Source: an uncultured bacterium (GTDB lineage Bacteria; Margulisbacteria; Termititenacia; CAZZFK01). Taken from it: a stretch of DNA of 64,000 nt. Shown here piece after piece: positions 1 to 64,000 of the stretch. The stretch is taken from the NCBI GenBank assembly GCA_964653455.1, contig CAZZFK010000008.1:21949-85948 (forward strand). The letters run 5' to 3'. The translations under genes and the position numbers were made by a program. How positions within the stretch are numbered: position 1 is the stretch's first letter; the number at the start of each line of letters is the position of its first letter. Below the pieces are notes generated by a model. The model had not been told where the DNA came from. It worked only from the letters and a program-made list of their open reading frames with translations, and made no database searches.

Positions 1-580
1 GCCGCTCTGGGGTGTTATGGGATTGACCGGGGACCTGGTATTCACTATCGCGATGAGGGTCGCCATATTCTATGTTCTGATAGCCATCTTTGATTATTTC
101 TATCAGAAACAGCAGTTCAAAAAGAGCATGATGATGACCAAACAGGAGGTCAAGGAAGAGTATAAGCGGCTTGAAGGTGACCCGATCATCAAGCAGCGGC
201 AGCGTCAGGCTCAGCGAGAGGCCGCTCAGAAACGCATGATGGGCGGGGTCCCCAAGGCGGACGTTGTTGTTACGAATCCTGTTCATTTAGCCGTGGCCTT
301 GCAGTATAATGCGGTGGAGATGAAAGCACCGGTACTGCTCGCCAAAGGACAGCGGCTGGTCGCTCAAGAGATCAAGGATATCGCGGAAGCGCATAATATC
401 CCGGTCGTTGAAAATGAACCGCTGGCCCAGCAGCTCTTTAAGACCACGGAGGTCGGTCAGGAAATACCGGCCGATATGTACCGGGCGGTCGCGGAAGTTC
501 TGGCGTTCGTGTATAAATTAGGTCGCAATAAACGAGGACCCGGCAAGAAAAAAGTGCCGGCACGACCGAGGGTCAAATGA
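1..580 (+). CDS. flhB: Flagellar biosynthesis protein FlhB, C-terminal portion (5' end lies outside the window)
   Basis: The translation contains the FlhB autocleavage region VVVTNPVHLAVAL (NPTH-like) and the conserved C-terminal domain (LLAKGQRLVAQEIKDIAEAHNIPVVENEPLAQQLF). It lies directly upstream of flhA. The reading frame is open to base 1, so the gene is truncated by the window edge. Confidence 0.85.
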   Translation, partial: PLWGVMGLTGDLVFTIAMRVAIFYVLIAIFDYFYQKQQFKKSMMMTKQEVKEEYKRLEGDPIIKQRQRQAQREAAQKRMMGGVPKADVVVTNPVHLAVALQYNAVEMKAPVLLAKGQRLVAQEIKDIAEAHNIPVVENEPLAQQLFKTTEVGQEIPADMYRAVAEVLAFVYKLGRNKRGPGKKKVPARPRVK

Positions 581-654
581 TGCCGAGGACGGCTTCAAAA
601 ACAGGACCGTCGCGGGTATACTAGTGAGGTAGTACAGGCTGTCAGGGGGGATAC

Positions 655-2745
655 ATGGCGTCGCCGAAAGTAAGCTGGTTAGAAGTCTTTAAACCGAGCG
701 ATCTGGCCGTCGCGGGCGCCCTGGTCCTGATCGTCGGGATGATGCTCGTACCGCTTCCTACGTTCCTTCTGGACATACTCATGACGTTCAGTATCGCGGT
801 CGCCGTTGCGATATTGTTGATCTCCATGTTCGTGACCAAATCGCTGGATTTTCTTTCGTTCCCCTCCGTGCTCCTGGTCCTTACGTTGTTTCGGCTGTCC
901 CTGAACATTTCTTCGACCCGTCTGATCTTAGCGCTGGGACCTCAGTTCGACGGCAAGGTCATTCTGGCGTTCGCGAACTTCGTGACCGGAGGCAATTTCA
1001 TCGTTGGCGGCGTGTTGTTCGCGATCATCACGCTTGTGAATTTCATTGTTATCACTAAAGGTGCGGAACGTGTCGCTGAGGTCGCTGCCCGTTTTACGTT
1101 GGATGCGATGCCCGGAAAACAGATGAGCATCGATGCGGACCTGAACGCGGGGCTCATCGACGGTGATATGGCCCGTAAGCGCCGGGATGATCTCGGCAAG
1201 GAATCCACGTTCTTCGGCGCGATGGACGGTGCCAATAAGTTCGTTCGCGGAGATGCCATCGCCGGTATCATCATCGTGTTCATCAATATGATCGGCGGTC
1301 TTCTCATCGGCATGTTCCAGCACGGGCAGGAGCTTTCAGAGGCGATGGGCTGGTATTTCAAGATGGCCATCGGCGACGGGCTTTGTTCTCAGCTGCCGGC
1401 ACTGCTCACTTCGATAGCGACAGGTATGATCGTGACCAAATCCGCCAGTGAATCCCGCTTGAGCTTGGATATCACGGAACAATTATCCAAGCAGCCACGT
1501 GCGTTCGCCCTGACATCGGTCATTTTGTTCATGTTCGGTCTCGTGCCGGGATTGCCCAGTGTGCCGTTCTTCATCATGTCCGGCGGTCTGGGAGCCCTGG
1601 CATTTGTGCTCCTGCGCAAAGAAGCGGAAGATGAAATGAAAGAACAGGCGGGGCCGGGCGAGGGTGATGCCATGAAGGAAGCGCTCAAAAAACCCGAGAA
1701 TCTTCTGGGTACGCTGGCGCTCGATCCGATCAGTTTGAAGACAGGACGTAATCTTGTCCCGCTCATCGATCCGAACCAGGACGGTCCATTGCTCGAGCGC
1801 ATCACGCTGGTCAGATATCACATCGGTCAGGAGCTCGGCTTCGTTATCCCGGGCGTACGTGTTATGGACGACTTAAGTCTGCCGCCGAACGAATACACGG
1901 TGGAGATCCGAGGTACCAAGGTCGCGACAGGTACCTGTTTTATGACCCATCATTTCATTGTTATGCGTCCTGAGGAGCTCAAACGCAAGAACATCCTGGG
2001 CGAAGAGGCACAGGACCCGGTGTCGATCAATGTCGGGACGTGGGTCTCCGATGATCAGCTCCCGGTCATTCAGGAACAGGGTATCCCGGTACAAACGCCG
2101 GTCGATTTCATGGCCAATCATTTTGCGGAGGTCATCAAGCAGCATGCCGACGAGATCATGACCAGGCAGAACGTGCAGTCCCTGCTCGAGCTGGTGAAGA
2201 ACACGAACGCGGCCATCGTTCGCGAACTGGTCCCCGACATGCTCTCGCTCGGTCAGGTACATAAGGTCCTGCAGCTGCTGGTGCGTGAACGAGTATCCAT
2301 TCGTGATCTTTCGACCATACTTGAGCGACTTGCGGATTACGCGCATGTGTCGCGTGATACCAATCTGTTGGCCGAATATGTGCGTCAATCGCTCGCGCGT
2401 CAGATCTGCAGCAAGTACGCGGACAAGGAAGAGATGCTCACGGTCCTCACCATTGATCCGCGTCTGGAAGAGATGATGATCGGAGCGGTGCATCAGTCCG
2501 AGTACGGATCGTTCCTGGCGCTCGATCCGAACATCGGTGAAAAGGTCCTGAACCAGCTCTCCGAACAGTTGCAGAGCTTTAGGCGGATGGACCGTTCGCC
2601 CATCGTGCTCTGTTCGCCTCGTCTTCGGCCTCATTTCAAACGTTTTACCGAGCGCAATTTTCCGCAGCTTGCGGTGCTCTCTTACAACGAGATCGTCCCG
2701 CAGGTGAAGGTACAGTCCATCGGCATCATCTCGATGGAGGATTAA
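655..2745 (+). CDS. flhA: Flagellar biosynthesis protein FlhA (type III export gate)
   Basis: The 696-aa protein has an N-terminal polytopic membrane domain with the typical FlhA start (…LAVAGALVLIVGMMLVPLP…), the FHIPEP region and a large cytoplasmic C-terminal domain. It follows flhB in the canonical order. Confidence 0.95.
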   Translation: MASPKVSWLEVFKPSDLAVAGALVLIVGMMLVPLPTFLLDILMTFSIAVAVAILLISMFVTKSLDFLSFPSVLLVLTLFRLSLNISSTRLILALGPQFDGKVILAFANFVTGGNFIVGGVLFAIITLVNFIVITKGAERVAEVAARFTLDAMPGKQMSIDADLNAGLIDGDMARKRRDDLGKESTFFGAMDGANKFVRGDAIAGIIIVFINMIGGLLIGMFQHGQELSEAMGWYFKMAIGDGLCSQLPALLTSIATGMIVTKSASESRLSLDITEQLSKQPRAFALTSVILFMFGLVPGLPSVPFFIMSGGLGALAFVLLRKEAEDEMKEQAGPGEGDAMKEALKKPENLLGTLALDPISLKTGRNLVPLIDPNQDGPLLERITLVRYHIGQELGFVIPGVRVMDDLSLPPNEYTVEIRGTKVATGTCFMTHHFIVMRPEELKRKNILGEEAQDPVSINVGTWVSDDQLPVIQEQGIPVQTPVDFMANHFAEVIKQHADEIMTRQNVQSLLELVKNTNAAIVRELVPDMLSLGQVHKVLQLLVRERVSIRDLSTILERLADYAHVSRDTNLLAEYVRQSLARQICSKYADKEEMLTVLTIDPRLEEMMIGAVHQSEYGSFLALDPNIGEKVLNQLSEQLQSFRRMDRSPIVLCSPRLRPHFKRFTERNFPQLAVLSYNEIVPQVKVQSIGIISMED

Positions 2746-2878
2746 CGGTCGGCCGTGATGTGCGGGAATGCAGAGGAACAGAGCCTTTAAGTTCACCTTA
2801 ACGCCCTGAAAGAATAATGAAATTTGCGCAGGAATGGCTACGATATATTCGTAGAGAGATGGCGGATCGGGGAGAGGA

Positions 2879-3277
2879 GTGATGTATATGTTATATCAGG
2901 AAGAATTAAGAGAATGGAAAGCGCCTGCTTTTCAGCAAGAAAAATCGACGTGGGAGAAGATATTCGGGGCGATCAGTACTGTCCGTTTGGATGCGGACAC
3001 GGAAAAACCTGTTGAACGTAGTTTGCAGTTCGAGCAGTACCTTGAAAAGAACCTTGAGGCGAACCTTTCACTTGAGGATATGTCCGTGCGTATGGTGCAA
3101 TCAGCTCTTGAGGTGGAGTTCGGGTCCAAAGCGCTCTATGACCTGGATTACGCGAAGATGATCGGGGTCATCGCTTCGGCGTTGCGCAATACCCCTGAGA
3201 TGCGCGAGGTCATGCTCGGCGTGGCCAATCGTATCTTGCGTAGAAAATTGAACCTTACCAAGAGAACGGTTCACTAA
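2879..3277 (+). CDS. Hypothetical protein (132 aa) downstream of flhA, in the position normally occupied by flhF/flhG
   Basis: ORF with the RBS-like GGAGAGGAG immediately upstream. I recognise no family. The start could be GTG 2879 or ATG 2882/2888. Confidence 0.4.
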   Translation: MMYMLYQEELREWKAPAFQQEKSTWEKIFGAISTVRLDADTEKPVERSLQFEQYLEKNLEANLSLEDMSVRMVQSALEVEFGSKALYDLDYAKMIGVIASALRNTPEMREVMLGVANRILRRKLNLTKRTVH

Positions 3278-3307
3278 TTCAATAGAAGGCGATATACTTT
3301 CGGTGCC

Positions 3308-4075
3308 ATGAAAGATGTCACCGTTACCATCATCCAGAACAAAGCGGTCAGCAGTTCTTTTTCTCTTTTGACGTTCACCTATCCGTATCCCGTATTGCCC
3401 GGGCAGTTCGTGCATGTCCGTCTTAATGACCGTATCGATCCGTTCCTGCGCCGGCCGTTCAGTATCCATGACTGTGATGCCAAGAAGAAGACAATAACGC
3501 TCCTCTATAAGCGGGTGGGAAAAGGGACGAACTATCTGGCGACGCTGCCCAAAGGCACAGCTCTCACGATCCTCGGCCCGCTCGGCAATTCCTTCTCTGT
3601 CGAAGGGGTATCCAGAGGGTCAACGGTCGCTTTGATCGGTGGTGGTATCGGATTTGCCCCGCTCCTGTTCCTGGCCAGGAAGCTTTCTGTAAAAGGTGTT
3701 GCGGTCCATACGTTCATGGGGTTCAAGACAAAGGCCGAGGTGTTCGTTGATGCGGCGCTCAAACAGTGTTCTGAAAAGGTCCACATTGCGACCGATGACG
3801 GGAGTTTTGGCGAGTGCGGTTTTGTGACGGATTGTTTCTCTCGTGCTCTCGAGACGACCGCTTTTGACCAGGTCTTTGTCTGTGGGCCGGACCTGATGAT
3901 GAAAAGGATACATGCGCTCTGTACGCAAAAGGATATTCCCTTGCAGCTCTCGCTTGAATCGATCATGGCCTGTGGTCTTGGTGCGTGTATGTGCTGTGTT
4001 TCGGAGACAAAAGCAGGATATAAAAAAGTATGCAGCGACGGTCCCGTCTTTACGAAAGAGGAGCTGCCATGGTGA
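3308..4075 (+). CDS. pyrK: Dihydroorotate dehydrogenase electron-transfer subunit PyrK (FAD/NAD-binding, 2Fe-2S)
   Basis: Ferredoxin-reductase-like fold motifs (RPFSI, GGGIGFAPL) and a C-terminal Cys cluster (CGLGACMCCV). It overlaps the pyrD start by 4 nt (ATGGTGA). Confidence 0.85.
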   Translation: MKDVTVTIIQNKAVSSSFSLLTFTYPYPVLPGQFVHVRLNDRIDPFLRRPFSIHDCDAKKKTITLLYKRVGKGTNYLATLPKGTALTILGPLGNSFSVEGVSRGSTVALIGGGIGFAPLLFLARKLSVKGVAVHTFMGFKTKAEVFVDAALKQCSEKVHIATDDGSFGECGFVTDCFSRALETTAFDQVFVCGPDLMMKRIHALCTQKDIPLQLSLESIMACGLGACMCCVSETKAGYKKVCSDGPVFTKEELPW

Positions 4076-5076
4076 AGAAGAAAGTCAAAAGTCCTAAGTC
4101 GCCCCTCGCAAAACCTCGGGGGCAGTACGTTAAGAACGCTTCAATACCGACTGCGTTTGTTCTTCCCCCGGTCGATCTATCAGTGAAACTTGCCGGGATA
4201 CAACTGAAGAACCCGGTATTGGTCGCCTCGGGGACGTTCAATTGCGGGAAAGAATATGACCAGTTGTATGATATCTCTCAATTGGGCGGCATCATCACCA
4301 AAGCGGTCACGGCCAATAAGCGGACCGGCAATCCTCCGCCGCGTATGGCCGAGACGCCTTCAGGCATGCTCAATACGGTAGGTCTGCAGAACGAAGGTGT
4401 CGATCATTTCCTGCGTGAGCAGCTCCCGTTCCTGCTCAGTAAAGAAGTGCCGGTCATCGCGAATGTCGCAGGGAGCTCGATCGAGGAGTATTCGGTCGTC
4501 GTTAAGAAACTGTCCCGTCACGGTGGTATCGATGGTATCGAACTGAACGTCTCCTGTCCGAACGTACATAAAGGCGGTCTGGCCTTTGGTGTGGATGCGA
4601 ACGCTCTGCGAGAGGTCGTTTCTGTTGTCCGTAAAGACACCAAACTTCCGCTCATCATCAAACTTTCGCCAAATGTCACGGATATCGTGTATCTTGCCCG
4701 TGTGGCAATGGAGGCCGGTGCCGATGGACTTTCGCTCATCAATACGCTGCTCGGTATGTCCATTGATATTGAAAAGCAGAGGCCAAGATTATCGATGAAG
4801 ATGGGCGGTCTTTCAGGACCTGCGGTGAAGCCGGTCGCTGTGCGTATGGTCTATCAGGTCCATAAAGCGCTCAAATGTCCGATCATCGGTATGGGGGGGA
4901 TCGCTTCGGCCGAGGATGCCGTTGAATTCATGCTGGCCGGTGCCACGGCGGTGGCGGTCGGGACGATGAACTTCGTGGACCCGTTCTGCGCGCCGCAGAT
5001 GCCTGAAGGGATAGCCCGATATGTGAGCGGTAAAAAGGTCCCGGCGGTGGCGGATATCATCGGTCTTGTTGAATGA
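4069..5076 (+). CDS. pyrD: Dihydroorotate dehydrogenase catalytic subunit PyrD (class 1B)
   Basis: Motifs NPVLVASGTF, GLQNEG, ELNVSCPN and GMGGI. The start is assigned to ATG 4069 (MVKKK…), which has a perfect AAAGAGGAG RBS and overlaps the pyrK stop, rather than to the ORF-track start at 4030. Confidence 0.9.
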   Translation: MVKKKVKSPKSPLAKPRGQYVKNASIPTAFVLPPVDLSVKLAGIQLKNPVLVASGTFNCGKEYDQLYDISQLGGIITKAVTANKRTGNPPPRMAETPSGMLNTVGLQNEGVDHFLREQLPFLLSKEVPVIANVAGSSIEEYSVVVKKLSRHGGIDGIELNVSCPNVHKGGLAFGVDANALREVVSVVRKDTKLPLIIKLSPNVTDIVYLARVAMEAGADGLSLINTLLGMSIDIEKQRPRLSMKMGGLSGPAVKPVAVRMVYQVHKALKCPIIGMGGIASAEDAVEFMLAGATAVAVGTMNFVDPFCAPQMPEGIARYVSGKKVPAVADIIGLVE

Positions 5077-5130
5077 TCTTTTGAGCACTGTTCGTGCGCA
5101 ACTAATTTTCAGAACATCCGATATCTATAT

Positions 5131-5946
5131 ATGAAACACTTAGCGCACAAGGTGTATGCATTACCTGCCGGACAGAACATCGATTTTTTCCGTGCCGGCA
5201 CTGTGCTGGACCGGCAACCCTTTTTTCAACTGTCATCACCCGAGGTCCTTGAAAGAGCTTTGGGGTGTATATACACCACTGATCAGATAGTGACATACTT
5301 GGGGCGGCCGCAGTTGAGCAAGGTCCTCACGGTCTTTTGCTCATTGCTCGATGATTCACAGACCGTCCTTTTTGAACGTAAAAATAAAGAGATCGAGCGC
5401 TTCTCTGGACTGCGTCATGGGTTCGGTATCCGCTTTAGTGAGGACTATAGCACTTCTTTTCGGGCGATGAACGGAGGATCAGTGCTTTTTCCGGAAACAT
5501 ATATGCGACCGTTCCTGACAGGGACCCACGGTGCTCATGCTATGACCGCTAATTGTCTTGAATTCAGTCTTATTCTTTTGAACGCCATGAGAAAAGAGGG
5601 AATAGAGTGTTATCTCGGAGTGTATCCGACGATAGGATATCATATGTACATTTTGGCCGTGATGGATGCTGTTCTGTGTGACGTACATGTGACAAATGAA
5701 AAGGACCGTCCTTATTTTGTCAGGGAGGTTACTGATAATCCTCTTGTACAGAAGCGTATCCTTGAGCGACGGCTTTCGGATACGGATGCGCACTATTTTG
5801 TTGAGCTTTGGCGAGGTCGTATCGCACAGAGCAGAGGCGAGCTGACCTTGGCCTCAGAATACTTTCAAAGCTTGAAAAGTGATGACTGGCGTTTTAAATA
5901 TCATCTTGAGCATTTGGCAGGACTGGAGACAGGAGAGCGAGAATAA
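5131..5946 (+). CDS. Hypothetical protein with a transglutaminase-like (papain-fold) core motif
   Basis: The segment GTHGAHAMTANCLEFSLILLNAMRKEGIECYLGVYPTIGYHMYILAVMD resembles the transglutaminase-like superfamily core (G-x-C-x-x-F-…-R-x-x-G-I-x-x-R/Y-…-G-Y-…-H-…-D). There is no signal peptide. Confidence 0.4.
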   Translation: MKHLAHKVYALPAGQNIDFFRAGTVLDRQPFFQLSSPEVLERALGCIYTTDQIVTYLGRPQLSKVLTVFCSLLDDSQTVLFERKNKEIERFSGLRHGFGIRFSEDYSTSFRAMNGGSVLFPETYMRPFLTGTHGAHAMTANCLEFSLILLNAMRKEGIECYLGVYPTIGYHMYILAVMDAVLCDVHVTNEKDRPYFVREVTDNPLVQKRILERRLSDTDAHYFVELWRGRIAQSRGELTLASEYFQSLKSDDWRFKYHLEHLAGLETGERE

Positions 5947-6037
5947 CATGATCTTTCCTGTAAAAATATCTTGAATTTCCTTTCGTTCCTTTGATACAAT
6001 AAGCCTGTTCAAAATTAAACAGCCGTGGGGGTTTTAG

Positions 6038-6241
6038 ATGGCTGACGAAACACTTGAAAAAGTATCCCGTAAATTCATACATGATGTGCGCACGCCGTTA
6101 TCGGTATTGCAGATGCTGTCCGATCTGTTCGCGTCGTCCGCGCCGTCTCCCGAGGATATCGGTATCATGAAAGAAGAGATCGGCAAGATGACCGATATGA
6201 TCGCGAAGTATGCGGAGGATGTGAAAGCATTTTATCGATGA
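6038..6241 (+). CDS. Stand-alone HisKA/DHp-domain mini-protein (67 aa) with a histidine-kinase H-box and no ATPase domain
   Basis: The translation contains the H-box HDVRTPL (consensus sHElRTPL) followed by the helical DHp continuation. Only 37 nt separate its stop from the downstream response-regulator gene, leaving no room for an HATPase_c domain. GGGGG lies 8-12 nt upstream of the ATG. Confidence 0.5.
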   Translation: MADETLEKVSRKFIHDVRTPLSVLQMLSDLFASSAPSPEDIGIMKEEIGKMTDMIAKYAEDVKAFYR

Positions 6242-6299
6242 ATCTTGAAGAGGGTGGATACCCTCTTCAACGTACAATATGGGCCTAAAGGGGGAGCGC

Positions 6300-7757
6300 A
6301 TGTCCAATAAAAAGATATTGATCGTGGATGACGAGAAGAATTTTCGGAACATTTTGGGGCGTACCATCAAAGAAAGCGGCATATCCAATATAGAGATATG
6401 TGAAGCTGAGAACGCAGGAGAAGCCATGACGCTCGTTGCGCAGGAATCCCCTCATGTTGTTCTGATGGATATCCAGATGCCCGGTACTTCAGGGCTTGAG
6501 GCCTTCAAGAAGATGCGTGAGGCTAACCCAAAGCTCATCGTGGTCATGATGACGGGGGCTGGCACGACAGATAATGCGATCGAGTCGATGAAGCTCGGGG
6601 CTTTTGATTACATCACGAAACCTTTTGAGCAGAACAAGATAAAAGAGACCATCAATAAAGCCTTTGCCGCAGGTATGCTCATGGAAGAAACGGTCACCTT
6701 TTCTGAGGCGGCGGAAACAGGGAAGCTCGCGGCACGCACTATCGTGGGCATGTCCCGTCCCATGCAGGAGATCTATAAGACCATTGGGCAAGTGGCCGGC
6801 AGCACCGTTCCGGTGCTCATTACCGGTGAGTCCGGGACAGGTAAAGAGCTCGTTGCGCGTGCGATATACAATTATTCCTCCCGCAAGGACAGACCGTTCC
6901 TGGCAATCAATTGTTCGGCGATACCTGAGACCTTGCTTGAAAGTGAATTGTTCGGCTATGAAAAGGGGGCTTTTACTGGTGCGGTGGAACGACGTATCGG
7001 TAAGTTCGAGCAATGCCACGGCGGTACGATATTCCTGGATGAGATCGGTGATATGCCGGTCGTGACCCAGGCCAAGATATTGCGAGTCCTGCAGGAGGGC
7101 GAGTTCGAAAGGGTCGGCGGTACCGAGACCATCAAGGTCAATGTTCGGGTGATATCCGCTACCAACCGTGATCTTGTGGCCTTTATCCGGGAAGGACGGT
7201 TCCGCGAGGACCTGTATTATCGCTTGAACGTCGTGAACATCAAGATCCCGTCCTTACGGGAGCGGCCCGAGGATATCGCGGACATGGTGAAGTATTTTCT
7301 CAATCGTTTCAATAACGAGTTCGGGAAAGGCATAACCGATATCCCGCAGCGTACGATGGACCAGCTGATGCATTATTCGTGGCCGGGGAACGTCAGACAG
7401 CTTGAGAACACTATTAAGCGTGCAGTGGTCATGACCGTCGGCAACACGCTGCAGGTCGATTCTCTGACCGATGCCTCCGGGACCGCCGTGATCGCGGAGA
7501 GCGCTCCTGTACGTGTATCGTTAGCGGACCTCTCGTTCGAGGATGTACTTGTCCGTACGCAGGAAGAACTGCTGGCAAAGGTCCTTGCGCTCCCTGAAAA
7601 TGACGCGAACAAGGAGAATGTGCTCTCCAGGATAGAAGAGGTCCTTATACGTCGTACGCTTGCTGCCTTTAACGGTAATCAGGTCCGCACCGCACGCCTG
7701 CTGGGTATCACGCGTAATACACTGCGTTCACGCATGGCGGAGTTCGGGCTGCGTTGA
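6300..7757 (+). CDS. Sigma-54-dependent Fis-family response regulator (NtrC/FlrC-like: REC + AAA+ sigma-54 activator + HTH)
   Basis: REC domain with acidic pocket (ILIVDDE…VLMDIQMPGTSGLE), Walker A GESGTGKE, an ESELFGYEKGAFTG-type GAFTGA loop and a C-terminal Fis-type HTH (NQVRTARLLGITRNTLRSR). The start is set at ATG 6300 (MSNKKILIVDD), preceded by AAGGGGGA. Confidence 0.9.
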   Translation: MSNKKILIVDDEKNFRNILGRTIKESGISNIEICEAENAGEAMTLVAQESPHVVLMDIQMPGTSGLEAFKKMREANPKLIVVMMTGAGTTDNAIESMKLGAFDYITKPFEQNKIKETINKAFAAGMLMEETVTFSEAAETGKLAARTIVGMSRPMQEIYKTIGQVAGSTVPVLITGESGTGKELVARAIYNYSSRKDRPFLAINCSAIPETLLESELFGYEKGAFTGAVERRIGKFEQCHGGTIFLDEIGDMPVVTQAKILRVLQEGEFERVGGTETIKVNVRVISATNRDLVAFIREGRFREDLYYRLNVVNIKIPSLRERPEDIADMVKYFLNRFNNEFGKGITDIPQRTMDQLMHYSWPGNVRQLENTIKRAVVMTVGNTLQVDSLTDASGTAVIAESAPVRVSLADLSFEDVLVRTQEELLAKVLALPENDANKENVLSRIEEVLIRRTLAAFNGNQVRTARLLGITRNTLRSRMAEFGLR

Positions 7758-7868
7758 GGGAATAGATCGTTCGCGGTATGAACTTCTTTCATGGGCTATA
7801 ATGTTCGTATGGTCGATCACACAGCGGTCGGTCCCCGATACAGCGGTCTTTTCCCTGCCGGTGCCCCT

Positions 7869-9347
7869 ATGGGACGGGCGTGTCGGTATTTTTTCAGTAT
7901 ATGTGTATGTATCCTCATTGCTCTGCCTGTATCCGTTCGTGCTGATATTGTTCTGACCGTTCGTGCCAGGGAAGCGTCGGGAATACCCACCGCGTACGTG
8001 TTATACAACGGTCTTACGGAAGTAGCACAGGAGTCGGTCGATGCCAGAGGCACTGTATGGCTTCGAAAAGGTATTGTGCCTGACGGAGCCGTGCATGAGT
8101 ATGATGTCAGCGGTAATCTACGAACGGAGATCATGTACCTGCACAACGCGCGTAACGGGGTCATGAAAGAGTTCGCTCCTGATGGAACCCTTTTACGGAC
8201 GGTCGCCTATGTGCGCGACAGATACCATGGCCCTTCAGTGCAGTTCCATGAGAACGGCGTCACGCACAGTATCTCTTTCTATGAGGGTGGTCAGCTCCAT
8301 GGTTTTTTCTGTACGTTCTATGAGAGCGGCATTACGGAGTCTGTTGTTCAGTACCGGTATGGTAAGCGGCATGGACCTGCGTACACCTGCTTTGGCGGAG
8401 GGGAGTTGGAAAGCTCTGAAGAATATGCGGATGGCCTGCCGAACGGGACGTTCGTCCGCTTTCGTGCCGGCCTGGATGGGGTGAGCACTGCTTCGGTATG
8501 TTATTTCGTCAAGGGTGTTACTGAGGGAGTGTGCACACGATACCATGATGACGGCTCTATCATGAGCAGGGAAGTATATGTCAGTGGCATCTTGGACGGT
8601 CCGGCAGTTTCGTTCTATCCTTCGGGAAATACCAGGAATGAGGAGCAGTACGCTGGGGGAAGGAACTTCGGAGAAAAACGTGCTTTCTATGAGAGCGGCA
8701 TGCTGCAGCGCGAAGGCACTTTCTGTCTCGGAGAACCAGAGGGAGTGCATCGGGAATACTTCGATACCGGGGCCTTAAAAAAGCAGGAGAGATATGTGTC
8801 CGGAGATATCGAAGGAACGGTCCTTAGTTACCATGATAATGGTCAGCCATCTGAAGAGGTGCCCTATGTGAAGGGAATACGGACCGGAGTGAGCAAGACA
8901 TATGATCCTGCAGGGCGGAAACTTGCGGAAACGACCTATGCGGGGGGTGTGCTCCATGGCACCTCTGTGTTCTATGCTCCGGACGGGAGTGTTCGAGAAA
9001 AGATCGTATATCGGCAAGGGATGCGTGTTGTTGGGGATGAGGACCGGGGAAGAGCACAGAATTCCGGTAAGCTCGAGATGTATCTCAATCAACACTACGG
9101 ACTTCCGATCATGTGTTCGGACGGGCGTTCGATCATACCGTTCGAGAAGATCATCTGTGCTCAGGGTGAGCTGCAGTTCTATGTGTCGGAAGGATTACAG
9201 CGAGCGCGTGAACAACACCTGGTGTCGGAGAACTGTCTGGAACTGTTGCTCCGTCCGGTGAAGGAAGATGTGATGGTCGGTTTTTATTATGAGGTAACTC
9301 CTGCGGTGGTCGTTCTCTCCGGAACAGAAGTAATACTGCGCATCTAG
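7869..9347 (+). CDS. Secreted MORN-variant (YwqK-like) repeat protein
   Basis: About 14 tandem ~23-aa repeats of the form Y-x-x-G-x-x-x-G-x-x-x-x-Y/F-x-x-x-G (for example HGPSVQFHENGVTHSISFYEGGQLHGFFCTFYESG), after a signal-peptide-like N-terminus (MGRACRYFFSICVCILIALPVSVRA). The ORF track starts at 7791; I prefer the in-frame ATG at 7869. Confidence 0.6.
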   Translation: MGRACRYFFSICVCILIALPVSVRADIVLTVRAREASGIPTAYVLYNGLTEVAQESVDARGTVWLRKGIVPDGAVHEYDVSGNLRTEIMYLHNARNGVMKEFAPDGTLLRTVAYVRDRYHGPSVQFHENGVTHSISFYEGGQLHGFFCTFYESGITESVVQYRYGKRHGPAYTCFGGGELESSEEYADGLPNGTFVRFRAGLDGVSTASVCYFVKGVTEGVCTRYHDDGSIMSREVYVSGILDGPAVSFYPSGNTRNEEQYAGGRNFGEKRAFYESGMLQREGTFCLGEPEGVHREYFDTGALKKQERYVSGDIEGTVLSYHDNGQPSEEVPYVKGIRTGVSKTYDPAGRKLAETTYAGGVLHGTSVFYAPDGSVREKIVYRQGMRVVGDEDRGRAQNSGKLEMYLNQHYGLPIMCSDGRSIIPFEKIICAQGELQFYVSEGLQRAREQHLVSENCLELLLRPVKEDVMVGFYYEVTPAVVVLSGTEVILRI

Positions 9348-9368
9348 AGGACGGCACTCGGCCTCTGG

Positions 9369-12300
9369 TCAACCTTTCAGTACGTTGTATTTGATCTGTT
9401 TTTTATAGAGCTTGCCTGTCCGGTCCTTGATATAGAGCAAGGCGTTGTAATCTCCCGGCATAAGGTCCGCGGGCAGTGTGATGGTCCCGGTCCAATGTTC
9501 TGTGGTCGAGCCGATATCGCGTATGGACAGCTCGGAACTGGCGGCCGCACCGCTCGATTCTCCGAAGAACAGCAGGACTTTTTTCGCCTGCAGACCGCGC
9601 GGTATGTTCGCTTTCACGGTACCGCCGATGCCCGGTATGAGCGGATGCGGATAGAACGTGACCACGGCCTGGTCGATGGGGCTGTTCGATTCCTGTGCTA
9701 TGACCTGGAACGGGAATTTTGTTTTCAAGAAATGTCCGGTCGCTGTCTTGACGAAAAGCGTCCCGAAATAATTCCCCGGGCGTATGAAGGCAGGCATGGG
9801 CGCGGTCGCGGACCACCAGTCCTGGGCGCCGCGTTTGAGCTTGGCGGAGATGAGCTTATCGCCCTGTTTAACGAGCAATATCGCCGCTTCCTGGGCTTTG
9901 TATTTCGAGGGTACGTTCACTTTCAGGTGCACCGGAGAACCGGCCCGTACGGGGTTGGGCTGGATGATCACGGAAAAATAAGGCGCATTTACGAACGTTC
10001 CTTTGGTCTCATTCGAAAGTTCAGTGGAGTCTTCCTGTACATCGACATCGGGCTGGGGAGCATAGGTGCGCTGTTCCTGTGCTTCAGGTATCGCAGTGCG
10101 GGCAGGTATCTGCGGGACGACAGGGACGCGCATATCCCTTTCTGGACGAGCTCCGGTATCATATTGGAGTTGTAGCGGCTGGTAGGTGAGTCGCAGGTCA
10201 TCGATATAGAAGGTCCCCTTCGCTTTGCTGTCCGGCGTATAGATGATGATGCTGTACTGCAGTACCTGGTCGAGGTCCATGGCGGTATCATCGGGGATCG
10301 GGATGAGGATATCCTGCCATTCCGTGCTGCCAAGCGAGAACGTATATTCTGAAGAGGGGAGTTCCTTTATCTCGCGGCTCCAATCACTTGTTCTGGTGCG
10401 GAGCCGTACGGCGGCACGGGCCTCTTTCTGTCCGGTCCCTTTTAATTTGAACTGAAGTTTCGGCGTCGGGCCGGAGCAATTCTTGGCGATGAATTCCCGG
10501 GAAGAGAAGCCGGCCCAGTTCTGTACGCCGTTCATATCATATTCGATCCTGCACACTCCGGAGCTCCCCGGGAGCTGCAGGTTCTTTTCCTCGGTCGCGT
10601 CTATATTGCGTGCTTTTACATGGTTCATCCAGGGGTACACATCACCCGGTATCTCGAAGTCGTCCAGGACCACGGTCGAGGAAGGATTGAAACGCACTTT
10701 TTTAGCATCTATCTTTTGGGCGGAATTTCCGGCCTGGTCGGAAAGCGTTCCGATGAGCTGGCATTCACGGTTCCCGGCGCTGGCAGGGACCGAAAAACGA
10801 GCCATATATTCCCCGTCGTTCTTTTTGTTATCCCCGCTCACGCCGTCATCATAAAGCGGTATGTCATATGCGATAGGAGGGATATCCGCTTTTGCGAAAT
10901 TGAACGGTTCCCCTTTTAATTTAATGACCAGTGTGTCTCTGCCGCGTAGCACCGTGTTCGCCGGCTCATGGGTCATTGTGTAGATGACGGGAGCGGAGGT
11001 CTTGCGTTTGATGCTGATCGTTACGATATCGCTCGCGTTGCCGATATCGTCCCTGGCCTGGAGCGAAATGACCTGGGTCATGTTGTCCTGCAGGGTGGTC
11101 GTATATCGCCAGTTGGTCGTGGATGTGATCTCGACACGAGCGCTTTGGCCGTCCACAAGCACTTCGGTCGTGTCCGGGGACTTGATGCCTTGCAAGATGT
11201 TCGTTGAGGTCACGGTCGCGAGCAGTTTCGGCGGGTACGGGGCGATGGTGTCGATAAAGACCATGTCGGTCCCGGGCACGGAAACATTGCCGACATTGTC
11301 CACAGCGAAAACATAGAAGGTGTTCTCACCTTCGTTCCCTACCTCGAAATCGCCGCTGCGATGTACGGTATCCTTCCACCATTGCGGGGATGTTCCCATG
11401 ACATGGTATCGAAGGCCGGCGCCAGTATCCGTACCTTCTGTCCAATACACATATATCTTGTTCTTTTGTGATTTTTTCCCTTTGAACGTATCATGAGCTT
11501 CTTTGTCCGGGCTCAAACGTACCCAGGACGGCGGCTGAGGAGGATCGATGTCCTTGATGACCTGGACGCGGGTTTCCGAGATGTTGTTGTTCATGTCGGT
11601 CGCGGTGATGATAACTTCTCCGGTCTGGTCCATCGATCGTACGGCGTACTGTACCTCAAAATCCGCTGTTTGCGGTTCAAGGATCGGCGGCGGGCTGTTC
11701 GTGCCGAATTTCGAGAAGGTTATCGACTTGATCCCGCTGCTTTTTCCGGTGACGGTGCCGATGATCGTGAAGGTCTTGGGCGTATCAAGACCCGGACCGA
11801 AGAAAATGATGTTCGGGGACGGACTGTAGAGATACAGGCTGTTCTCCTCGATCGCTTTGAGCGTGATAACCGGGCCGTTGGCGCTCTGCTGGGGAGCGTT
11901 CTTGTAGAGGTACGGTTTTGACCATTCGCTCCACACGCCGTTGCGGTCAGCTGTCCTGACCTGTACATAGAGTTCGCTGTCTTTTACCGGGAAAGCCCGG
12001 CTCATATGGAACGGGGTCGTTTCATCGACGATACCGCTGTCGTACAGATAGGGGATCGAGATAGGAGCGCTGTTCCCGATGATCATACGAAAAGATGACT
12101 GTTCTGCGGTCGGTTGCCAGTTCACGGCAAAACGACCGCCGGCCTGGGTGAGGCCGGTGATGACCGGGGCCTGTTCCGGCGCCGTAAATGATGTGTTGGA
12201 AAAAGCTTTCAGGCTGTAGCCTGTATCCTCGAGCGAAGCTCTCCATGTGTATATCAGGTCGAATCCTTGCCGGGGGACGAGGTCTGTCGAGGACCATGCC

Positions 12301-13340
12301 GGGCCCATGGCAGGAGATGCCTGAAAACCGTCCTGCAGGGCCATGGGGATGAGCTCAGGCATCTCCCAGGAGGAGCGTTCACCGTTGTATTTTCTGTACG
12401 TGATATGGCCTTTTTCGATCCAGGCGCAATAGAGGGAGTTCGCTGCATCGAGGCTTATAACGGGTGCTCCGAACCACTGCATTGCATCGCTCGCTACCAG
12501 TGACGGTGCCGGGGACCAGACCTCGTTCACCTTGATGCGGTGTATGAGCTTATTCCCGTTCCCCCACAGGGCATGCACGCGTTCCTTTTTGTCGATAGCG
12601 AGTTGGGGGTTCATGTTGGTCTTTCCTTTTAAGCCGTACATGGTCTCCGCTTCCCGGCTGATGATCGATACGGCGCTCCAGGTGTTCGTATCAGCGCTCA
12701 GTTCTTTATAGGCGATCTCCCCGTCCTCGTTCCAGAGTATGCCGATGTGGGTACCGTACAGGGAAAGCTGGGGCGTTCTTGATAAGGCGGGCGTATCGCT
12801 GACGGAGTATACCGCGGACCAGCCGTTCTCTTTGGCCAGGTACGCGCGATAATAGATCTCACCATTGCTTTCGAAGGTGATATGGATGTTCCCGTCGCGT
12901 GAGATAACGGCGGAAGGCATGTCCGCATGATCATAGCGCCCGTTCACTTTATAGATGGGGCTCCATGTTCTTCCGTTGTCGGGTGTCGTTGAATACAGTA
13001 TCTTTCCCGCATCCGCCCAGAACACGTGGAGTTTCCCGCTCTCATCGGTACTTAAGCATGCGTGAGATGAGCTGTCATAACTCTGGCTGAGCAGAAAAGG
13101 CGGGGTCCAGGTTTCGCCGTTATCCAGGGAATGACAGTAGTACAATTTGGATGCGTCACCGGTCTTTACCCAATAGACCAGATGCAGGGTCTTGTCCGCA
13201 GTACGGGTACAGGAACGGGGGCCCAGGGCATTGTTCTGGGTCAGTTTTACGGATTGCAGGGTGTTCGCGATCACAGGGGTTGTTATAAGGATACAAAGTA
13301 GCGCCCCCGCGACCGTTCTCAGCATATGCTTTGTATTCAT
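9369..13340 (-). CDS. Large secreted BNR/Asp-box beta-propeller (sialidase-like fold) protein with FN3/Ig-like domains and two tandem sorting-domain-like C-terminal Ig domains
   Basis: 1323 aa with a signal peptide. Asp-box motifs SLDNGETW and TPDNGRTW occur within repeated propeller blades, followed by multiple beta-sandwich domains. The C-terminal ~200 aa form two FlgD-Ig/T9SS-CTD-like modules (…IIQPNPVRAG…GNYFGTLFVK… and …VTFYPHPLIPG…GDYNALLYIK…). Confidence 0.75.
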   Translation of the reverse strand: MNTKHMLRTVAGALLCILITTPVIANTLQSVKLTQNNALGPRSCTRTADKTLHLVYWVKTGDASKLYYCHSLDNGETWTPPFLLSQSYDSSSHACLSTDESGKLHVFWADAGKILYSTTPDNGRTWSPIYKVNGRYDHADMPSAVISRDGNIHITFESNGEIYYRAYLAKENGWSAVYSVSDTPALSRTPQLSLYGTHIGILWNEDGEIAYKELSADTNTWSAVSIISREAETMYGLKGKTNMNPQLAIDKKERVHALWGNGNKLIHRIKVNEVWSPAPSLVASDAMQWFGAPVISLDAANSLYCAWIEKGHITYRKYNGERSSWEMPELIPMALQDGFQASPAMGPAWSSTDLVPRQGFDLIYTWRASLEDTGYSLKAFSNTSFTAPEQAPVITGLTQAGGRFAVNWQPTAEQSSFRMIIGNSAPISIPYLYDSGIVDETTPFHMSRAFPVKDSELYVQVRTADRNGVWSEWSKPYLYKNAPQQSANGPVITLKAIEENSLYLYSPSPNIIFFGPGLDTPKTFTIIGTVTGKSSGIKSITFSKFGTNSPPPILEPQTADFEVQYAVRSMDQTGEVIITATDMNNNISETRVQVIKDIDPPQPPSWVRLSPDKEAHDTFKGKKSQKNKIYVYWTEGTDTGAGLRYHVMGTSPQWWKDTVHRSGDFEVGNEGENTFYVFAVDNVGNVSVPGTDMVFIDTIAPYPPKLLATVTSTNILQGIKSPDTTEVLVDGQSARVEITSTTNWRYTTTLQDNMTQVISLQARDDIGNASDIVTISIKRKTSAPVIYTMTHEPANTVLRGRDTLVIKLKGEPFNFAKADIPPIAYDIPLYDDGVSGDNKKNDGEYMARFSVPASAGNRECQLIGTLSDQAGNSAQKIDAKKVRFNPSSTVVLDDFEIPGDVYPWMNHVKARNIDATEEKNLQLPGSSGVCRIEYDMNGVQNWAGFSSREFIAKNCSGPTPKLQFKLKGTGQKEARAAVRLRTRTSDWSREIKELPSSEYTFSLGSTEWQDILIPIPDDTAMDLDQVLQYSIIIYTPDSKAKGTFYIDDLRLTYQPLQLQYDTGARPERDMRVPVVPQIPARTAIPEAQEQRTYAPQPDVDVQEDSTELSNETKGTFVNAPYFSVIIQPNPVRAGSPVHLKVNVPSKYKAQEAAILLVKQGDKLISAKLKRGAQDWWSATAPMPAFIRPGNYFGTLFVKTATGHFLKTKFPFQVIAQESNSPIDQAVVTFYPHPLIPGIGGTVKANIPRGLQAKKVLLFFGESSGAAASSELSIRDIGSTTEHWTGTITLPADLMPGDYNALLYIKDRTGKLYKKQIKYNVLKG

Positions 13341-13392
13341 ATGGTTAGTTAAAATATATCACATTTTAAAGCGAAAAAGTACGTATTTTAAG

Positions 13393-13426
13393 GCAAGTGA
13401 CAGGTTAAACGTGGCAGGTGGCAGGG
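13393..13426. repeat. Intergenic AGTGACAGG … GTGGCAGGTGGCAGG motif, instance 1 of 4
   Basis: gcaagtgacaggttaaacgtggcaggtggcagg lies about 55 nt upstream of the start of the 1323-aa minus-strand gene. Related sequence occurs at 36401-36463, 37426-37480 and 56261-56335. Confidence 0.4.
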
Positions 13427-13454
13427 AAAAGAATTGAGACGGGCGGAAAAGACT

Positions 13455-14084
13455 TCAGTATTTTATCGATTCTTTCTGAAAGCTTGCACTGTGGAAATTG
13501 AGCAGACTGACCAGTTGATATCCGGGGCGGATATCGATGATGTTCACGCAGGCATTGTCCTGTTTTATCTTCCAAAAATGCTCCGTGACAGATGAGCCCA
13601 GGAAGTGATGTAGCATGATCCGGTTCGGTCCTCCGTGGGCTATGATCGCGATGGTCTCTTCTTCCCCCAGGTCATACATGGCCTTTTCAAGGCCGGAGAG
13701 CACGCGTTGACCGAATGCCCCGAACGGTTCCGCGTCCGGTATAGGAACATTGGGGGCCTTGAGCCAATCAGTGTATATGTCCGGATAGCTGAACTTGATC
13801 TGAGCTGCGGTCATGTTTTCCCAACGGCCGAAATTCCGCTCGGCAAGTTCAGGGATGATCACAGGAGATCTTTTGTGCGGTGCGGCCACGATCTCGGCGG
13901 TCTTTTGAGCTCGTTTCAGTGATGTCGTATAGAAACGATCGAAGGGTATCTGTTGTAATGTGCTGGCCAATTGCTCTGCCTGCGCTAGCCCGGTATCGTT
14001 CAGTGGAGTATCGATCTGCCCTTGATATCTTTTTTCAGTATTAGCTTGGGTCTCGCCGTGTCGGATCAGGAATATCCGTGCCAT
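13455..14084 (-). CDS. Histidine phosphatase superfamily protein (phosphoglycerate-mutase branch, CobC/PhoE-like)
   Basis: N-terminal RHGETQAN catalytic motif (IFLIRHGETQANTEKRYQG) and a later HGGPNR-type second His region. Substrate specificity cannot be assigned. Confidence 0.8.
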   Translation of the reverse strand: MARIFLIRHGETQANTEKRYQGQIDTPLNDTGLAQAEQLASTLQQIPFDRFYTTSLKRAQKTAEIVAAPHKRSPVIIPELAERNFGRWENMTAAQIKFSYPDIYTDWLKAPNVPIPDAEPFGAFGQRVLSGLEKAMYDLGEEETIAIIAHGGPNRIMLHHFLGSSVTEHFWKIKQDNACVNIIDIRPGYQLVSLLNFHSASFQKESIKY

Positions 14085-14096
14085 GAATGCCAGCTC

Positions 14097-14828
14097 CTAG
14101 GTTTTAGCTGTGATGTCCAGAGCTTCTCTCAGTTCAATAGTGCCTTCATAGATGGCTTTCCCTACGATGCAGCCTGTAACGTGGGGTATCTTGCTGAGTG
14201 CGTGGATGTCCTGTATGGTCGTGACCCCTCCTGAGGCTATGATATGTATGTCCAGGGCTTGTGATAATTTACTATATAAAGGAAGAGAGGGGCCTTGCAG
14301 CATGCCGTCCTTAGCGATATCGGTGATAATTGCTGTTGTGATGCCGAGATCACTTAGTTGCTGCAATACGCTCACTGCATCGGTCTTTGTATCCTCCAGC
14401 CATCCGGATACCTTGACCTGTCCATGTTCCAGGTCCACCCCTGCTATGATATGTTCTTTAAATGAACGGGCCGCTTCTTTTAGGATCGTCTGGTCCTTGA
14501 ATATGATGCTTCCCAGTATTGCGTAGCGTATCCCTGCCTCAAGATACTCTTTGATGGTCCCTATGGTCCTGATGCCGCCGCCCACTTCAAGTTCGCATGA
14601 TGTGTGTTTGGCCATCTCTTTTATGACGCCCATATTCATGGGCTTTCCGGCTTTAGCGCCGTCAAGGTCCACGATATGAATGCGCTTTGCTCCTGCTTTT
14701 TCAAAAGAGCGGGCGATATCTATGGGATTGCTGCTGTATACGGTAGAAAGGGCATAATCCCCTTTGGTGAGCCGGACACATTGGCCTTTCAGTATGTCGA
14801 TAGCGGGAATAACAGTGAACATGTGCAC
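14097..14828 (-). CDS. hisA: 1-(5-phosphoribosyl)-5-[(5-phosphoribosylamino)methylideneamino]imidazole-4-carboxamide isomerase HisA
   Basis: N-terminus MFTVIPAIDILKGQCVRLTKGDY matches the HisA signature (IIPAlDL…G..VRL.qGdy). (beta/alpha)8 barrel length of 243 aa. Confidence 0.9.
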   Translation of the reverse strand: MHMFTVIPAIDILKGQCVRLTKGDYALSTVYSSNPIDIARSFEKAGAKRIHIVDLDGAKAGKPMNMGVIKEMAKHTSCELEVGGGIRTIGTIKEYLEAGIRYAILGSIIFKDQTILKEAARSFKEHIIAGVDLEHGQVKVSGWLEDTKTDAVSVLQQLSDLGITTAIITDIAKDGMLQGPSLPLYSKLSQALDIHIIASGGVTTIQDIHALSKIPHVTGCIVGKAIYEGTIELREALDITAKT

Positions 14829-15319
14829 ACTGTATCATGGCCGCGAGGGGAATAAAATATGGTACTTATTGCGTATCTGTTCATGCTAGAAAAGATATAG
14901 GTATATTCTTTAGTAAAAATAACGCTAGACATCCCTCTTTTTTTTCTATATAATCTTTTAAAAATAAGCTTAAGTCCGTCTGTTAAGTATTAATGTAATT
15001 TATGTTTTTCTCTGTGGGGGAGAGAAATGTTCTTATCATGTGGGGGCATGAACCCCTTCATCTTTTTTATTCAATGTTCAGATCCTGGCATGTATCATGC
15101 TGGATCAGTTTCGTTATATGCTGTGTGTATCTTCCTTGTGTTCACTGTGTTCTTCCCTGGTCCTTGTTCTTTGTCATTTGCTTCTAAAGGTCCTTCCTTA
15201 AATACACCAATATCTTTCGATACATTTTCTGCCCCTCAACCTGTCGATAATAGCTATGTCGAGGAACCACGTCGCCAAAAACTATGTATAAGATCTAAAA
15301 CAGTGGGGAATACTTTGTC

Positions 15320-18300
15320 ATGATCATGCACACACGTACTTCTGGTTTACTTAAGAACGTACTGATGACCGCAGGCATTATGCTTTGCGTGTTCGGCAGT
15401 GCTCCCGCTTTTTCTTTGGAAACTCAAAATTTAGCGTTCACTGTTTCAGGTTCTTTTTCTATTCCTGCCGGTGCTACCAGTGTCAATCTTGCCGTTACCC
15501 TTGTCGGTGCCGGCGGTAATGGCGGAGACAGATATTATTCTACCGCGCTCTATTATTCACAAGGCGGCGGCGGCGGGAGCGGATATCTTGCGACCTCAGC
15601 GAACCTTATTCCTGCAGCATCAACGTATTATGTGGTCGTCGGCAGTCCTACGAACGTTGCTGCCGGGGATGGTTCTGCGACGCAGTTACGTGCAACTTCG
15701 GCCGCAGGTACGCTCCTCCTTTCCGCGACAGGCGGCACAGGCGGTATTACCGGAACAACGGTTAAAGGCGGTAATGGCGGCGGCGGTTACGGCGGCGGTG
15801 GCGGCGGCGGTGCATATCGTTCCGGCAATATCATTACCGGCGGGACTGGCGGCGCTGGATCTGCAGGTGCGGGCGGCAGCGGTGGTGCTGCTCTGGCCGG
15901 ATCTCGCGGCGGCGGCGGCGGCGGCGGTTACGATAGTATCGGTACCCCGGCAAGCGGGGGCACTGCTTCAGGTAATGCAGGAACAGGCGGTTTTGGCGGC
16001 GGCAATGGAGGTACGGCAACATCTGTAGGCGGTACGCTGCCTTCCGGCGGATACGGTCCGTATGTGAACGGTGCCTATCGCGGCAGCGGCGGTACAGGTG
16101 CGGGTTTTTCAGGTGCATTTTCAGCGGCGAACAATAAAGGTTCTAACGGATATGCGTACATCACGATGACCTATGCGCCGGACGTGACGCCCCCTGTGCT
16201 GAACGGTGTTCCGTATTATTCCAAACCATTCTCCTCGGGCACAATGATGTTTAAATGGTATGCGGCAAGTGACGGTACCGGGGCAGGGGTGAGCGACTAT
16301 TACTATGAAATATATCGGGATGAATGTGTGACAGATAATCTTGTCAGTTCCGGTTGGACAACAGGGCTTTCGTTCACGTATTCCGGAGGAATTCCCGGTG
16401 CGACCTATTATTGCCGTGTGAAGGCGCGTGATGCCGCTCCAACGCAGAACGTCAGTACGTTCTCGGATTACAGTCAGGGGCTGTTAGTTACGAACCCTGC
16501 AATAGTGGCAAAACAGCTGACCATACTGACAATAAAACCTTCCGGTTCCCAGGCTAAAAAAGATGCCCACGGATATTATTTCAACGGCAGTTCGGCGACG
16601 GCAGGTGACGGGTATGAACTTCGTGTAAATGATACAACGTCCGGTGAGCAGGCACATCCGTCACTAGCTGCTTTAAAGAACCGTAATTTTGTTGCGGTAT
16701 GGTCGAACGCCGGTAATATTTACGGTAAGATCATATCTCCTACCGGTGATATCGTTAAGGCTGAGTTCAAAATTAATGCATATTCTCAATATGATGCGCT
16801 GAGCTGTTATCCTCGTGTGGCAGGGCTTTCCAATGGGATGTTCGTGGTCGTGTGGGAGGTCTATAACAGCAGCGGCAAGCGTGATATTTATATTCGCCGG
16901 TTCGCGGCCGATGGAACTCCGTATAGTTCAACAGCCTCCGGGTCCGGCTCGACGACAGAAGTTCAGGTGGGAAATAATGTGCCTACGCTTGATAAGCGCC
17001 AGCCTGATATCGCGGCTTTGGGCAACGGCCGGTTCGTTGTCGTATTTGATATGACCTCGGCTTCGACAGGGAAAAGCGTCATTAACAAAGCAGTATATTA
17101 TGATACAGGTTCATTGTCTTCTCCGATCCAGCTTGTGGCGATAGCTCCCATCGATGCGGCACAGGACTGTGTATATCCGAGGGTCGCTTCGTTCGGCCCG
17201 ACGAGAAATGAGTACGCAGTGGTGTGGGGGACCGAATACAGCATCTCGAATCCGCCCAATCCGCCGAATCCTGCAGGGGGCGATATCTGCATGATATCGT
17301 ACGATAATGCGAATTTTGCGACCGCAAGCGCACGGCTTGTCAATCAAACAACTTCTTTGAAACAGTTCAACCCGGTCATTACGGGCTATGCGACCGGTTT
17401 TGCCGTGGCCTGGGCCAGCGAATCGGGGTCTGATATCGGGAATGACGGGTATTATTTTTATTATCGTAACTGGGGTATTTCCGGTTATCAAGCCAATGAT
17501 ACCTGGTCCAATGTCTTTTTCAGGCAATACGATGTGTATGGGGTTTCAACAAATGCTCAACAGATCGTTGAGCAGGGATCCAGGCTCACCAGTTATCTCG
17601 ATCCGGCGATCAATGCTATTGAATCGACCGCTTCTATTAACGGTATGATCGCTTTGTGTTATCTGAAAACTCAGGATTCAGAGGCTCTTCTGTACCAAAC
17701 GACATATACGATACCTGCGCATACTTCTGAAGTGTTCGCCAGATTCTACAGTCTGGAAGGTTCCTCCTTGTCGGATACCAGCACGACCATCAATACCTAT
17801 ACCGCAGGCATACAGGATGGTATTGCGCTGGCCTCTATGGGGGCAGTGGACAAGAGTTATTTAATGACTGCCTGGAACAGTGCCGGACAGGACGGGTCAG
17901 GTCTTGGAGTATTTGCGCGCCAATATGTCATCGGACCTCGGGTATTGAATCTTACCCGCGGGAAATCGTATGCGACCATACAAGCGGCATTGGACGACGC
18001 GGAGAATAATGATCAGATAGTGCTGATAGAAGGTGTCTTTAATTTAGATGAACCCTTGATCTTCAAGCCGGGGCTTAAAGTGACCTTGCGTGCTTATACT
18101 GAACAAGGTGTGAGCCGGGCTAATACTATTATCTCCGGGCAGTATGTGTCGCGGCTCATGGAGTTCGGTGCAGGGGTGAGCGTCAGTATCGAGAATCTGA
18201 CCTTGGTGCAGGGGGCTGTAGAAGAAACTAACGGGTACTTTGGTGCGGTTGTTTCCTGTAATTCCAGCGCAAAGTCTGAGCTCTTTTTCCGTAATGTTTT

Positions 18301-21300
18301 GTTCAAAGATAATTATGCAGCACAGGGCGGGGGTGTGATGTTCCTTCAGGGCGCAACAAGGGCCAAGGCTCCGGTGGTTCTCCTGGAAACATGCGAATTC
18401 AGCAATAATTACGCGGCAGACCTGGGCGGCAGTGCGATATATGCGGTCAATGCGAGCGTTACGGTCGACAGATGCTTGTTCAACGGAAATAATTCCACCG
18501 CTGCCGGCGGTGCTATCTATTCGCTGGGGTCGTATATATACGCGTTCAATTCGACCTTCCTTTCCAATAAAGCGTCCACCTATGGCGGCGTGTATTATGG
18601 AGGAGAGGACCCGACCTCCGGTCAGGACGGTGAACTTCTCGCGGAGCGTTGCACGTTCGCCCGCAACAGTGTGGCCAGCACGGGACGCGGCGATGTTCTT
18701 TATTTGGCGAACAATACCGCGTTCACGGCCCGCAATTGTCTGTTCCATCATAATTACTTGTCCACTGCGCAGACGTATGCCATGGTGATCAATACGAGCA
18801 GCAGGGCATATTTCTATAATTCCACGTTCTCTGCGCACAGAGGGGTCGCTCTGTGGACCGCAGGGGCTAACTCTATTTTTCAAGCGTATAATACGTTGTT
18901 CACGGATTGCGGGCCGGCCACATCAATGTTCGCAGGGACAGCACTGGATGCCATCGTAGAACACTGCAGCGTTGATGAGGCGTTGCCTTCAAAGATCGGG
19001 ACGACCGGGACCATAGTCGGCGATCCCAAGATAGCGTTCTCTTCCTATCCATTCCTGGTCAAGGGTTCGCCCTGTGTGGATTCAGGTATCTATCTAGCGG
19101 ATGTCACTGTCGATATCGAGGCAGTCGCTCGTCCTCAGGGAGTATCTTATGATATCGGTGCCTATGAAGGGGCACGACTTTTTGTATCCGATCTGTACCC
19201 GGGAAATTCCTTCGCCGCTCCGCAAGATCTGCAGATACAGGCAGTGCTCTGGATGGTCTCCTGTAATGCGCAGTATCCTCTGACGGTGACAATAAATGAT
19301 CTTAACGGTGCTACCAAGGACGCGACGCTGGTCTTCTTGTCCACGGAAACGTTATATCAGACCGATAAATATCAAGGGATCATAGTCCGGGTCGACGACA
19401 CGCATTCGAGGCTCCTGGTATATGCCAAGGACAGTTCGTTCCTGGAGAACGGCGATCATTTCAGTGTGCAGATCAATTCCGTCCATACACCGCCCCGCGG
19501 AGAGCTCTATCGGACCGATGATCCGGAACCTTTCTTTAATGATGAGCAGATGGAATTCTTTGTGGCAGGTGTCCCGTTCCTGAGCGAATGGTATGCGGGA
19601 GGGCTTACGCGGAACAATACGGTCTCCTATAACAGTTCAGTCGGCAATGGTGCGGATATCGATCAGGACGGGTATCCGGACCTGATCGTCGGTGACGCAG
19701 GCTTTAACGGCGAGACCGGTCAGGCGTTCTTGTATTATGGCGGTCCTGAACAGGAACGCGATGTGAAAGCGGTCTTTACGGGTGTGACCCCTAACTCACG
19801 GTTCGGGGCTATGGTCGGTATGGCCTATATCAATAAGGACGGGTATGGGGATGTGCTCATCGGGGCTCCTGGCGAGAAAAAGATCTACCTGTATTACGGA
19901 ACAAAGGCTTTGGCAGGAGCGTCCGCGCTGGATACGGAGCACCCGTCCTTTGTCATCACGGCGCCGGATGACAGTGCGTATGGGTTCGGCGAGAAGTTCG
20001 ATGTCGGCGATGTGAACGGTGACGGCTACGATGATATCGTGGTCGCGGTCCCTTCATATAATTCCGACGCGGGTGCGGTGTTCGTGTATAACGGCAGGAG
20101 CCTGCTGGCCGGCGGAAAGAGTTCCGCAGCGACCTACAGAACTCTTTCAGGCAGCGGGCAGGGTTTTGCCCAGGCGGCGATAGTCGGCGGTGATCTTGAT
20201 CTGGACGGTGTCGAAGATATCGTTGTCGGTCTTCCGGACGGCGGTACGGATAAAGCAGGTCTGGCATACGTCTACTTTGGTGCGGCGGGTACCCCTGATT
20301 TCTTTACGGCAGGGTCTCTGATGACCAAAACCCTGCAGGCGCAGGTGCCGGCAGCAAATGATCATTTCGGGTATTCACTGGCGAAAGGGAAAGATATCAA
20401 CCATGATAATTTTGCGGATATCCTGGTCGGCAAGTACACGGAACCGGGAGATTCGGGGTGCGCCTGGGTCGTATATGGCGGGGTACGCAGTGATATCGGC
20501 AGTTCCGTCAAGGTACGGACCATCGTTCAGCCGCGGGATATTGAGCGTGATAATGAGAATGTTTCTGCGAACAGCAGTGCTCAGCAGTTCGGTATCACGG
20601 TCGCCTCCGCAGGAGACCTTGACGGTGACGGCTATGATGATTTCATGGTCGGTGCACCGTATGCCGGCAGTACCGGGATGGGCATGATCTTCGTATATAT
20701 GGGGGGTAAGCTCATCGATGAAAGTTTTGATGCGTACAATTTCAACGGTTATGTGATAGCCGGTCATGATGCCGGAGCGCACACCGGGGCCTCGCTCTTG
20801 AACATCCAGGATTATAACGCTGACGGATATGATGAAGTGGCGTTCAATGACCGCTTTGCAGGCAAGAACACGGTGCATGTCATGTATAACGCGGCTGCGA
20901 CCGATATTGCCGCGCCGGTCATCACCTATGCGATGCCTCGGACCGGGATGGCGGGTGTTCCGGAAAATCCGACATTTAATATCACTATCTATGACAGAGG
21001 GAAGAGCGGCTTGAACCTGGCCTCGATCGAAGTTCGTTTGTATCCTCGCGGCATGGGAGAGGCGGATTCTCTTGAAGCCTATCTTCAGAGGAAGATCATC
21101 AACAGTGCGGGACTTGATACTGCCGGCAGTACCGGGTTCAATTCAGCGCAGGTCAAAGATGCATATATGGTCCTGACCCTTGCTTCCGGCGTGACGGTAC
21201 CTATTGCCGCTGGTATTCCGGTCGATGACTATAATGATGCTCTGGGGATGGTAAAGGCGATCAGCATATATTTCACCTTGAACGACGTTTTGGAGAGTTC

Positions 21301-24300
21301 GGAAGGCTATGAGCTTGAGGTCAAAGCTCAGGATTGGGGTGCGGTGCTCCCTGCGTATCAGTATACCGGGCAATACTTTTCCGGTCTTGCGCTGACCCCG
21401 AACATTATTTCCTTCTCGACGAACCAGAAACTTTTTGTGTCCGGGAATACCGGCACGAACGTCAAGTCCATCGGTGATTTCAACGGGGACGGTCTTGATG
21501 ATGTTGCGGTCTTTACTCCGGGCGCGACCTACGGTGAGATATATAATACGACCAATGCGTCGTGGTTCGTCGGTATCCCGGCGCCGGGGACCAATGCCAA
21601 TAAAGGCTATGTATTGCTCTATTTCGGCGGGCCGGACATCAAGTTCGATACACCGAACGTGATCCTGGTCGGCGGTGATACGTCCGGTACTTTTGCGACG
21701 GATGTGTTCGGTATCCCGCAAGTGACCCTGACGCATGCAGATTCCGGGGATGTGTACCATGATGTGGTCGTTCTCGAAGGGAAGGCCGTGAACGATTCAG
21801 GATATTCCCGTGTGCATGTGTTCAGCGGACAGGCCATGGATAAGACCGATACTCCGGTCATAATGTCCAACGGTGTACCGAGCCAGGTCTCGAAGAACGT
21901 GTATATCGACAGGGGTATACCGTTGTATGACATCAATGGCGATGATTATCCGGATATTGCCGTTTCAGACGGCGGTACTTCCAATGCCGTGTACGTGCTC
22001 TACGGCAGCGGTACGGGTTTCCAGACGAACAAGAGCGTGATCAGCGGTCCTGCGGGGTCGGCTTTCGGGTCCGCGCTGGCCGAGTGCGGACGTACGCTGG
22101 TGATCGGGGCTCCGAACGCTTCGTACGGTGATTTTGAATATCGCGGGGCCGTCGGTGTGGTCGCGAACAATACCGACGAAACGCTGCTCCCGGATAAGAT
22201 CGTGGCTGTCGGAGAGATGTGGCTCGGGGCCCGTGCCGGCGCTCATTTCGGCGCGTCCCTGGCGAGCGGGTATTTCAACGACACATATACCAGTCCGAAC
22301 ACGGTGGCGACCGGCGCCTACCCGGATATCGCGATCGGTGCGCCCAATGATGATCAGTTCGCAGAGAACGCCGGCAGTGTCACCATCTTCTTTGGCAAGA
22401 GCGCTCTGTTCACGCCTTTACCGGTAGCGACTCCCGATGTCGTTCTGCTTCCGGAGAGCATTGATTCCGAGTTCGGGACCCGGCTTGCCGCGGCTAAATA
22501 TCTGAGCACACCCGCTCATTATAAGCGGTGGGCGCTGGGGTATGACCGGTACAATAAGGATTATTTTGATAATTATGATGACCTCATTGTCTCGGCCCGT
22601 ACGTATGATAATGCGATGGCCTCAACGACCGGTAACGGCAAGATATATATCTATGCGGGCGGAACGACGCTTTCTCAGACGGCGGACGCGGGGTACTTGG
22701 GAGGAGCACGTGAGGAGCTCTCACTCATCACGAACGGCGGAGATGTGCTCGGTATGAACAGTGATTCACTGTTCGTGATCAAAGCCTCGGAAGGTGCAGG
22801 CCAGTTCTATCTTCTGCAGAACCGTGATATTCCTGATACGGTGTATCCGACCTTCGTTCGTGTCTATCCGCCGAACGATTCGTACGATGTTTCTGTCGAT
22901 TCCGATATCATATTCGAGGTGTCCGATGCTTCCGGTATCTTGAAGGAGAGCCTGATCGTGTACCGGTACCGCAAGGATTACACGGATACGAGCAGGGAGA
23001 TCGTCAAGGCCGGCGTGGTCGCCGATAAGTCCCAGACCAATCCGATCAAGGAATATGAACTTGTCTCTGCCGATATCGGCAGCAGCGGCACGACGGTACG
23101 GTTCACGTTGAGCCCTCATCCGCAGAATTATGAACCGCTGCCCGGTGAATATCCGGCGGGGCAATGGACCGAGAGCGAACCGGTCAATGTGGACCTGTAT
23201 ATCGGCGATAAACGTACGGTGTGGGTCAGCGATACTAAGAAGAACATCCAGTCGCTTATGACGAAGTTGAACTATGGCTTTATGACCAAGTTCAAGGCCA
23301 ATGAGGCGCAAAAGATACAGCTGTTGGGTGAAGAGGATATGCCGAACACCTATTTTGGTTCTTCGATCGCTTCCGTGGGTGATGTGAACGCGGACGGATA
23401 TACTGATTTTGTCATCGGTGAATACGGGAATAATCAATACGGGCCGTACTCAGGGAAAGCATATCTGTACCTTGGCAGCGGAGATTTCTATGAACTGGCC
23501 CGTGCCGACCTGACCCTGACCTTGGGGTCGGGGACAGCCTCTTCCCGTTTTGGGTATAAAGTGGCGCCTGCCGGTGATATGAACAATGACGGGTATGATG
23601 ATGTTGCGGTAACGGCCCTTAATTCCGGGTCTACGGGCGCGGAAGTGTTCGTTCTGTTCGGTGGTCCGGGCGTTATTTCCGGGCTGAACAGCGCACGCTG
23701 GGACCTTACGTTCCTGAACACGTATGCGACGGTCGTGCAGGGGGCGTACCCTCAGGACGGCTTCGGAACGGCGGTCTATGGTAACGGCGATATCAACGGT
23801 GACGGCTATGACGACCTGCTCATCGGTGCGCCGTACACGGATATAGACAGTAAAGAAGAGGCCGGCCGTGTCTATGTTATCCTGGGGCGCAAATATGAAT
23901 CATCCTATGGTCAAACGGGAGCCCGTCATTTAAATCCGGATAATGAAGGCGGGGCCCGAGGTCCGATACGGGCCACAGAGCTCGCGGAGCTCTCCGCGGA
24001 CACGCTCTCCTCTTTCGATCCGTCGGATACGAACGGGACGCTGCGCGGTTTTTGTATCAGCGGTACGACGGCCTATGAACGGTTCGGCTCTGCGGTCATG
24101 AGCGGTGTGAACATCAACGGCGATACGGCGGTCGTTGCCGTTAATAATGCCGCGAACGTCAATGCGACCAAGAACACCGAGGTCTCTGAACTGCTTATCG
24201 GTGCGCCGGGTACGTCACATGCCAAAGGTGCGGTACATGTCTATTCGTTCAATACCGGCACAAAGGTCCTCTCCCGCGCGACGCTGCTCACCGGGGAAGC

Positions 24301-27300
24301 GGAGGGTGATCAGTTCGGTTCCTCGCTTACCTCTATGGGTGATATGACCAATGACCTTGAACTGCTCGGAACTGAATACGAGGAATTTGCCGTCGGTGCT
24401 CCCTACAATAACGCGAACGGTACGGATGCGGGTTCTGCCTACCTGTATCTGGGCAAGAGCGATTGTGCTTCCGTGACCAGCGCGTATCTTGCCTTCTACG
24501 GGCAGAACGCCGGCGATGCGTTCGGGTATGCGCTCGCGAATGTCGGCAATGTGGATAACGATCAATACGGGAATAATGATCTTGCTATATCTGCACCGTT
24601 CAATGCCCGCGGCGGGAAGAACGCCGGCCGCGTGTATATTTTTGGTTCAGCCCTTTCAAGTGAAAAACCCCATACCCTGGTCATGGATAAAATGGCGGAT
24701 TATGCCAACGAAGGTGAGGCCGGATATGTGTTCGGTTATGATGTCTCGGGGTTGGGCGACCTTGACGGTGATTTTGTGCCGGAATATCTCATCGGTGCAC
24801 CGTCCTACGCTTCTAATAATATCGAGAACCGGGGACGGGTGTTCTTGTATACGAACCCGGATGATTTCGGTCCCACACTCAATCTTGCCTGGCTGAACCC
24901 TCAGGATGGTTCGACGGGCAATAAGAAAGTTCATTCCTATTTCGACGAGACCCTATCGGCGACCGTCAATATACCTTTGACAATACGGCTTTATGCCAAA
25001 GATAATCGTATCGTCTATATCAACGGGTCCAGTGTTGAACTGCGCGGTGAGGACGAGAACAAAGCATATACCTACCGTTTCAGTAATCCTGTGACCGGTG
25101 TGAATTATTACACGATCCATAATCGTAAAATCGTCGAGTTCTTTGTCGTCCATCCGTACTATCGTTACGGTGAAATGGTCGATGTTACGGCCAATATCAT
25201 CGATGTGTGCGGCAATAAGCTGGGGGCGAACATGGCGCTTACGCCGAACTATATGGGCGCGCCGTATACGTTCCGTTTCCAGGTAGAGGAGAATCCGTAT
25301 GATGGACCCTCCAAACTGGTCGCCAAGGTCAATCCCGTCCCGGACACAAACGGTGCCGGTCTGTACGGAGATTCCAAGCTGTACACGGATAATCCGAATA
25401 TCTCCGTGGCCCTTGCTGCGCGCGATATGAAAGGCGGGGTCTGCTATGTGAATTTCGGTATGGGCAGCCTGGATATCATGCAGGTCGTCGATAATATACC
25501 GGTCAGCCAGCTGTCCGGTCTTGCGGGCGCCGTGACGGCTGATATGTTCGATGATGACGGCTCCACCGCTATCACGTTCAATATTAATGTGAGCGCCAAT
25601 AATTTCAAGGTCTATAATCCATATTCGTCCTTTGGCCGTGCGACCTTGTCCTCGGGCGACGGCGTGAAGACCTTCGCGTTCCAGGCCTGGGATATGAGCC
25701 TGAACCCGAGCGAAGTGGTCACGGTCAGTATCATATTGGATACTCTTCCTCCGACGATATCTGAACGCTGCCCGACACCGGGAAGCACAGGTGTCGCGAA
25801 CCAGGTGAGCGTGTCGTTCACGGCGAGCGACGCAGGTTCCGGCATCAATCTCGAGAATCTTTCGGTCGTGGTGGCGCGTGGTGCTGACAGATATCAATAT
25901 TTTGTCCCATACGGCCTGCAGTCAGTGGTCTTTGCTCCGTTCACCGAGAATTGTTCGACGAACACTTCTGTGGCGGATTATTTTGCTCAGATCAATAACG
26001 GTTCGCTGCAGGATGGTATCGGTTGCATCAGTACAGAAGGTATCGCCGATCTTTCGGCGGGGACCATGCTGCGCAGCGGATCCTCCGTGTATAACGATGG
26101 GGTGATCTCTCTGACCCTTTCCGGTTTTGATTATACGCAGGATGCTCTTGAACTCGCCTTCCGGTCGGATATAACGGTCGAAGGTATCGTTGAACAAGGA
26201 TATGCACTGAGCCTGGAACGGGTCTCAGGTCAGACCTACAGCAGGTTGAGCCTGAAAAAAGTCCTGCCGAAGTCCACTGTGGTCCTGGCGACCAGAAACC
26301 TGACCACGGTCGATTCCTCACAGACCGCGCCGCGCCTGCAAGTGGTCATGAACGGATCGTATCTGAAAGTGTTCTGGAATAATGAGCTCAAGATCGAAAT
26401 GCAGGATAATACATATATCACCGGGCGTGTCGGTATAGCGGCCCCGGCAGGTAAGCACATCGCTTTGGACCAGATAGACATTGTGCGGCTGCCGGCGATA
26501 ACGATCACTGCCGGAGATGACGCGGATACCCAGCTGGTGCATCAGAACAATTTTGAGAACGACACTGCCGAGTTCACGAACGGGACCGATGTCGCTGCGG
26601 GGCGCGTGGATGATCCGGATACGGACGGCATAGAGCCGATCAATCAAGTGCTGCGGCTCACATCCTCTCCGACAACGATCAGCTTCTATACGGATGCTTC
26701 GAGCATACCCGGGCTTGCGTCAGACCATGTGATCAACTTTAAATATCTTGTTTCCAATGCGGGCTCCGCCGGTACGGTGTTCTTCCGTGTACAGGACCAG
26801 AACAACGGTTATATCCTGAGCCTGGAAGGCAGTACGGTGCGGTGGGGCAAGCTGGTCAATGGGACATATTACGACAGTGAATCGGGCTGGTGCGCCACTT
26901 CCGATATCACGCTGGCTTCGCGGACCAATGCGGTGAACGAGTGGAGCTCCTATACCTTGAAGGTCAACGGTACCAAGTTCACCCTGCTGCAGGATGCCGT
27001 AGTATTGAGCAGTGTGACGGACGTGGATGCCGCTCATCCGGCGTTCATCAGCGGCGGGTTCGGCTTTGCGGCGATCGGGGGCAATATCATCTATCTCGAT
27101 GACCTGTCCGCATCGAATATACTGAAGAACAAACTGTATGCGACCATATCGCTCCCGTATTTTAACTACGAGGACGAGATCTCGATATCCATCAATATTG
27201 AAGATATGACCGCGGCGGATTATCCCACACATCGTATCGTCGACCACTTCTCTTTCACGGTATCTCCGGACTATCGGGCTCCGTACGATCCGTCCGTTGT

Positions 27301-30300
27301 TATCGATGACGGGGCCGAATATTCTCGCCTGATGGTCTTTGTTTCCGCGAACGCCGTTGATGATATGGGCGTCGTGGATATCTTTATTTCCGGTGATGTG
27401 ACGAACAATGGCCTTACAGAAGGCATGACAACGGTGGATGCCTGGGTCTCGGCGAACGCAGAGGACTATGCGATCTATCTTGATCCGTACCTTTCAGAAG
27501 GGTATCGCAATCTTGAACCGTCTGACGGTAAACGTATCGTGTCGGTCAAGTTCCGCGATGCTCAAGGCAATGTCAGCGCGATAGCGACGGATGATATCCT
27601 CTTGTCCTATTTCTCGACGGAAGGACGTCCGGTCATCAGCAAGTTCTTCATCAATGGTGCTACCAGGGCGGCCGCCGAGAAGGCCAAATTCACATCAAGC
27701 AATACGGTAGCGCTCTATATCGACGGGTTCGATGTGGAAGGTGTTACTCCGACCACGGAGGGCAAGATCGTTGCCTATAGGCTTATGGGGCATATCACTG
27801 CCAATACCCAGGTGGAACCGGGTAAATGGTATCCTTATCCTGCGACCAAGATCATTCCTGCCGTCGCGCTCGCGACCAGTGAGGGTATCCGTACCATCGC
27901 CATGCAGTTCCTTGATCGTGATTATATTACCGCCAATGCGACTGACAGCGATGTCGTTGTTCAATTAGCGGCCATCAATGATCAGACGGCATCTATCAAT
28001 AGTCTTGGACGCACAAGTTCCTGGAACTATGCCTCGATCACTTTTGACCGGACCCCGCCGTTCTTCAATTTCTGGCTCAATAATCCGGTGAATATGTATC
28101 GTTCTTCATACTTTTGCCGTTCTGAAGGGAAATTGAGCGGTTCATGGAAAGCTTCGGACACATATTCAGGTATAGCCCGGTATGATTATTGTATCTATGA
28201 GGTCTCTCAGAACACAGGCTGGGTGACGGCAAGCCTTTCATATGAGACCTCGACGAACTATACGCTGATCCAGGCCTGGAAGACCGTGCCGGCAGCGCAG
28301 ATAATCAATGACCTGGCAACGGTCACATCGAACCTTGCGCTTGAGTCAGGTAAGGACGGTTATTGTTTTGTGGTCAACGCTATCGACGGTGCAGGCAATG
28401 TGGCCCAGGTCACGACCAATCTGTTGGCCGTTGATATAACCAAGCCGTATGCGACGGTGTACTATGATTCCAGTGCGCTATTATCCCGCCCCGTATTCGA
28501 TATCGATTTTGCGGATGACAGAGCGGGCTTGTACCAGGTGTCCGTCGCGTTGAACAATAAATTCGGTGCACAGCGCATCATTACGAACATCAATGAAGAT
28601 GAGGTCGGCATACCGAGCAAGAACGGTGCGTACCGTACCCTGTACAGCAAGAACTGGCGGCTGGATGATGATATCTGGGCCGATCTGGCTGAAGGCGAGA
28701 ATACGCTCTATTTCAAGATAACCGATGCGGCAGGCAATGTGGTCTATCCGTCCGACAGCGACTCGACTGGAGAAACAAGCTATACGTTCATTAAAGACAC
28801 GCTGGCGCCTACAGGTACGGCCCGTTTTAACGGCGGAGCGCTGTATACGAAGAACCTGGTTACGACGGTGAACGTTGATTTCTCCAGTGAAGGCTATTTC
28901 GGTATGGTATATATGACCAGGTATCCCGTGTCAGAGGATATGTTCCTTGAGGACCACAGCTTTGAGGATGCCGGTGATCTTGGGGTCCTCCCGAGCTGGA
29001 ACATGGTCATGAACGGGCTTTCCTCCTCGCAGGTATCGATGAGCGTGAAATTGTTCGGTTCCACCGCCACGACCAAGAATACCGCCTGTTCCATAAAGGA
29101 CGGTCTGTACGGTCTGGTCGTCAGCTTCAATGTCTCCACGCAGGGGAATGAGTCCGCGAAGCTCGGCGGGTGGGCTTTACAGAAACAGGTGAACATTGCC
29201 ACCGCGAACGTTACCTACAATTTCCACGGGTTCGTGAACGTGGCCAATATCTCGGGTATCGCCACCGGGTCGGAATGGATCGTGGCGGACGTGAGCTATT
29301 ATGATTCAACGCTCGGTCAGACGGTCCGGGTGGTCTGTCCCGATACCATATGGAACGGCGAAGCGGACAGCAAGAGCGGCTGGAACATGTTCCAGGGGAA
29401 TATATTCATCCCGAACAACAGCGAGGTCACGCTCCGGTTCACGTTCGGCGCGAAAACCTGGCAGAATACGAACGGCTATATCGTACTCGATGATATCAAC
29501 TTTATACCGGGTGGCGACCTGGTCGTGACCGAGAACAAGAGCATCTCGTTCCTGTATAACTTGGAATCGGGAGATGACGGGTATCGCAAGATCTATGTTG
29601 CTGCCCGCGATCAGGCCGGCAACTGGAAGAACAGCGAAAAGTCCATTTTCTATGACACCACACCGCCTTCCTTTAATGCGCCGAACTGCGGTGTACAGTT
29701 GTATACCATCTCGGGCAACGGTACATATCAAAAAAATAATACCAAACTGATGTGCGGGTATCGTGCCGACGACGGGCTCGGATCAGGTGTATCATTCTAT
29801 ACCTATACGATCGATGTCAGTATGATGGTCACTGCGGACGCGGACGGTGACCTGGTAGAGCCGGTCTGGACAGAGTACAAGAGCGTATCCGGGAAAACGG
29901 CAGTGCTGACCACCGATGATATTCCGACCAGACGCAATACGTCATACCGCTATCGTGTCCGTGCGGTGGATGCTCTGGGCAATACCAGTAATTATACGAC
30001 GAGCAATGTCGTCATCGTCGATGTGGATGCGCCGCAAAGCTTTGTGACGGTCTCGGCATCTCTGCCGGACGGTATCAATCCGCAGGGGTCCGGCTGGTAC
30101 AAGGATGGTCCGATCCTTGTGACGATATCCGCCGTTGACCATTCACGGGTCTTCAATACACTGTACGATCTGCCGACGCGCAATGGCTGCGGAGTCTCGA
30201 CAATTAATTATGTGAAAGGGTATGTACGTGACGGGGTGGCCGTTCTTGAACCGACCGTGAGCGTGACGATAGTATCCCCCACACAGGAAGTGACGGTCGC

Positions 30301-33300
30301 GATTGATCATGCAGGGCAGAACCTGTTCGGGTATTGGGCATCGGACGCGCTGGGGTGGACAGAAACGCCGAACTGGGTCAATTCCGAGAATCTCCATATT
30401 GATAAGGACGCGCCGGTCGTCACGAGCAACCTGCATATATACAGCTATCCGAACGCGAAGCGTTGGTTCAGTGCCGATAATCTTCCGGTGGAATATACCC
30501 TGGACGATCAGTTACGCGCCCATGTCGTGAGCGGGAACCTGCTGCATCGGGCCGATCGTCTCGGTGACGGTACATCCAGACTGTATTACAAGGTCGATGA
30601 TAATCCGACCGGCAATCTGTACGCTGATCGGCGCGAATTAGGGTCCATCTTCCCGTTCGCGGTCCTGCCGACATTGAACGGCGAGATCACCGGCTGGGAT
30701 AAGACCGCGGCCGCCGGCCTCAGTCCGTACGTGGAGCCGTTCACGCTGCGCAGTGCCGACGGCGTACTGCCTCCGCTCGACGGTGAAGGCGTGCATATCG
30801 TGTATTATTGGGCGGAAGATAAGTATGAACATGTTTCAACGGTGAATTTTGTCGATGATATACGCATCGATAACGGCAAGCCTGAGCTCAGTCTTAATAT
30901 GGGCGGCAGCTTCCAGACCGTATGGTGCACGGACCCTGCCGGCATTCAGGCCATTATCGAGGTCAGGGATTTCTATGAAACGCCGGTCTCTTATAATTCC
31001 GCATGGTATCGCGGTCAAATGCCTCCTTCAGGCTGGATGATCGATGAAGGGGAGAAGACCATAATCCCGGGTTCGGGTATCAAGAGCTTCTGGTACCAGC
31101 TGAACTCAGAAATACCGACCGAGGTCACGTTCCCCGGGGAAGAAGATCCGCTCATCGATTATCTCGAGTATCGTTTCACGAAGACCTTCGTGGTACCGAT
31201 CATGACCAACGGGTATAACGTACTGAGATATATCATTACGGATAATGCCTATAATGTGGCGGACATACATTCCGGGCATCTGGAGTGGCATTCGGACCTT
31301 CGTTCCTGGATATCGGACTCCGATACGGGCATGATCAGGTACATACGTCTGGACAATGAACCGCCGACGGCAGCTGCAGTGCTCCTGAACCGGTATAAGG
31401 CCGCCCCGTTATATACGAACAACCGGTTGGTCTCCTGTAACCTGCAAGCTCAGGATTTCGGTATCGGCGTGAAATACGCGATGATCTACGGCTATGATGA
31501 TTCCATACCCGATGCGGAGAATAATCCGTACGCCTGGACGGCACTTGAGCCGACGATCAATGTTCTGTACCAGTTCTTTACGACCAATACCTGGAACATG
31601 ATCGCGGATACGGATGCGGACCGGTATTGGGATTTCGATAACAATCGCAGCCCGCGTGCGATCGTTGATATGCATAAGTACATATATCTCGAGGATAGGG
31701 ACGGAACAAAGAACGTGCAGGCGGTCTTCGCCGATGATTTCGGCATGCCGTATGAGAGCGTGTCTGCCGATGAAGAATGCGCGTACGTGACATATCAGTC
31801 CTGGAGGGATAATGTGTCCGCGAACGGACAATATCCCGTGTTCACCACGGCGGAGAAAGCACGTCTTGATGCGATCCCGTTCGAGAAGTGGCCGACACGG
31901 GCGGTGTACATCGCGCGCATGCCTGCGATAGAGAACCATGCCAGCGTGACCGCGAGCACGCTCATCATCCTCGATCGTCAGATCGTGGCGGGCAGTGTCA
32001 CGTCCAGTACCGTATTACAGACCAAATATGGCCCGTATGTGACCACCCGGAACGTTAAGCTGTCCATCTCGCATGATGATCCCTCAGAGCTGAGCGGCAT
32101 CGACGCCGTGATGATCTATGGCGACCTTGCGGAGAACGGGAAGAACAATGTATGGCTGCCGTACACCTCCGGCAGCAGCCAGGATATCACGGTGCTCATC
32201 CCTCAGGCGGAGTACGATTCTGTCACTATCGACCTGTACGTGGTCTGGCGCGATCGTGCGGGCAATATCAGCACGCCGGTCACGATGAGCTTCCAATATG
32301 AAACACCTATGCAGGCGGATAATCCGCAGTATCGTATCAATTTCCCGACCGCGGGATGGTATATGACCACACGTAATGTCTCGGTGCTCCTGAATTTCCC
32401 GGGAGCGAACTATGTACACTTTGTCGGCGATGTGGATAGCACGTTCAGTACCTTGAATTACAGAACGAACGTTTCCTGCATGCTGTCCGAAGGTGATGGC
32501 CTGAAGGCCATGGGTATCTGGCTCGAGGACCGGCTGATCTCGACCATCACCATGACCCAGAACTTCCTGCTCGACCGCTCTGCACCGTCCGGTACGGACA
32601 ATGTGAACACCGGTATCATCTATGAGGACCAGAACGGTGCGACCTTCACGCTTTCCTTCTCTGATGTACCGACACCCGGCATCCAGGTCTCCGGCATCAA
32701 GAAGATCTATTATCAGATCAATAGTGAGGCCGTGGTCACCGTGGAAGTGCGTGATGCTTCCGGCTATTATTCGGCGCCGACCGCGAACAAGATCACGGTC
32801 ACTATCCGCAATAAGAGCGCGCATAATCAGTTGAAGTATTGGGCGGAAGATATGGCCGGGAATATATCCGCGGTCACTGCGATAAGCGGTATCAAGGTAA
32901 ATACGCTGCCGATAGCGGTACCGCAGCTCAGTCCGGTCACGGTCAATCGGTACACGGATGTGCTCCCCGGAGAGGACGTGTATTACGTGAACAGCAGGAC
33001 CGTGACCTTCAATTTCTCCGCGGTGAATGCGGACCGCATGTGGCTCTATGGCGATATCGTTGAGGACGGAACGGGACCTGTGGTCATCACGGTCGGCGGC
33101 GTCACCAAGCGTTCCGTTCAATTGACCGGCGCCGAGAATGTCGTACAGCATGTACGTGTCGTCTATGGCGATGATTTCTCGAGCATCGGAGGTAAGACCA
33201 TCTCGACCACGCTCAATATCATCCTTGATACGGTAGCTCCGGCCAGCCCGTCCCTTGTGTCCCTGTCGGCGCAGGTCAGCGCGTCAATATACTGTACCTC

Positions 33301-34240
33301 CATCACACCGTTGCGCTTCCGAGTCCATGGTAACGGTTCGGATGTGGGCAGCCAGTCGATCGCCATCAAGAAGAACGGCGTCGATGCGGTACGGTCCAGC
33401 GAGGATGTGACCCTGGTGAGCAAGCTCGCTGTGGATTTCGCGAAGCCCGGAGAGCAGAGCGTGTTCTCCGTCGTTGCCCGCGACCGCGCCGGCAATGAAA
33501 GCGTACCGGTGACGTTCAATGCCCTGTTCAATCCCAACGGCGGTGTGCGTCTCCTCTCCGGCGATCTGCCTGACGATGTTGATGTGACCGTCGAGGTCGT
33601 GGACCCGAACGATGAACGGATGCAGCAGGCCAATAAGAAATTGAAAGGAGTTATTGCGAACACCCCGCTTGAAGGTACCGTACGCGATTTCACGGCGAGC
33701 GGAGATGTTTTCAACGGCACCGAACTTGAAATGGTCATGCCGTTCCCGACCGCGCTCGGCAGCATCAACCCGTATGACCTGAGGATATATACCTATGATC
33801 CTCTGACCGCCAAGTGGGTACAGGTCCAGGGTGAACATGTTGTCGATCTCGAGGCCCGGGTGATCCGTGTACGCGTCACGCACTTCTCGATCTATCGCGT
33901 GTTCGCGGTCAGACCGTTCGCGAGCAGTCTTTCCAGTGTTCGCGTATACCCGAACCCGTTCAAGCCGGATTCAGGCGACCGCAGCCTGGGCGGTGCGGAG
34001 GATACGTCATATATCACGATCGATAATATCACGCAGACCGCGAAGATACGTATCTACACGATCTCCGGAGAGCTGGTCCGTATCATCGAGGCTGACGAGG
34101 GCGTATCGCAGCTGGAATGGGATGCGACCAACACCGAAGGGGAGCAGGTCGCCAGCGGTGTATACATTTACCTGATCACCGATAAGGACGGACATAAGAA
34201 GATGGGCCGCATAACGATCATACGCGGAGAGGTAGAGTAG
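15320..34240 (+). CDS. Giant secreted multidomain surface protein (6306 aa): Gly-rich region, Pmp-like beta-helix, 3x FG-GAP propellers, Ig-like/cadherin-like domains, LamG-like domain, T9SS-type C-terminal sorting domain
   Basis: A single uninterrupted 18,921-nt ORF. Signal peptide MIMHTRTSGLLKNVLMTAGIMLCVFGSAPAFS. A Gly-rich low-complexity region spans roughly residues 60-270. A right-handed beta-helix with GGAI/FxxN-type repeats (AAGGAIYSLGS…FNSTFLSN) maps to about nt 17940-19170. Three blocks of FG-GAP repeats carry DxDxDG calcium loops (for example DVNGDGYDDIVVA, GDLDGDGYDDFMVGAPY) at about nt 19620-20850, 21470-22400 and 23370-24850. Numerous beta-sandwich domains follow, then a C-terminal VRVYPNPF…GVYIYLIT domain. 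Confidence 0.9.
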   Translation: MIMHTRTSGLLKNVLMTAGIMLCVFGSAPAFSLETQNLAFTVSGSFSIPAGATSVNLAVTLVGAGGNGGDRYYSTALYYSQGGGGGSGYLATSANLIPAASTYYVVVGSPTNVAAGDGSATQLRATSAAGTLLLSATGGTGGITGTTVKGGNGGGGYGGGGGGGAYRSGNIITGGTGGAGSAGAGGSGGAALAGSRGGGGGGGYDSIGTPASGGTASGNAGTGGFGGGNGGTATSVGGTLPSGGYGPYVNGAYRGSGGTGAGFSGAFSAANNKGSNGYAYITMTYAPDVTPPVLNGVPYYSKPFSSGTMMFKWYAASDGTGAGVSDYYYEIYRDECVTDNLVSSGWTTGLSFTYSGGIPGATYYCRVKARDAAPTQNVSTFSDYSQGLLVTNPAIVAKQLTILTIKPSGSQAKKDAHGYYFNGSSATAGDGYELRVNDTTSGEQAHPSLAALKNRNFVAVWSNAGNIYGKIISPTGDIVKAEFKINAYSQYDALSCYPRVAGLSNGMFVVVWEVYNSSGKRDIYIRRFAADGTPYSSTASGSGSTTEVQVGNNVPTLDKRQPDIAALGNGRFVVVFDMTSASTGKSVINKAVYYDTGSLSSPIQLVAIAPIDAAQDCVYPRVASFGPTRNEYAVVWGTEYSISNPPNPPNPAGGDICMISYDNANFATASARLVNQTTSLKQFNPVITGYATGFAVAWASESGSDIGNDGYYFYYRNWGISGYQANDTWSNVFFRQYDVYGVSTNAQQIVEQGSRLTSYLDPAINAIESTASINGMIALCYLKTQDSEALLYQTTYTIPAHTSEVFARFYSLEGSSLSDTSTTINTYTAGIQDGIALASMGAVDKSYLMTAWNSAGQDGSGLGVFARQYVIGPRVLNLTRGKSYATIQAALDDAENNDQIVLIEGVFNLDEPLIFKPGLKVTLRAYTEQGVSRANTIISGQYVSRLMEFGAGVSVSIENLTLVQGAVEETNGYFGAVVSCNSSAKSELFFRNVLFKDNYAAQGGGVMFLQGATRAKAPVVLLETCEFSNNYAADLGGSAIYAVNASVTVDRCLFNGNNSTAAGGAIYSLGSYIYAFNSTFLSNKASTYGGVYYGGEDPTSGQDGELLAERCTFARNSVASTGRGDVLYLANNTAFTARNCLFHHNYLSTAQTYAMVINTSSRAYFYNSTFSAHRGVALWTAGANSIFQAYNTLFTDCGPATSMFAGTALDAIVEHCSVDEALPSKIGTTGTIVGDPKIAFSSYPFLVKGSPCVDSGIYLADVTVDIEAVARPQGVSYDIGAYEGARLFVSDLYPGNSFAAPQDLQIQAVLWMVSCNAQYPLTVTINDLNGATKDATLVFLSTETLYQTDKYQGIIVRVDDTHSRLLVYAKDSSFLENGDHFSVQINSVHTPPRGELYRTDDPEPFFNDEQMEFFVAGVPFLSEWYAGGLTRNNTVSYNSSVGNGADIDQDGYPDLIVGDAGFNGETGQAFLYYGGPEQERDVKAVFTGVTPNSRFGAMVGMAYINKDGYGDVLIGAPGEKKIYLYYGTKALAGASALDTEHPSFVITAPDDSAYGFGEKFDVGDVNGDGYDDIVVAVPSYNSDAGAVFVYNGRSLLAGGKSSAATYRTLSGSGQGFAQAAIVGGDLDLDGVEDIVVGLPDGGTDKAGLAYVYFGAAGTPDFFTAGSLMTKTLQAQVPAANDHFGYSLAKGKDINHDNFADILVGKYTEPGDSGCAWVVYGGVRSDIGSSVKVRTIVQPRDIERDNENVSANSSAQQFGITVASAGDLDGDGYDDFMVGAPYAGSTGMGMIFVYMGGKLIDESFDAYNFNGYVIAGHDAGAHTGASLLNIQDYNADGYDEVAFNDRFAGKNTVHVMYNAAATDIAAPVITYAMPRTGMAGVPENPTFNITIYDRGKSGLNLASIEVRLYPRGMGEADSLEAYLQRKIINSAGLDTAGSTGFNSAQVKDAYMVLTLASGVTVPIAAGIPVDDYNDALGMVKAISIYFTLNDVLESSEGYELEVKAQDWGAVLPAYQYTGQYFSGLALTPNIISFSTNQKLFVSGNTGTNVKSIGDFNGDGLDDVAVFTPGATYGEIYNTTNASWFVGIPAPGTNANKGYVLLYFGGPDIKFDTPNVILVGGDTSGTFATDVFGIPQVTLTHADSGDVYHDVVVLEGKAVNDSGYSRVHVFSGQAMDKTDTPVIMSNGVPSQVSKNVYIDRGIPLYDINGDDYPDIAVSDGGTSNAVYVLYGSGTGFQTNKSVISGPAGSAFGSALAECGRTLVIGAPNASYGDFEYRGAVGVVANNTDETLLPDKIVAVGEMWLGARAGAHFGASLASGYFNDTYTSPNTVATGAYPDIAIGAPNDDQFAENAGSVTIFFGKSALFTPLPVATPDVVLLPESIDSEFGTRLAAAKYLSTPAHYKRWALGYDRYNKDYFDNYDDLIVSARTYDNAMASTTGNGKIYIYAGGTTLSQTADAGYLGGAREELSLITNGGDVLGMNSDSLFVIKASEGAGQFYLLQNRDIPDTVYPTFVRVYPPNDSYDVSVDSDIIFEVSDASGILKESLIVYRYRKDYTDTSREIVKAGVVADKSQTNPIKEYELVSADIGSSGTTVRFTLSPHPQNYEPLPGEYPAGQWTESEPVNVDLYIGDKRTVWVSDTKKNIQSLMTKLNYGFMTKFKANEAQKIQLLGEEDMPNTYFGSSIASVGDVNADGYTDFVIGEYGNNQYGPYSGKAYLYLGSGDFYELARADLTLTLGSGTASSRFGYKVAPAGDMNNDGYDDVAVTALNSGSTGAEVFVLFGGPGVISGLNSARWDLTFLNTYATVVQGAYPQDGFGTAVYGNGDINGDGYDDLLIGAPYTDIDSKEEAGRVYVILGRKYESSYGQTGARHLNPDNEGGARGPIRATELAELSADTLSSFDPSDTNGTLRGFCISGTTAYERFGSAVMSGVNINGDTAVVAVNNAANVNATKNTEVSELLIGAPGTSHAKGAVHVYSFNTGTKVLSRATLLTGEAEGDQFGSSLTSMGDMTNDLELLGTEYEEFAVGAPYNNANGTDAGSAYLYLGKSDCASVTSAYLAFYGQNAGDAFGYALANVGNVDNDQYGNNDLAISAPFNARGGKNAGRVYIFGSALSSEKPHTLVMDKMADYANEGEAGYVFGYDVSGLGDLDGDFVPEYLIGAPSYASNNIENRGRVFLYTNPDDFGPTLNLAWLNPQDGSTGNKKVHSYFDETLSATVNIPLTIRLYAKDNRIVYINGSSVELRGEDENKAYTYRFSNPVTGVNYYTIHNRKIVEFFVVHPYYRYGEMVDVTANIIDVCGNKLGANMALTPNYMGAPYTFRFQVEENPYDGPSKLVAKVNPVPDTNGAGLYGDSKLYTDNPNISVALAARDMKGGVCYVNFGMGSLDIMQVVDNIPVSQLSGLAGAVTADMFDDDGSTAITFNINVSANNFKVYNPYSSFGRATLSSGDGVKTFAFQAWDMSLNPSEVVTVSIILDTLPPTISERCPTPGSTGVANQVSVSFTASDAGSGINLENLSVVVARGADRYQYFVPYGLQSVVFAPFTENCSTNTSVADYFAQINNGSLQDGIGCISTEGIADLSAGTMLRSGSSVYNDGVISLTLSGFDYTQDALELAFRSDITVEGIVEQGYALSLERVSGQTYSRLSLKKVLPKSTVVLATRNLTTVDSSQTAPRLQVVMNGSYLKVFWNNELKIEMQDNTYITGRVGIAAPAGKHIALDQIDIVRLPAITITAGDDADTQLVHQNNFENDTAEFTNGTDVAAGRVDDPDTDGIEPINQVLRLTSSPTTISFYTDASSIPGLASDHVINFKYLVSNAGSAGTVFFRVQDQNNGYILSLEGSTVRWGKLVNGTYYDSESGWCATSDITLASRTNAVNEWSSYTLKVNGTKFTLLQDAVVLSSVTDVDAAHPAFISGGFGFAAIGGNIIYLDDLSASNILKNKLYATISLPYFNYEDEISISINIEDMTAADYPTHRIVDHFSFTVSPDYRAPYDPSVVIDDGAEYSRLMVFVSANAVDDMGVVDIFISGDVTNNGLTEGMTTVDAWVSANAEDYAIYLDPYLSEGYRNLEPSDGKRIVSVKFRDAQGNVSAIATDDILLSYFSTEGRPVISKFFINGATRAAAEKAKFTSSNTVALYIDGFDVEGVTPTTEGKIVAYRLMGHITANTQVEPGKWYPYPATKIIPAVALATSEGIRTIAMQFLDRDYITANATDSDVVVQLAAINDQTASINSLGRTSSWNYASITFDRTPPFFNFWLNNPVNMYRSSYFCRSEGKLSGSWKASDTYSGIARYDYCIYEVSQNTGWVTASLSYETSTNYTLIQAWKTVPAAQIINDLATVTSNLALESGKDGYCFVVNAIDGAGNVAQVTTNLLAVDITKPYATVYYDSSALLSRPVFDIDFADDRAGLYQVSVALNNKFGAQRIITNINEDEVGIPSKNGAYRTLYSKNWRLDDDIWADLAEGENTLYFKITDAAGNVVYPSDSDSTGETSYTFIKDTLAPTGTARFNGGALYTKNLVTTVNVDFSSEGYFGMVYMTRYPVSEDMFLEDHSFEDAGDLGVLPSWNMVMNGLSSSQVSMSVKLFGSTATTKNTACSIKDGLYGLVVSFNVSTQGNESAKLGGWALQKQVNIATANVTYNFHGFVNVANISGIATGSEWIVADVSYYDSTLGQTVRVVCPDTIWNGEADSKSGWNMFQGNIFIPNNSEVTLRFTFGAKTWQNTNGYIVLDDINFIPGGDLVVTENKSISFLYNLESGDDGYRKIYVAARDQAGNWKNSEKSIFYDTTPPSFNAPNCGVQLYTISGNGTYQKNNTKLMCGYRADDGLGSGVSFYTYTIDVSMMVTADADGDLVEPVWTEYKSVSGKTAVLTTDDIPTRRNTSYRYRVRAVDALGNTSNYTTSNVVIVDVDAPQSFVTVSASLPDGINPQGSGWYKDGPILVTISAVDHSRVFNTLYDLPTRNGCGVSTINYVKGYVRDGVAVLEPTVSVTIVSPTQEVTVAIDHAGQNLFGYWASDALGWTETPNWVNSENLHIDKDAPVVTSNLHIYSYPNAKRWFSADNLPVEYTLDDQLRAHVVSGNLLHRADRLGDGTSRLYYKVDDNPTGNLYADRRELGSIFPFAVLPTLNGEITGWDKTAAAGLSPYVEPFTLRSADGVLPPLDGEGVHIVYYWAEDKYEHVSTVNFVDDIRIDNGKPELSLNMGGSFQTVWCTDPAGIQAIIEVRDFYETPVSYNSAWYRGQMPPSGWMIDEGEKTIIPGSGIKSFWYQLNSEIPTEVTFPGEEDPLIDYLEYRFTKTFVVPIMTNGYNVLRYIITDNAYNVADIHSGHLEWHSDLRSWISDSDTGMIRYIRLDNEPPTAAAVLLNRYKAAPLYTNNRLVSCNLQAQDFGIGVKYAMIYGYDDSIPDAENNPYAWTALEPTINVLYQFFTTNTWNMIADTDADRYWDFDNNRSPRAIVDMHKYIYLEDRDGTKNVQAVFADDFGMPYESVSADEECAYVTYQSWRDNVSANGQYPVFTTAEKARLDAIPFEKWPTRAVYIARMPAIENHASVTASTLIILDRQIVAGSVTSSTVLQTKYGPYVTTRNVKLSISHDDPSELSGIDAVMIYGDLAENGKNNVWLPYTSGSSQDITVLIPQAEYDSVTIDLYVVWRDRAGNISTPVTMSFQYETPMQADNPQYRINFPTAGWYMTTRNVSVLLNFPGANYVHFVGDVDSTFSTLNYRTNVSCMLSEGDGLKAMGIWLEDRLISTITMTQNFLLDRSAPSGTDNVNTGIIYEDQNGATFTLSFSDVPTPGIQVSGIKKIYYQINSEAVVTVEVRDASGYYSAPTANKITVTIRNKSAHNQLKYWAEDMAGNISAVTAISGIKVNTLPIAVPQLSPVTVNRYTDVLPGEDVYYVNSRTVTFNFSAVNADRMWLYGDIVEDGTGPVVITVGGVTKRSVQLTGAENVVQHVRVVYGDDFSSIGGKTISTTLNIILDTVAPASPSLVSLSAQVSASIYCTSITPLRFRVHGNGSDVGSQSIAIKKNGVDAVRSSEDVTLVSKLAVDFAKPGEQSVFSVVARDRAGNESVPVTFNALFNPNGGVRLLSGDLPDDVDVTVEVVDPNDERMQQANKKLKGVIANTPLEGTVRDFTASGDVFNGTELEMVMPFPTALGSINPYDLRIYTYDPLTAKWVQVQGEHVVDLEARVIRVRVTHFSIYRVFAVRPFASSLSSVRVYPNPFKPDSGDRSLGGAEDTSYITIDNITQTAKIRIYTISGELVRIIEADEGVSQLEWDATNTEGEQVASGVYIYLITDKDGHKKMGRITIIRGEVE
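33938..34237 (+). other. T9SS-type (Por_Secre_tail / FlgD-Ig-like) C-terminal sorting domain of the giant protein
   Basis: VRVYPNPFKPD…AKIRIYTISGELVRII…EWDATNTEGEQVASGVYIYLIT matches the hallmarks of type-A CTDs (YPNP motif, …iYd.sGrlV…, GvYfy…). Confidence 0.6.
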
Positions 34241-34274
34241 GTCTTTTCCCGGATAAAGGATATACGGATGATGG

Positions 34275-34306
34275 ACAGGGGCCGCATTATGCGGCCCCTG
34301 TCTTTT
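34275..34306 (+). terminator. Rho-independent terminator downstream of the giant gene
   Basis: A perfect GC-rich hairpin caggggccgc-atta-tgcggcccctg (10-bp stem) is followed by tcttttat. Confidence 0.6.
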
Positions 34307-34504
34307 ATGTATAGGGCCGTATTTCTTTTGCTAAGCCCCTTTTTTAGTAAATCCCAGGTATAAAAAGTCGTTCAGGTGGGCATACCTACAGAGGATAGGC
34401 GAACATGAAAATGGACCAGATAAAAGGCATACATTTTTTTAGTGTTCAATGACGATAGTATGGGTGTACAGCACCATACATGCATTTCTTTTGTGGGGGA
34501 AGAA

Positions 34505-35698
34505 ATGAAAAAAGATATCAGGACGGTAATCATTTCTTTATTGATCATGTGCGTTTGCGTAGCCTCGGCACAGGCCGGCGGCGTAGGGACTTCAGGCGCG
34601 AACTACCTCAAGATCGATGCGGGCGCACGTTCTGCGGCCCTTGGCAGTGCGTATGTGGGTCTAGCCAATGATATCAACGCGTTGTACTTCAATCCTGCAG
34701 GTCTTGTTGCTATTCCGCATGCGGCCGTTGATACGATGCAGCTCAATTGGCTGGCGGATATCACGCAGCAGCAGATCGCAGGCGTTATTCCGGTCGAGGG
34801 CTGGGGCGTGTTCGGAGGTTATTATTCCAGTCTTGCCACACCGTATGATAAAGAGACCAAGTATGATTCGGCGTACGGATATGCGTCCACGGGGGATCAA
34901 TTCAACAGCGAAGTGAAGGTCATTGATGTCGCCTATGCCTTTTCCATCAATAAAGAACTGAGCGCCGGTCTGGGCGTGAAGACCATCGAAGAACGTCTGG
35001 CCGATGTCAAAAAGACCGGCATGGCGGCGGATGTCGGTCTGCTGTATCGGGGCTTCTTTTTCAAGGAACTGTCGGTCGGTGCGGTCGTTCAGAACATCTC
35101 GGTATCTCCTCTTCGAACGGACGAGCCGCTCCCGCAGACGATCGTTATCGGGATGGCGTATACGATGAGCTTGTTCGAGACGCAGCGCCTGACCTTCCTT
35201 TCGGACGTCGGGATCCCCAATGACGGTGTAACCGCGCTGGGTGTCGGGGTTGAATATGCACTGAACCGCTATATCGCTTTCCGCGTGGGATATAAGGATA
35301 AGGTCGGGTTCACATTGGGCGGCGGACTTTCGTTCGGCAACCTTAATCTGAACTATGCATATGTGCCGTATGGGGAGCTGGGCAATTCGTATCGTATCGC
35401 CGTCGGCTATGATTTTGATACTGTCGATACTGAAGGAACGGTCGAAACGCCTGTCGAGCCGGTGAAAGAAATGACCAAAGAAGAGCTGTTCAAGGAAGAA
35501 AAGAAGGCCGCTCCGGCAGTGAAACCGGCCGCTACAGCGGTCGAGAAAAAGATAGAAACGCCGGCTGCCGATAATAAGTCCTTGTTCGAAGAAGCGAAGC
35601 CTGTTGAGACGGAAAAGAAGGTCGAAACTCCTGCCCCAAAAGCGGTAGAAGCGGTCCCGACGGTAAGTGCGGGATTCGACGGTCTCTTCGATCAATAA
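34505..35698 (+). CDS. FadL/TodX/PorV-like outer-membrane beta-barrel protein with a Lys/Glu/Pro/Ala-rich C-terminal tail
   Basis: Signal peptide MKKDIRTVIISLLIMCVCVASAQA. The N-terminal motif LGSAYVGLANDINALYFNPAGL parallels the FadL N-terminal hatch motif ([25 protein letters not shown]). A barrel-like amphipathic C-terminal strand ends …RIAVGYDF, followed by about 90 aa of low-complexity KEPA-rich sequence. The start is set at the in-frame ATG 34505. Confidence 0.65.
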   Translation: MKKDIRTVIISLLIMCVCVASAQAGGVGTSGANYLKIDAGARSAALGSAYVGLANDINALYFNPAGLVAIPHAAVDTMQLNWLADITQQQIAGVIPVEGWGVFGGYYSSLATPYDKETKYDSAYGYASTGDQFNSEVKVIDVAYAFSINKELSAGLGVKTIEERLADVKKTGMAADVGLLYRGFFFKELSVGAVVQNISVSPLRTDEPLPQTIVIGMAYTMSLFETQRLTFLSDVGIPNDGVTALGVGVEYALNRYIAFRVGYKDKVGFTLGGGLSFGNLNLNYAYVPYGELGNSYRIAVGYDFDTVDTEGTVETPVEPVKEMTKEELFKEEKKAAPAVKPAATAVEKKIETPAADNKSLFEEAKPVETEKKVETPAPKAVEAVPTVSAGFDGLFDQ

Positions 35699-35754
35699 CG
35701 AATACCGGGCAGTGAATAACTAACGACGGTCCGTTATCTACTGAGCGCTGTTCG

Positions 35755-36381
35755 TTATTTTTTTGTATGTTCGATGAAGTTCTTCAGTATCATCAATCCC
35801 CACGGGCTGCTTTTTTCCGGATGGAACTGGGTCGCGAAAACAGTGCCGTGTTCAATGGCTGCCGTGAACGGGATGCCGTACGAGCTTTGTCCGCTGACGA
35901 TACTTGTGTCATCCGGTCTTGCGTAGTACGAGTGCACGAAATAAAAGAACGCGTTATCGGGTATCCCTTTGAACAGGACCCCCGGTCTTTTTTGTTCGAC
36001 CTGGTTCCAGCCCATGTGGGGTATCGGTAGGCGTTCCGTGGCAGTATCGCCGAAGCAGAACAGGGGGACAGTCCCTTTTATAAGCCCGAGCCCCGCCGTA
36101 TCCGGAGACTCGTCCCCGCGCTCAAAAAGGACCTGCAGCCCGAGGCATATGCCCAAGAACGGTGTTCCCTGCGCGACCTTTTCTTTGATGATCGATATCA
36201 GGCCGTACTCCTTGAGGTTCTTCATGGCCGCACCGAAGGCCCCGACGCCCGGCAGGATCAGTGCGTCAGCGCTTTCTATGTCCTTGGGACTGGATGAGAT
36301 GAGCGCGGAATATCCGAGCTTTTCAATGCTTTTTTGCACGCTGCGGAGATTACCCATGCCGTAGTCGATTATCGTCAACAT
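35755..36381 (-). CDS. hisH: Imidazole glycerol phosphate synthase glutamine amidotransferase subunit HisH
   Basis: MLTIIDYGMGNLRSVQKSIEKLGY plus a class-I GATase triad (GICLGLQ…, C-terminal H/E). 208 aa. Confidence 0.9.
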   Translation of the reverse strand: MLTIIDYGMGNLRSVQKSIEKLGYSALISSSPKDIESADALILPGVGAFGAAMKNLKEYGLISIIKEKVAQGTPFLGICLGLQVLFERGDESPDTAGLGLIKGTVPLFCFGDTATERLPIPHMGWNQVEQKRPGVLFKGIPDNAFFYFVHSYYARPDDTSIVSGQSSYGIPFTAAIEHGTVFATQFHPEKSSPWGLMILKNFIEHTKK

Positions 36382-36400
36382 GATGCGATATTCCTTTGTT

Positions 36401-36463
36401 CAAGTGATGAGTGGCATGTGGCATGTGCCGTGGAGCGTATTTCCTGCCACTTGTTTCTCGTCA
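36401..36463. repeat. Intergenic GTGATGAGTGGCATGTGGCATGTGCC motif with an inverted partner (instance 2)
   Basis: caagtgatgagtggcatgtggcatgtgccgtgg … gccacttgtttctcgtcac. The two arms form an imperfect inverted repeat (GTGAYGAG…GTGGC). It lies between the hisH start and the ROK kinase stop. Confidence 0.4.
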
Positions 36464-37411
36464 CTTTTTTTGCATGATCAGAGCTGCGGCGCCAAACAAC
36501 CCGACATGTTTTTTCAGTTTTGCCGGGAGGAGCATGATCTTTTTGTTCGGGGTCATCAGTTCAAAATGGGTCAATCCTTTTTTGATCGCATCAAAGAAAG
36601 GTCTGCCGTTATGTGCGACGCCTCCGCCGATAATGATGGCTTCCGGGTCGAGTATATTGACCAGGCTGACGATGCCCGCGGCAAGATGCATGCCCTGTTC
36701 GGTGATGAGCGCCTGTGCGATCCGATCGTTCTTTTTCGCGGCCTGATAGATGCGCGCGGCCGTTATCTGTTCAGGGTCATTATTGCAGATCCGGGCCAGG
36801 GGCGATGCGGTATCGAAGAGCTCTTTTGCTTTTGCCGCGAGACCTGTGCCGGAGGCCAGGGTCTCCAGTTTTCCCATGTTCTTCAGGCGTACGCCATGGG
36901 TCGCTTCTATGATGGCATGGCCCACTTCTCCTGCGGTCAGATGACTTCCATAATAGAGCTTTTTATCCAGGATGATCCCGCCGCCTATCCCGGTACTGAC
37001 GGTGATATAGATGAAGTTCCGGTATCTCTTCCCTGCGCCAAAGATGCTCTCCGCAAGAGCGGCAGCGTTGGCGTCATTATCGATGATCGAGGGGAGGGGA
37101 ATATCTTTCTTTAGCCGTTTCACTATGGGGAAACCGTTCCAGATCTTCAGGTTCGGCGCGTTCAGAATTATCCCTTTTTTAATGTCGACAATGCCCGGAA
37201 GCCCCAGACCGATACCGGCCACATCGTCGATCGGATAGACGGCTAAAAAATCATTGATGCAGGTGCGTATGCTTTGGTATATGGCCTCGGCGCTGTTGCG
37301 GGGAGTGGGAAGGAACACCTCTTGTAAAAGTTTGCCGGTCATTGTGGTGACGCCGGCAGCGATCTTTGTTCCGCCGACATCAATGCCTATGATGTATTTT
37401 TTGTTATTCAT
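36461..37411 (-). CDS. ROK-family sugar kinase (glucokinase/N-acetylglucosamine kinase-like)
   Basis: N-terminal IGIDVGGTKIAAGV ATPase motif and the ROK signature region (…HLTAGEVGH…) in a 316-aa protein. Confidence 0.85.
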   Translation of the reverse strand: MNNKKYIIGIDVGGTKIAAGVTTMTGKLLQEVFLPTPRNSAEAIYQSIRTCINDFLAVYPIDDVAGIGLGLPGIVDIKKGIILNAPNLKIWNGFPIVKRLKKDIPLPSIIDNDANAAALAESIFGAGKRYRNFIYITVSTGIGGGIILDKKLYYGSHLTAGEVGHAIIEATHGVRLKNMGKLETLASGTGLAAKAKELFDTASPLARICNNDPEQITAARIYQAAKKNDRIAQALITEQGMHLAAGIVSLVNILDPEAIIIGGGVAHNGRPFFDAIKKGLTHFELMTPNKKIMLLPAKLKKHVGLFGAAALIMQKK

Positions 37412-37425
37412 AAGTTAGTTGTTTT

Positions 37426-37480
37426 AAGTGACATGTGACAGGCGGCCCCGCTGTACTCAGGTCAGCTTGTGGCATGTATG
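37426..37480. repeat. Intergenic AGTGACATGTGACAGGCGGC … CTTGTGGCATGT motif (instance 3)
   Basis: It lies in the divergent region between the ROK kinase gene (minus) and the 759-aa secreted protein gene (plus). Confidence 0.35.
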
Positions 37481-37613
37481 AACTTTTATTCACACACTGT
37501 TCGTTTCTTGCCACTTTTTCTCGTATCTTCAGCAGAGTATAACACAGAATATGCTGGACAAAAATGTTGAAAATGCTACAATAATGCTGAAAAATCAAAC
37601 AGGGGGGCGTGTT

Positions 37614-39830
37614 ATGTCTCATCCCATATTCGGGAGGAGAAGATTTTTCTTCTTATTACCGTTGTTCCTTTTCCTGTTGTTCTCGACAGCTGTTTTTGCT
37701 GCTGAGTATGAATATACATACGATCATATGCAGTCCATGATCCCCGCCACTTCGATCGGTCCTGATTTTGTCAGTGTATCCATGCTGCAATTCCGTATAA
37801 AAGCGACGAGCAATAATATAACGATAACATCCCTGACCATCGGCAGTGGGGATGCTTCCACTGCTTCTCCGGGTGTATATGCACCGAATACCACAGATCG
37901 GGAGTCATATATCAAACGCATCGAGATATATTGTGATGCTACCGGCAAGGATAATGAAACGTATGACGAAGGAACAGACCCTTTGGTCGGCAGTATGGAC
38001 CTGGGGATCACTAATTCAAAGTATGAAGCGATCTTGCCGATATCGGGTGTTCCTACGTTGATCTCGGCCAATGTGACAGGCAATACAAAGGCGTTCTATG
38101 TGTTCTATTCTACGGGAGCTTCGATGGTCCCGGGGACAGTGGTCAAAGCGCAATTACGTAATGTCGGTATCTCTGAAAGTCCTGCGTTATGTAAAGCGAC
38201 ATTACCGGCAGCGTATGAGTGTTCGTTCGTCCTGGCCACGGTCAATATCTCTTTGTACTCCGTTGCCGCAGCATTACCGGTAGTTCCTACACCGACATTC
38301 TTCGCCTTGGGTGGAGAAAGGGATATCCCGGTGCTCACGTTCACCCTTAAGACCACCGAGGTCCTTTCCAATGTTTCAATAAATATAAAGAACGTTAAGA
38401 ACTCATTCATTAATAGCGGCTGCGGAGTAGATAGGGTCCGTATCAAGCGCAAGGACCCGGATTCAACGGTCACGGTCGTGGGCTACACCTCGGTATTCCA
38501 GGGCAGTTCAGTGGCTGTTGTCCCTATCCAGTCCATTCCGTACGATAACGGCGGGGAGTGTGTCTATACGGTCTACTATGATATGTCCCCCGGCTCGCTC
38601 GCTAATACAGAGGTCGCGGGGCAGTTGGCCAATATATCCGGTCCGGGGGTCGTTTTCAACTCGGGTACTTTGCCGGCTCCGCTCACGCCGCCCTCTTTTA
38701 ATGTCGTTCAGGCGCCTATCTCGGCATTGTTCGTAACGACGAACACCCAGCAGGTCAAAGCAGGCGATCAGTTCGTGTGTCAGCTCGTTTTTAAGCATAT
38801 CGGTACTGAGGTCAGCTATACGAGAGAGTTACAGATAGATGAAGTGCGTCCTGTCTTTTATAACGGGAATATCAATGGTGCCGATATCTCATATGAGTAT
38901 TCCTACCAGTTCCAGCGATGGGACAGTGATGGCGGGTCATCAACGACAACACAGTCCGCGGTCCTGCAGAACGCACAGCAGATCACGTATAACTTCCTGG
39001 TCACGGTCTCGAATCCCAAGACCGTCGGTATGATCAATGTGGATGCGTACATCAATTACCGTGATTTTGGTTTTGTGGCGAACAAACCGCAGCAGATCAT
39101 CATGTCCAGATATCTCAAGTCCTCGAGTTATATTTCCGCGGCCAAGAATTCTCTGGTGGGTTATTTCATGAACACGGAGTCCGATGCCGACTATGATTTT
39201 TCGTACAGATTACCGTCCTATATCGCCAGTATGAACGTACAGCCGTACGGGGTCGGCGCCGTCAAACGGTTCATGAACGGAGATAATGTCGCGAGACAAT
39301 CGAAACTGTTCGTGACGCTCGTCAATGAGGGGAAATTCTATGATGCCGATACGCTCAAACTGTACCTGAACGGGACCCAGCTGATCATCGTTACGGATTA
39401 TACGGTCGCGAACGGCATCATCACTGTGAAGAACCTTGGAACGAAGAGCGGCGTGCTCAGTATCTCGTGTGCGTCCGGGCCTTCGCTGCTCGAGACCGCA
39501 TATATCAAGTATTACATAGAAGAGGAGTTCACGATCAAGGACCTTATGGCAGGGCCCTCGCCCTATAAGGCGGCGGACGGTGACCTGTATTTCAGCTGTC
39601 AGCTGCGTGAGGCGGCCACGGTCAAGATCTCCGTGTATGATTCGGCGGGTCAATTGATCTGGAAGTCTGAAACCCTCGAATGGGGCGAAGGGTACAATGA
39701 ATATGCCTGGAACGGTAAATTGGACGTGGGCGGGGATATCGGTCGCGGGACCTATGTCGCATATGTTGTCGCGAAGTGTACGCGAACGGATTCTGAGAAA
39801 CGACAAAAGATAAAGTTCTCGGTGTTCTGA
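37614..39830 (+). CDS. Secreted protein with a C-terminal FlgD-Ig/T9SS-like sorting domain (function unknown)
   Basis: Signal peptide MSHPIFGRRRFFFLLPLFLFLLFSTAVFAAEY. The C-terminal ~100 aa read …KISVYDSAGQLIWKSETLEWGEGYNEYAWNGKLDVGGDIGRGTYVAYVVA…, which fits the …iYd.sGrlV…W.G…GvY… pattern. The ORF track starts at 37551; the in-frame ATG at 37614 is preferred. Confidence 0.6.
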   Translation: MSHPIFGRRRFFFLLPLFLFLLFSTAVFAAEYEYTYDHMQSMIPATSIGPDFVSVSMLQFRIKATSNNITITSLTIGSGDASTASPGVYAPNTTDRESYIKRIEIYCDATGKDNETYDEGTDPLVGSMDLGITNSKYEAILPISGVPTLISANVTGNTKAFYVFYSTGASMVPGTVVKAQLRNVGISESPALCKATLPAAYECSFVLATVNISLYSVAAALPVVPTPTFFALGGERDIPVLTFTLKTTEVLSNVSINIKNVKNSFINSGCGVDRVRIKRKDPDSTVTVVGYTSVFQGSSVAVVPIQSIPYDNGGECVYTVYYDMSPGSLANTEVAGQLANISGPGVVFNSGTLPAPLTPPSFNVVQAPISALFVTTNTQQVKAGDQFVCQLVFKHIGTEVSYTRELQIDEVRPVFYNGNINGADISYEYSYQFQRWDSDGGSSTTTQSAVLQNAQQITYNFLVTVSNPKTVGMINVDAYINYRDFGFVANKPQQIIMSRYLKSSSYISAAKNSLVGYFMNTESDADYDFSYRLPSYIASMNVQPYGVGAVKRFMNGDNVARQSKLFVTLVNEGKFYDADTLKLYLNGTQLIIVTDYTVANGIITVKNLGTKSGVLSISCASGPSLLETAYIKYYIEEEFTIKDLMAGPSPYKAADGDLYFSCQLREAATVKISVYDSAGQLIWKSETLEWGEGYNEYAWNGKLDVGGDIGRGTYVAYVVAKCTRTDSEKRQKIKFSVF

Positions 39831-39853
39831 GCGGTCGTTCATGGGGGGCATAG

Positions 39854-42800
39854 TTGAAACGCTATAATTGTTTTTTCGTCGCTGTGCTATTACTGATGTG
39901 CTGTTGTGTCGGCGGGGTCGGCGCAGCACGTCGTTCCACTGATCCGATGACGACCATTACGGACGTCCGTGCGCTCGGCATGGGGCGTGCCGGCATGGCG
40001 ACGCTCGGCGGGAGCAATGCGCTGTTCACGAACCCTGCAGGGTTGGCCAAGGTAAAGACCATGGCGGCAAGTACGTTCTCCACAAAGGTCCTGGAAGATT
40101 TCAATTATTTCGGCGTCAACGGGGCGATGAACACTGGATGGGGTGTTGTCGGGCTCGGATACGGCGGCATGAGCGTTGATGAGATCCAAGAGACGTTCCG
40201 TTACAAGATGGACGGCGAAGTCCGTAATTACTCTCTCGGGACCTATAGTGCCGGCAGTAAGGTGTTCATGGTGGGGTATGCGACAAAAGTACCGTTCCCG
40301 TTCCTGAAAGACCTTTCTCTCGGTATCGGACTTAAGAGCGCTACGGAATACATCGACGCGACCGACGCCACATCCTTTGAGACCTCTTCGATCTCTGGGT
40401 TCGGCGGCGATATCGGCGTGCTGTTCCCGTTCCGTATGTTCGGGCACGACTATGAATGCGGTATCGCCAAGATGAACGCGTTCTCGCCCCAGTTCACTGA
40501 CGATGAAGGCGGTGACCCTTCGGAATATGCGGCGATCAATCGTATCGGTATATCCACCGGTATCGATCTTTTCGGGCAGCATGTGATCGCAGCCCTCGAT
40601 AATGATAATTTCGGGACGCACCTGGGGACGGAAGTGCAATTGCCGGGCGGGTTCGCGGTACGCGCCGGGACCGACGGGACGGATTATTCCATGGGGCTCG
40701 GCCTGACGATCTATTCGGTGACCGGGTTCGACAATAAACCGCACGCCATCGCGATCGATTACGCATGGGTCGCGAACAATGCGCTCCTTGATAATGTCGG
40801 TGTGGCGGACAATCTGAACATGATCAGCTTCAGTTATCTGGGGGTCTCTCAGACCGACAAGCCGATCCTGACCTCTCCGTTAACGGGCAGGACGTTCACG
40901 GTACCGACGATCACGGTCGAGGGGAAAGCGGAGCAGGACACAGAGGTCACCGTGTATGTGAACAATGTCCCTCAAAAGGTCGTTAAGACCGAAGCGAAAG
41001 GTACGTGGAAAGCGGAAGGTATCACCCTTACGCAAGGCCGCAACGAGGTGAAGGCCTTTGCGCAAAAAATGGATTTTGCCGACAGTGAGTTCTGTGCGCC
41101 GGTCATCGCCTACGGACAACTTTCCGCTCCGGAACTCTCGACGACGATCGAGAAGCGCGGGAACCGCGTGACGATAAAAGCTTCGAGCCCGGTCGAACTG
41201 CGGCAGGTAGCCACAAAGCTGCCGAACGGAGAGACCATTGCTTTGACCTTTGATCCTCAGACCCAGTTGTGGGTCGGGACCTGGCAGGTGCCTTTTGAGT
41301 TCATGGATAAACAGGTAGCACTGCAGACGCGCGGTGTGGATACGCAGGGGAATAGGACCGATATCGTTTCTCAGAAGGTGCTCGCCAAGAGCATTATCAT
41401 GCCTGCGGATAAGACCGTGACGACAAAACAATATCTCGAGGTGAAAGGATATGCGCCTGCACGTGTTGCACATATCACGGTCGCAGGACAGGAGGTCATG
41501 CCGAGCACGGACGGATCATATACGGCGATGGTCGATCTCGCGGCTGTCGGTAAACAGAACATCGATGTGGTCATGACCGATGCGGCCGGCCGGACCAAGA
41601 CCTCTGAAGTGAGGGTCTTGCGTAAAGCTTCCGCTCCTGATGTCGGGACGGATTCCTTCGCGTATGCGGCCATCAATGATCTCTTGACCATGGGAGCGAT
41701 GCAGCCCGTGTCCGAGAATAATTTTGAACCTAAAAAGCCGATCACACGTGCCGAACTGGCGGTGCTTGTCGCTAGGGCGAAGATGCTCCCTCCGGGGACA
41801 GCGACGTTCACTGATGTGCCCGCGAACACGAGCTATGCCGGAGCGGTCAGTGCCGTCGTCGGCGCAGGTCTGCTCGGTGCCTATCCTGACGGAACGTTCA
41901 AACCGCAAGGGCTGATCACACGCGGGGAGGCTGCGGTCGTCCTGATAAAGATCTATGGCGTGGAGCTGCCGGAGGGCACACCGGAAGAGGTCTTTACGGA
42001 CGTGAAGCCGACGCATCCGCTTGCCGGGGCGATATCCGCCGCTGTCGAGAACGGTTTGATCGCTGTCGAGGACGATTCCTTCTATCCGGACCAGATGCTC
42101 GATCGTGAAACGGCGGCTTTCTGGTTCTCAAAGACCAGAGAGATGAAACAGCAGTTAAGAGAGCTGCAATCATGGCCGGACCTCAATGTGAACGGGTCGG
42201 AGCTCTCGGATATGGAACGCATGGAGGGCCAGCTTGTGGTCGATTTTGCCGATGCGCAATGGACCGCGCAGGAAGCAGCAGCAGGGCTCAAGCTCATGGA
42301 GCCGGTGGACCAGAGCATCACCTATGAGCCGTACGCGATCGTTAAAGGGCTGGTCACGCCTGCTGTTGCGGTCTCGGTGAACGGACAAGCGGTCATATTG
42401 GAGAGGAACGGTTCATTCGTCGCGGGAGTTCCTCTTGAGCTCGGGATGAACCTTATTCTTGTAGAAACACCGACCGAAAAAAGAAAGGTCAGGGTCTTGA
42501 GGGAAGCGGCGTTCACTGATGTGCCCTCCGGCAATGCCGGCGATGATATCCGAAAGCTCGGCTCTCTGGGGTATCTTGAAACGGACCGTTCGTTCTATCC
42601 GGAACAGGGCGTGACGCGACGTGAACTGGCTGTGGTGCTCGTACGTTCCAAGGAGGACCAGACCCCCAGTTCCGCTCCGCGGCTTCAGGACGTGGCGGCC
42701 GATGATCCCCAGCTGATGTACATACAACGTGCGGTCGATCTCGGCTATTTCACGGTGAGCGCGAACTATTTCATGCCGAACACGGTGGTCTCACGCGGAG

Positions 42801-44041
42801 AGGCCGCAGCGATCCTTGCCGCGTTCCAGGGGCTCACCGTCCCTCAGGCTGCGCTCACACGGAAGCCGTTCGCTGACGTTCCTGCGGAGCATCCGTACGC
42901 CAAAGCGATAGCGACGGCCCTGCAGGCGGGGATCATTCTCCCAGCGGAACAGTATTTCCCTGATGAACCGCTGACCAGACAGGACCTGGTCGATATGCTC
43001 ATGCGCACGGCGGTGATGCAATCCCGTATGAACCGTTTCATGGATTGGAACGGGTATGACATCAATAAGACTCGAGCACCGGTATTGCCCAGGAAAAAGA
43101 CCGCAGTGATCGATGTTCCGGGAAGGACCGCTCCCCGGATCGCAGAGGCCGCTGACGAGGAGACATCCGATACCTACCTGCGTTTTGCTCCGCCCATGGA
43201 GGCGCAGATGCAGCAGGGCGTCATTTATCCGCGTACGGCCGATTCGGTGGGGGTCGGAACGCCGCTCCTTTCGATCATCTCCCCCAAAGATCTTTTTGTG
43301 ACGACGCGTGCTGATATTGATGTTGCGGGTGTCGCCACTAACGGAGGCCCGGTACAGGTCAACGGTAATACCGTTGCCCTCAATCAAAAAGGTGCATTTC
43401 AGACCAGGACAGGACTGAAGCCGGGAAAGAACGTGATCACGGTAGTTTCCGCAGGGGCGACCGAAAAACGCAGGGTCTTGCGTTTGTTCACGTACAATGA
43501 TATCAGCGGTATACCCCAGAAAAAGGTCATAGAGTATCTGGCGACCCTCGGCTATTTCGCAGAAGGAACACAGTTCTATCCTTCGAAAGCGGTCGCGCGT
43601 GATGAATTGGTCACGATCGCGCTCAAAGCTGGGGGGGTCAGGCCGGGGACCCCGCTCACACAAAGTTATTCTGACGTGCCGTTGAGCTATTGGGCCGCAC
43701 CTTCAATATACGCAGCAGCGGATGCCGGCATCATCGAAAAAAAAAACACTTTTCAGCCTCAGTCTGACGTGACCCGGGGAGAGGCGGTCGCGATATTGCT
43801 CAAGGCCTTAAAGACGGGCATCCCGCAGGGGGCGTTGAAGGCCCCGGTCTTTACGGACGTTCCTATCACACATCCGTATGCTAATGCCATAGCAGTGGCC
43901 ATGTCCAAAGGTATCGTTGCGCGGACCGATCGTTTTCAACCTGATATGAAGCTGACCCGTGCGGACCTGGCCGTATGGCTCGTCAATACTGCTCCCGTGA
44001 AGGAACAGATAGTCCAATTGAGGGATTTTAAGAACACCTGA
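39854..44041 (+). CDS. Fusion protein: N-terminal FadL/PorV-like outer-membrane barrel domain + Ig-like domains + about ten SLH (S-layer homology) repeats
   Basis: Signal peptide MKRYNCFFVAVLLLMCCCVGGVGA. The N-terminal ~330 aa are paralogous to the 34505-35698 product (ALGMGRAGMATLGGSNALFTNPAGLA versus ALGSAYVGLANDINALYFNPAGLV, and GWGVVGLGY versus GWGVFGGYY). The C-terminal ~800 aa (about nt 41620-44041) carry repeated SLH units such as FTDVPANTSYAGAVSAVVGAGLLGAYPDGTFKPQGLITRGEAAVVL, FTDVPSGNAGDDIRKLGSLGYLETDRSFYPEQGVTRRELAVVL and FTDVPITHPYANAIAVAMSKGIVARTDRFQPDMKLTRADLAVWL. Confidence 0.7.
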   Translation: MKRYNCFFVAVLLLMCCCVGGVGAARRSTDPMTTITDVRALGMGRAGMATLGGSNALFTNPAGLAKVKTMAASTFSTKVLEDFNYFGVNGAMNTGWGVVGLGYGGMSVDEIQETFRYKMDGEVRNYSLGTYSAGSKVFMVGYATKVPFPFLKDLSLGIGLKSATEYIDATDATSFETSSISGFGGDIGVLFPFRMFGHDYECGIAKMNAFSPQFTDDEGGDPSEYAAINRIGISTGIDLFGQHVIAALDNDNFGTHLGTEVQLPGGFAVRAGTDGTDYSMGLGLTIYSVTGFDNKPHAIAIDYAWVANNALLDNVGVADNLNMISFSYLGVSQTDKPILTSPLTGRTFTVPTITVEGKAEQDTEVTVYVNNVPQKVVKTEAKGTWKAEGITLTQGRNEVKAFAQKMDFADSEFCAPVIAYGQLSAPELSTTIEKRGNRVTIKASSPVELRQVATKLPNGETIALTFDPQTQLWVGTWQVPFEFMDKQVALQTRGVDTQGNRTDIVSQKVLAKSIIMPADKTVTTKQYLEVKGYAPARVAHITVAGQEVMPSTDGSYTAMVDLAAVGKQNIDVVMTDAAGRTKTSEVRVLRKASAPDVGTDSFAYAAINDLLTMGAMQPVSENNFEPKKPITRAELAVLVARAKMLPPGTATFTDVPANTSYAGAVSAVVGAGLLGAYPDGTFKPQGLITRGEAAVVLIKIYGVELPEGTPEEVFTDVKPTHPLAGAISAAVENGLIAVEDDSFYPDQMLDRETAAFWFSKTREMKQQLRELQSWPDLNVNGSELSDMERMEGQLVVDFADAQWTAQEAAAGLKLMEPVDQSITYEPYAIVKGLVTPAVAVSVNGQAVILERNGSFVAGVPLELGMNLILVETPTEKRKVRVLREAAFTDVPSGNAGDDIRKLGSLGYLETDRSFYPEQGVTRRELAVVLVRSKEDQTPSSAPRLQDVAADDPQLMYIQRAVDLGYFTVSANYFMPNTVVSRGEAAAILAAFQGLTVPQAALTRKPFADVPAEHPYAKAIATALQAGIILPAEQYFPDEPLTRQDLVDMLMRTAVMQSRMNRFMDWNGYDINKTRAPVLPRKKTAVIDVPGRTAPRIAEAADEETSDTYLRFAPPMEAQMQQGVIYPRTADSVGVGTPLLSIISPKDLFVTTRADIDVAGVATNGGPVQVNGNTVALNQKGAFQTRTGLKPGKNVITVVSAGATEKRRVLRLFTYNDISGIPQKKVIEYLATLGYFAEGTQFYPSKAVARDELVTIALKAGGVRPGTPLTQSYSDVPLSYWAAPSIYAAADAGIIEKKNTFQPQSDVTRGEAVAILLKALKTGIPQGALKAPVFTDVPITHPYANAIAVAMSKGIVARTDRFQPDMKLTRADLAVWLVNTAPVKEQIVQLRDFKNT

Positions 44042-44255
44042 AGTCTTTTCTGCCGACCTTCCGCCCCGCTCAATGCGTGCTTTTTGTCACCCATTTCGTA
44101 AAAACAGTATCTTTCAGCGCAGTGGTAGTTGATGGATGCGCGTTCAGAACGTGTAAGATATCGAAGGAACGGGATCGTGAGGAGGGGGCGGTGCTGAACT
44201 GCAAGACAAGAACACGGACTTTCGAAGGTATCCTTGCCTCGCAGGTATGCAGTGC

Positions 44256-44666
44256 TTAGATCAAGCCAAGATATATCCCTGTTATCGCGAACTTCAAGAG
44301 CCAGCTGATCATGCTCAGTAATAATTTTTCATTGAACTCTTTATCTCCCCAGAGCCAACTGTTGAGCAGCAGGTATAGCATCGGGACGAAGAAGATAAAG
44401 GCATATGAAAAACTGCCGATCAGGTCCTTGCTGATGATATTGAACGCGAGCAGAAAGTGGAACGTGAACATGAGGATGAGGGCGAAGAACACCTGGATAA
44501 AGAGCTCTATCGGGATAATGAACCCGATGCGCGACTTGGCCTTTTGAACGGAACTCTTGCTCATTTTCTTTTTTGTATCGGTCTGGGTCGAGAGGAACAC
44601 CAGCAGGTCGAACAGGAACAGCAATATACCGAGCAATACGCTTTTTAAGACCAGGTCTTGTGACAT
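44256..44666 (-). CDS. Small polytopic membrane protein (136 aa), paralog of the 55754-56146 product
   Basis: Four predicted TM helices. About 45% identity to the other paralog over conserved blocks (IPIELFIQVFFALILMFTFHFLLAF versus LPIGLFMQVFFALIFLFTFRFLAIF; LLNSWLWGDKEF versus QFNNWLWLDTKR). Confidence 0.6.
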   Translation of the reverse strand: MSQDLVLKSVLLGILLFLFDLLVFLSTQTDTKKKMSKSSVQKAKSRIGFIIPIELFIQVFFALILMFTFHFLLAFNIISKDLIGSFSYAFIFFVPMLYLLLNSWLWGDKEFNEKLLLSMISWLLKFAITGIYLGLI

Positions 44667-44897
44667 ATGAGAGCCCCCTTAAAAGAAGTATATGACCGAC
44701 GCGCATATTATATCCCATAGGTACTGTGAACGCACCTGTTTTTTGAAGGTCCCATCAGTATCTTATTTTTGTTCTGATGAAGTACAGATAAATGCTGAAA
44801 TATGTGCATAAAGACATGTATAAAATGTGGTGTATGTGGGTATATCTCCAGTGAATGGTAGTTCCAGCTCGTTTGATAAAAGAAAAGAGGTATTGCG

Positions 44898-45683
44898 ATG
44901 GGTAGCGGTATTAATAAGCGCATGCTTGTCATCTCGCTGATATTCGGCATTGTCACGTTCATGGGGACAACGTTGTACCTTGGTTCGGTCTCCAAGGACC
45001 AGAAATTCAAAGCAGAATTGATCTCTGTCATCACCGCGAAGGCGAACATCCCTCCGCGCACGGTGATCACCAAGGATATGGTCCAGAACAAGTCCATCCC
45101 TCGGCAATATGCGCTGCCCGGAGTGTTCGTGCAGCCGCAGGAGGTCATCGGCAAGATCACGAATACGCCGATCATCCTGGGGGAGCAGATCGTGTCCGGG
45201 AAGGTCTCGGTACGCGGACAGCAGCTCGGGTTGTCTTTCATCGTTCCGAAGAATAAGCGTGCGGTATCCGTTGAGGTGGATGCCGCGGCCAGTATCGCCG
45301 GTCTTATCAAACCGGGGGACATGGTGGATATCCTTTGTACGCTTACCGGCGACTTTAACCGTACGGTCACGGTACTGCAGAACGTGCAGATATTGGCCAT
45401 CGATCGTGCAATGGACACCAAGGACCAAAAGAATGAAGGCAAGGTGGACCGGTCCGTGATAGCGACCTTTGCTCTCGATCTCCGGGATGCGGAGAAAGTG
45501 GTACAGGCTTCGACAGCGGGCCAGTTGCGGCTGGTGTTGCGGGCCACGGATGATCATGATCTGGTCCAGTCCTTTGGTACGACCACCACAGAGCTGTTGC
45601 CGTACCGTCGTTCAGCCGGTGGCGGGTCGGCATATTCCATCCGTGTCGTAAAAGGGACGGATGTGAGCAGAAAAACGTTCTGA
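44898..45683 (+). CDS. cpaB: Flp pilus assembly protein CpaB/RcpC (SAF-domain periplasmic protein)
   Basis: N-terminal TM segment, then a SAF-like region (…ANIPPRTVITKDMVQNKSIPRQYALPGVFVQPQEVIGKITNTPIILGEQI…) and the RcpC/CpaB C-terminal domain. It is the first gene of the Tad cluster. Confidence 0.85.
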   Translation: MGSGINKRMLVISLIFGIVTFMGTTLYLGSVSKDQKFKAELISVITAKANIPPRTVITKDMVQNKSIPRQYALPGVFVQPQEVIGKITNTPIILGEQIVSGKVSVRGQQLGLSFIVPKNKRAVSVEVDAAASIAGLIKPGDMVDILCTLTGDFNRTVTVLQNVQILAIDRAMDTKDQKNEGKVDRSVIATFALDLRDAEKVVQASTAGQLRLVLRATDDHDLVQSFGTTTTELLPYRRSAGGGSAYSIRVVKGTDVSRKTF

Positions 45684-45694
45684 TAAGGAGCAGT

Positions 45695-46972
45695 ATGATG
45701 CGGATACGATCGATCATGTATGGACTGATGCTGACGGTGCTCATCGCCGGAGGTCTTGCTGCAGCTCCGACAGTTCCGTCGGTCGGCAGCGAGAATATGA
45801 TCTATATCACGGCAGGGACCTCAAAGCTCATCAAGCTGGATTATGATGTACGCAATATGGCGGTCGGAAATCCGGAAGTATCGGATATCCTGATCATGTC
45901 CAAACGGGAGATACTGGTCAACGGAAAAGCGGCCGGTATCACCACGCTCACGCTGTGGGATGAGGCACGGCATCATGATTACAACGTGATCGTCAATAAA
46001 AGCTCGGAAGAGCTCGTCTTTAAAAGATATCAACTGTACAACATCCCTCTTATTTTCCCTGAATGGGAGGATGCGAACAATATCTTCAAAGTGAAACAAA
46101 AACCTATCGAGGAGAACGTCAATGATATCAAGAACATTCTGTCCGGTTATTTAAAACCGGAGCAATATTCGGTCAATCCCTGGCTGAACGCCGTGTTCGT
46201 GGTCGCCTCCGCGGAGGACCATAAACTTATCGAACAGCTCATCACCAATGTCGATGTGAAACAAAAACAGGTACTGCTCAAGGTCGAGGTCTATGAGATA
46301 AAACTGAACAATAAGCAGGATTATGGTCTCGAGCTGTTCTATCAAAAGGACCAATCGACGGCGCAGTATAATAAGGGCGGTGACGGGTTCACCTATACCT
46401 TTTCCAGTGCTGCCGATCTTGTCGAATCATCGACGCATATTTTCAAGCTGATGCTCTCTGAAGGCAAGGCAAAGCTCCTGGCCACACCGAAGATACTGTC
46501 AGTCAATAACCGATATTCCCTGCTCAGTTCCGGCGAAAAATTCCCCCTGGTACAGACCGATAATCAGGGGAACAAGACCGTCGAGTATATCTATACCGGC
46601 ATCGTCCTTGGCGTCATCCCGAACATCAATGAGAACGGTGATATCGATTGCTGGATATACAGCGACGCCAGTTCGGTCGCGGGATATACGGATGATGATT
46701 ATCCGATCGTGCGAACACGCAGCACTAAAAGCGAGGTGCGGGTCAAGAACAACGGCATGCTCATCATGGGCGGTCTGATACAGGAGAACGATAATATCAC
46801 CACGCATAAATTGCCTATCTTAGGCGATCTGCTCGGCTGGGTGCCGGTGCTCGGGAGCATCGTCAAGAATGATGAGATAGAGAAAGTGCGTACGGAGATT
46901 GTGGTGACGCTGCGTCCTACGGTCATCTTTGATGATGCGGATGCGACAGCACAACTGAGCGAGGTGCAGTGA
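45695..46972 (+). CDS. cpaC: Tad secretin CpaC/RcpA (type II/III secretion system secretin family)
   Basis: Signal peptide. C-terminal secretin domain (…KLLATPKILSVNNRYSLLSSGEKFPLVQTD…GGLIQENDNITTHKLPILGDLLGWVPVLGSIVKNDEIEKVRTEIVVTLRPTVI). Confidence 0.85.
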   Translation: MMRIRSIMYGLMLTVLIAGGLAAAPTVPSVGSENMIYITAGTSKLIKLDYDVRNMAVGNPEVSDILIMSKREILVNGKAAGITTLTLWDEARHHDYNVIVNKSSEELVFKRYQLYNIPLIFPEWEDANNIFKVKQKPIEENVNDIKNILSGYLKPEQYSVNPWLNAVFVVASAEDHKLIEQLITNVDVKQKQVLLKVEVYEIKLNNKQDYGLELFYQKDQSTAQYNKGGDGFTYTFSSAADLVESSTHIFKLMLSEGKAKLLATPKILSVNNRYSLLSSGEKFPLVQTDNQGNKTVEYIYTGIVLGVIPNINENGDIDCWIYSDASSVAGYTDDDYPIVRTRSTKSEVRVKNNGMLIMGGLIQENDNITTHKLPILGDLLGWVPVLGSIVKNDEIEKVRTEIVVTLRPTVIFDDADATAQLSEVQ

Positions 46973-48168
46973 TGAACATCGCGGTATTTGAATCCGATAA
47001 AAGCGTACACACTGCGCTGCTCTCGGCCGCCGGCGAGGATTTTCATATACATACGTTCTTTCAGAGCGAAGATGAGCTGGTGAAGTCCGTTCCGGTGCAA
47101 AAGATAGATGTCCTGGTAGTGAACATAGACCTTATCACCGATGCGGTGCGGGCAGGCGTGAAGGACGTCATCCCGTACATCATCGTGCTTGCGGCGGCCT
47201 CTTCGATACAAGCTTTCAAAGCGTCCCTGGATATCGGCGCGCGTGATCTGCTGACCGTCCCGTTCGAGCTGGCCGAGATGACGGCGGCGCTGCGCAAAGC
47301 CCAGCATTTTCTTTCGGCACAGCGTTCCGCCGCAAAAGCACCGGGGGCCAGGAACGGCAAGATCTCGGTGTTCATGAGCAGTAAGGGCGGGGTCGGCAAA
47401 TCGATGCTTGCGACCAATACGGCATTGCTCCTGCAGAAAGAGCCCGGGACCAAGGTCCTGCTGCTTGATACGGTCACTCGTTTCGGTTCGACGGATATAC
47501 TGATCGATCTGAGCGAAAAAAAATCCATGGGTCTCATTCCCGTGACCATCGAGGATTATGACTCCTACTGGCAGGAGGTAGAGGATAATATCATCTCTCA
47601 CGGGAGCGGCCTGCATCTTTTGATCGCCGGGGACCGGGCGGAAGATCCGTTGACCGTCCAGAAGCTCCGTTCCGTGCTGACCTCAGTGAAGGACCACTAT
47701 GATCACATCATCATCGATACGGAGAGCTATTTCAATGACCTGAACCTGGCCCTCCTTGAGGTCGCGGACTTTGTGTTCGCGGTGAGCACGTTCGATATCG
47801 CGGCGATAAAGAACCTGAACCTGGGGCTTGAGACCGTGCGGTCCCTGTATTTTTCCACGGATAAGATCAAGATCGTCATCAATCAGTTCGATAAGAACAA
47901 TGAATTGACGGTCGCCGAACTCGAACGCTATATCAAATATAAGGTCACGAGCCTTATTCCCTTCGATCGGGAGACAGTGATCAGGTCCATCAATAATGGC
48001 ACGCCCTTCGTTATTGAAGCTCCGCAGGCGGAGATCTCCCAGGCCGTGAAGGGCCTGGCGGATTGTATCCTGGGGCGGTCCTGCGCATTGAGCGTCCCGG
48101 AGGGCAGTTCTGCTGCGGCATCGCAGAACTGGCTCAAGAGTTTCGTGCATATATTCGGGGAGAAGTGA
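46969..48168 (+). CDS. cpaE: CpaE/TadZ pilus-assembly ATPase (degenerate receiver domain + MinD/ParA-family P-loop)
   Basis: N-terminal receiver-like domain lacking the acceptor Asp. Deviant Walker A SSKGGVGKSMLATNTA. It overlaps the cpaC stop by 4 nt. Confidence 0.8.
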   Translation: MMNIAVFESDKSVHTALLSAAGEDFHIHTFFQSEDELVKSVPVQKIDVLVVNIDLITDAVRAGVKDVIPYIIVLAAASSIQAFKASLDIGARDLLTVPFELAEMTAALRKAQHFLSAQRSAAKAPGARNGKISVFMSSKGGVGKSMLATNTALLLQKEPGTKVLLLDTVTRFGSTDILIDLSEKKSMGLIPVTIEDYDSYWQEVEDNIISHGSGLHLLIAGDRAEDPLTVQKLRSVLTSVKDHYDHIIIDTESYFNDLNLALLEVADFVFAVSTFDIAAIKNLNLGLETVRSLYFSTDKIKIVINQFDKNNELTVAELERYIKYKVTSLIPFDRETVIRSINNGTPFVIEAPQAEISQAVKGLADCILGRSCALSVPEGSSAAASQNWLKSFVHIFGEK

Positions 48169-48171
48169 TCC

Positions 48172-49653
48172 ATGTCCTTTCTTGACCGTTTGAACACCAA
48201 CGAGAACACATCATCTCACGGTCCTGAGGGAGCGAGCAAGGCCAAGCCTGTGCCTTCACCCCAGATGGAGCGTGCGCGCGAACGTACCGCTCAGCTCATC
48301 AACGACCTTGAAAAGAACGCACAGCCGCGGCCGGAGAGCGTGGTCCATGACGGGAACGCCCGCAGGGATTTTCTGCTCAAGGTCCTTGATATTCACCGTG
48401 CCCTGATCAATGAGTCGGGCCTGGATATCAATAAGTTCAATATCACGACCAAGGATGCCGATGAGTTCAAACAGATACGGACCACGATCGAAAAAGAGGT
48501 CCTCAACGTCATCGAGCTCAAGAACCTCAATTATTCCCGAAAAGAAAAAACGGAGATCATCGAAGCGGTGATCAATGAAACGATAGGATTAGGCCCTATC
48601 GAGGACCTAGTGAATGACCAGTCGATCAATGAGATCATGGTCAATGGACCGTCCAAGGTCTATGTGGAACGGGACGGCAGGATACAGCTCACTCCGGTCG
48701 TTTTTTACGATGAGGACCATGTGCGCCGTATCATTGCCCGCATTGTCAGCAAGATCGGCAGGCGCATCGATGAAGGTATGCCTATGGTGGACGCGCGTCT
48801 GAAGGACGGGTCACGCGTGAACGCGATCATTCCGCCCCTTGCCCTGAGCGGGTCAACGCTCACTATCAGGAAATTCTCGGAGAAAACACTGTCCTCCAAG
48901 GACCTGATCAAGTTCGGGTCCATCAGTCCTGCGATCGACGAGTTCCTCAAGACCTGCGTGAAAGCCAAGCTCAATATCATCGTTTCCGGGGGTACGGGCT
49001 CAGGTAAAACGACATTGCTCAATGTACTTTCTTCGTTCATTCCGAACACCGATCGTATCATAACGATAGAAGATTCCGCCGAGCTCAAGCTCGATCAGGA
49101 ACATGTCATCACGCTTGAAACGAGACCCCCGAACATCGAGAACACCGGAGAGATCACGATCCGTGACCTGGTGCGCAATTCTCTGCGTATGCGTCCGGAC
49201 CGTCTGATCGTCGGCGAGGTGCGCGGCGGCGAGGCATTGGATATGCTCCAGGCCATGAACACAGGGCACGACGGGTCCATGACGACCGCCCATGCGAACA
49301 CGCCGCGCGATATGATCGCCAGGCTCGAGACCATGGTGCTCATGGCAGGTATTGAGCTCCCGGTGAAGGCGATACGTCAGCAGATCTCTTCAGCGTTCAA
49401 TCTGATCATTCAGCAGAGCCGTTTACAGGACGGGTCGCGTAAGGTCGTGAAGATCACGGAGCTGTGCGGTATGGAACAGGATACGGTCCTGCTCAAGGAC
49501 CTGTTCGTGTTCAATCAGACAGGCTATAACGATCGTACGAAGAAAGTGGAAGGACTGTTCACACCCACGGGTATGACCCCGGCTTTCATTCCGAGGCTTG
49601 AATCCCTCGGGTTTTCGTTCCCGCAGGGGTTGTTCCTTCCGGTCACGGAGTGA
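48172..49653 (+). CDS. cpaF: CpaF/TadA secretion ATPase (VirB11/GspE family)
   Basis: Walker [17 protein letters not shown], Asp box, Walker B and His box ([13 protein letters not shown]) in a 493-aa protein. Confidence 0.92.
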
Positions 49654-49659
49654 GCCGCC

Positions 49660-50586
49660 ATGATAATCCTCATCTATATCCTGTTGTTGGCGTCACTTGC
49701 GGCCATAGGTATCACCATCTATAACGTCGGGAGCAGTCAGACCTCGGTCGTGCGTCGCCGGCTCGCCATGCTCCAAAAAAAGAACGCAGGTCCTGCGCAT
49801 GCTCATTCGACACTGGCGGCCAAGAAACGGGGCGTGTTCGAACAGAAGATCCAGGAGAGCATAGACCTTTTCCATAAATTAGGGATAGAGATATCGGTCC
49901 GGGAAGTGATGCTCCTTAACGGCATTTCTTATATCGTGGTCTTTTTAATGATGTTCCTGGTCAGCTCAAATGTGTTCGCTGCTTTTCTGCTCGGGTTCAT
50001 CGGCGTAGGCGTGCCCTATATGGTCCTTTCCTTCATCGCTCAACAACGTACCAAAGCGTTCGAGAAATTGTTCGGGGACGCCCTGTATCTTATGGCGAAC
50101 ACGTTGAAATCCGGTTTCAGTTTTCGGCAGGCCCTGCAGATCATCGCGACCGAGATGCCCTCGCCGATCTGTGATGAGTTCGAGCTCCTTAATCAGGAGA
50201 TCAACTGGGGGTTGCCGGTGAACGAAGCCATGAGCAATCTTGCAAAGCGCATGCCCAATGATCATGTGAACCTGTTCGTGACCGCGATCACGATACAGAG
50301 CGAGGTCGGCGGGTCTCTTTCCGAGATCCTGGGCAAGATCGCCGAGGCGATCCGGACCAAAGATGAGCTTCGGGGCGAGGTCAAGGTCCTGACCGCTCAA
50401 GGGAAGGCATCGGGGCTTATCGTCGGCCTTATGCCGTTCTTGATCTCGATGATGGTATTCTTCGTCAATCCGTCATATATCATGAAATTGTTCACGACGA
50501 CGATAGGACTTATCATGGTGGGTGTTGCGCTTGTCATGGAAGCCATCGGGGTGTTCGCGATCAAGGTGATGGTGAACATCGAATAA
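49660..50586 (+). CDS. tadB: Tad pilus inner-membrane platform protein TadB (GspF-like)
   Basis: 308-aa polytopic membrane protein with a T2SSF-like cytoplasmic segment, in the cpaF-tadB-tadC order. Confidence 0.8.
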   Translation: MIILIYILLLASLAAIGITIYNVGSSQTSVVRRRLAMLQKKNAGPAHAHSTLAAKKRGVFEQKIQESIDLFHKLGIEISVREVMLLNGISYIVVFLMMFLVSSNVFAAFLLGFIGVGVPYMVLSFIAQQRTKAFEKLFGDALYLMANTLKSGFSFRQALQIIATEMPSPICDEFELLNQEINWGLPVNEAMSNLAKRMPNDHVNLFVTAITIQSEVGGSLSEILGKIAEAIRTKDELRGEVKVLTAQGKASGLIVGLMPFLISMMVFFVNPSYIMKLFTTTIGLIMVGVALVMEAIGVFAIKVMVNIE

Positions 50587-50597
50587 CGGGGGGCCGT

Positions 50598-51494
50598 ATG
50601 ATCGTCTATGCGTTGATAACGATGTTGTGCATCATGGCCGTCATCATGCTCTCGTATTTTCTGTACGAGTCGAGCAAGCACAGTTATTTCATTAAGAAGC
50701 GTTTGAGCAAGGTCGTCGCGACCGACGGGTACGTTTCCCCTGCAGTCGCCAACAGGAGCCATCTGACAGAGCTGCTTTCCAAGCGTACGGAAATGCTGAT
50801 CGCCCGTTTCGTGCCGGCCAATATCGTCAAGAACCTGGAACGTAAGATCCGGACGGCAAGTATCCCGAATTTCACCCTCGCGCAATATGTCCTGCTCAAG
50901 GTGATCATCGTAGGGCTCTTGCTGATCTTTGTTCCGCTCTATTCCGTGCTGCTGGGCATGAAGCTGAACCAGGGTATCTTCCTGATACTGTTGTTCGCCG
51001 GTGCTTTTTTCCCGGACCTGATGCTCAAGTCGGCGATTGATAAACGCCACAAGACGATCATCAGGGAAATGCCGAACTTCATCGATCTGCTGAGAGTGTG
51101 CATCGAGGCGGGCATGGACCTGGAAAGCGGGCTCAATAAGGTCGTTGAAAAATCAAAAGGTCTGCTGCGTGATGAGGCCCGACAGACGACCATCGAGATA
51201 CGGATGGGCAAACCGCTCGCGGAAGCACTGCAGGACCTCTCGGACCGTATCTATCTTGATGATTTTTCCGCGTTCATCACGCTGGTCATACAGGCCCATC
51301 AGATGGGCATCAGTATAGCCAATGTGCTCAAGTCCCAGGCCTATCAGATCAATCTGAAATATGTGCAGACGCTCCGGGCCAAAGCGGCAAAGGTCCCCGT
51401 TATGATCATCGTGCCCATGGTCATGTTCATTCTCCCCGCGCTCTTGGTCGTTATCCTTGGTCCCGCTATAATACAGATCATAGATGTCTTTTAA
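50598..51494 (+). CDS. tadC: Tad pilus inner-membrane platform protein TadC (GspF-like)
   Basis: 298-aa polytopic membrane protein paralogous in topology to TadB, with a T2SSF-like domain, immediately downstream of tadB. Confidence 0.8.
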   Translation: MIVYALITMLCIMAVIMLSYFLYESSKHSYFIKKRLSKVVATDGYVSPAVANRSHLTELLSKRTEMLIARFVPANIVKNLERKIRTASIPNFTLAQYVLLKVIIVGLLLIFVPLYSVLLGMKLNQGIFLILLFAGAFFPDLMLKSAIDKRHKTIIREMPNFIDLLRVCIEAGMDLESGLNKVVEKSKGLLRDEARQTTIEIRMGKPLAEALQDLSDRIYLDDFSAFITLVIQAHQMGISIANVLKSQAYQINLKYVQTLRAKAAKVPVMIIVPMVMFILPALLVVILGPAIIQIIDVF

Positions 51495-51813
51495 TATCTT
51501 TTGCGGACCCTCCTGTATCATCCCGAAAGCAGAACGCTGTGAAAGCTTCTGGTCGCGTTTGCGCGGCTATATGTTCCGTTCACGGCCGCTCCCGTACGCG
51601 CTGGTATTCCCGAAGTGTACGATGATACATATGTTCTTTGTGTTCCTGCCGCTCGCGGTGATCGTTTGTGATGAGAATAAGAAGGTACTGGACGCATTCC
51701 ATATCGGTCCGTGGCGCGTGAGCCGGTTTTATCCGCGGGCAGGCTATTTGATAGAAACGGCAGACCTGGGTGTCCTTCGGCAGGTCCGCACGGGGGATAT
51801 CCTCACATTTTGA
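51484..51813 (+). CDS. DUF192 (COG1430) family protein
   Basis: 109 aa. LPLAVIVCDENKKVLDAFHIGPWRV…YLIETADLGVLRQVRTGDILTF matches the DUF192 pattern (…D…g.V…..p……..a.yvLE…G……i..GD.v). It overlaps tadC by 11 nt. Confidence 0.55.
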   Translation: MSFNIFCGPSCIIPKAERCESFWSRLRGYMFRSRPLPYALVFPKCTMIHMFFVFLPLAVIVCDENKKVLDAFHIGPWRVSRFYPRAGYLIETADLGVLRQVRTGDILTF

Positions 51814-52336
51814 ACAGGATCGTGCAGAGCATACCGGCAGCAAGTGCGATGCTGTAGGGGAAACGATATCCGCTGCTTTGTACGTTCGTCATGTCAAATT
51901 TGAGCTTATGGAGCAGCGCGAGAGTGAGCGAGGTCAGCTGCGCGCCTATCGCACCGCGAACGTTCTTGTTCACGATCATGACATACAAGGATACCAGTCC
52001 TCCCGCAATGGCCCCGTACAGCCCGGTCCAGCCGACGAACGGCCAGCCTTGAAAAGCGCCGACCATGGCGAGCAATTTGAGGTCCCCGGCACCAAGTCCT
52101 CCGAAAGAGAAAGGGATGAAGAACAGTATCAGGCCCAGGGCGAGCCCCTGGAGGCTGAACAGCAGCCCGCTTTCCAGGTGCGGGCTGGCTTGAAATATCG
52201 TGTTCAGGATAAGACCTGCGGTGATACCCGAGAACGTGACCTTATTGAATATCTTGCGTTCTTTCAGGTCCGTATAGATGCAGATGCCGACAAAACAGCA
52301 CGCGAGGACGGTTCGGATGATGATAAAAATGTTCAT
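51803..52336 (-). CDS. cpaA: Prepilin peptidase, A24 family (TadV/CpaA-like)
   Basis: Polytopic membrane protein of the A24 prepilin-peptidase type (ICIYTDLKERKIFN…GLGAGDLKLLAMVGAFQGW). The start is set at MNIFIII, ATG 52336. The ORF track extends to 52387. Confidence 0.75.
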   Translation of the reverse strand: MNIFIIIRTVLACCFVGICIYTDLKERKIFNKVTFSGITAGLILNTIFQASPHLESGLLFSLQGLALGLILFFIPFSFGGLGAGDLKLLAMVGAFQGWPFVGWTGLYGAIAGGLVSLYVMIVNKNVRGAIGAQLTSLTLALLHKLKFDMTNVQSSGYRFPYSIALAAGMLCTILFKM

Positions 52337-53661
52337 TCGACGAGCACCACAAAACCGCTGTCGCTGTCGCTCATGCCTTCGTACCACATCGTCCAGAGAG
52401 AAACGTCGGTCTCTCCCGCGTGATATGTGGCGTACCAGGTCCCGCCGGTGTAGCTGTTCGGGATCTGGAAGACATCCTCGGACCAGGCGCTGTTGCTGGA
52501 AAGTGTACCGGTCCAGGTCTGGGCGAGCGTATCGCAGGAATAAATGATCGAGGTGCTGCCTATTTCGGTATCGAACTTGTTGATATGCATGTTGGTGCCG
52601 GCGCCCTGAGCAGGTACATAGCCGAGCCTCATGACCACGTTCCCTGTCTTATTGAAACGTATCGGGAGCGCCCCGGTCGAAGTGATGCTGGTGCCGTTAT
52701 TGGCGTTAAAGCTCGGGGTGTTCGGCCCCGCGCGCAGACTGAACCCGTTCGCGTTATAGCCTGAGCCGGACTTTACCTGGATGCGGTATTTGCCTGTGCC
52801 GTAGGTCGCCGTATCAATAGTGAAGCCGGAAGGATTGACCCATTTATTGTTCGTCAGACTGCTGCCGCCTACGGTATAGGTCGCGAGACACACATCATCG
52901 GTGTAATCCTTTGGTGTACTGTCCGGTCTGTAGAGTTTATAGGTCGTCGTGGTATAGGCGCCGGAGCTGTCGTAATTCCCGTAGCTATCGGGGTCCCAGA
53001 TCTCCACTTTCATGATACTGGTGCCGTTGGTGCTCGCGTAATCGGAAGGGACGTATACCCAATAATTATAGCCGTCCGGGTTATAGTTCGGATTTTCGTC
53101 CCCGTTATCAAGGTCCAGTACGGAGTACGGGTCACCGTGTTCATAGGGAGAATTCTGACCGCGGACGCTCAGTGTGACATTGGGATTGGTGGCGCCGTAA
53201 GTGCCTGCCAGGTTGATGCTGATCGGTACGTAGGCGTTGAATTGCGCGGTCGAAAAGACAGTGATGGTCCGTGAGCTGAGGCCGATGAGCTGGCCGAAGA
53301 AGAACCGAACGTTGTGCGTTATCGTGACCCGGAACCAGTTGGCGTTGCTCCCTGTCGGATTGACCATCAAAGTTATGGTGGTCCCGTCCACTCCGTCAGT
53401 GTACCCGTTCTCGGTGGCGTATATGGCCGCTTGTGTCTGTGCTTCCGCTTCGTCAGGCATTTCCTGTCCTCCCGCGAGCGCTGCAGCATCGGCCGCACGT
53501 TTCATGCGGTGTCGTTCGAGGGATATCATACCGATATCGATGACCAGTCCCGAGATTAGGATCGCTGTGGTCAGAAAAAAGACCATAAGCACCAGGATCT
53601 GGCCTTTTTTGTGCGTTCTTTTTTCTGTTGAGAGGAGGTTCATGAGCCTACCTTCTTTCAT
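52333..53661 (-). CDS. TadG-like pilus-associated protein (TadE/TadG N-terminal domain + large beta-rich extracellular region)
   Basis: N-terminus KKGQILVLMVFFLTTAILISGLVIDIGMISLERHRMKRAADAAALAG matches the Tad_N/TadG-like hydrophobic N-terminal domain, followed by about 380 aa rich in Thr/Gly/Asn/Tyr. The alternative start at 53643 would remove the overlap with tadE. Confidence 0.65.
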   Translation of the reverse strand: MKEGRLMNLLSTEKRTHKKGQILVLMVFFLTTAILISGLVIDIGMISLERHRMKRAADAAALAGGQEMPDEAEAQTQAAIYATENGYTDGVDGTTITLMVNPTGSNANWFRVTITHNVRFFFGQLIGLSSRTITVFSTAQFNAYVPISINLAGTYGATNPNVTLSVRGQNSPYEHGDPYSVLDLDNGDENPNYNPDGYNYWVYVPSDYASTNGTSIMKVEIWDPDSYGNYDSSGAYTTTTYKLYRPDSTPKDYTDDVCLATYTVGGSSLTNNKWVNPSGFTIDTATYGTGKYRIQVKSGSGYNANGFSLRAGPNTPSFNANNGTSITSTGALPIRFNKTGNVVMRLGYVPAQGAGTNMHINKFDTEIGSTSIIYSCDTLAQTWTGTLSSNSAWSEDVFQIPNSYTGGTWYATYHAGETDVSLWTMWYEGMSDSDSGFVVLVE

Positions 53662-54076
53662 AGCGCATGGTCGCTCTGGTCGTGATGGTATCCGGCATGA
53701 TGATGTCTAAAAAACCGGTCAGGGTTTCAAAAGGCTGAGCGTTTATTGCTACGGTGATGGATTCGATATTGCTTTGGTCCGGGTTCAGAGAGACGGCCAC
53801 TCTGCCGGTAATGCCCGAGCGTATGTTCGCAGGCAGCAGTGCTGTCCTGTCCGCGATGATGGTCTGAATGTCGGAGGTCCGGGATTCTGAATTGGTGGAC
53901 CAGTCGGAATAGGTGACGGCGAAACGCACGGCATCCCGTACGGCGGTATCCATGATCATGGTCGAATAGAGATAGAAGCCCCAGTCGAGCACACCCAGCA
54001 TTAATGTGATAAAAACGGTGAGGACAAGAGCGAACTCAACGATAGATTGGCCGAATTTTTTTTTATTTTTTTTCAT
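53648..54076 (-). CDS. tadE: TadE-like pseudopilin/minor pilin
   Basis: MKKNKKKFGQSIVEFALVLTVFITLMLGVLDWGFY matches the TadE family N-terminus (…G.a.VEFAlv.P.l..l..g..e.g). Confidence 0.7.
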   Translation of the reverse strand: MKKNKKKFGQSIVEFALVLTVFITLMLGVLDWGFYLYSTMIMDTAVRDAVRFAVTYSDWSTNSESRTSDIQTIIADRTALLPANIRSGITGRVAVSLNPDQSNIESITVAINAQPFETLTGFLDIIMPDTITTRATMRYERR

Positions 54077-54163
54077 AGATGATAGGTATTAAATAAAAAA
54101 GGGGAGCTTTGACGGTGTCGAAAACTCCCCCTTTAACACAGTTTTGTGCTGATGTATGCAGAA

Positions 54164-54334
54164 CTAGGTCCCTGCAGGCAGATTATTCGCTGTGTTGTTG
54201 AACAAGGTAGAGATGCGATTGCCAAGCAATGTGATGGCCGCAACTGCTACGACCGCGATCAACGCGATGATCAGTGCGTATTCTACGAGCCCTTGACCGG
54301 ACTCATCTTTCCATAATTTCTTCAGAACTTCCAT
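54164..54334 (-). CDS. flp: Flp/Fap-family pilin
   Basis: MEVLKKLWKDESGQGLVEYALIIALIAVVAVAAITLLG contains the canonical Flp prepilin motif (G/XXXXEY) and a hydrophobic stretch. The start is set at ATG 54334; the ORF track begins at 54370. Confidence 0.8.
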   Translation of the reverse strand: MEVLKKLWKDESGQGLVEYALIIALIAVVAVAAITLLGNRISTLFNNTANNLPAGT

Positions 54335-54440
54335 AATGTCACCCCCTTTGACGTATAAGTATGATACCAAATCTTATGCCGAAATCAACTTTTTCTTCTC
54401 TGTTCCTGTTCTGTTGCTCCTTTCCGGGGCGGAAATCAGT

Positions 54441-55532
54441 TCATCCTCTTTCTTCGCCTGCGATAGTGATATAGTTCATGGTCGTTGAGCTTTGGTCCTG
54501 AGTGTCGGTCACGATCAGGATCACGGAGAATGTTCCACTGAAGTTGTACATATAGGTGACCGTTTGTCCGGTGAGCACCTCGTCGAGTTTGGTCGTGTAT
54601 CCGTCCTCATTGCGGCTGTAGATCTGCCAGACATAGGAGGCGACAGGTCCTTCGATACCGACCGCGGTGCAGGAGAAGGTCACGGTTTGTGACACGGTGG
54701 GCATGCTCGGGGTCCAGGTCACGGATGATATGACCGGAGGTATTTTTACCCCTATGCCTACGCCGCCAACGACCCCCTGGGTGATGGATGCCCCCCATTG
54801 ATCGGTGACGGTCAATTTAGGATAGTATAATCCCGTTCTGGCATAGGAATGCGCTGTGCCGACGGATTCTGCTCCGTTGGCCGTCGTTCCATCCCCGAAA
54901 TCCCATAGATATGTAAGGCTCGCTATGTCCGCGGCATCGGGGTCCGTAGCGCTGCCCGTGAACGTGATCGATGTGCCGTGGCTGGCGGTAGGTGGTGTTG
55001 CGGTGCAGCTATTGATGATCGGGCGGTCATTGCGTCCGGTGAGGACCACGGGACCGTTCGAGTCCGCCATAAGTGAGGATAAGGCCTGGCCCGATGATGC
55101 GCCTTCTTTATCGTAAATGATCAGGGAAAAATCAAATGAGCCGTTCCAGCAATATGTATGCCTGGGGGTCTTTTCATTTGAGGTGGTCCCGTCACCAAAA
55201 TCCCAGCAATACGTAAGGTTGCTGGTCGGTTCGTTGGGGTCCAGAACGAACGCCTGGAAATCATAGCTTTCCGTTTTAGTGGTTGTTCCTGCTGCTGTGC
55301 ACCATATCCTTACTATCGATGGCGCTACATTGGAAGAACTGTTCGTCTCAGAGATCTCGCTCGTAGTCCGTCCGCACCCAATAACAATGAGGAGCAGGCA
55401 TATTACAAGAGAAAGGAGCATGAAAGAACGTATGCGTGCTTCCTTATATATACTCCGTATGCTTTTTATGGGCAACGTACTATCGGATTTCATTGTCATT
55501 TCCCTCATACAAGGTCCGGATATGTGCACCAA
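54441..55532 (-). CDS. PKD-domain lipoprotein (two or more PKD repeats) adjacent to the pilin gene
   Basis: PKD signatures YCWDFGDGTTSNEKTPRHTY…IIYDKEG and YLWDFGDGTTANGAESVGTAHSY…LTVTDQWG. Lipoprotein-like signal with lipobox LLLIVIGCG. The true start is probably internal (MLLSLVICLL…). Confidence 0.7.
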   Translation of the reverse strand: MVHISGPCMREMTMKSDSTLPIKSIRSIYKEARIRSFMLLSLVICLLLIVIGCGRTTSEISETNSSSNVAPSIVRIWCTAAGTTTKTESYDFQAFVLDPNEPTSNLTYCWDFGDGTTSNEKTPRHTYCWNGSFDFSLIIYDKEGASSGQALSSLMADSNGPVVLTGRNDRPIINSCTATPPTASHGTSITFTGSATDPDAADIASLTYLWDFGDGTTANGAESVGTAHSYARTGLYYPKLTVTDQWGASITQGVVGGVGIGVKIPPVISSVTWTPSMPTVSQTVTFSCTAVGIEGPVASYVWQIYSRNEDGYTTKLDEVLTGQTVTYMYNFSGTFSVILIVTDTQDQSSTTMNYITIAGEERG

Positions 55533-55753
55533 TATTATCGATACCTTTCAACTAAAAAATGCAGGTATTATTAATGGTGTGTTTTTATTCGCAGTATCAG
55601 TATACCCATTCACGGTCATTATTATACGAAAATATACATCGATATTATATGATGTATTTATTCTTGTTCTTTCGGTGAGATGCAATTAATTATTGGCGTT
55701 CCGCACAAGGATATACTATAATCAACTTCGCATGTAATAAGGAGAAGGAACAT

Positions 55754-56146
55754 ATGCCGATAGTCGCTAAAGGTATAGTACTGGGTCTCATTATTTTTAC
55801 GATAGATATGCTGGTCTACGCGATATGCGCGATGATGTATTTTGATAAGACCGAGCGGGAAGAACTTTCCGCAAAACTGAAATACACGCTTCCGATAGGT
55901 CTTTTTATGCAGGTCTTTTTCGCGCTGATATTCCTGTTCACGTTCCGCTTCCTGGCCATATTCAAGGCGCTCGATCAGTCCGTAGGCGGCGGCCTGTATT
56001 TTGCATATATCCTCTTTTTGCCGCTGCTCTATATGCAGTTCAATAACTGGTTGTGGTTGGATACCAAGCGGACGACAACGTTCTTGAACATCACTGCATG
56101 GGGCATTAAACTTGCCATATGCGGTGTTTTTGTTGCTTTTTTGTAA
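55754..56146 (+). CDS. Small polytopic membrane protein (130 aa), paralog of the 44256-44666 product
   Basis: See the paralog entry at 44256-44666. It has an AAGGAGAAGGAA RBS and mirrors the other paralog in inverted orientation across the Tad locus. Confidence 0.6.
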   Translation: MPIVAKGIVLGLIIFTIDMLVYAICAMMYFDKTEREELSAKLKYTLPIGLFMQVFFALIFLFTFRFLAIFKALDQSVGGGLYFAYILFLPLLYMQFNNWLWLDTKRTTTFLNITAWGIKLAICGVFVAFL

Positions 56147-56206
56147 CGAGAACGGTCGTTACTGTTTTCTGAACTTTTTATTATGTTCATATTTGATTAG
56201 CACTCT

Positions 56207-56233
56207 TGACAAACGAGTGCTAGCACTATATAT
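56207..56233 (+). promoter_or_regulatory. CIRCE element (HrcA operator) upstream of groES
   Basis: TTAGCACTC-ttgacaaac-GAGTGCTAg matches the CIRCE consensus TTAGCACTC-N9-GAGTGCTAA at 17/18 positions, about 125 nt upstream of groES. Confidence 0.75.
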
Positions 56234-56260
56234 TCTCAAGCGCTAAAACTGAGTGGCAAG

Positions 56261-56335
56261 TGACGAGTGGCAAGTGGCACATCAGGTCGTTCATAGAACA
56301 CGCCACCTGTCACATTCCACGAGACACTTCTTTAA
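56261..56335. repeat. Intergenic GAGTGGCAAGTG x2 … GCCACCTGTCAC motif (instance 4)
   Basis: gagtggcaagtgacgagtggcaagtggcac contains a direct 12-nt duplication. A downstream imperfect inverted partner cgccacctgtcacattccacgagacac follows. It lies between CIRCE and the groES RBS. Confidence 0.4.
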
Positions 56336-56356
56336 AAATTGGAAGGAGGGAAAACA

Positions 56357-56662
56357 ATGGCAAATGCAAAAGGTAAAGTAAAAATTCGGCCGTTGGCGGA
56401 TCGGGTGGTCATACTTCCGCTGGCAGAGGAGGCGAAGACCAAAAGCGGTATCGTTCTTCCTGATAATGCTAAGGAAAAACCTCAACAAGGGGAGGTCGTC
56501 GCTATCGGTGCCGGACGTACGCTTGATAACGGTACGAAGGTAGCTCCTGATGTTAAAGAAGGAGATATCGTTGTGTATTCCAAGTACAGTGGCGATGAGA
56601 TCAAGATCGATGGTGTGGAATATAAGATAATCGAAGAGAGAAGTATTTTGGCTGTTCTGTAA
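56357..56662 (+). CDS. groES: Co-chaperonin GroES
   Basis: [51 protein letters not shown] is canonical GroES. GGAAGGAGGG RBS. Start at ATG 56357. Confidence 0.97.
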
Positions 56663-56805
56663 AACAAACCCCTCCCGCCGCTGCCTCGATTAAACTCGGC
56701 ATGCTGCGGCTTCCTCCCCTGATCCCTCGGCTCCTCGAAAAACTCGGAGCACGGGGCAAGTCAGGGGAGGGGAAGGGTAGGAATCATATAAGGAGGTTTA
56801 TGACA

Positions 56806-58464
56806 ATGGCTAAGCAATTATTGTTCGGTGATGAGGCCTGGAAAAAGCTCGAATCGGGCGTCACCAAAGTAGCGAACGCGGTACGTATCACGCTCGGGCC
56901 GCGAGGGCATAATGTCGTTCTCGATAAAAAATGGGGGTCCCCCACGATCACTAATGACGGTGTCACTATCGCCAAGGAGATCGAGCTGGAAGATCCCTAC
57001 GAGAACATGGGCGCACAGCTCTTAAAAGAGGTCGCGTCCAAGACCAATGATATCGCCGGCGACGGGACCACCACTGCCACGATCCTCGGGCATTCTATCT
57101 TTAAAGAAGGGCTCAAGAACGTCATTTCCGGTGCTAACCCGATGGGTGTGAAGCGCGGTATCAATCTGGCGATCGAATCGGTCGTTGCTGCCATCAAGAA
57201 AATGAGCCAGCCGATCGAGACCAAAGAGGCCATCGCCCAGGTGGCGACGATCTCCGCGAACAATGACCGCGAGATCGGCGACCTCATCGCCGACGCGATG
57301 GACAAGGTCGGCAAGGACGGCGTCATCACTGTTGAAGAGTCCAAAGGTATCGAAACGACGCTCGAGATCGTTGAAGGTATGCAGTTCGATAAGGGCTATG
57401 TTTCTCCCTACATGATCACCGAACGTGATTCCATGAAGGCCAATCTCGAAAGCCCGTATATCCTCATCACGGACAAGAAGATCTCCGCGATCAAGGACCT
57501 GCTGCCTGTTCTCGAGAAGGTCGTTCAGACCGGCAAGCCCCTGCTCATTATCGCGGATGACCTTGAAGGCGAAGCTCTGGCGACACTGGTGGTCAATAAG
57601 CTGCGCGGTACGCTCAATGTCGTTGGCGTGAAGGCCCCCGGTTTCGGCGATCGCCGCAAAGCGATGCTCGAGGACCTGGCGATACTCACCGGCGGGGAAG
57701 TGATCACTGAGGACCGTGGTATGTCTCTTGAGAACGTAGAGCTCGCTTCTCTTGGTCAGGCGAAACTGGTCAAAGTAGATAAAGAGAATACCACGATAGT
57801 GGAAGGTGCCGGCAAGAAAAAGGACATTGATACCCGCATTTCCCAGATCAAGAACGAGATCGAGGCTTCGGATTCTTCCTATGATAAGGAAAAGCTTCAG
57901 GAGCGTCTGGCCAAGCTTTCCGGCGGCGTCGCGATCATCCGCGCCGGTGCTGCGACCGAGACCGAGCTGAAGGAAAAGAAGCATCGTATCGAAGATGCCC
58001 TGCAGGCGACACGTGCTGCCGTTGAAGAGGGTATCGTCGCCGGCGGTGGTGTTGCGCTCGTTCGTACTATTCCGGTCGTTCAGAAGCTGGAGGATAAGAC
58101 CGAGGGTGATGAGAAGGTCGGGGTAAGCATCGTCCGCCGTTCATTGCACTATCCGCTGAAGCAGATCGCCGATAACGCAGGCCTTGAAGGTTCTGTGGTC
58201 GTTGAGAAGGTCAGTGCCAGCAAAGAGAACATGGGTTTTGATGCTCAGAAGTTCGAATACGTGGATATGGTCAAAGAAGGGATCATTGATCCTGTAAAAG
58301 TGACCAGGTCCGCATTGCAGAATGCAGGCAGTATCGCCTCTATGTTGCTGACCACAGGTGTTCTGGTCGCCGATATCCCTGAAAAGGAGAAGGCAGGAGC
58401 TGGTATGCCTGGTGCCGGCGGCATGGGTGGCATGGGTGGTATGGGTGGCATGGATATGATGTAG
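56806..58464 (+). CDS. groEL: Chaperonin GroEL
   Basis: [15 protein letters not shown]…[48 protein letters not shown]… with a C-terminal (GGM)n tail. Start at ATG 56806 with an AAGGAGG RBS. The ORF track starts at 56701. Confidence 0.98.
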
Positions 58465-58492
58465 TTGCGGGTTGTCCCGTAATGAACAGGAA

Positions 58493-58522
58493 GGCCAGGG
58501 TATACTCCTGGCCTTCTTTTTT
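58493..58522 (+). terminator. Rho-independent terminator after groEL
   Basis: Hairpin ggccagg-gtatactc-ctggcc followed by ttcttttttg. Confidence 0.55.
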
Positions 58523-58545
58523 GTTATAGTGTCTATTGGCAGGTG

Positions 58546-58574
58546 TTGACATATTTTCGAAAAACATGTTAAAT
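58546..58574 (+). promoter_or_regulatory. Candidate sigma-70-type promoter for the rpmG-tRNA-Trp-secE-nusG cluster
   Basis: TTGACA (58546-58551), a 17-nt spacer, then TTAAAT (58569-58574). Identified by pattern only. Confidence 0.3.
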
Positions 58575-58705
58575 TCTCTGCTCACGTTTGAACATGCAAT
58601 CTTGTCAACCACTTTTTTGTGAAGTGGTACAGGATTGTGTGGTCTTCTTTTTGTGGATGAACGTGAACACTGAAGTTAAAAAGCACGAAGGGTTGGGAGC
58701 ACATC

Positions 58706-58855
58706 ATGAGAGATCTGGTAACGCTTGAATGTACGGTCTGCAAACGCAGGAACTATACCAGCAGGAAGAACAAGAAAAATACGACGGAACGCATCACGTT
58801 GAAAAAATATTGTCCGTGGGACCGCAAACACACGGAGCATAAAGAAACGAAATAA
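58706..58855 (+). CDS. rpmG: 50S ribosomal protein L33
   Basis: The 49-aa translation [49 protein letters not shown] matches the L33 pattern (…ECT.C..RNY…KNKKNT.ERL.LKKY.P…KHT.HKE.K). It is absent from the ORF track because it is shorter than 60 aa. Confidence 0.9.
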
Positions 58856-58946
58856 AGTCTGAAAGTCGTAAGTGGTAAGTCGGAAGTCCGATTACAAGAC
58901 CTGAAGACTTAAGACGTTCGACGTATGACTTACGACCTGGGACCGA

Positions 58947-59023
58947 AGGTGGGTAGCTCAACTAGGTAGAGCAACGGTCTCCAAAACCGTAGGTTGCAGG
59001 TTCGATTCCTGTCCCACCTGCCA
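58947..59023 (+). tRNA. trnW: tRNA-Trp (anticodon CCA)
   Basis: A 77-nt cloverleaf by hand-fold. Acceptor aggtggg/cccacct, D-arm gctc-aactaggta-gagc, anticodon arm acggt-ctCCAaa-accgt, T-arm gcagg-ttcgatt-cctgt (one G-U pair), discriminator G, encoded CCA. It sits in the classical tRNA-Trp position before secE-nusG. Confidence 0.85.
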
Positions 59024-59064
59024 GGGTCGGCATGGGCAGCGGTATATAATGAACGGAGCGGCAA

Positions 59065-59271
59065 GTGACGGAAGTAGTTGAAAAGAAAGGTCTCGTGAAT
59101 TTCCTGCAGGAGACACGTCAGGAAACGAAAAAAGTGACCTGGCCGACACGTTCGGAGGTGACCAGTTCGCTGGTCGTTGTTTTGGTCATCATGGTCTTTT
59201 TTGGTTTTTTGATCGGCGGTATGGACGGGCTGTTCGCGCATATAGTGAAGAGTTTGATACAGGGTCTTTAA
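59065..59271 (+). CDS. secE: Preprotein translocase subunit SecE
   Basis: 68 aa. …ETRQETKKVTWPTRSEVTSSLVVVLVIMVFFGFLIGGMD… shows the SecE signature (kVtWPsr.E) and a single TM helix. Confidence 0.9.
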   Translation: MTEVVEKKGLVNFLQETRQETKKVTWPTRSEVTSSLVVVLVIMVFFGFLIGGMDGLFAHIVKSLIQGL

Positions 59272-59331
59272 AGAATGGCTGCGGGCGGCAGGCCCGCATA
59301 AATAATACCAAGGGAAAGAGAACACTATCAT

Positions 59332-59934
59332 ATGGAAAATAATGAAGTGATGGAAAATAAAGAGATCGTTGCTGAAGCGGCCCCTGCGGCGGCTCCGGTG
59401 TCTTCGGAAGAGGCGAAGTGGTACATCATTCAGACCTATTCCAGTTATGAGAACAAGGTCAAGCTCGGTCTTGAACAACGCATCAAGCAGTTGCAGCTTG
59501 AAACGAAGATATTGAAAGTGCTCATCCCTGAGGAAGAGACGGTCGAGATAAAAGATAATAAACGCGTTGAGAAAACAAAGAAAATGTACCCGGGGTATGT
59601 TTTCGTTAAGATGGTCATGGACGAGGATGCCTGGTACGCCGTGAGAGCGGTCCCGGGAGTTTCCCGATTCATTGGCAGCAGCTCACGACCTGAGCCTGTC
59701 ATTGATAAGGAAATGCTTCGAGTCCTTCGTCAGGTCGGAGAAAAGGTGCAGAAGATCGAGGTCGACTTCGAGGTGGATGATACTATCCGCGTCGTGGAAG
59801 GTCCGTTCAGAGGCTATACCGGTAATATCTCCGAGATCAATCTGGAGAAAGGCAAGGCAAAGGTCCTTATTTCCATCTTCGGTCGCGAGACCCCGATGGA
59901 ACTGAGCTTTAACCAGATAGAGAAGAACAGCTGA
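59332..59934 (+). CDS. nusG: Transcription termination/antitermination factor NusG
   Basis: NGN domain (KWYIIQTYSSYENKV) and C-terminal KOW domain (…GDTIRVVEGPFRGYTGNISEINLEKGKAKVLISIFGRETPMEL). Confidence 0.95.
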   Translation: MENNEVMENKEIVAEAAPAAAPVSSEEAKWYIIQTYSSYENKVKLGLEQRIKQLQLETKILKVLIPEEETVEIKDNKRVEKTKKMYPGYVFVKMVMDEDAWYAVRAVPGVSRFIGSSSRPEPVIDKEMLRVLRQVGEKVQKIEVDFEVDDTIRVVEGPFRGYTGNISEINLEKGKAKVLISIFGRETPMELSFNQIEKNS

Positions 59935-59997
59935 TCCAGGATTTTCAGGATTAGCAGGATTTACAGGATTAAGCATAGAAGAGAGGTCTGAAAAACA

Positions 59998-60420
59998 ATG
60001 GCAAAAGAAGTAAAAGCGATAATCAAGTTACAGATAGATGCCGGCAAAGCAAATCCGGCCCCGCCGATCGGGCCTGCGCTCGGTCAGCACGGTGTCAATA
60101 TCATGGAATTCTGCAAAGCCTACAATGAGAAGACGAAGGATAAGATGGGGCAGGTCATTCCGGTCATCATCACGGCATATAAGGACCGTTCTTTCACGTT
60201 CATTCTGAAAACGCCGCCGGTCTCCCGGCTGCTTCTGCAGAAGATCAAGAAGGAAAAGGGGTCCAGTGAGCCGAATAAGACCAAGATCGGTGAAGTGACC
60301 AAGGCTCAGATCAAAGAGATCGCCGAGATCAAGATGCCTGATATCAATGCAGGCTCGCTTGATGCCGCTATGCGTATCGTCGAAGGAACGGCGCGCAGCA
60401 TGGGGATCATCGTTAAATAG
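59998..60420 (+). CDS. rplK: 50S ribosomal protein L11
   Basis: [43 protein letters not shown]… is canonical L11. Confidence 0.97.
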
Positions 60421-60469
60421 ATCATCATTTCGGGACCAGGATGTCCCGAGCGTATTAAGGAGAATTCAT

Positions 60470-61162
60470 ATGGCCGGTAAGAAATATGCAGAAAAAATCA
60501 AATTGATCGAGAAAGGGAAGGTCTATCAGCTTCCTGAAGCTTCTGCGCTCGTTAAGCAGCTGAGCATATCGAAGTTCGACGGTTCCGTCGAGCTCACGAT
60601 CAACTTAGGTGTCGACCCGAAGCAGAGCGATCAACAGGTCCGCGGCACGGTCAGTCTTCCGCACGGCCTGGGCAAGAAGATCACGGTGGTCGCGATCGTC
60701 AAAGGTGAGAACGCCAAGCTCGCTCAGGGGGCCGGTGCTGATGTGGTCGGCGACGATGACCTGATAAAGAAGATAGAAGAGGGCTGGACCGAGTTCGACG
60801 TGCTGGTCACGACACCTGATATGATGGCCAAGGTCGGCAAATTGGGTAAAGTGCTCGGTCGTAAGGGCCTTATGCCGTCGCCGAAAGCTGGGACCGTTGT
60901 CCAGGACGTTTCCAAGGCCGTGAAAGAGTTCAAGGCCGGGAAGGTCGAGTTCAAGGTCGATAAGCAAGGTATCGTTCATCTGCCGATCGGCAAGATCTCC
61001 TTTGAGGCCGCTCAGATCGCGGAGAATTATAAGGCCATATACAATGCCATCATGCGCGCTAAACCCAGTGCGTCAAAAGGTACGTATGTGAAGAGCGTTT
61101 TTCTTTCGCCGAGCATGGGGCCCGGCGTGAAGATCGACCATAACGCGGTCAGCGAAGAATAA
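60470..61162 (+). CDS. rplA: 50S ribosomal protein L1
   Basis: [24 protein letters not shown]…[23 protein letters not shown]… is canonical L1. Start at ATG 60470; the ORF track starts at 60347. Confidence 0.97.
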
Positions 61163-61181
61163 GCGAGGAGCGAGGAATATC

Positions 61182-61670
61182 ATGCCAAAACCAGTAAAAG
61201 TTGATACCGTAAAAGAGATAGAGAAAAAGCTGCAAGAGCGCCCGACAGCGGTCCTGATCAAGAATAAAGGCTTGACGGTCCCTGATGTCACCGATCTGCG
61301 CAAAAAATTGCGTGATGCCGGGATAGAGTACAAGGTCTATAAGAACACCTTGTTCCTGCGTGCTGCTACTCAACTGCAGTATACCGGGCTTGAAAGCGCG
61401 ATGACCGGCCCTACCGCGATCGCGTTCTCTGCCGAGCCGATCACGCCTTCGAAGATCATGACCGCGTTCGCCAAAACGAACCCGGCCATCGAGATCACAG
61501 GCGCTTTGTACGAGAAGAAGTTCGTCGGACCTGACATGGTCCAGAGATTCTCGTCGATGCTGGGACGCCAGGAAGTGATCACGCAGATCGCGTGCATGTT
61601 GAACCAACCTATATCTTCGTTCGTACGCGTCCTTGATGCAGTTCGCGTGCAGAAAGAAGGAACAAAGTAG
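61182..61670 (+). CDS. rplJ: 50S ribosomal protein L10
   Basis: MPKPVKVDTVKEIEKKLQERPTAVLIKNKGLTVPDVTDLRKKLRDAGIEYKVYKNTL… is canonical L10. Confidence 0.95.
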   Translation: MPKPVKVDTVKEIEKKLQERPTAVLIKNKGLTVPDVTDLRKKLRDAGIEYKVYKNTLFLRAATQLQYTGLESAMTGPTAIAFSAEPITPSKIMTAFAKTNPAIEITGALYEKKFVGPDMVQRFSSMLGRQEVITQIACMLNQPISSFVRVLDAVRVQKEGTK

Positions 61671-61723
61671 AGCGCATACGCTTTGCTTTACGTAGGGTTT
61701 GAAATTTTAAGGAGGAGATAGAA

Positions 61724-62122
61724 ATGACAGATACAGCAACATTATCGGAGACCGCACAGGGAGTTATCGCTGCGGTGGAAAAAATGACGGTCCTTGAGCT
61801 CAATGACCTTGTCAAAGCGATCGAAGTGAAGTTCGGCGTAACGGCCGCAGCTCCGGTCATGATGGCGGCAGGTGCAGGCGCAGCAGCAGGCGGCGCGGCA
61901 GCTGAAGCGACAGATTCCGTGACCGTTGTGCTCGCAAGTTCCGGCGACAAGAAGATCCAGGTATTGAAGGTCATCCGTGAGGTCACCGGTCTCGGCTTGA
62001 AAGAAGCGAAAGACCTCGTTGACGGCGCACCGAAGACCATTAAAGAAGGCGTGAAGAAGGCCGAAGCTGACGAGATCAAGAAGAAGATCGAAGCTGAAGG
62101 CGGTAAGGTCGAGTTCAAATAA
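61724..62122 (+). CDS. rplL: 50S ribosomal protein L7/L12
   Basis: N-terminal dimerization helix, Ala/Gly-rich hinge ([22 protein letters not shown]), and a C-terminal domain …[34 protein letters not shown]…. Confidence 0.97.
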
Positions 62123-62166
62123 CGAATTCGTTCCAGTTACGTTTTGATCCTGTACAGGAGGAATCC

Positions 62167-64000
62167 ATGGCGGTACAAGCTACTGAGCGCGTGAAACTAT
62201 ATCCAGAGATAAAGGAAGAAGCTCTTTCTATCCCGGATCTGGTGAGCATACAGAAAGACTCTTTTGTTAAGTTCCTGAAGGAAGGGCTTAAAGAAGAGCT
62301 TGTCGGTGTCTCCCCGATCATCGGTTATGGCGGCCGCTTCGAGCTTGAGTTCATGGAAGGCTATGAGATCGGCGAGCCGGAACATGATCCTGCGGAGTGT
62401 TTGATCCGCGAGATCACGTACTGTGCGCCTCTCAAGGTCCCGACCCGTCTTATCGATAAAGAGACGGGCGAAGTGAAGGTACAAGAAGTGTTCATGGGCG
62501 ATATCCCCATGATGACCGATAATGGCACGTTCATCATCAATGGTGCGGAACGTGTCATTGTCAGTCAGTTCGTCAGGTCCCCGGGCGTCTATTTCAAGGA
62601 AAAGCTTTCCGATAAGAAGACCGGCCGCTCGAGCTTCAACGCGACGGTCATACCGAACCGCGGTGCATGGCTTGAGGTCGAGGTGGATATCCACGGTATC
62701 ATTTATGTGCATGTCAATAAAGTAAAAAAACTCCCGATCACCATATTGCTCGGTGCGGTCGGGTATTCTCCGGAAGAAGTGCAGGCCATCTGCGTCGATA
62801 AGGACTTCCTGCGCAAGACCATGGAGAAAGCTCCGATCAGTTCGCCTCGTGAAGCCTTGCTCGAGATCCACCGTCGTCTGCGTCCGGGTGATCCGGTCAC
62901 GCCGGAGGGCGCCAAGCAGCTCCTGAGCAATCTGTTCTTTGATCATCGTAAATATGACCTCGGTAAGGTCGGTCGTTATAAGATCAATCGCCGGCTGGGG
63001 CTCAACGTCCCTGAAACGGTCCTTACGCTGACCAAAGAAGATATCATCGCTACGATGAATTACATCATCGGGCTCACCAAGAACGAAGGTATCACGGACG
63101 ATATCGACCACTTGGGCAACCGCCGCATCCGTTCGGTCGGCGAGTTATTACAAAAGCAATTCCGCGTCGGTCTTGCCCGTCTGGAGCGTCTCATCAGAGA
63201 GCAGATGACGGTCAAAGCCGCAGAAGACATCTATCCGCAGAACCTCATCAATATCAGACCGCTTGTCGCGGTCATGCGCGAGTTCTTCGGAAGTTCACAG
63301 CTTTCTCAGTTCATGGACCAGACCAATCCGCTGGCCGAGCTGACGAACAAACGTCGTCTGTCCGCACTTGGTCCCGGCGGTCTCACCAGAGAACGTGCAG
63401 GGTTCGAGGTCCGCGATATCCATCCGTCACACTACGGTCGTATCTGCCCGATCGAGACACCGGAAGGTCCGAACGCAGGTCTTATCAGTCCGCTCGGTAC
63501 GTTCGCCCGCGTGAACGATTTCGGGTTCGTCGAGACCCCGTACCGTAAAGTAGAGAACGGGATCGTGAGCGAGAACGTGGAATACATGACCGCTGACCTT
63601 GAAGACAAGTATCGTATCGCTCCGTACGACATCAAGACCGACAATAAGGGCCGTATCCTCCAGGAAAAGGTCCCTGTCCGGTATCGCCGCGAATTCGTTT
63701 TCGCCCGTCCGGAAGAAGTGCAATTGATCGGCGTATCGCCCAAGCAGATAGTCGGCGTCAATTCGTCGCTGATACCGTTCCTTGAGCATGACGATGCTAA
63801 CCGCGCGCTCATGGGTTCGAACATGCAACGGCAGGCAACGCCGCTCCTGTTCCCGGAACGTCCGTACGTCGGTACCGGTATGGAAGAGCATGTCGTGCGT
63901 AATTCAAGTTCCCCGGTCATCGCCAAGAACAGCGGTGTCGTTAAAAAAGTCGATGCCAGAGAGATCATCATCGAAAAGAACGATGGCAAAAAGGACGAAT
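62167..64000 (+). CDS. rpoB: DNA-directed RNA polymerase beta subunit RpoB (5' ~610 codons; 3' end outside the window)
   Basis: MAVQATERVKLYPEIKEEALSIPDLVSIQKDSFVKFL…GTFIINGAERVIVSQFVRSPGVYF… is canonical RpoB. It is open to the window edge, so it does not appear in the ORF track. It follows rplL in the conserved order. Confidence 0.97.
   Translation, partial: MAVQATERVKLYPEIKEEALSIPDLVSIQKDSFVKFLKEGLKEELVGVSPIIGYGGRFELEFMEGYEIGEPEHDPAECLIREITYCAPLKVPTRLIDKETGEVKVQEVFMGDIPMMTDNGTFIINGAERVIVSQFVRSPGVYFKEKLSDKKTGRSSFNATVIPNRGAWLEVEVDIHGIIYVHVNKVKKLPITILLGAVGYSPEEVQAICVDKDFLRKTMEKAPISSPREALLEIHRRLRPGDPVTPEGAKQLLSNLFFDHRKYDLGKVGRYKINRRLGLNVPETVLTLTKEDIIATMNYIIGLTKNEGITDDIDHLGNRRIRSVGELLQKQFRVGLARLERLIREQMTVKAAEDIYPQNLINIRPLVAVMREFFGSSQLSQFMDQTNPLAELTNKRRLSALGPGGLTRERAGFEVRDIHPSHYGRICPIETPEGPNAGLISPLGTFARVNDFGFVETPYRKVENGIVSENVEYMTADLEDKYRIAPYDIKTDNKGRILQEKVPVRYRREFVFARPEEVQLIGVSPKQIVGVNSSLIPFLEHDDANRALMGSNMQRQATPLLFPERPYVGTGMEEHVVRNSSSPVIAKNSGVVKKVDAREIIIEKNDGKKDE

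Follow-up and report, generated by a model that had tools for sequence, protein, structure and literature searches.

In type IX secretion, PorQ holds on to the C-terminal sorting domain (CTD) of PorZ and PorV to that of PorU (PMC10202324), and complexes of a carrier barrel, a CTD protein and a wall-binding component have precedents in PorP-PorE-PG1035 and SprF-SprB (PMC9143113). [quoted passage not shown] The window, which is the whole 64-kb stretch of DNA analysed here, was placed by synteny near a Margulisiibacteriota single-cell genome (SAG AM-324-J15), outside the FCB group, and none of the T9SS core genes (porK/L/M/N, sov) was found within it. It was found to contain a gene for a giant CTD protein followed by a barrel gene, a pair present in a relative of Margulisiibacteriota, and in that phylum type IX secretion is so far undescribed. 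From sequence comparison and modelled structure, we consider it on balance probable that the 397-aa PorV/PorQ-family barrel serves the giant adhesin encoded just upstream as its cognate partner for docking and anchoring.

The giant protein and its sorting domain

The left part of the locus contained the following features:
14097-14828, minus strand: hisA (TIGR00007, 255 bits), left border of the 21-kb segment with pair 1
15320-34240, plus strand: giant secreted surface protein, 6,306 aa (ORF call)
33938-34240, plus strand: CTD, a T9SS type-A/FlgD_ig-like seven-strand beta-sandwich like the CTDs of PorZ and PorU (HMM and AlphaFold/Foldseek)

The giant protein was predicted to contain an N-terminal signal peptide, followed by the presence of beta-helix and FG-GAP repeat regions and of the sorting domain at the C-terminus; FG-GAP, Beta_helix, FlgD_ig and CHU_C matches were found in the Pfam search, and a Peptidase_C25/PorU domain was absent from it. 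The orthologue in the single-cell genome contained 5,874 aa and was 39% identical over a 2,462-column alignment in which the last 3,300 residues served as query.

The motif VRVYPNPF was found to begin at 33938, in the same frame as the giant ORF. The last 100 residues scored 26.1 bits with TIGR04183 Por_Secre_tail (cut-off 23) and 31-36 bits with Pfam FlgD_ig (GA 27), so the T9SS-type CTD proposed by the sequence-only reading was confirmed, its position included, and the top NCBIfam match was the C-terminus of the PorZ model (65.8 bits). The AlphaFold model of the CTD contained seven strands (pLDDT 82), and the Foldseek search returned PorZ 5m11 first (E 7.7e-8, 29% identity) and PorU 6za2 second (1.3e-4), their CTDs being the nearest in fold to the model, and then the CTDs of two cargo proteins, NucA and RemA. 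A Lys that is near-invariant towards the end of this CTD family was found to be replaced by Arg in the giant protein, which counts against the docking role; its column may correspond to the conserved Lys that contacts PorV (PMC10994853).

The downstream barrel

The barrel gene contained the following features:
34505-35698, plus strand: PorV/PorQ-family outer-membrane barrel gene, 397 aa (translation, NF033709, AlphaFold)
34577-35416, plus strand: plug-like N-terminal segment and barrel, residues 25-304 (AlphaFold model)

A Sec signal peptide was found at residues 1-24 (MKKDIRTVIISLLIMCVCVASAQA, followed by GG), and the barrel of ~275 residues ended with the last strand ...YRIAVGYDF at residue 304. 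The protein passed the PorV/PorQ family model NF033709 at residues 29-304 (131.4 bits, cut-off 90) and none of the specific PorV, PorQ, PorV2, PorP/SprF or FadL models on which the comparison was run: PorQ, its second-best specific model, gave 71 bits against a cut-off of 220, above PorV (36 against 250), followed by PorV2 (35 against 325) and the FadL equivalog (12.7 against 585). PF11751 (PorP/SprF) gave no match in the Pfam search, in agreement with the earlier remark that the barrel is not obviously of PorP/SprF type. The AlphaFold model (mean pLDDT 86, barrel ~92-98 per 10-residue block) matched F. johnsoniae PorV, as present in SprA complexes, best in the PDB (8gl6_F, E 5.7e-14; 6h3i_F, 8.7e-12), with FadL, TodX and TbuX behind at ~1e-8. 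The downstream FadL-fold barrel anticipated from the letters was thus recovered, with PorV as its nearest relative, and the orthologues (52-63% identity) carry the NCBI name 'PorV/PorQ family protein'.

The family membership, the structural match to PorV, the type-A sorting domain of the giant protein and the NCBI name would all suit a general PorV-shuttle or PorQ-attachment component of a complete, unreported T9SS, which would serve all CTD cargo and whose adjacency to the giant gene would be a chance product of operon history, as with porU-porV. This was considered unlikely: the equivalog cut-offs lie far above the scores, the giant protein contains no Peptidase_C25/PorU domain, and the T9SS has been described outside this phylum only, as cited above. 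The loops of PorV are long and reach into SprA, whereas the barrel here has short loops, and a PorV-like shuttle role is therefore less likely than an anchor role.

Conservation and transcription of the gene pairs

A second pair was found 2 kb downstream of the first, beyond hisH:
35755-36381, minus strand: hisH, right border (TIGR01855, 232 bits)
37551-39830, plus strand: second CTD-bearing secreted protein, cargo of pair 2, 759 aa (FlgD_ig 28.9 bits, residues 677-741)
39854-44041, plus strand: second PorV/PorQ-like barrel (N-terminal ~340 aa) with four Glucodextran_B and five SLH domains (PorV_fam, SLH and Glucodextran_B profiles)

The cargo of pair 2 contained a signal peptide, matched the CTD profile built here (E 1.4e-11) and was 38% identical to a single-cell-genome orthologue in the same position. 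Its barrel matched PorV_fam at residues 35-243 (E 3.7e-13, 49.8 bits, below the cut-off), followed by the presence of Ig-like Glucodextran_B (119 bits) and cell-wall-binding SLH domains (205.9 bits); the orthologue in the single-cell genome was 52% identical, and the fusion was rare elsewhere (3 matches).

The order of pair 1 was found to be conserved and collinear in SAG AM-324-J15 (barrel 61%, cargo 39% identical) and was also present on a second Margulisbacteria contig (GCA_018813205.1); pair 2 was likewise conserved as a pair in the single-cell genome, and the barrel-hisH-ROK adjacency was kept in relatives L002, L091 and L093. A same-strand CTD gene was found directly upstream of 47 of the 84 related barrel genes (56%) against 94 of the 771 other genes (12%), a ninefold enrichment (Fisher p about 1e-18), and directly downstream of 15 of the 84; these barrel genes came from Elusimicrobiota, Poribacteria, Lentisphaeria, Firestonebacteria, Aerophobetes, Calditrichota, Ignavibacteria and further groups. 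In the converse search, which began with the CTD, three of the four nearest CTD homologues with readable context adjoined a barrel gene. In the sampled loci 47 of 155 CTD genes had their own barrel directly downstream, and the pairing is thus not universal.

The arrangement of a sorting-domain cargo gene followed by a barrel gene was therefore present as first described, conserved in relatives and found beyond chance. The further suggestion of a dedicated cargo-partner pair fits the PorZ/PorU-like CTD fold and is supported by comparative genomics, through the conservation of the pair, the second pair and the CTD-gene enrichment. The presence of two divergent barrels within 10 kb, each preceded directly by a divergent CTD protein of its own, with both pairs conserved, also argues against one general secretion component serving all cargo.

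The same-strand interval between the giant gene and the barrel gene contained two further features:
34273-34303, plus strand: intrinsic-terminator-like hairpin after the giant gene (14-bp stem, 10 G-C pairs, then TTTTATG)
34407-34504, plus strand: non-coding block preceding the barrel gene, conserved when the three orthologous intergenic regions were aligned

The gap reported by the sequence-only reading was present, its length being 264 nt (34241-34504) and not 265, and the terminator hairpin reported within it was located. The hairpin stem dominated the folding of the intergenic region (z = -4.85), and a hairpin occupied the equivalent site in L002 (9782-9802) and L003 (2731-2751). The conserved block contained ATACATTTTT-N13-ACGATAG ... 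GCATTTCTTT..GGGGG SD; its motif occurred once in the window (chance expectation 0 matches) and at the matching position in L002/L007 and L003, and the block is putatively the barrel gene's own promoter and 5' leader. The terminator and this barrel-specific element argue against obligatory co-transcription, and the two genes are probably kept adjacent and transcribed separately.

An upstream element of its own beyond a terminator would also suit a FadL/TodX-type channel for uptake of hydrophobic compounds, functionally unlinked to the giant protein and adjacent to it by coincidence. Such a channel would agree with the FadL fold, the FadL and TodX structural matches, the Pfam match to UPF0164 (30.5 bits, above GA), the family of the Treponema FadL-like proteins, and one relative, L092 (tailed, 41-43% identical), in which the upstream gene was rlmN-like and not a CTD gene. 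It was nevertheless judged very improbable, as PorV was the better match by structure and HMM, Toluene_X was weak and below the gathering score, the FadL equivalog fell far short, and the CTD-gene enrichment and the two conserved pairs would be left unexplained.

The acidic tail and a proposed docking mechanism

The C-terminus of the first barrel contained the following features:
35417-35695, plus strand: acidic K/E/P/A-rich tail with three acidic-Leu-Phe motifs, residues 305-397 (composition, AlphaFold disorder)
35486-35491, 35582-35587 and 35684-35689, plus strand: LF motifs in the tail, residues 328-329, 360-361 and 394-395 (orthologue comparison)

The extra tail of ~90 residues noticed earlier was found to contain 93 residues (E16, K13, A13, V11, T10, P9; net charge -8) and was predicted to be disordered with a short helix at 325-328. 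Its conserved part consisted of the short acidic-Leu-Phe motifs: F329 did not vary, and [DE]-x-LF-[DE] at the C-terminus was kept in orthologues down to 41% identity. The suggestion that the tail binds the cell wall found no support, as HMM and Pfam searches of this disordered segment gave no family match and no peptidoglycan-binding domain. Among 117 relatives, the barrel was followed by OmpA_C in 9, SH3_3 in 3 and TPR in ~16; judged from these fusions and the SLH domains of the paralogue, the C-terminus in this barrel family is probably periplasmic, and it is often tethered in other members.

The same fusions, the five SLH domains of the paralogue and the retention of the tail within the lineage would agree with a mainly structural role, OmpA/OmpM-like, in tethering the outer membrane to the cell wall, with the nearby CTD proteins as unrelated surface proteins. 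We regard this as distinctly unlikely, since the tail contains no recognisable wall-binding domain and the strict order of CTD gene and barrel gene across phyla would be unexplained; tether and docking roles are moreover compatible, as in PorP-PorE (PMC9143113).

In the favoured docking and anchoring role, the adhesin and the barrel, both with signal peptides, would be exported by Sec. The barrel would then enter the outer membrane with its tail in the periplasm, as suggested by its fold and by the OmpA, SLH and SH3 fusions of relatives, and the adhesin would cross that membrane through a SprA/Sov-type translocon whose gene lies elsewhere in the genome, or by another route. Because of the gene pairing and the closest structural relatives of the CTD, the C-terminal beta-sandwich may stay uncleaved and attached to the barrel on its extracellular side, anchoring the 6,306-residue protein, and the acidic disordered tail may, speculatively, touch a periplasmic partner or the wall via its conserved Leu-Phe motifs. 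The proposed anchoring would resemble the holding of PorZ by PorQ, of PorU by PorV and of SprB by SprF.

The giant protein, the barrel and its tail

The gene of a very large secreted protein (the giant protein) was found to be followed on the same strand by the gene of an outer-membrane barrel (together pair 1), followed by the presence of a second such pair (pair 2) with a paralogue of the barrel:

15320-34240, + strand: giant protein ORF of 6,306 codons, with an N-terminal signal peptide and beta-helix and FG-GAP repeat regions
From 33938, + strand: C-terminal sorting domain (CTD), the last 100 residues of the giant protein, beginning VRVYPNPF; matched by TIGR04183, FlgD_ig and the C-terminus of the PorZ model
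34273-34303: terminator-like hairpin with a 14-bp stem and 10 G-C pairs
34407-34504 (motif 34429-34457): conserved non-coding block before the barrel start, ATACATTTTT-N13-ACGATA[AG], then GCATTTCTTT and a GGGGG Shine-Dalgarno sequence
34505-35698, + strand: barrel gene of 397 residues, with a Sec signal peptide ending AQA/GG, a domain at residues 29-304 and a 93-residue tail
37551-39830: pair 2 cargo, a 759-residue secreted protein with a divergent FlgD_ig CTD
39854-44041: pair 2 barrel protein of 1,395 residues, 23 nt after the cargo gene, its N-terminal ~340 residues PorV/PorQ-like

[quoted passage not shown] The type-A model TIGR04183 was found to give 26.1 bits against a cut-off of 23 and Pfam FlgD_ig (PF13860) 31-36 bits against a gathering score of 27; PF18962 stayed below its gathering score (17.6) and the type-B model TIGR04131 gave 17.7 against 35 bits. 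The top NCBIfam match lay in the last ~90 positions of the PorZ model (65.8 bits). The AlphaFold model of the CTD, for which it was aligned with ten homologues from the database, contained seven strands (pLDDT 82) and matched PorZ first in the PDB (5m11, E 7.7e-8, 29% identity) and PorU second (6za2, E 1.3e-4), followed by the cargo CTDs of NucA, RemA and RgpB. By its C-terminal position, its score and its seven-strand beta-sandwich it belongs to the T9SS type-A sorting domains. Peptidase_C25 was absent from the giant protein in the Pfam scan, which gave FG-GAP, Beta_helix and FlgD_ig domains, and the likeness to PorU was confined to the CTD against the PorU C-terminus (22.7 against 420 bits).

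For the barrel gene, a GTG start at 34442 (418 residues) was rejected, as the ATG at 34505 gives a canonical signal peptide, a GGGGG Shine-Dalgarno sequence and N-termini matching those of the orthologues. Both pair 1 products were found to carry Sec signal peptides. The downstream product had been read as a barrel of the FadL/PorV fold, which was upheld by the NCBIfam PorV/PorQ family model NF033709 (131.4 bits against a cut-off of 90, residues 29-304 spanning positions 1-326 of 326) and by PorV as the top PDB match; this score and a FadL-type fold with an N-terminal plug-like segment place it in that family. The AlphaFold model, built on 117 sequences, had a mean pLDDT of 86, with ~92-98 per 10-residue block in the barrel and 50-60 in the tail. 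The top Foldseek matches were Flavobacterium johnsoniae PorV in SprA translocon complexes (8gl6_F, E 5.7e-14; 6h3i_F, 8.7e-12), with TM 0.59-0.67, and the sequence similarity to solved PorV was confined to the N-terminal motif TxGxxFLxxxxxARxxxLGxxxVxxxxDxxxxxxNPA. Pfam UPF0164 was matched above its gathering score, and 84 of the 117 relatives matched Pfam PorV and 97 of the 117 UPF0164.

In the comparison with the PorV, PorP/SprF, PorQ and FadL models that had been proposed, the family model passed and every specific model failed. The barrel was found to score 36 against 250 bits with the PorV equivalog (NF033710), 35 against 325 with PorV2 and 71.3 against 220 with PorQ (NF033711), the last being still the highest among the specific models. 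PorV proper also requires a PorU sortase (Peptidase_C25) encoded upstream, which the barrel gene lacks. The view that the barrel is not of the PorP/SprF type held, PF11751 giving no match at E<=1 and the CTD of the partner not being of type B. Judged from its sequence, the barrel is related to PorV/PorQ at the family level only. That PorQ ranks above PorV, and that the CTD is PorZ-like, points to an "anchor" rather than a "shuttle" relationship. A FadL-type uptake channel would share the fold, which is common to the barrel and Toluene_X (PF03349); the scores were 22.3 against a gathering score of 29.7 for Toluene_X and 12.7 against 585 bits for the FadL equivalog (NF007988), the FadL, TodX and TbuX structures matched at ~1e-8, about six orders of magnitude behind PorV, and such a function is considered improbable.

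The tail (residues 305-397) was found to be rich in Glu, Lys, Ala, Val, Thr and Pro, with a net charge of -8, and was predicted to be disordered. No Pfam or NCBIfam family matched it, wall-binding domains (OmpA_C, SLH, LysM, SH3b) included. The tails of the orthologues contained 70-95 residues, variable in sequence and length, with short motifs kept: T-x-E-E-L-F-E-E about 25 residues past the barrel, with F329 invariant, followed by a terminal [DE]-x-L-F-[DE], which persists in orthologues as distant as 41% identity in the forms DGLFDQ, EDLFAD, DELFED, DDLFEE, DDLFAQFAF and DVLAQFDF. The tail of the window's barrel contained three Leu-Phe motifs, at residues 328-329, 360-361 and 394-395. The C-terminus and tail of the barrel are inferred to be periplasmic.

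Among the 117 relatives the barrel was followed by OmpA_C in 9, SH3_3 in 3 and TPR repeats in about 16, and in the paralogue by four Glucodextran_B Ig-like and five SLH domains. PorE is a TPR/OmpA_C lipoprotein. In the PorP-PorE-PG1035 complex a carrier barrel is coupled to PorE (PMC9143113), and the OmpA_C, SH3_3 and TPR fusions and the SLH domains of the paralogue parallel that coupling. From these fusions and this parallel, binding of the tail to the cell wall, which the sequence-only reading had suggested, is plausible for the barrel family. The window's barrel may bind the wall too, but its Leu-Phe motifs would be no less likely to be recognised by a protein partner. That the barrel is a structural tether only would agree with such fusions; the conserved place of the barrel gene beside a CTD gene is a further property of the pair, and this reading is thought rather unlikely.

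The intergenic region and the genome setting

The stop codon of the giant gene and the start of the barrel gene were found to be 264 nt apart. The terminator-like hairpin after the giant gene was present in all three genomes compared (the window and two orthologous pair 1 loci, L002 and L003), with differing sequences, and the intergenic region as a whole folds unusually well (z = -4.85). With the ORFs, the CTD, the hairpin and the family and fold of the barrel all found in the window, the sequence-only reading was correct in every particular of its observation. Downstream of the hairpin, the alignment of the three genomes contained a common conserved block of ~100 nt before the barrel start codon, with its motif at 9911-9938 in L002 and 2801-2828 in L003. 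The motif was unique in the window, where none is expected by chance, and among all fetched loci it occurred at the orthologous positions and as two stray matches (L011, L039).

A sigma-70 consensus scan gave no plus-strand promoter between the two genes, the conserved block misfitting the consensus. The ACGATAA within it resembles the sigma-28 -10 element, GCCGATAA, but the -35 region does not fit. The block at 34407-34504 is possibly, from its sequence, an alternative-sigma promoter or a 5' leader. A search of 33000-37600 against Rfam gave RmaA only, below threshold (25 against 57 bits, E 0.28), which was treated as chance. Given the hairpin after the giant gene and then the conserved block, the barrel gene probably has its own promoter and leader. 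The two genes have stayed adjacent although co-transcription is not obviously needed, and this points, if anything, to selection on the linkage of two co-adapted partners.

The nearest named homologues of the barrel were "PorV/PorQ family protein" entries of Candidatus Margulisiibacteriota (56% and 52% identity), and the window was found to be collinear with contig JBHPMC010000008.1 of the Margulisiibacteriota single-cell genome AM-324-J15 (SAG; GCA_042562495.1).

Table. Identity of products of the window to those of the SAG
Giant protein: 39%
Barrel: 61%
hisH: 57%
ROK kinase: 57%
Second CTD protein (pair 2): 38%
Barrel-SLH protein (pair 2): 52%
GroES: 75%
GroEL: 80%

In the SAG and in GCA_018813205.1, a second Margulisbacteria contig, pair 1 was kept in the same order with a gap of ~210-260 nt, the cargo diverging faster than the barrel between window and SAG (39% against 61% identity). 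Pair 2, about 2 kb downstream of pair 1, was likewise conserved in the SAG.

hisA and hisH are often neighbours in his operons. Here hisA (14097-14828, - strand) and hisH (35755-36381, - strand) lie about 21 kb apart, with the giant and barrel genes between them on the opposite strand; the barrel-hisH-ROK adjacency was kept in the SAG and in two metagenome contigs (L091, L093), so that the split by the pair 1 segment is an old arrangement. Upstream of the his genes lie two large surface-type proteins, one of 1,323 residues (9369-13340, - strand) with BNR, OmpL47 and choice-of-anchor-X matches and a LIC20035-family adhesin of 518 residues (7791-9347, + strand). Neither was found to contain a CTD by the profile of the giant protein's CTD, and neither adjoins a barrel gene. 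A Tad/Flp pilus locus (44898-55532; CpaB, secretin, CpaE-like ATPase, TadA, TadE-like and two further ORFs without match, taken as TadB/C-like) lies between the barrel-SLH gene and groES/groEL. As groES directly follows the barrel-SLH gene in the SAG, the Tad locus is an insertion/deletion difference between the two. The remaining genes of the window were those of an ordinary chromosome (flhB/flhA, pyrD, an NtrC-type regulator, the Tad pilus locus, groEL, nusG, rplA and rplJ).

The T9SS is said to be specific to Bacteroidota/FCB (PMC12398890, PMC10994853), and NCBI taxonomy places Margulisiibacteriota in the Cyanobacteriota/Melainabacteria group of Bacillati, far from Bacteroidota/FCB. No T9SS core gene (SprA/Sov translocon, PorL/M motor, PorK/N ring, PorU/PorZ) was found in the 64-kb window or in the 21-kb syntenic locus of the SAG. 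A 2,438-residue ORF of locus L077, a candidate for SprA among the large ORFs of the fetched loci, was rejected as a PQQ-like beta-propeller repeat protein. The literature searched contained nothing linking Margulisbacteria with type IX secretion and nothing on T9SS in Elusimicrobia, and the Trichoplax symbiont paper contained nothing on T9SS. That the barrel is a general T9SS component would fit its family and the type-A CTD of its neighbour; set beside the failed equivalog models and the description of the T9SS in Bacteroidota/FCB only, this is regarded as unlikely.

Pairing of CTD genes with barrel genes

The barrel family was found to contain 19,430 cluster representatives at E<=0.001 in a profile search, mostly uncharacterised. 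For the gene neighbourhoods, 80 genomic loci were fetched from one scan of GTDB species representatives, with crude ORF calls and a CTD profile seeded with the CTD of the giant protein; a 7-sequence alignment was used, as the 117-sequence alignment was too diverse for search patterns. The metagenome scan gave three short contigs only. A same-strand CTD gene was found immediately upstream of 47 of the 84 barrel genes and immediately downstream of 15, against 94 of 771 with a CTD gene upstream among the other genes of the same loci (odds ratio 9; Fisher p ~1e-18, which is only indicative since the loci are not independent samples). Profile drift in the CTD model was rejected as the source, as phmmer, run with the giant protein's CTD as the only query sequence, recovers 45 of the 47 upstream neighbours; the enrichment is thus independent of such drift.

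Outside FCB the pairs occurred in Poribacteria (a CTD protein of 2,096 residues, gap 2 nt), Elusimicrobiota, Firestonebacteria, Endomicrobiales, Aerophobetes and Lentisphaeria (two tandem pairs). Closed chromosomes outside FCB with such pairs were OY969767.1 (Elusimicrobia) and OY764061.1 and OZ242315.1 (Poribacteria). The loci with tandem units, and those with a recurrent family of upstream CTD proteins, were as follows:

L063 (Lentisphaeria MAG), 5423-11032 and 14446-20240: two tandem CTD-protein/barrel pairs, the CTD proteins of 1,519 and 1,575 residues, gaps 0 and -4 nt
L087, 4905-8372: two tandem units with the order reversed, the PorV-like barrel (~375 residues) coming before a very small CTD-only protein (125-200 residues)
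L046 6711-9860, L011 6439-9993, L057 6413-9985, L016 2474-5548 and ~30 similar loci: family of CTD proteins of 1,000-1,200 residues upstream of the barrel

The two-pair layout of L063 mirrors that of the window in an unrelated phylum. The units of L087 suggest that a CTD and a barrel can be related in this way even where no large passenger is present. The last family, found in Ignavibacteria, Calditrichota, Rhodothermales, WOR-3 and KSB1, was always directly upstream of a PorV/PorQ-family barrel. It was considered whether these proteins are PorU and the enrichment a porU-porV operon, which was rejected for want of an NCBIfam or Pfam match: L046, L011 and L057 had no Pfam match and L046, L011 and L016 no NCBIfam match. 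In Ignavibacteria, Calditrichota and Rhodothermales their C-termini can be aligned clearly with the CTD of the giant protein, the alignment taking in an insertion after PNP[FY], and the adjoining barrels were not PorV, PorQ or PorV2 equivalogs. As the upstream proteins are not PorU and the barrels not equivalogs, the pairs form a separate uncharacterised set, beside the canonical T9SS in FCB and beyond FCB.

From the side of the CTD, only 47 of the 155 CTD genes in the sampled loci had their own barrel gene directly downstream. Among four of the nearest database homologues of the CTD, a barrel gene follows in two, the third locus contained two tandem units of a barrel then a mini-CTD protein, and the fourth had no barrel nearby. 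A counter-example was a tailed relative of the barrel (L092, 41-43% identical) with an rlmN-like gene upstream. Another context of the barrel family, in L056 (7192-12064) and ~20 similar Ignavibacteriaceae loci, contained no adjoining CTD protein, a TonB-dependent receptor (935 residues, CarboxypepD_reg and Plug) being directly upstream and an NHL-repeat protein (~360 residues) directly downstream.

The barrel domain of the pair 2 paralogue matched the PorV/PorQ family model at E 3.7e-13, below the cut-off. A PorV-like barrel with C-terminal SLH domains seems rare, with three database matches only, one of them annotated 'TraF, partial' (Margulisbacteria).

Proposed mechanism and comparison with known systems

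PorQ holds PorZ, PorV holds PorU and SprF holds SprB (PMC10202324, PMC9143113). By analogy, the CTD of the giant protein would be a retained docking domain bound to the extracellular face of its cognate barrel, and the giant FG-GAP/beta-helix adhesin would thereby be held at the outer membrane, as the partners are in those three pairs. The tail would then lie in the periplasm, where its Leu-Phe motifs might, speculatively, bind a periplasmic or wall-associated partner. To cross the outer membrane a protein of 6,306 residues would need an SprA-type translocon encoded elsewhere, or another route. That the barrel anchors the giant adhesin through the CTD is the reading we favour, as somewhat probable. 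More tentatively, and with considerable doubt, the cassettes of CTD protein and PorV/PorQ-family barrel (found in Margulisiibacteriota, Elusimicrobiota, Poribacteria, Lentisphaeria, Firestonebacteria and Aerophobetes) might serve surface display as a module complete in itself, one that predates the T9SS of Bacteroidota and occurs far more widely. In lineages lacking SprA/Sov they would do without the canonical translocon. Each adhesin would be received and held by its cognate barrel, and the periplasmic tail of the barrel would couple the adhesin to the wall or to an unknown machine, the couplers being the Leu-Phe motifs in the window's barrel and SLH, OmpA or TPR in others.

The kinds of component are already known, and the orthologues carry the NCBI name "PorV/PorQ family protein"; the idea that retained CTDs have "cognate PorV-like barrels" is so far a hypothesis in reviews (PMC10202324). 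Absent from the literature searched were cassettes of this kind in Margulisiibacteriota and in other phyla outside FCB, the strong rule across the family by which the CTD gene comes before the barrel gene, the SLH-fused paralogue and the conserved Leu-Phe tail. T9SS biology is almost wholly based on Bacteroidota, and the two-part logic is met here in a Cyanobacteria-related candidate phylum as conserved cassettes, and in one of them SLH wall-binding domains are fused to the barrel. Provided that the pairing is physical, it would give a simple rule predicting the anchoring of giant adhesins in many uncultured diderm phyla, a way into the question of which part of type IX secretion and sorting is minimal and ancestral, and compact barrel-CTD pairs for co-expression or structure prediction.

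The PorQ-PorZ and PorV-PorU pairs of the Porphyromonas gingivalis attachment complex were found to share with pair 1 a FadL-fold PorV/PorQ-family barrel and a partner with a CTD, there retained and barrel-bound; the giant protein's CTD is nearest to that of PorZ and then PorU in profile and predicted structure, and the best specific model of the barrel is PorQ. A CTD gene immediately upstream of a barrel gene resembles the porU-porV arrangement. Unlike PorQ and PorV, the window's barrel is not an equivalog (71 against 220 and 36 against 250 bits) and bears a 93-residue tail, presumably periplasmic; unlike PorZ and PorU, its partner is a 6,306-residue FG-GAP/beta-helix adhesin rather than a sortase or an A-LPS carrier. 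The lineage differs as well, being Margulisiibacteriota-like and outside Bacteroidota, and no T9SS core gene lies in the window.

SprF-SprB and PorP-PorE-PG1035 contain cognate PorP-like carriers of type-B CTD proteins (PMC9143113). As in SprF-SprB, a dedicated barrel gene adjoins the gene of a giant surface adhesin, and the barrel, in the window by inference, anchors the adhesin through its CTD; the peptidoglycan link of PorP-PorE-PG1035 parallels the SLH, OmpA and TPR fusions of the window barrel's family. However, the window's barrel is of a different subfamily, its CTD is type-A/FlgD_ig-like and not type B, and the wall-binding part, where present in the family, is fused to the barrel whereas PorE is a separate lipoprotein.

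The PorV shuttle of type-A cargo in F. johnsoniae (6h3i, 8gl6) is the top structural match yet only 16% identical. [quoted passage not shown] The FadL, TodX and TbuX channels and the FadL-like UPF0164 proteins of Treponema share the barrel fold with an N-terminal plug-like segment; the channels match more weakly than PorV in structure and HMM, and association with a CTD protein is not a feature of FadL transporters.

Diderms of the Terrabacteria type contain outer-membrane tethers with SLH domains (porins of the OmpM/Slp type). In comparison with these, the order in the paralogue at 39854-44041 is reversed, with the barrel N-terminal and the SLH domains C-terminal, its barrel is PorV-like and not porin-like, and the pair 1 barrel is without SLH. 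The paralogue and the tethers alike join an outer-membrane barrel to SLH domains, which bind wall polymers, and this fits the Cyanobacteria-related lineage.

Follow-up and report, generated by a model that had tools for sequence, protein, structure and literature searches.

What do the products of two adjoining genes in a Margulisbacteria genome (Margulisiibacteriota) do together? The genes are plus-strand ORFs, 37551-39830 and 39854-44041, lying 23 nt apart in the window, i.e. the whole 64,000-nucleotide stretch of DNA that was analysed. The original prediction had described a secreted cargo protein followed, 23 nt downstream, by a 1395-aa protein combining an outer-membrane barrel with SLH repeats. 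Both ORFs are present in the ORF list, and the two peptides quoted from the second protein, ALGMGRAGMATLGGSNALFTNPAGL and GWGVVGLGY, occur in its translation. The gene pair is real and conserved, and its products are probably a chain that connects a surface protein with the cell wall across the outer membrane; the earlier interpretation is supported overall.

The downstream gene (39854..44041, + strand) starts at a TTG and encodes 1395 aa with a signal peptide, a PorV-like barrel, Ig-like domains and three SLH triplets. The Sec signal peptide read from the translation is M-KRYNCFFVAVLLLMCCCVGGVGA (39854..39925, +). Orthologues align from the same N-terminus as the TTG start, and a database gene call starting at M15 would truncate the signal peptide. 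The possibility had been raised that two genes were joined here by error, an assembly or sequencing artefact having fused a barrel gene with an SLH gene. Split versions are indeed known at two related loci (L019 and L020), and one relative (P0003) is broken near its C-terminus. However, the fusion product (1381/1395 aa) is identical in three separate assemblies, orthologues sharing 52% and ~30% of its residues match it colinearly from end to end, and those from MAGs and SAGs show no frame break at the junction. The same domain order is widespread: among the 148 best barrel relatives, 81 have SLH repeats, as a rule three of them, and in all 81 these lie C-terminal to the barrel. An artefact is therefore hardly credible. 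Sequence databases contain many such fusions, so the architecture is not confined to this lineage. The earlier remark that no such fusion was known to be described holds for the literature searched, where we found no description of it. Nor was a comparable anchoring system described for this bacterial group in that literature.

The region following the signal peptide (39941..40849, +) is a 14-strand FadL-superfamily outer-membrane barrel with an N-terminal hatch, closest to PorV. This agrees with the expectation that the N-terminal ~330 aa form a barrel paralogous to the one at 34505-35698 (BLASTP E 9e-15, 28% identity over 224 aa). The NPA(GL) hatch motif is kept, and the final strand, ...MISFSYLG, looks like an internal beta-signal. 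The PorV/PorQ family is represented by NCBIfam NF033709 and by Pfam PorV PF19572; with the NCBIfam model the barrel gives 49.8 bits (E 3.7e-13), which is below the curated cutoff of 90. PorV is its nearest neighbour in both structure and sequence. Could it be a FadL/TodX-type channel for hydrophobic substrates, tethered to the wall by chance? The NCBIfam FadL match is marginal and concerns the 34505-35698 paralogue only, the profile matches in the PDB are to PorV and not to FadL, and the genomic partner is a gene for a protein with a C-terminal sorting domain (CTD), not one for lipid or aromatic-compound catabolism. We regard such a channel as very unlikely. Because the number of strands is even, the C-terminus of the barrel should emerge in the periplasm, a placement supported by strand count together with homology.

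Beyond the barrel, all on the + strand, there follow a first Ig-like domain of the Glucodextran_B type (40871..41080, aa 340-409; PF09136 E 1.3e-5 in a search with this segment alone), a beta-rich spacer domain (41126..41398, about aa 425-515) that has no Pfam match and is conserved and colinear in orthologues, and another Glucodextran_B-type domain (41402..41623, aa 517-590; PF09136 E 6.3e-11). SLH triplet 1 (repeats 1-3; 41639..42136, aa 596-761) carries the motifs TRAE, TRGE and DRET. Two further Glucodextran_B-type domains (42287..42475, aa 812-874, PF09136 E 1.9e-8; 43262..43453, aa 1137-1200, PF09136 E 2.8e-12) precede, respectively, triplet 2 (repeats 4-6; 42512..43009, aa 887-1052) and triplet 3 (repeats 7-9; 43487..43990, aa 1212-1379), both delimited with a local repeat HMM. 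The Ig-like domains foreseen for this protein are thus present as four Pfam matches and one further beta domain. The predicted SLH array is present as well (PF00395, 205.9 bits, E 5.8e-62, cutoff 20.8), but the count of about ten repeats needs correction: the local repeat HMM finds exactly nine, as three triplets, and no tenth even at E<=10. Most repeats retain TRAE-like motifs; triplet 1 can be aligned along its whole length with the SLH domain of B. anthracis Sap (3pyw, E 4.4e-13), and PDB chains with SLH from Veillonella and Deinococcus are matched too. No csaB was seen in the 64-kb window. In a published table CsaB is recorded for three Margulisbacteria and for WOR-1 genomes, as are OmpM and SLH proteins for Margulisbacteria/WOR-1.

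On which side of the outer membrane does this arm lie? At L019 and L020 the Ig-SLH arm is encoded apart from the barrel, by a translationally coupled gene whose product has a Sec signal peptide, and the gene order is cargo, barrel, wall binder. The signal peptide of the split arms, seen in two genomes, therefore places the arm in the periplasm. In one relative (P0041) LysM takes the place of SLH at the same position, and a LysM gene comes next after one stand-alone relative. The even strand number, the split arms and the LysM-for-SLH exchange together support a periplasmic arm. Inverse-autotransporter-like display on the cell surface, as a coat or as a binder of extracellular pyruvylated glycans, is highly improbable by the same observations: the split versions have a Sec signal peptide only, with no evident route across the outer membrane, and the LysM variant points to peptidoglycan. 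Moreover, inverse-autotransporter barrel families give no match, and a plugged barrel of 14 strands differs from their open one of 12. The protein thus does not conform to type Ve, in which a 12-strand intimin/invasin barrel exports a C-terminal Ig passenger.

The upstream gene (cargo gene 2; 37614..39830, +; ORF list and translation) most likely encodes 738 aa from ATG 37614; a start at 37551 would give 759 aa. We consider the ATG the likelier start because the signal peptide is then N-terminal, independent gene calls give 738 aa, and a Shine-Dalgarno-like motif is shared between the two genes (GGGGGG, 8-13 nt upstream of ATG 37614 and also upstream of TTG 39854). The earlier description of 37614-39830 as 759 aa was accordingly wrong in length, since that size needs 37551, and right in its FlgD_ig-type CTD. 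The protein consists of a Sec signal peptide, a string of beta-sandwich domains and the C-terminal sorting domain. Its AF2 model is all-beta (pLDDT 66, pTM 0.40), and Foldseek returned domain-level matches only, namely PorU, the Ig domains of PrgB and the MG domains of alpha-2-macroglobulin; we propose that it is adhesin-like. The CTD (39543..39827, +) resembles both the T9SS type A sorting domain and FlgD_ig. The extreme C-terminus gives 28.9 bits with Pfam FlgD_ig (cutoff 27) and 18.9 bits with CHU_C, and the CTD aligns with that of PorU at E 9e-7. With TIGR04183 (T9SS type A, Por_Secre_tail) it reaches 13.3 bits, below the cutoff of 23, which orthologous or analogous upstream proteins at other loci pass (L001, 25.1; L007, 24.5; L010, 31.1 bits). 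The PSPY/PNPF and GRGVY motifs line up in the CTD alignment.

A second pair of this kind lies in the same window. Its cargo (15320..34240, +) is a 6306-aa giant surface protein with FG-GAP, PKD, MORN and beta-helix elements, ending in a T9SS type-A CTD (33944-34225, +; TIGR04183 23.4 bits, cutoff 23; local CTD HMM) whose best alignment is to the PorZ CTD (local match 63 bits). The barrel that follows (34505..35698, +) is a stand-alone member of the PorV/PorQ family (NF033709 131.1 bits, cutoff 90) and ends in a Pro/Lys/Glu-rich tail of about 90 aa.

The cargo-then-barrel logic noticed at the outset recurs in nearly all related loci. A CTD-bearing ORF directly upstream of the barrel gene was found in the window (twice), at L001 (twice), L002, L007, L010, L011, L012 and L014, and further at L015, L018, L019 (twice), L020 (twice), L021, L022 and L023; eight of the paired loci are outside the HMM training set. 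The sole barrel-SLH locus examined that lacks such a gene directly upstream is that of WOR-1 (L008), where the barrel-SLH gene sits among housekeeping (tRNA-synthetase) genes and the CTD gene is 3 kb away. Pairing is therefore not obligatory. This copy also favours another reading, in which the fusion is only a general tether or channel between outer membrane and wall, an OmpM/OmpA substitute built on another barrel, and its adjacency to CTD genes reflects co-expression of envelope genes. The SLH and LysM variants and the periplasmic arm would fit that reading, as would the general use of OmpM-type tethers in this clade. However, a CTD gene lies directly upstream at all the other examined barrel-SLH loci even though the paired barrels share only 24-30% identity, the gaps between CTD and barrel genes are short or overlapping, PorV-family barrels are known binders of CTDs, and a canonical OmpM is already present in Margulisbacteria. 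A tether without a cargo is thus rather unlikely.

The one-to-one pairing of cargo and barrel, repeated in tandem, might also mean that the PorV-like barrel is the dedicated exporter, or an essential secretion partner, of the upstream CTD protein, as in two-partner secretion, with SLH merely fixing the machine to the wall. The T9SS is held to be unique to the FCB superphylum (PMC12421860), and the literature searched contained no report of a T9SS in Margulisbacteria. In the window, no T9SS core gene (SprA/Sov, PorK/L/M/N, PorU sortase) was seen among ORFs of at least 180 aa in the top 25 families listed. Secretion of SprB, furthermore, requires SprF. On the other hand, FadL/PorV barrels are narrow and plugged by an N-terminal hatch, whose NPA motif is conserved here, so that passage of a 6306-aa protein of folded domains is unlikely; known PorV and PorP proteins take cargo from SprA and do not translocate it. 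We therefore consider an exporting barrel improbable.

Taken together, a surface protein with its own outer-membrane dock, pinned to the cell wall by SLH, is the best explanation and, in our judgement, a probable one. Cargo 2 would be exported by Sec and then arrive at the cell surface, where its type-A-like CTD would stay attached to the outward-facing side of its cognate barrel of the FadL family. The 14-strand barrel would send its C-terminus into the periplasm as an arm of ~1050 aa, with three beta-sandwich spacer domains and then three modules of Ig plus SLH triplet. Each triplet would bind pyruvylated secondary cell-wall polymer on peptidoglycan, as in the OmpM-type tethers of diderm Terrabacteria. 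The net result would be a load-bearing, probably non-diffusing anchor running from cargo through outer-membrane barrel to cell wall, and the fusion may also supply a multivalent tether between outer membrane and wall. A point against this is that in the V. parvula autotransporter VtaG the SLH domain added little to anchoring. As a more tentative extension, it is possible that a CTD/PorV-type sorting-and-anchoring module operates in diderm Terrabacteria, namely Margulisbacteria, Saganbacteria and their relatives, and does so independently of the motor and translocon of the Bacteroidota T9SS, each large adhesin having its own FadL-family barrel that receives it, or even helps to export it, and couples it mechanically to the wall via SLH. 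If so, CTD-barrel recognition would be older than the FCB T9SS or independent of it, and Termititenax-type ectosymbionts would gain a load-bearing attachment apparatus.

Among known systems, the Bacteroidota pairs are close in barrel and CTD. There, PorU and PorZ are held on PorV and PorQ by CTDs that are not cleaved off, and PorP/SprF carries type-B CTD proteins. As in PorU-PorV and PorZ-PorQ, a 14-strand FadL-family barrel here would hold a surface protein by its uncleaved type-A CTD, and the CTDs align best with those of PorZ (giant) and PorU (cargo 2). The genes porU and porV of P. gingivalis are presumably adjacent, in that order. In contrast to those pairs, the present host lies outside the FCB superphylum, no SprA/Sov, PorKLMN or sortase was seen among the families listed for the window, the fusion barrel falls under the curated family cutoff, and PorV and PorQ have no counterpart of the ~1050-aa periplasmic Ig-SLH arm. 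The PorE-PorP-PG1035 and SprB-SprF systems likewise combine a CTD surface protein, a neighbouring cognate FadL-family barrel and a peptidoglycan binder. According to a published proposal, barrel-PorE complexes fix cargo that is not mobile to the wall; porP-like genes adjoin porE-like genes, and at the split loci L019 and L020 cargo, barrel and wall binder follow one another in just this order. The differences are that the CTD here is type-A-like and not type B, the barrel PorV-like and not PorP/SprF, and the wall binder an SLH array, fused to the barrel in the window, and not OmpA_C-like.

OmpM, Slp and the cyanobacterial SLH-porins share with the fusion an outer-membrane beta-barrel covalently joined to periplasmic SLH, with modified peptidoglycan or pyruvylated polymer as its ligand (here presumed), and the phylogenetic setting is the same, as OmpM, SLH proteins and CsaB all occur in Margulisbacteria and Saganbacteria. 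OmpM, however, consists of a single N-terminal SLH, a coiled-coil stalk and a trimeric C-terminal porin barrel, whereas the fusion has the reverse order, with an N-terminal FadL/PorV-class barrel, Ig-like spacers and three SLH triplets; it is therefore not an OmpM-type tether. The SLH-bearing trimeric autotransporters of Negativicutes, and OmpA, also place a C-terminal periplasmic wall-binding domain after an outer-membrane barrel, and in the autotransporters the barrel also keeps the adhesin at the surface. Their barrels are of other classes (a 12-strand trimeric YadA anchor and 8 strands in OmpA), and the autotransporter adhesin is one polypeptide with its barrel, whereas here a separate adhesin is presumably docked by its CTD. 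By analogy, the present system would be a fused, SLH-based counterpart both of the Bacteroidota CTD-PorP-PorE chain and of the OmpM tethers.

Gene pair 2 of the window consists of two co-directional open reading frames, at 37551/37614-39830 and 39854-44041, which are separated by 23 nt. The second is one uninterrupted frame of 1395 aa. In Pfam searches its product matched SLH (205.9 bits, E 5.8e-62) and four Glucodextran_B Ig-like domains, and its residues 35-243 matched the NCBIfam PorV/PorQ family (E 3.7e-13; 49.8 bits, below the curated cutoff of 90). About ten SLH repeats had been expected, but a repeat HMM built from the protein's own sequence found exactly nine, and no tenth, arranged as three triplets at aa 596-761, 887-1052 and 1212-1379. 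The first triplet and the SLH domain of B. anthracis Sap, known from its crystal structure (3pyw), aligned end to end (E 4e-13). Segment scans placed Ig-like domains at aa 340-409, 517-590, 812-874 and 1137-1200 and a beta domain without a family at about aa 425-515; one Ig-like domain stands ahead of the SLH triplet in each of modules 2 and 3. These matches therefore give the order signal peptide, barrel, three spacer domains and three SLH-triplet modules. For the upstream partner, cargo 2, the original prediction gave 759 aa, but the most likely product is a protein of 738 aa starting at ATG 37614. With this start the signal peptide falls at the N-terminus, independent gene calls agree, and a GGGGGG ribosome-binding-like motif precedes both this ATG and the TTG of the fusion gene. 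Promoter and terminator scans gave no signal above chance.

The frame at 39854-44041 might in principle have been two genes joined by an error, as was allowed for at the outset. The identical fusion protein was, however, assembled independently in three sequencing runs. Orthologues of 52% identity were found in a Ca. Margulisiibacteriota single-cell genome (GCA_042562495.1) and in two further runs, and with them the neighbourhood was kept: giant protein, barrel, GATase, ROK, a protein with a type-A-like C-terminal domain (CTD) and barrel-SLH protein. Another clade, with orthologues of about 30% identity that are colinear along the whole protein, includes Ca. Termititenax aidoneus and several MAGs from termite guts. 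An assembly artefact was therefore rejected, and the barrel-SLH gene pair is real. In contig searches a six-sequence alignment recovered eight loci, and the single fusion protein gave no match. One orthologue, P0003 (L002 8128-8547, L003 4100-4516; L numbers denote related loci in their own coordinates), is split close to its C-terminus into two overlapping frames (1273 and 138 aa). Two independent runs show the identical break, which would then be a real frameshift or pseudogenisation affecting the last SLH triplet, unless both runs share a sequencing error.

The N-terminal region had been read as a paralogue of the stand-alone barrel at 34505-35698 (barrel 1), which was borne out by BLASTP (E 9e-15); barrel 1 itself clearly belongs to the PorV/PorQ family (131 bits). 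Structure prediction, proposed as a check, agreed: the AlphaFold2 model of residues 1-345 (pLDDT 74.9, pTM 0.72) is a barrel of 14 strand elements with a short helical hatch in front. Since the barrel of the fusion protein and the CTD of cargo 2 fall below curated family thresholds, they are termed PorV-like and type-A-like here and not members. Readings of the protein as an inverse autotransporter or as a FadL-type transporter were considered and rejected. The last 90 aa or so of barrel 1 (35500-35698) form a low-complexity tail rich in Pro, Lys, Glu and Ala, which may serve as a spacer in the periplasm or make contact with the wall; Pro-rich tails are also present on the non-fused barrels of L019 and L020. 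Pfam TraF_2 (PF13729) matched the barrels of P0013, P0002 and P0003 and is the source of some 'conjugal transfer protein TraF' names, a label that likely denotes misannotated PorV-like barrels.

Both cargos of the window have C-termini like the type-A CTDs of T9SS. The giant cargo of pair 1 passed TIGR04183, the T9SS type A sorting domain model (23.4 against a cutoff of 23), and the best local match of its CTD was that of PorZ (63 bits). In cargo 2, FlgD_ig passed, the PorU CTD aligned (E 9e-7) and TIGR04183 remained below threshold. Upstream neighbours of related barrel-SLH genes passed or approached the same model (L001, 25.1; L007, 24.5; L010, 31.1; L012, 21.2), and upstream proteins of this type aligned in a PNPF ... 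IYD..G ... GVY ... K pattern. Local HMMs were then run on all fetched loci. A CTD frame immediately precedes the barrel gene twice each in the window, L001, L019 and L020, and once each in L002, L007, L010, L011, L012, L014, L015, L018, L021, L022 and L023; eight of the loci had no part in the HMM training. The sole exception is the WOR-1 locus (L008), where the CTD protein lies 3 kb downstream. The cargo-then-barrel order recurs in every fetched barrel-SLH locus but that one. The upstream proteins vary widely in size and domains, which fits diverse surface proteins that would each have a barrel dock of their own. The AlphaFold2 model of cargo 2 is a chain of beta-sandwich domains with low global confidence (pTM 0.40); it contains no enzymatic fold, and fold matches were at domain level only. 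The model suggests a tandem beta-sandwich, adhesin-like protein and nothing more on function.

Several further features of the cargos were observed. The giant cargo (15320-34240, 6306 aa) contains FG-GAP, PKD, MORN and beta-helix domains, and orthologues of it precede the same module in L001 (5874 aa) and L010 (more than 4110 aa). Between its gene and barrel 1 is a very strong terminator-like hairpin (34273-34303; 14-bp stem, 10 G-C pairs, T tail); therefore, barrel 1 may be transcribed separately or by read-through. On two unrelated contigs (L007 963-4361, L008 9874-11124), barrel-SLH genes adjoin genes for proteins whose N-terminal domain resembles Bdellovibrio mosaic adhesive trimer (MAT) fibres; the matches scored 34-39 bits, below the cutoff of 60, and one of these proteins contains collagen-like repeats in addition.

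Four observations support a periplasmic location of the Ig-SLH arm that follows the barrel. First, the number of barrel strands is even, as in PorV and FadL. Secondly, two genomes, that of Ca. Termititenax persephonae (L020) and a termite-gut MAG (L019), have a gene of its own for the arm, and the product begins with a Sec signal peptide. Thirdly, LysM (aa 389-430) replaces SLH in the barrel relative P0041. Finally, the gene downstream of the best-scoring stand-alone relative encodes a LysM protein (L024, 8001-10171). LysM appears to be an alternative wall-binding module of this barrel family, either fused or separate. The ATG of the split arm gene overlaps the barrel stop codon and is preceded by GGAGG, and fused and split forms are therefore natural alternatives. 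The tandem modules concerned (L019 2351-7222, L020 5322-16004) comprise a CTD protein, a barrel, the signal-peptide Ig-SLH protein, a further CTD protein of small size and another barrel, which in L020 has a 450-aa extension without SLH.

The distribution of barrel-SLH fusions was examined with a barrel profile against 1.84 billion cluster representatives (50% identity clustering), which gave 36,007 matches at E<=1e-3 and 2,877 at E<=1e-30. Pfam detected SLH in 50 and Glucodextran_B in 37 of the best 74 relatives. Among the best 148, to which the window's closest orthologues do not belong, 81 carried SLH repeats, C-terminal to the barrel every time; three repeats were commonest (56 cases) and six occurred in six. 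Nine repeats, as in the window, were found in the L001 orthologue, and among the proteins scanned in none beyond this orthologue group. The WOR-1 (Saganbacteria) example is publicly labelled only 'hypothetical' or 'SLH domain-containing', and the named examples seen were called only 'SLH domain-containing protein', 'hypothetical protein' or 'conjugal transfer protein TraF'. In the literature searched, no paper was found that links a PorV-type barrel to SLH, T9SS to Margulisbacteria, or type IX secretion to Melainabacteria, Vampirovibrio or Saganbacteria. The fusion is common in sequence data and widespread in metagenomes, yet undescribed and unannotated; a family with 2,877 representatives at E<=1e-30, over half of the best-scoring ones with SLH, needs proper annotation.

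Directly downstream of the fusion gene is a Tad/Flp pilus operon (44898-52423; RcpC/CpaB, secretin, ParA-like ATPase, TadA, TadB, TadC), and a TadE/G-like protein is also among the window's frames. In L001 and L002 groES-groEL follows the fusion gene instead; with GroEL at 56701-58464 in the window, the Tad cluster has the look of an insertion. At 17-2745 are two flagellar export genes, flhB (truncated by the window edge) and flhA, and L010 and L011, which carry fusion orthologues of about 30% identity, also adjoin flagellar genes (fliK-like, fliM/N/O/P/Q/R). A 1322-aa protein on the minus strand (9369-13340), with weak BNR and DUF4625 matches and no CTD match, may be another surface protein.

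SLH-based outer-membrane tethering is a hallmark of diderm Terrabacteria, and CTD/PorV-type surface-protein sorting is regarded as a speciality of FCB/Bacteroidota. The gene pair joins these two separately studied envelope themes and makes it testable whether CTD-barrel recognition occurs outside a full T9SS. It also bears on the shear resistance of giant adhesins in bacteria without Lpp and Pal, and on how sister lineages of the cyanobacteria, among them ectosymbionts of the termite gut that are attached to other cells, construct their surfaces.

Taken together, the original interpretation of gene pair 2 survived all tests available in this analysis. The cargo would be exported by Sec, reach the cell surface and be held there by binding of its CTD to the cognate barrel of PorV-like type; three spacer domains would lead from the barrel's periplasmic C-terminus across the periplasm, and the three SLH triplets would bind pyruvylated wall polymer. 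Here we infer both CTD-barrel and SLH-ligand binding. Neither csaB nor T9SS core genes were found in the 64-kb window, and the fusion sits in a phylum without described T9SS-type sorting. Among analogues with experimental support, the PorE-PorP-PG1035 chain of P. gingivalis comes closest. [quoted passage not shown] The wall-binding half resembles OmpM-type tethers, which a published table lists together with CsaB in Margulisbacteria and Saganbacteria, and also the Negativicute trimeric autotransporters, in which the C-terminal SLH domain is periplasmic. The fusion is best classed as a FadL-family CTD dock and an SLH outer-membrane tether, both of known kinds, in one protein.

Follow-up and report, generated by a model that had tools for sequence, protein, structure and literature searches.

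We analyzed a 64-kb window, that is, the whole stretch of DNA, and found that a Tad/Flp locus, complete by Pfam, extended over positions 44898-55532 and was bracketed by two small membrane-protein genes, here called A and B (Table 1). The locus measured 10.6 kb, somewhat more than the 9.5 kb given in a previous sequence-only reading of this DNA. Its products include the Flp/Fap pilin (PF04964, E 4e-10), an A24 prepilin peptidase (PF01478, E 5e-15), the TadA/CpaF ATPase (T2SSE, E 1e-66), two platform proteins (TadB/TadC, with T2SSF matched twice), a TadZ/CpaE ParA-like protein (AAA_31, CbiA and ParA domains) and the RcpA secretin (Secretin and T2SS-T3SS_pil_N domains), and Pfam matches for RcpC, TadE and TadG (Tad and Tad_C) were present as well. 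On all criteria tested, the bracketed cluster is a Tad/Flp type IVc pilus locus.

Table 1. Features of the Tad/Flp locus and its two flanking genes (positions in the window)
Feature	Position	Strand	Evidence
A-type 4-TM membrane protein gene, 136 aa	44256..44666	-	ORF; AF2 model; A clade in NJ tree
TATAAT -10 box, predicted promoter of the A gene itself	44707..44712	-	sequence reading
SigB-like promoter motif GTATAA-N14-GGGTAT, upstream of rcpC operon	44818..44843	+	
tad operon 1: rcpC, secretin rcpA, tadZ, tadA, tadB, tadC, DUF192-like gene	44898..51813	+	Pfam
tad operon 2: PKD lipoprotein, flp pilin, tadE, tadG, A24 prepilin peptidase	51803..55532	-	Pfam
SigB-like promoter motif GTATAA-N14-GGGTAT, upstream of PKD-flp operon	55602..55627	-	
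Sigma-70-like promoter of B gene, TTGGCG-18-TATAAT	55693..55722	+	
B-type 4-TM membrane protein gene, 130 aa	55754..56146	+	ORF; AF2 model; B clade in NJ tree
Terminator-like hairpin immediately 3' of B	56143..56169	+	

As the sequence-only reading had claimed, two paralogous small membrane-protein genes are present, both open reading frames having the coordinates and strands that it gave. They face outward on either side of the complete locus, each divergent from the adjoining tad operon, and the intergenic gaps between the small genes and the tad operons are 231 bp and about 221 bp. The two sequence blocks described as common to both proteins (F-x-Q-V-F-F-A-L-I-x-x-F-T-F-x-F-L and N-x-W-L-W-x-D) were found in A and in B. 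On the other hand, the identity between A and B had been overestimated at ~45%: it was 34% by full-length BLASTP (61% positives, E 1e-27) and 35% in a MAFFT alignment, and the paralogy of the two genes is well past chance expectation. Besides a -10 box of its own, the A gene has a GGGGG ribosome-binding site ~8 nt 5' of the ATG, and the B gene has an AAGGAG ribosome-binding site downstream of its promoter; an equivalent of TATAAT lies 5' of all A and B orthologs examined. The hairpin that immediately follows B suggests that B is a monocistronic unit. To all appearances, A and B are intact, functional genes.

Database searches supported the earlier statement that the two proteins belong to no named family. 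Scans of A and B against Pfam, NCBIfam, PHROGs and PADLOC and Pfam scans of all 18 family members gave no match above threshold, and a profile search of PDB sequences with the family gave 0 matches at E<=10. The best Pfam score for A was to DUF6560 (PF20197; 16 bits, E 0.014), but membership in this family was rejected, as the score was below the 27.8-bit gathering threshold and only 2 of the 18 members matched at all. A known Tad or type IV pilus component family was likewise rejected: there was no Pfam/NCBIfam match above threshold, and hhalign comparison of the family profile with TadV, TadB and TadC of the same locus revealed no relationship (probabilities <=0.5%). Of 15 billion proteins, about 25 belong to the family; counts by other measures were 18 clusters out of 5.8 billion and, when a profile was searched exhaustively, 6 representatives out of 1.84 billion. 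A scan of GTDB found it in only 1 of 185,579 species, a Candidatus Margulisiibacteriota SAG; one extra locus came from this genome scan and another from a scan of metagenome contigs. Judged by these searches, the A/B family is tiny, narrow and previously undescribed. TadC homologs showed a gap between ~16 close relatives (at least 39% identity) and the remainder (<=35%), and in L016 and L017, the pair of outgroup Tad loci nearest to them, the family was absent. By this distribution, its range is restricted to one sub-lineage within Candidatus Margulisiibacteriota, which has a distinctive Tad (type IVc) locus type.

In a neighbor-joining (NJ) tree, A and B formed separate clades, each with orthologs from diverged genomes, suggesting that the A/B duplication is old. 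The B orthologs shared 61-67% identity between loci, a level exceeded only by TadA and Flp, and the A orthologs shared ~41%. As estimated from these identities, B is under strong purifying selection and represents the highly conserved paralog, and A the faster-evolving one. This history bears on the proposal that a duplication made when a Tad island was inserted left A and B behind as remnants or boundary repeats. Their inverted placement at the two ends of the locus speaks for it, and flanks that differ among genomes are compatible with the locus moving as a unit. However, no extended inverted repeat was found at the DNA level across 44000-56400, where the sole inverted repeat was a 74-nt match at 76% that lies within the most conserved (TM2) coding block; the A and B genes are thus not insertion scars. 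Further, both clades are old, B is under purifying selection, and both reading frames are intact, with ribosome-binding site and promoter, and conserved at the protein level. There was also no integrase among the neighbouring genes and no tRNA at the borders of the locus, the only tRNA being at 58947, beyond groESL, and the GC content was in line with the neighbourhood. An origin as island scars is therefore extremely improbable and effectively refuted.

Homologs of A and B also flank Tad loci in other genomes, as the sequence-only reading had raised for checking: seven independent contigs had informative flanks, and in each of them a family member adjoined Tad genes. Both genes are present in the window and in locus L002, whereas L015/L001 and L003 possess B only, A being absent. 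In L009 A adjoins rcpC, in L010 B adjoins the PKD gene, and in L013 (a 6-kb contig) B is missing and an A-like gene adjoins tadG in convergent orientation. An A-type gene was also detected behind the 3' end of a transposase gene in L012, a 1.1-kb contig with no tad gene visible. As a separate observation, small ORFs converge on B in L015 (74 aa) and L002 (71 aa) and are barely similar to each other (E 0.002); the window has no counterpart of them. Tad adjacency was kept despite three different internal rearrangements of the locus and despite unrelated outer neighbours, which were, depending on the locus, an SLH protein plus GroES, a lipase, an Fe-hydrogenase, FecCD or a pseudouridine synthase. 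With regard to the previous idea of a pilus-specific component pair, the specificity was supported by these seven Tad-adjacent contigs in one clade, but an obligate pair was not, given the loci with B only or an A-like gene only.

Because the seven informative contexts are few and come from one narrow clade, part of the adjacency could be inherited synteny. A and B might even be lineage-specific membrane proteins unrelated to pili, with a housekeeping function in the envelope or in transport, that lie next to Tad genes through inherited synteny only. That either gene can be lacking from a locus would agree with such a function, as would the monocistronic organization of A and B, each with a sigma-70-type promoter that the tad operons do not share, and the family range of one narrow clade, which limits the phylogenetic independence of the contexts. 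However, the outer neighbours differ at every locus and the Tad adjacency survives the three rearrangements nonetheless, and B is conserved as much as the core Tad proteins are. We thus consider a housekeeping function unlikely.

Analysis of the intergenic regions revealed a SigB-like promoter motif, GTATAA-N14-GGGTAT, with two matches in the 64-kb window versus 0.04-0.07 expected by chance, one upstream of each tad operon. The motif was conserved in five related loci: it was also found upstream of rcpC in L003, L009 and L015 and upstream of the PKD gene in L003, L010 and L015, and L011, a contig without the PKD gene, has a copy upstream of the B gene. In L015, the motif also lies 5' of an unrelated 341-aa gene. 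The SigB-type (group 3 sigma) promoter consensus of B. subtilis is GTTTAA-N15(+/-2)-GGGTAT (PMC9847131). The tad motif agrees with B. subtilis SigB promoters at 11 of 12 consensus positions and has the spacing of PrsbV, the host here being a member of Margulisiibacteriota; no sigma factor gene was identified within the window. It appears that the tad machine is driven from an alternative-sigma-type promoter. An operator for A and B was rejected as an explanation of the shared intergenic motif, since it also precedes rcpC where a GT2 gene replaces A, and the 341-aa gene in L015. The SigB-type motif is here a feature of the tad operons and not of A or B, and since the latter have TATAAT promoters of their own, co-regulation is not evident.

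This arrangement, in which A and B are on housekeeping-type promoters and back-to-back with tad promoters bearing the SigB-like motif, would also suit membrane-embedded signalling or regulatory proteins that, in the manner of classical regulators, are divergent from their target operons and modulate the alternative-sigma pathway of the tad promoters. Nevertheless, the soluble loops of A and B are only about 10-25 residues long, no anti-sigma, kinase, HTH or partner-switching domain was detected in the Pfam/NCBIfam scans, and the A-like gene of L013 is convergent with tadG and not divergent from a promoter. A regulatory role therefore seems very unlikely.

With regard to structure, AlphaFold2 gave four long helices for each protein (pLDDT 87.2 for A and 87.9 for B), and both are predicted to be four-helix bundles of the same topology, with the N-terminus and the C-terminus outside. 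Across the 26 sequences of A and B, the K+R bias favoured loops 1 and 3 without exception; A has a strongly basic first cytoplasmic loop, whereas that of B is mixed to acidic. Five polar residues within the TM helices are invariant, namely D20, Q58, Y98, N102 and K125 (A numbering). When both models were compared with PDB by Foldseek, and that of A with BFVD as well, best E values were 0.6-2.9 and TM-scores <=0.41; the best E against PDB was 1.9, and no SMR or EmrE-type entries were matched.

ArnE/ArnF, paired SMR proteins such as EbrAB, and GtrA are proteins of ~110-140 aa with four TM helices, a conserved acidic residue in TM1 and paralogous gene pairs. A and B resemble them, being a pair of ~130-aa paralogs, like ArnE/ArnF, with four TM helices, the first of which carries an invariant acidic residue. 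By analogy, they could form a small GtrA- or ArnE/ArnF-like flippase or transporter that supplies lipid-linked sugar for glycosylating the Flp pilin, the PKD lipoprotein or the S-layer. In line with this function, two relatives that lack A have GT2, PMT_2 (GT-C type) and DUF6798 genes as a conserved trio that adjoins the Tad locus or lies within it. However, no homolog of the trio was found in the window (64 kb) or in L002, both of which keep A and B. Membership in the GtrA or SMR (EmrE, ArnE/ArnF) families was rejected, as none of the 18 members matched PF04138, PF00893 or EamA in Pfam at E<=1 and there was no fold match. Antiparallel pairing as in paired SMRs was rejected as well, given the same K+R bias and hence the same topology throughout. 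The A and B genes are also 11 kb apart and do not share an operon. A sugar flippase is thus quite unlikely.

As A and B have no homology to a known pilus component or characterised protein, their function has to be judged from gene context. The most likely role is that of an accessory in the inner membrane, specific to this lineage and serving this Tad machine. In particular, A and B may constitute an anciently duplicated four-helix inner-membrane accessory module, a proposal that we regard with about even confidence. B would be the core subunit and A a dispensable, faster-evolving partner, perhaps pairing with B, and the module would work inside the membrane, where it would influence pilin, platform or peptidase function or else the stability of the machine. 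The lack of A from two loci and of B from the 6-kb L013 contig weighs against this role, as does the A-type gene of L012 with no tad gene in view, and both the participation of A and B in pilus biogenesis and any A/B heteromer are only what we infer. A bolder reading, tentative and somewhat unlikely, takes A and B to be the first polytopic Tad subunits of the inner membrane, an oligomeric four-helix module (homo- or hetero-oligomer) with a buried invariant Asp/Gln/Tyr/Lys cluster working inside the membrane. Such a module might gate or chaperone the Flp pilin pool, couple the platform to the envelope, or conduct ions; if so, the Tad machine of Margulisiibacteriota would have a mechanistic element that none of the studied Tad systems possesses.

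Tad pili are widespread machines for adhesion and surface sensing, and their parts list is regarded as largely known, from a few Proteobacteria. Here, in an uncultivated phylum related to cyanobacteria, a conserved and unclassifiable membrane-protein family and a PKD lipoprotein appear to be added to the core Tad machine. Should A and B be true subunits, they would widen the known architectural diversity of type IV filament machines and serve as a marker of this Tad subtype. The very narrow distribution of the family and its uncultured hosts limit the practical impact. Literature searches on Tad pili in Margulisbacteria, or on small membrane proteins accessory to Tad, turned up nothing relevant.

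Finally, we compared the locus with known systems. Described Tad machines, such as the in situ model from Caulobacter, contain no small polytopic subunit like A or B (PMC13170226). The full core set of the canonical Tad/Flp systems (A. actinomycetemcomitans tad, Caulobacter cpa and P. aeruginosa rcp/tad) is common to the locus analyzed here, as revealed by Pfam. In contrast with these systems, no TadD, RcpB, CpaD or CpaI-type partner was detected here; the locus instead has the PKD lipoprotein and the four-helix proteins A and B.

The two 4-TM protein genes, A-type (A) and B-type (B), that the sequence-only reading had placed on either side of a Tad/Flp locus were both present as described (see the table), each preceded by a good ribosome-binding site. 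As judged by their sequences they are true paralogs, aligning over their full length by BLASTP with 61% positives (E 1e-27); the claimed paralogy thus held, but the identity, given as ~45%, was 34%. The quoted motif blocks were found in A as well as B, and the cluster between the two genes, complete by Pfam, is a bona fide Tad locus, with A divergent from rcpC and B divergent from the PKD-domain lipoprotein gene. The SLH protein, whose presence would fit an outer envelope anchored through SLH domains in this lineage, is encoded directly upstream of A and convergent with it; groES-groEL lies downstream of B, and the CIRCE-like repeat upstream of groES overlaps a strong promoter-like site. Elsewhere in the window, the 6,306-aa ORF carries FG-GAP repeats and a beta-helix and so probably encodes a very large protein of surface or adhesin type, and flagellar export genes occur together with the tad locus; therefore, the organism encodes flagella and Tad pili.

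Coordinates of features in the window and in related loci or contigs (L numbers) from other genomes or metagenomes; motif, GTATAA-N14-GGGTAT
Sequence	Feature	Position	Strand	Remark
Window	FlhB C-terminal part, FlhA; sigma-54-dependent response regulator	17-2745 and 6279-7757		flagellar export (FlhB/FlhA)
Window	1,323-aa ORF	9369-13340	-	no Pfam match
Window	giant ORF	15320-34240	+	6,306 aa; FG-GAP repeats and right-handed beta-helix within first 3,000 aa
Window	SLH protein	39854-44041	+	1,395 aa; five SLH and four Glucodextran_B domains
Window	A gene	44256-44666	-	136-aa ORF
Window	motif	44818-44843	+	
Window	RcpC, secretin, TadZ, TadA, TadB, TadC, DUF192-like protein	44898-51813	+	Pfam
Window	A24 prepilin peptidase, TadG, TadE, Flp, PKD-domain lipoprotein	51803-55532	-	Pfam
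Window	motif	55602-55627	-	
Window	B gene	55754-56146	+	130-aa ORF
Window	CIRCE-like inverted repeat (HrcA operator)	56197-56223		TTAGCACTC-N9-GAGTGCTAG
Window	promoter-like site	56206-56234		TTGACA-17-TATATT; upstream of groES (56339)
Window	only tRNA	58947		beyond groESL
L015	GT2/PMT_2/DUF6798 trio	1-4027		
L015	motif	4161-4187, 14766-14792, 16786-16812		
L015	single-TM ORF	15281-15505	-	74 aa
L015	341-aa ORF	16832-17857		motif 20 nt upstream of start
L003	trio	3684-6926 and 12042-12758		
L003	motif	3631-3656, 9920-9945		
L002	single-TM ORF	10397-10612	-	71 aa
L009	motif	609-635		
L010	motif	660-686		
L011	motif	67-93		
L012	DDE (rve-type) transposase gene, 3' end	1-349		

Consistent with the earlier statement that no named family could be recognised, A and B had no above-threshold match in Pfam or NCBIfam profile searches and nothing in PHROGs or PADLOC, and no consistent Pfam family appeared among 18 family members even at E<=1; they are members of no known family. 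A word-seeded profile search recovered 18 proteins among 5.8 billion protein clusters, an exhaustive HMMER profile search six members among 1.84 billion representatives, and a scan of 185,579 GTDB species (one genome per species) a single genome, Candidatus Margulisiibacteriota SAG AM-324-J15; metagenome contigs added one member-bearing contig of 1.1 kb. The best named matches of the window GroEL were from Margulisiibacteriota (83%), followed by Saganbacteria (77%), so that the window probably belongs to Margulisiibacteriota. The family is new and extremely narrow, and the system to which it is attached, in a phylum without cultivated members, is of a known kind. Neighbour joining of 26 sequences gave a clean division into a B clade (n=17, short branches) and an A clade (n=9, long branches), and the window and the related locus L002 each had one gene in either clade; therefore, the duplication is older than the divergence of these genomes.

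Comparison of every locus with usable flanks showed that the Tad adjacency proposed for the two genes was general, but both A and B were present only in the window and L002. In L002, the flp-tadE-tadG block has shifted to the opposite side; A is still divergent from rcpC, and the gene from which B diverges has become that of the prepilin peptidase. B alone, beside the PKD gene, was found in L015/L001 (the Candidatus Margulisiibacteriota SAG locus) and L003; hence, the idea of a component pair specific to this pilus was supported in its Tad linkage but not as a set pair. In the other contexts, A was divergent from rcpC in L009 and B from the PKD gene in L010, and the most divergent A-like member (L013) was convergent with tadG, with no B within its 6-kb contig. 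The outer neighbours varied in every locus (SLH protein and GroES, lipase, Fe-hydrogenase, FecCD or pseudouridine synthase). TadC homologs fell into about 16 close relatives (at least 39% identity) and, after a sharp gap, all others (at most 35%), and neither tblastn nor HMM detected a family member in the two nearest long-contig outgroup Tad loci (L016 and L017); therefore, the family is co-extensive with one Tad locus type. We consider it very probable that the family is real, new and linked to Tad. That A and B are membrane proteins unrelated to the pilus and merely kept by synteny would agree with their separate promoters and with a small, phylogenetically narrow sample, and seems unlikely.

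In both A-less relatives, the Tad locus has next to it or within it a conserved gene trio, GT2, PMT_2 (GT-C type) and DUF6798, which fills the slot upstream of rcpC in L015/L001 and has DUF6798 and PMT_2 between the two tad blocks in L003; the trio may be a sign that pilin or envelope is glycosylated, or it may have replaced A. The trio could favour a GtrA- or ArnEF-like lipid-linked-sugar flippase, but the window and L002 contain no homolog of it and the flippase reading has neither sequence nor fold support, making it quite improbable. Single-TM small ORFs lie immediately downstream of B and convergent with it in L015 and L002 (mutual similarity marginal, E 0.002), with no counterpart in the window. 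On the uninformative 1.1-kb contig L012, a transposase 3' end immediately upstream of the A-type gene may mean that an IS has inserted between A and rcpC in that organism.

The suggestion that the pair is a remnant of a duplication made when the Tad island was acquired was not borne out. Alignment of both ends revealed a single inverted repeat of 74 nt (76% identity), which lies inside the coding block of the conserved TM2; the GC content of the locus equals that of its surroundings, which are chromosomal backbone (FlhB/FlhA, pyrD, hisA, NusG, L1, L10, GroESL), and its borders contain no integrase. An insertion scar was rejected on these grounds, and a duplication scar retains almost no probability.

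In L015, L002 and L003, B was 67%, 61% and 65% identical to that of the window, respectively, exceeded only by TadA (72/66%) and Flp (78/80/60%); TadB, TadC, RcpA, TadZ, TadV (the prepilin peptidase) and TadE all fell below it. A was 41% identical to its L002 ortholog. Both are genuine genes under constraint, strongly so for B. A canonical TATAAT box precedes the start of every examined A or B ortholog by 25-45 nt, and B has a promoter-like site (TTGGCG-18-TATAAT) and a terminator-like hairpin immediately past its stop codon; therefore, A and B appear to be independent monocistronic units.

A different motif, GTATAA-N14-GGGTAT when read in the tad direction, lies near the tad side of both intergenic regions, and these are its only two occurrences in the 64-kb window (0.04-0.07 expected by chance). 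It also precedes rcpC and/or the PKD gene in L003, L009, L010 and L015, is kept even in loci with a GT2 gene instead of A, and lies upstream of B in L011, a contig without the PKD gene. It agrees at 11 of 12 positions with the SigB consensus GTTTAA-N15(+/-2)-GGGTAT, which is that of B. subtilis (PMC9847131), the host here probably being a member of Margulisiibacteriota. Thus, the tad operons look group-3-sigma driven, which suggests that a SigB/SigF-like factor drives the Tad pilus genes of this clade. The motif is a property of the tad operons and not of A or B, which look as if they had housekeeping-type promoters, unlike those operons; that A and B regulate the alternative-sigma pathway from within the membrane appears very improbable. 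In L015, the motif also precedes an unrelated 341-aa ORF (no Pfam domain, no homolog in the window), a possible extra tad regulon member.

AlphaFold2 models built with the family alignment (pLDDT 87.2 for A and 87.9 for B; pTM 0.77 each) had four long helices, with the hairpin of helices 1 and 2 projecting past the hydrophobic core. Foldseek found no significant match in PDB or BFVD, nor did a profile search of PDB sequences. Invariant polar residues within the predicted transmembrane helices (D20, Q58, Y98, N102 and K125, A numbering) would form a putative buried polar cluster. The K+R distribution gave loops 1 and 3 a cytoplasmic location in 26/26 sequences, so A and B share the same topology. 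In every A-clade protein, loop 1 (residues 27-46 of A and 28-45 of B in the window proteins) has 7-8 K/R and is strongly basic, and it is mixed to acidic in B (2-5 K/R versus 2-6 D/E), a charge complementarity that could reflect A-B pairing.

From context, A and B are best read as inner-membrane proteins that are accessory to this Tad machine and specific to the lineage, with B as the presumed core member and A as a presumably dispensable paralog; we put their participation in pilus biogenesis or function at about an even chance. The family profile showed no similarity to TadV, TadB or TadC of the same locus, and what paired small 4-TM transporters have in common with A and B is limited to size and number of helices. 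No small polytopic subunit is part of the Tad machines described so far, for example that of the in situ model for Caulobacter, which comprises CpaC, CpaD, CpaI, CpaB, CpaG/H, CpaE, CpaF, minor pilins, peptidase and pilin (PMC13170226).
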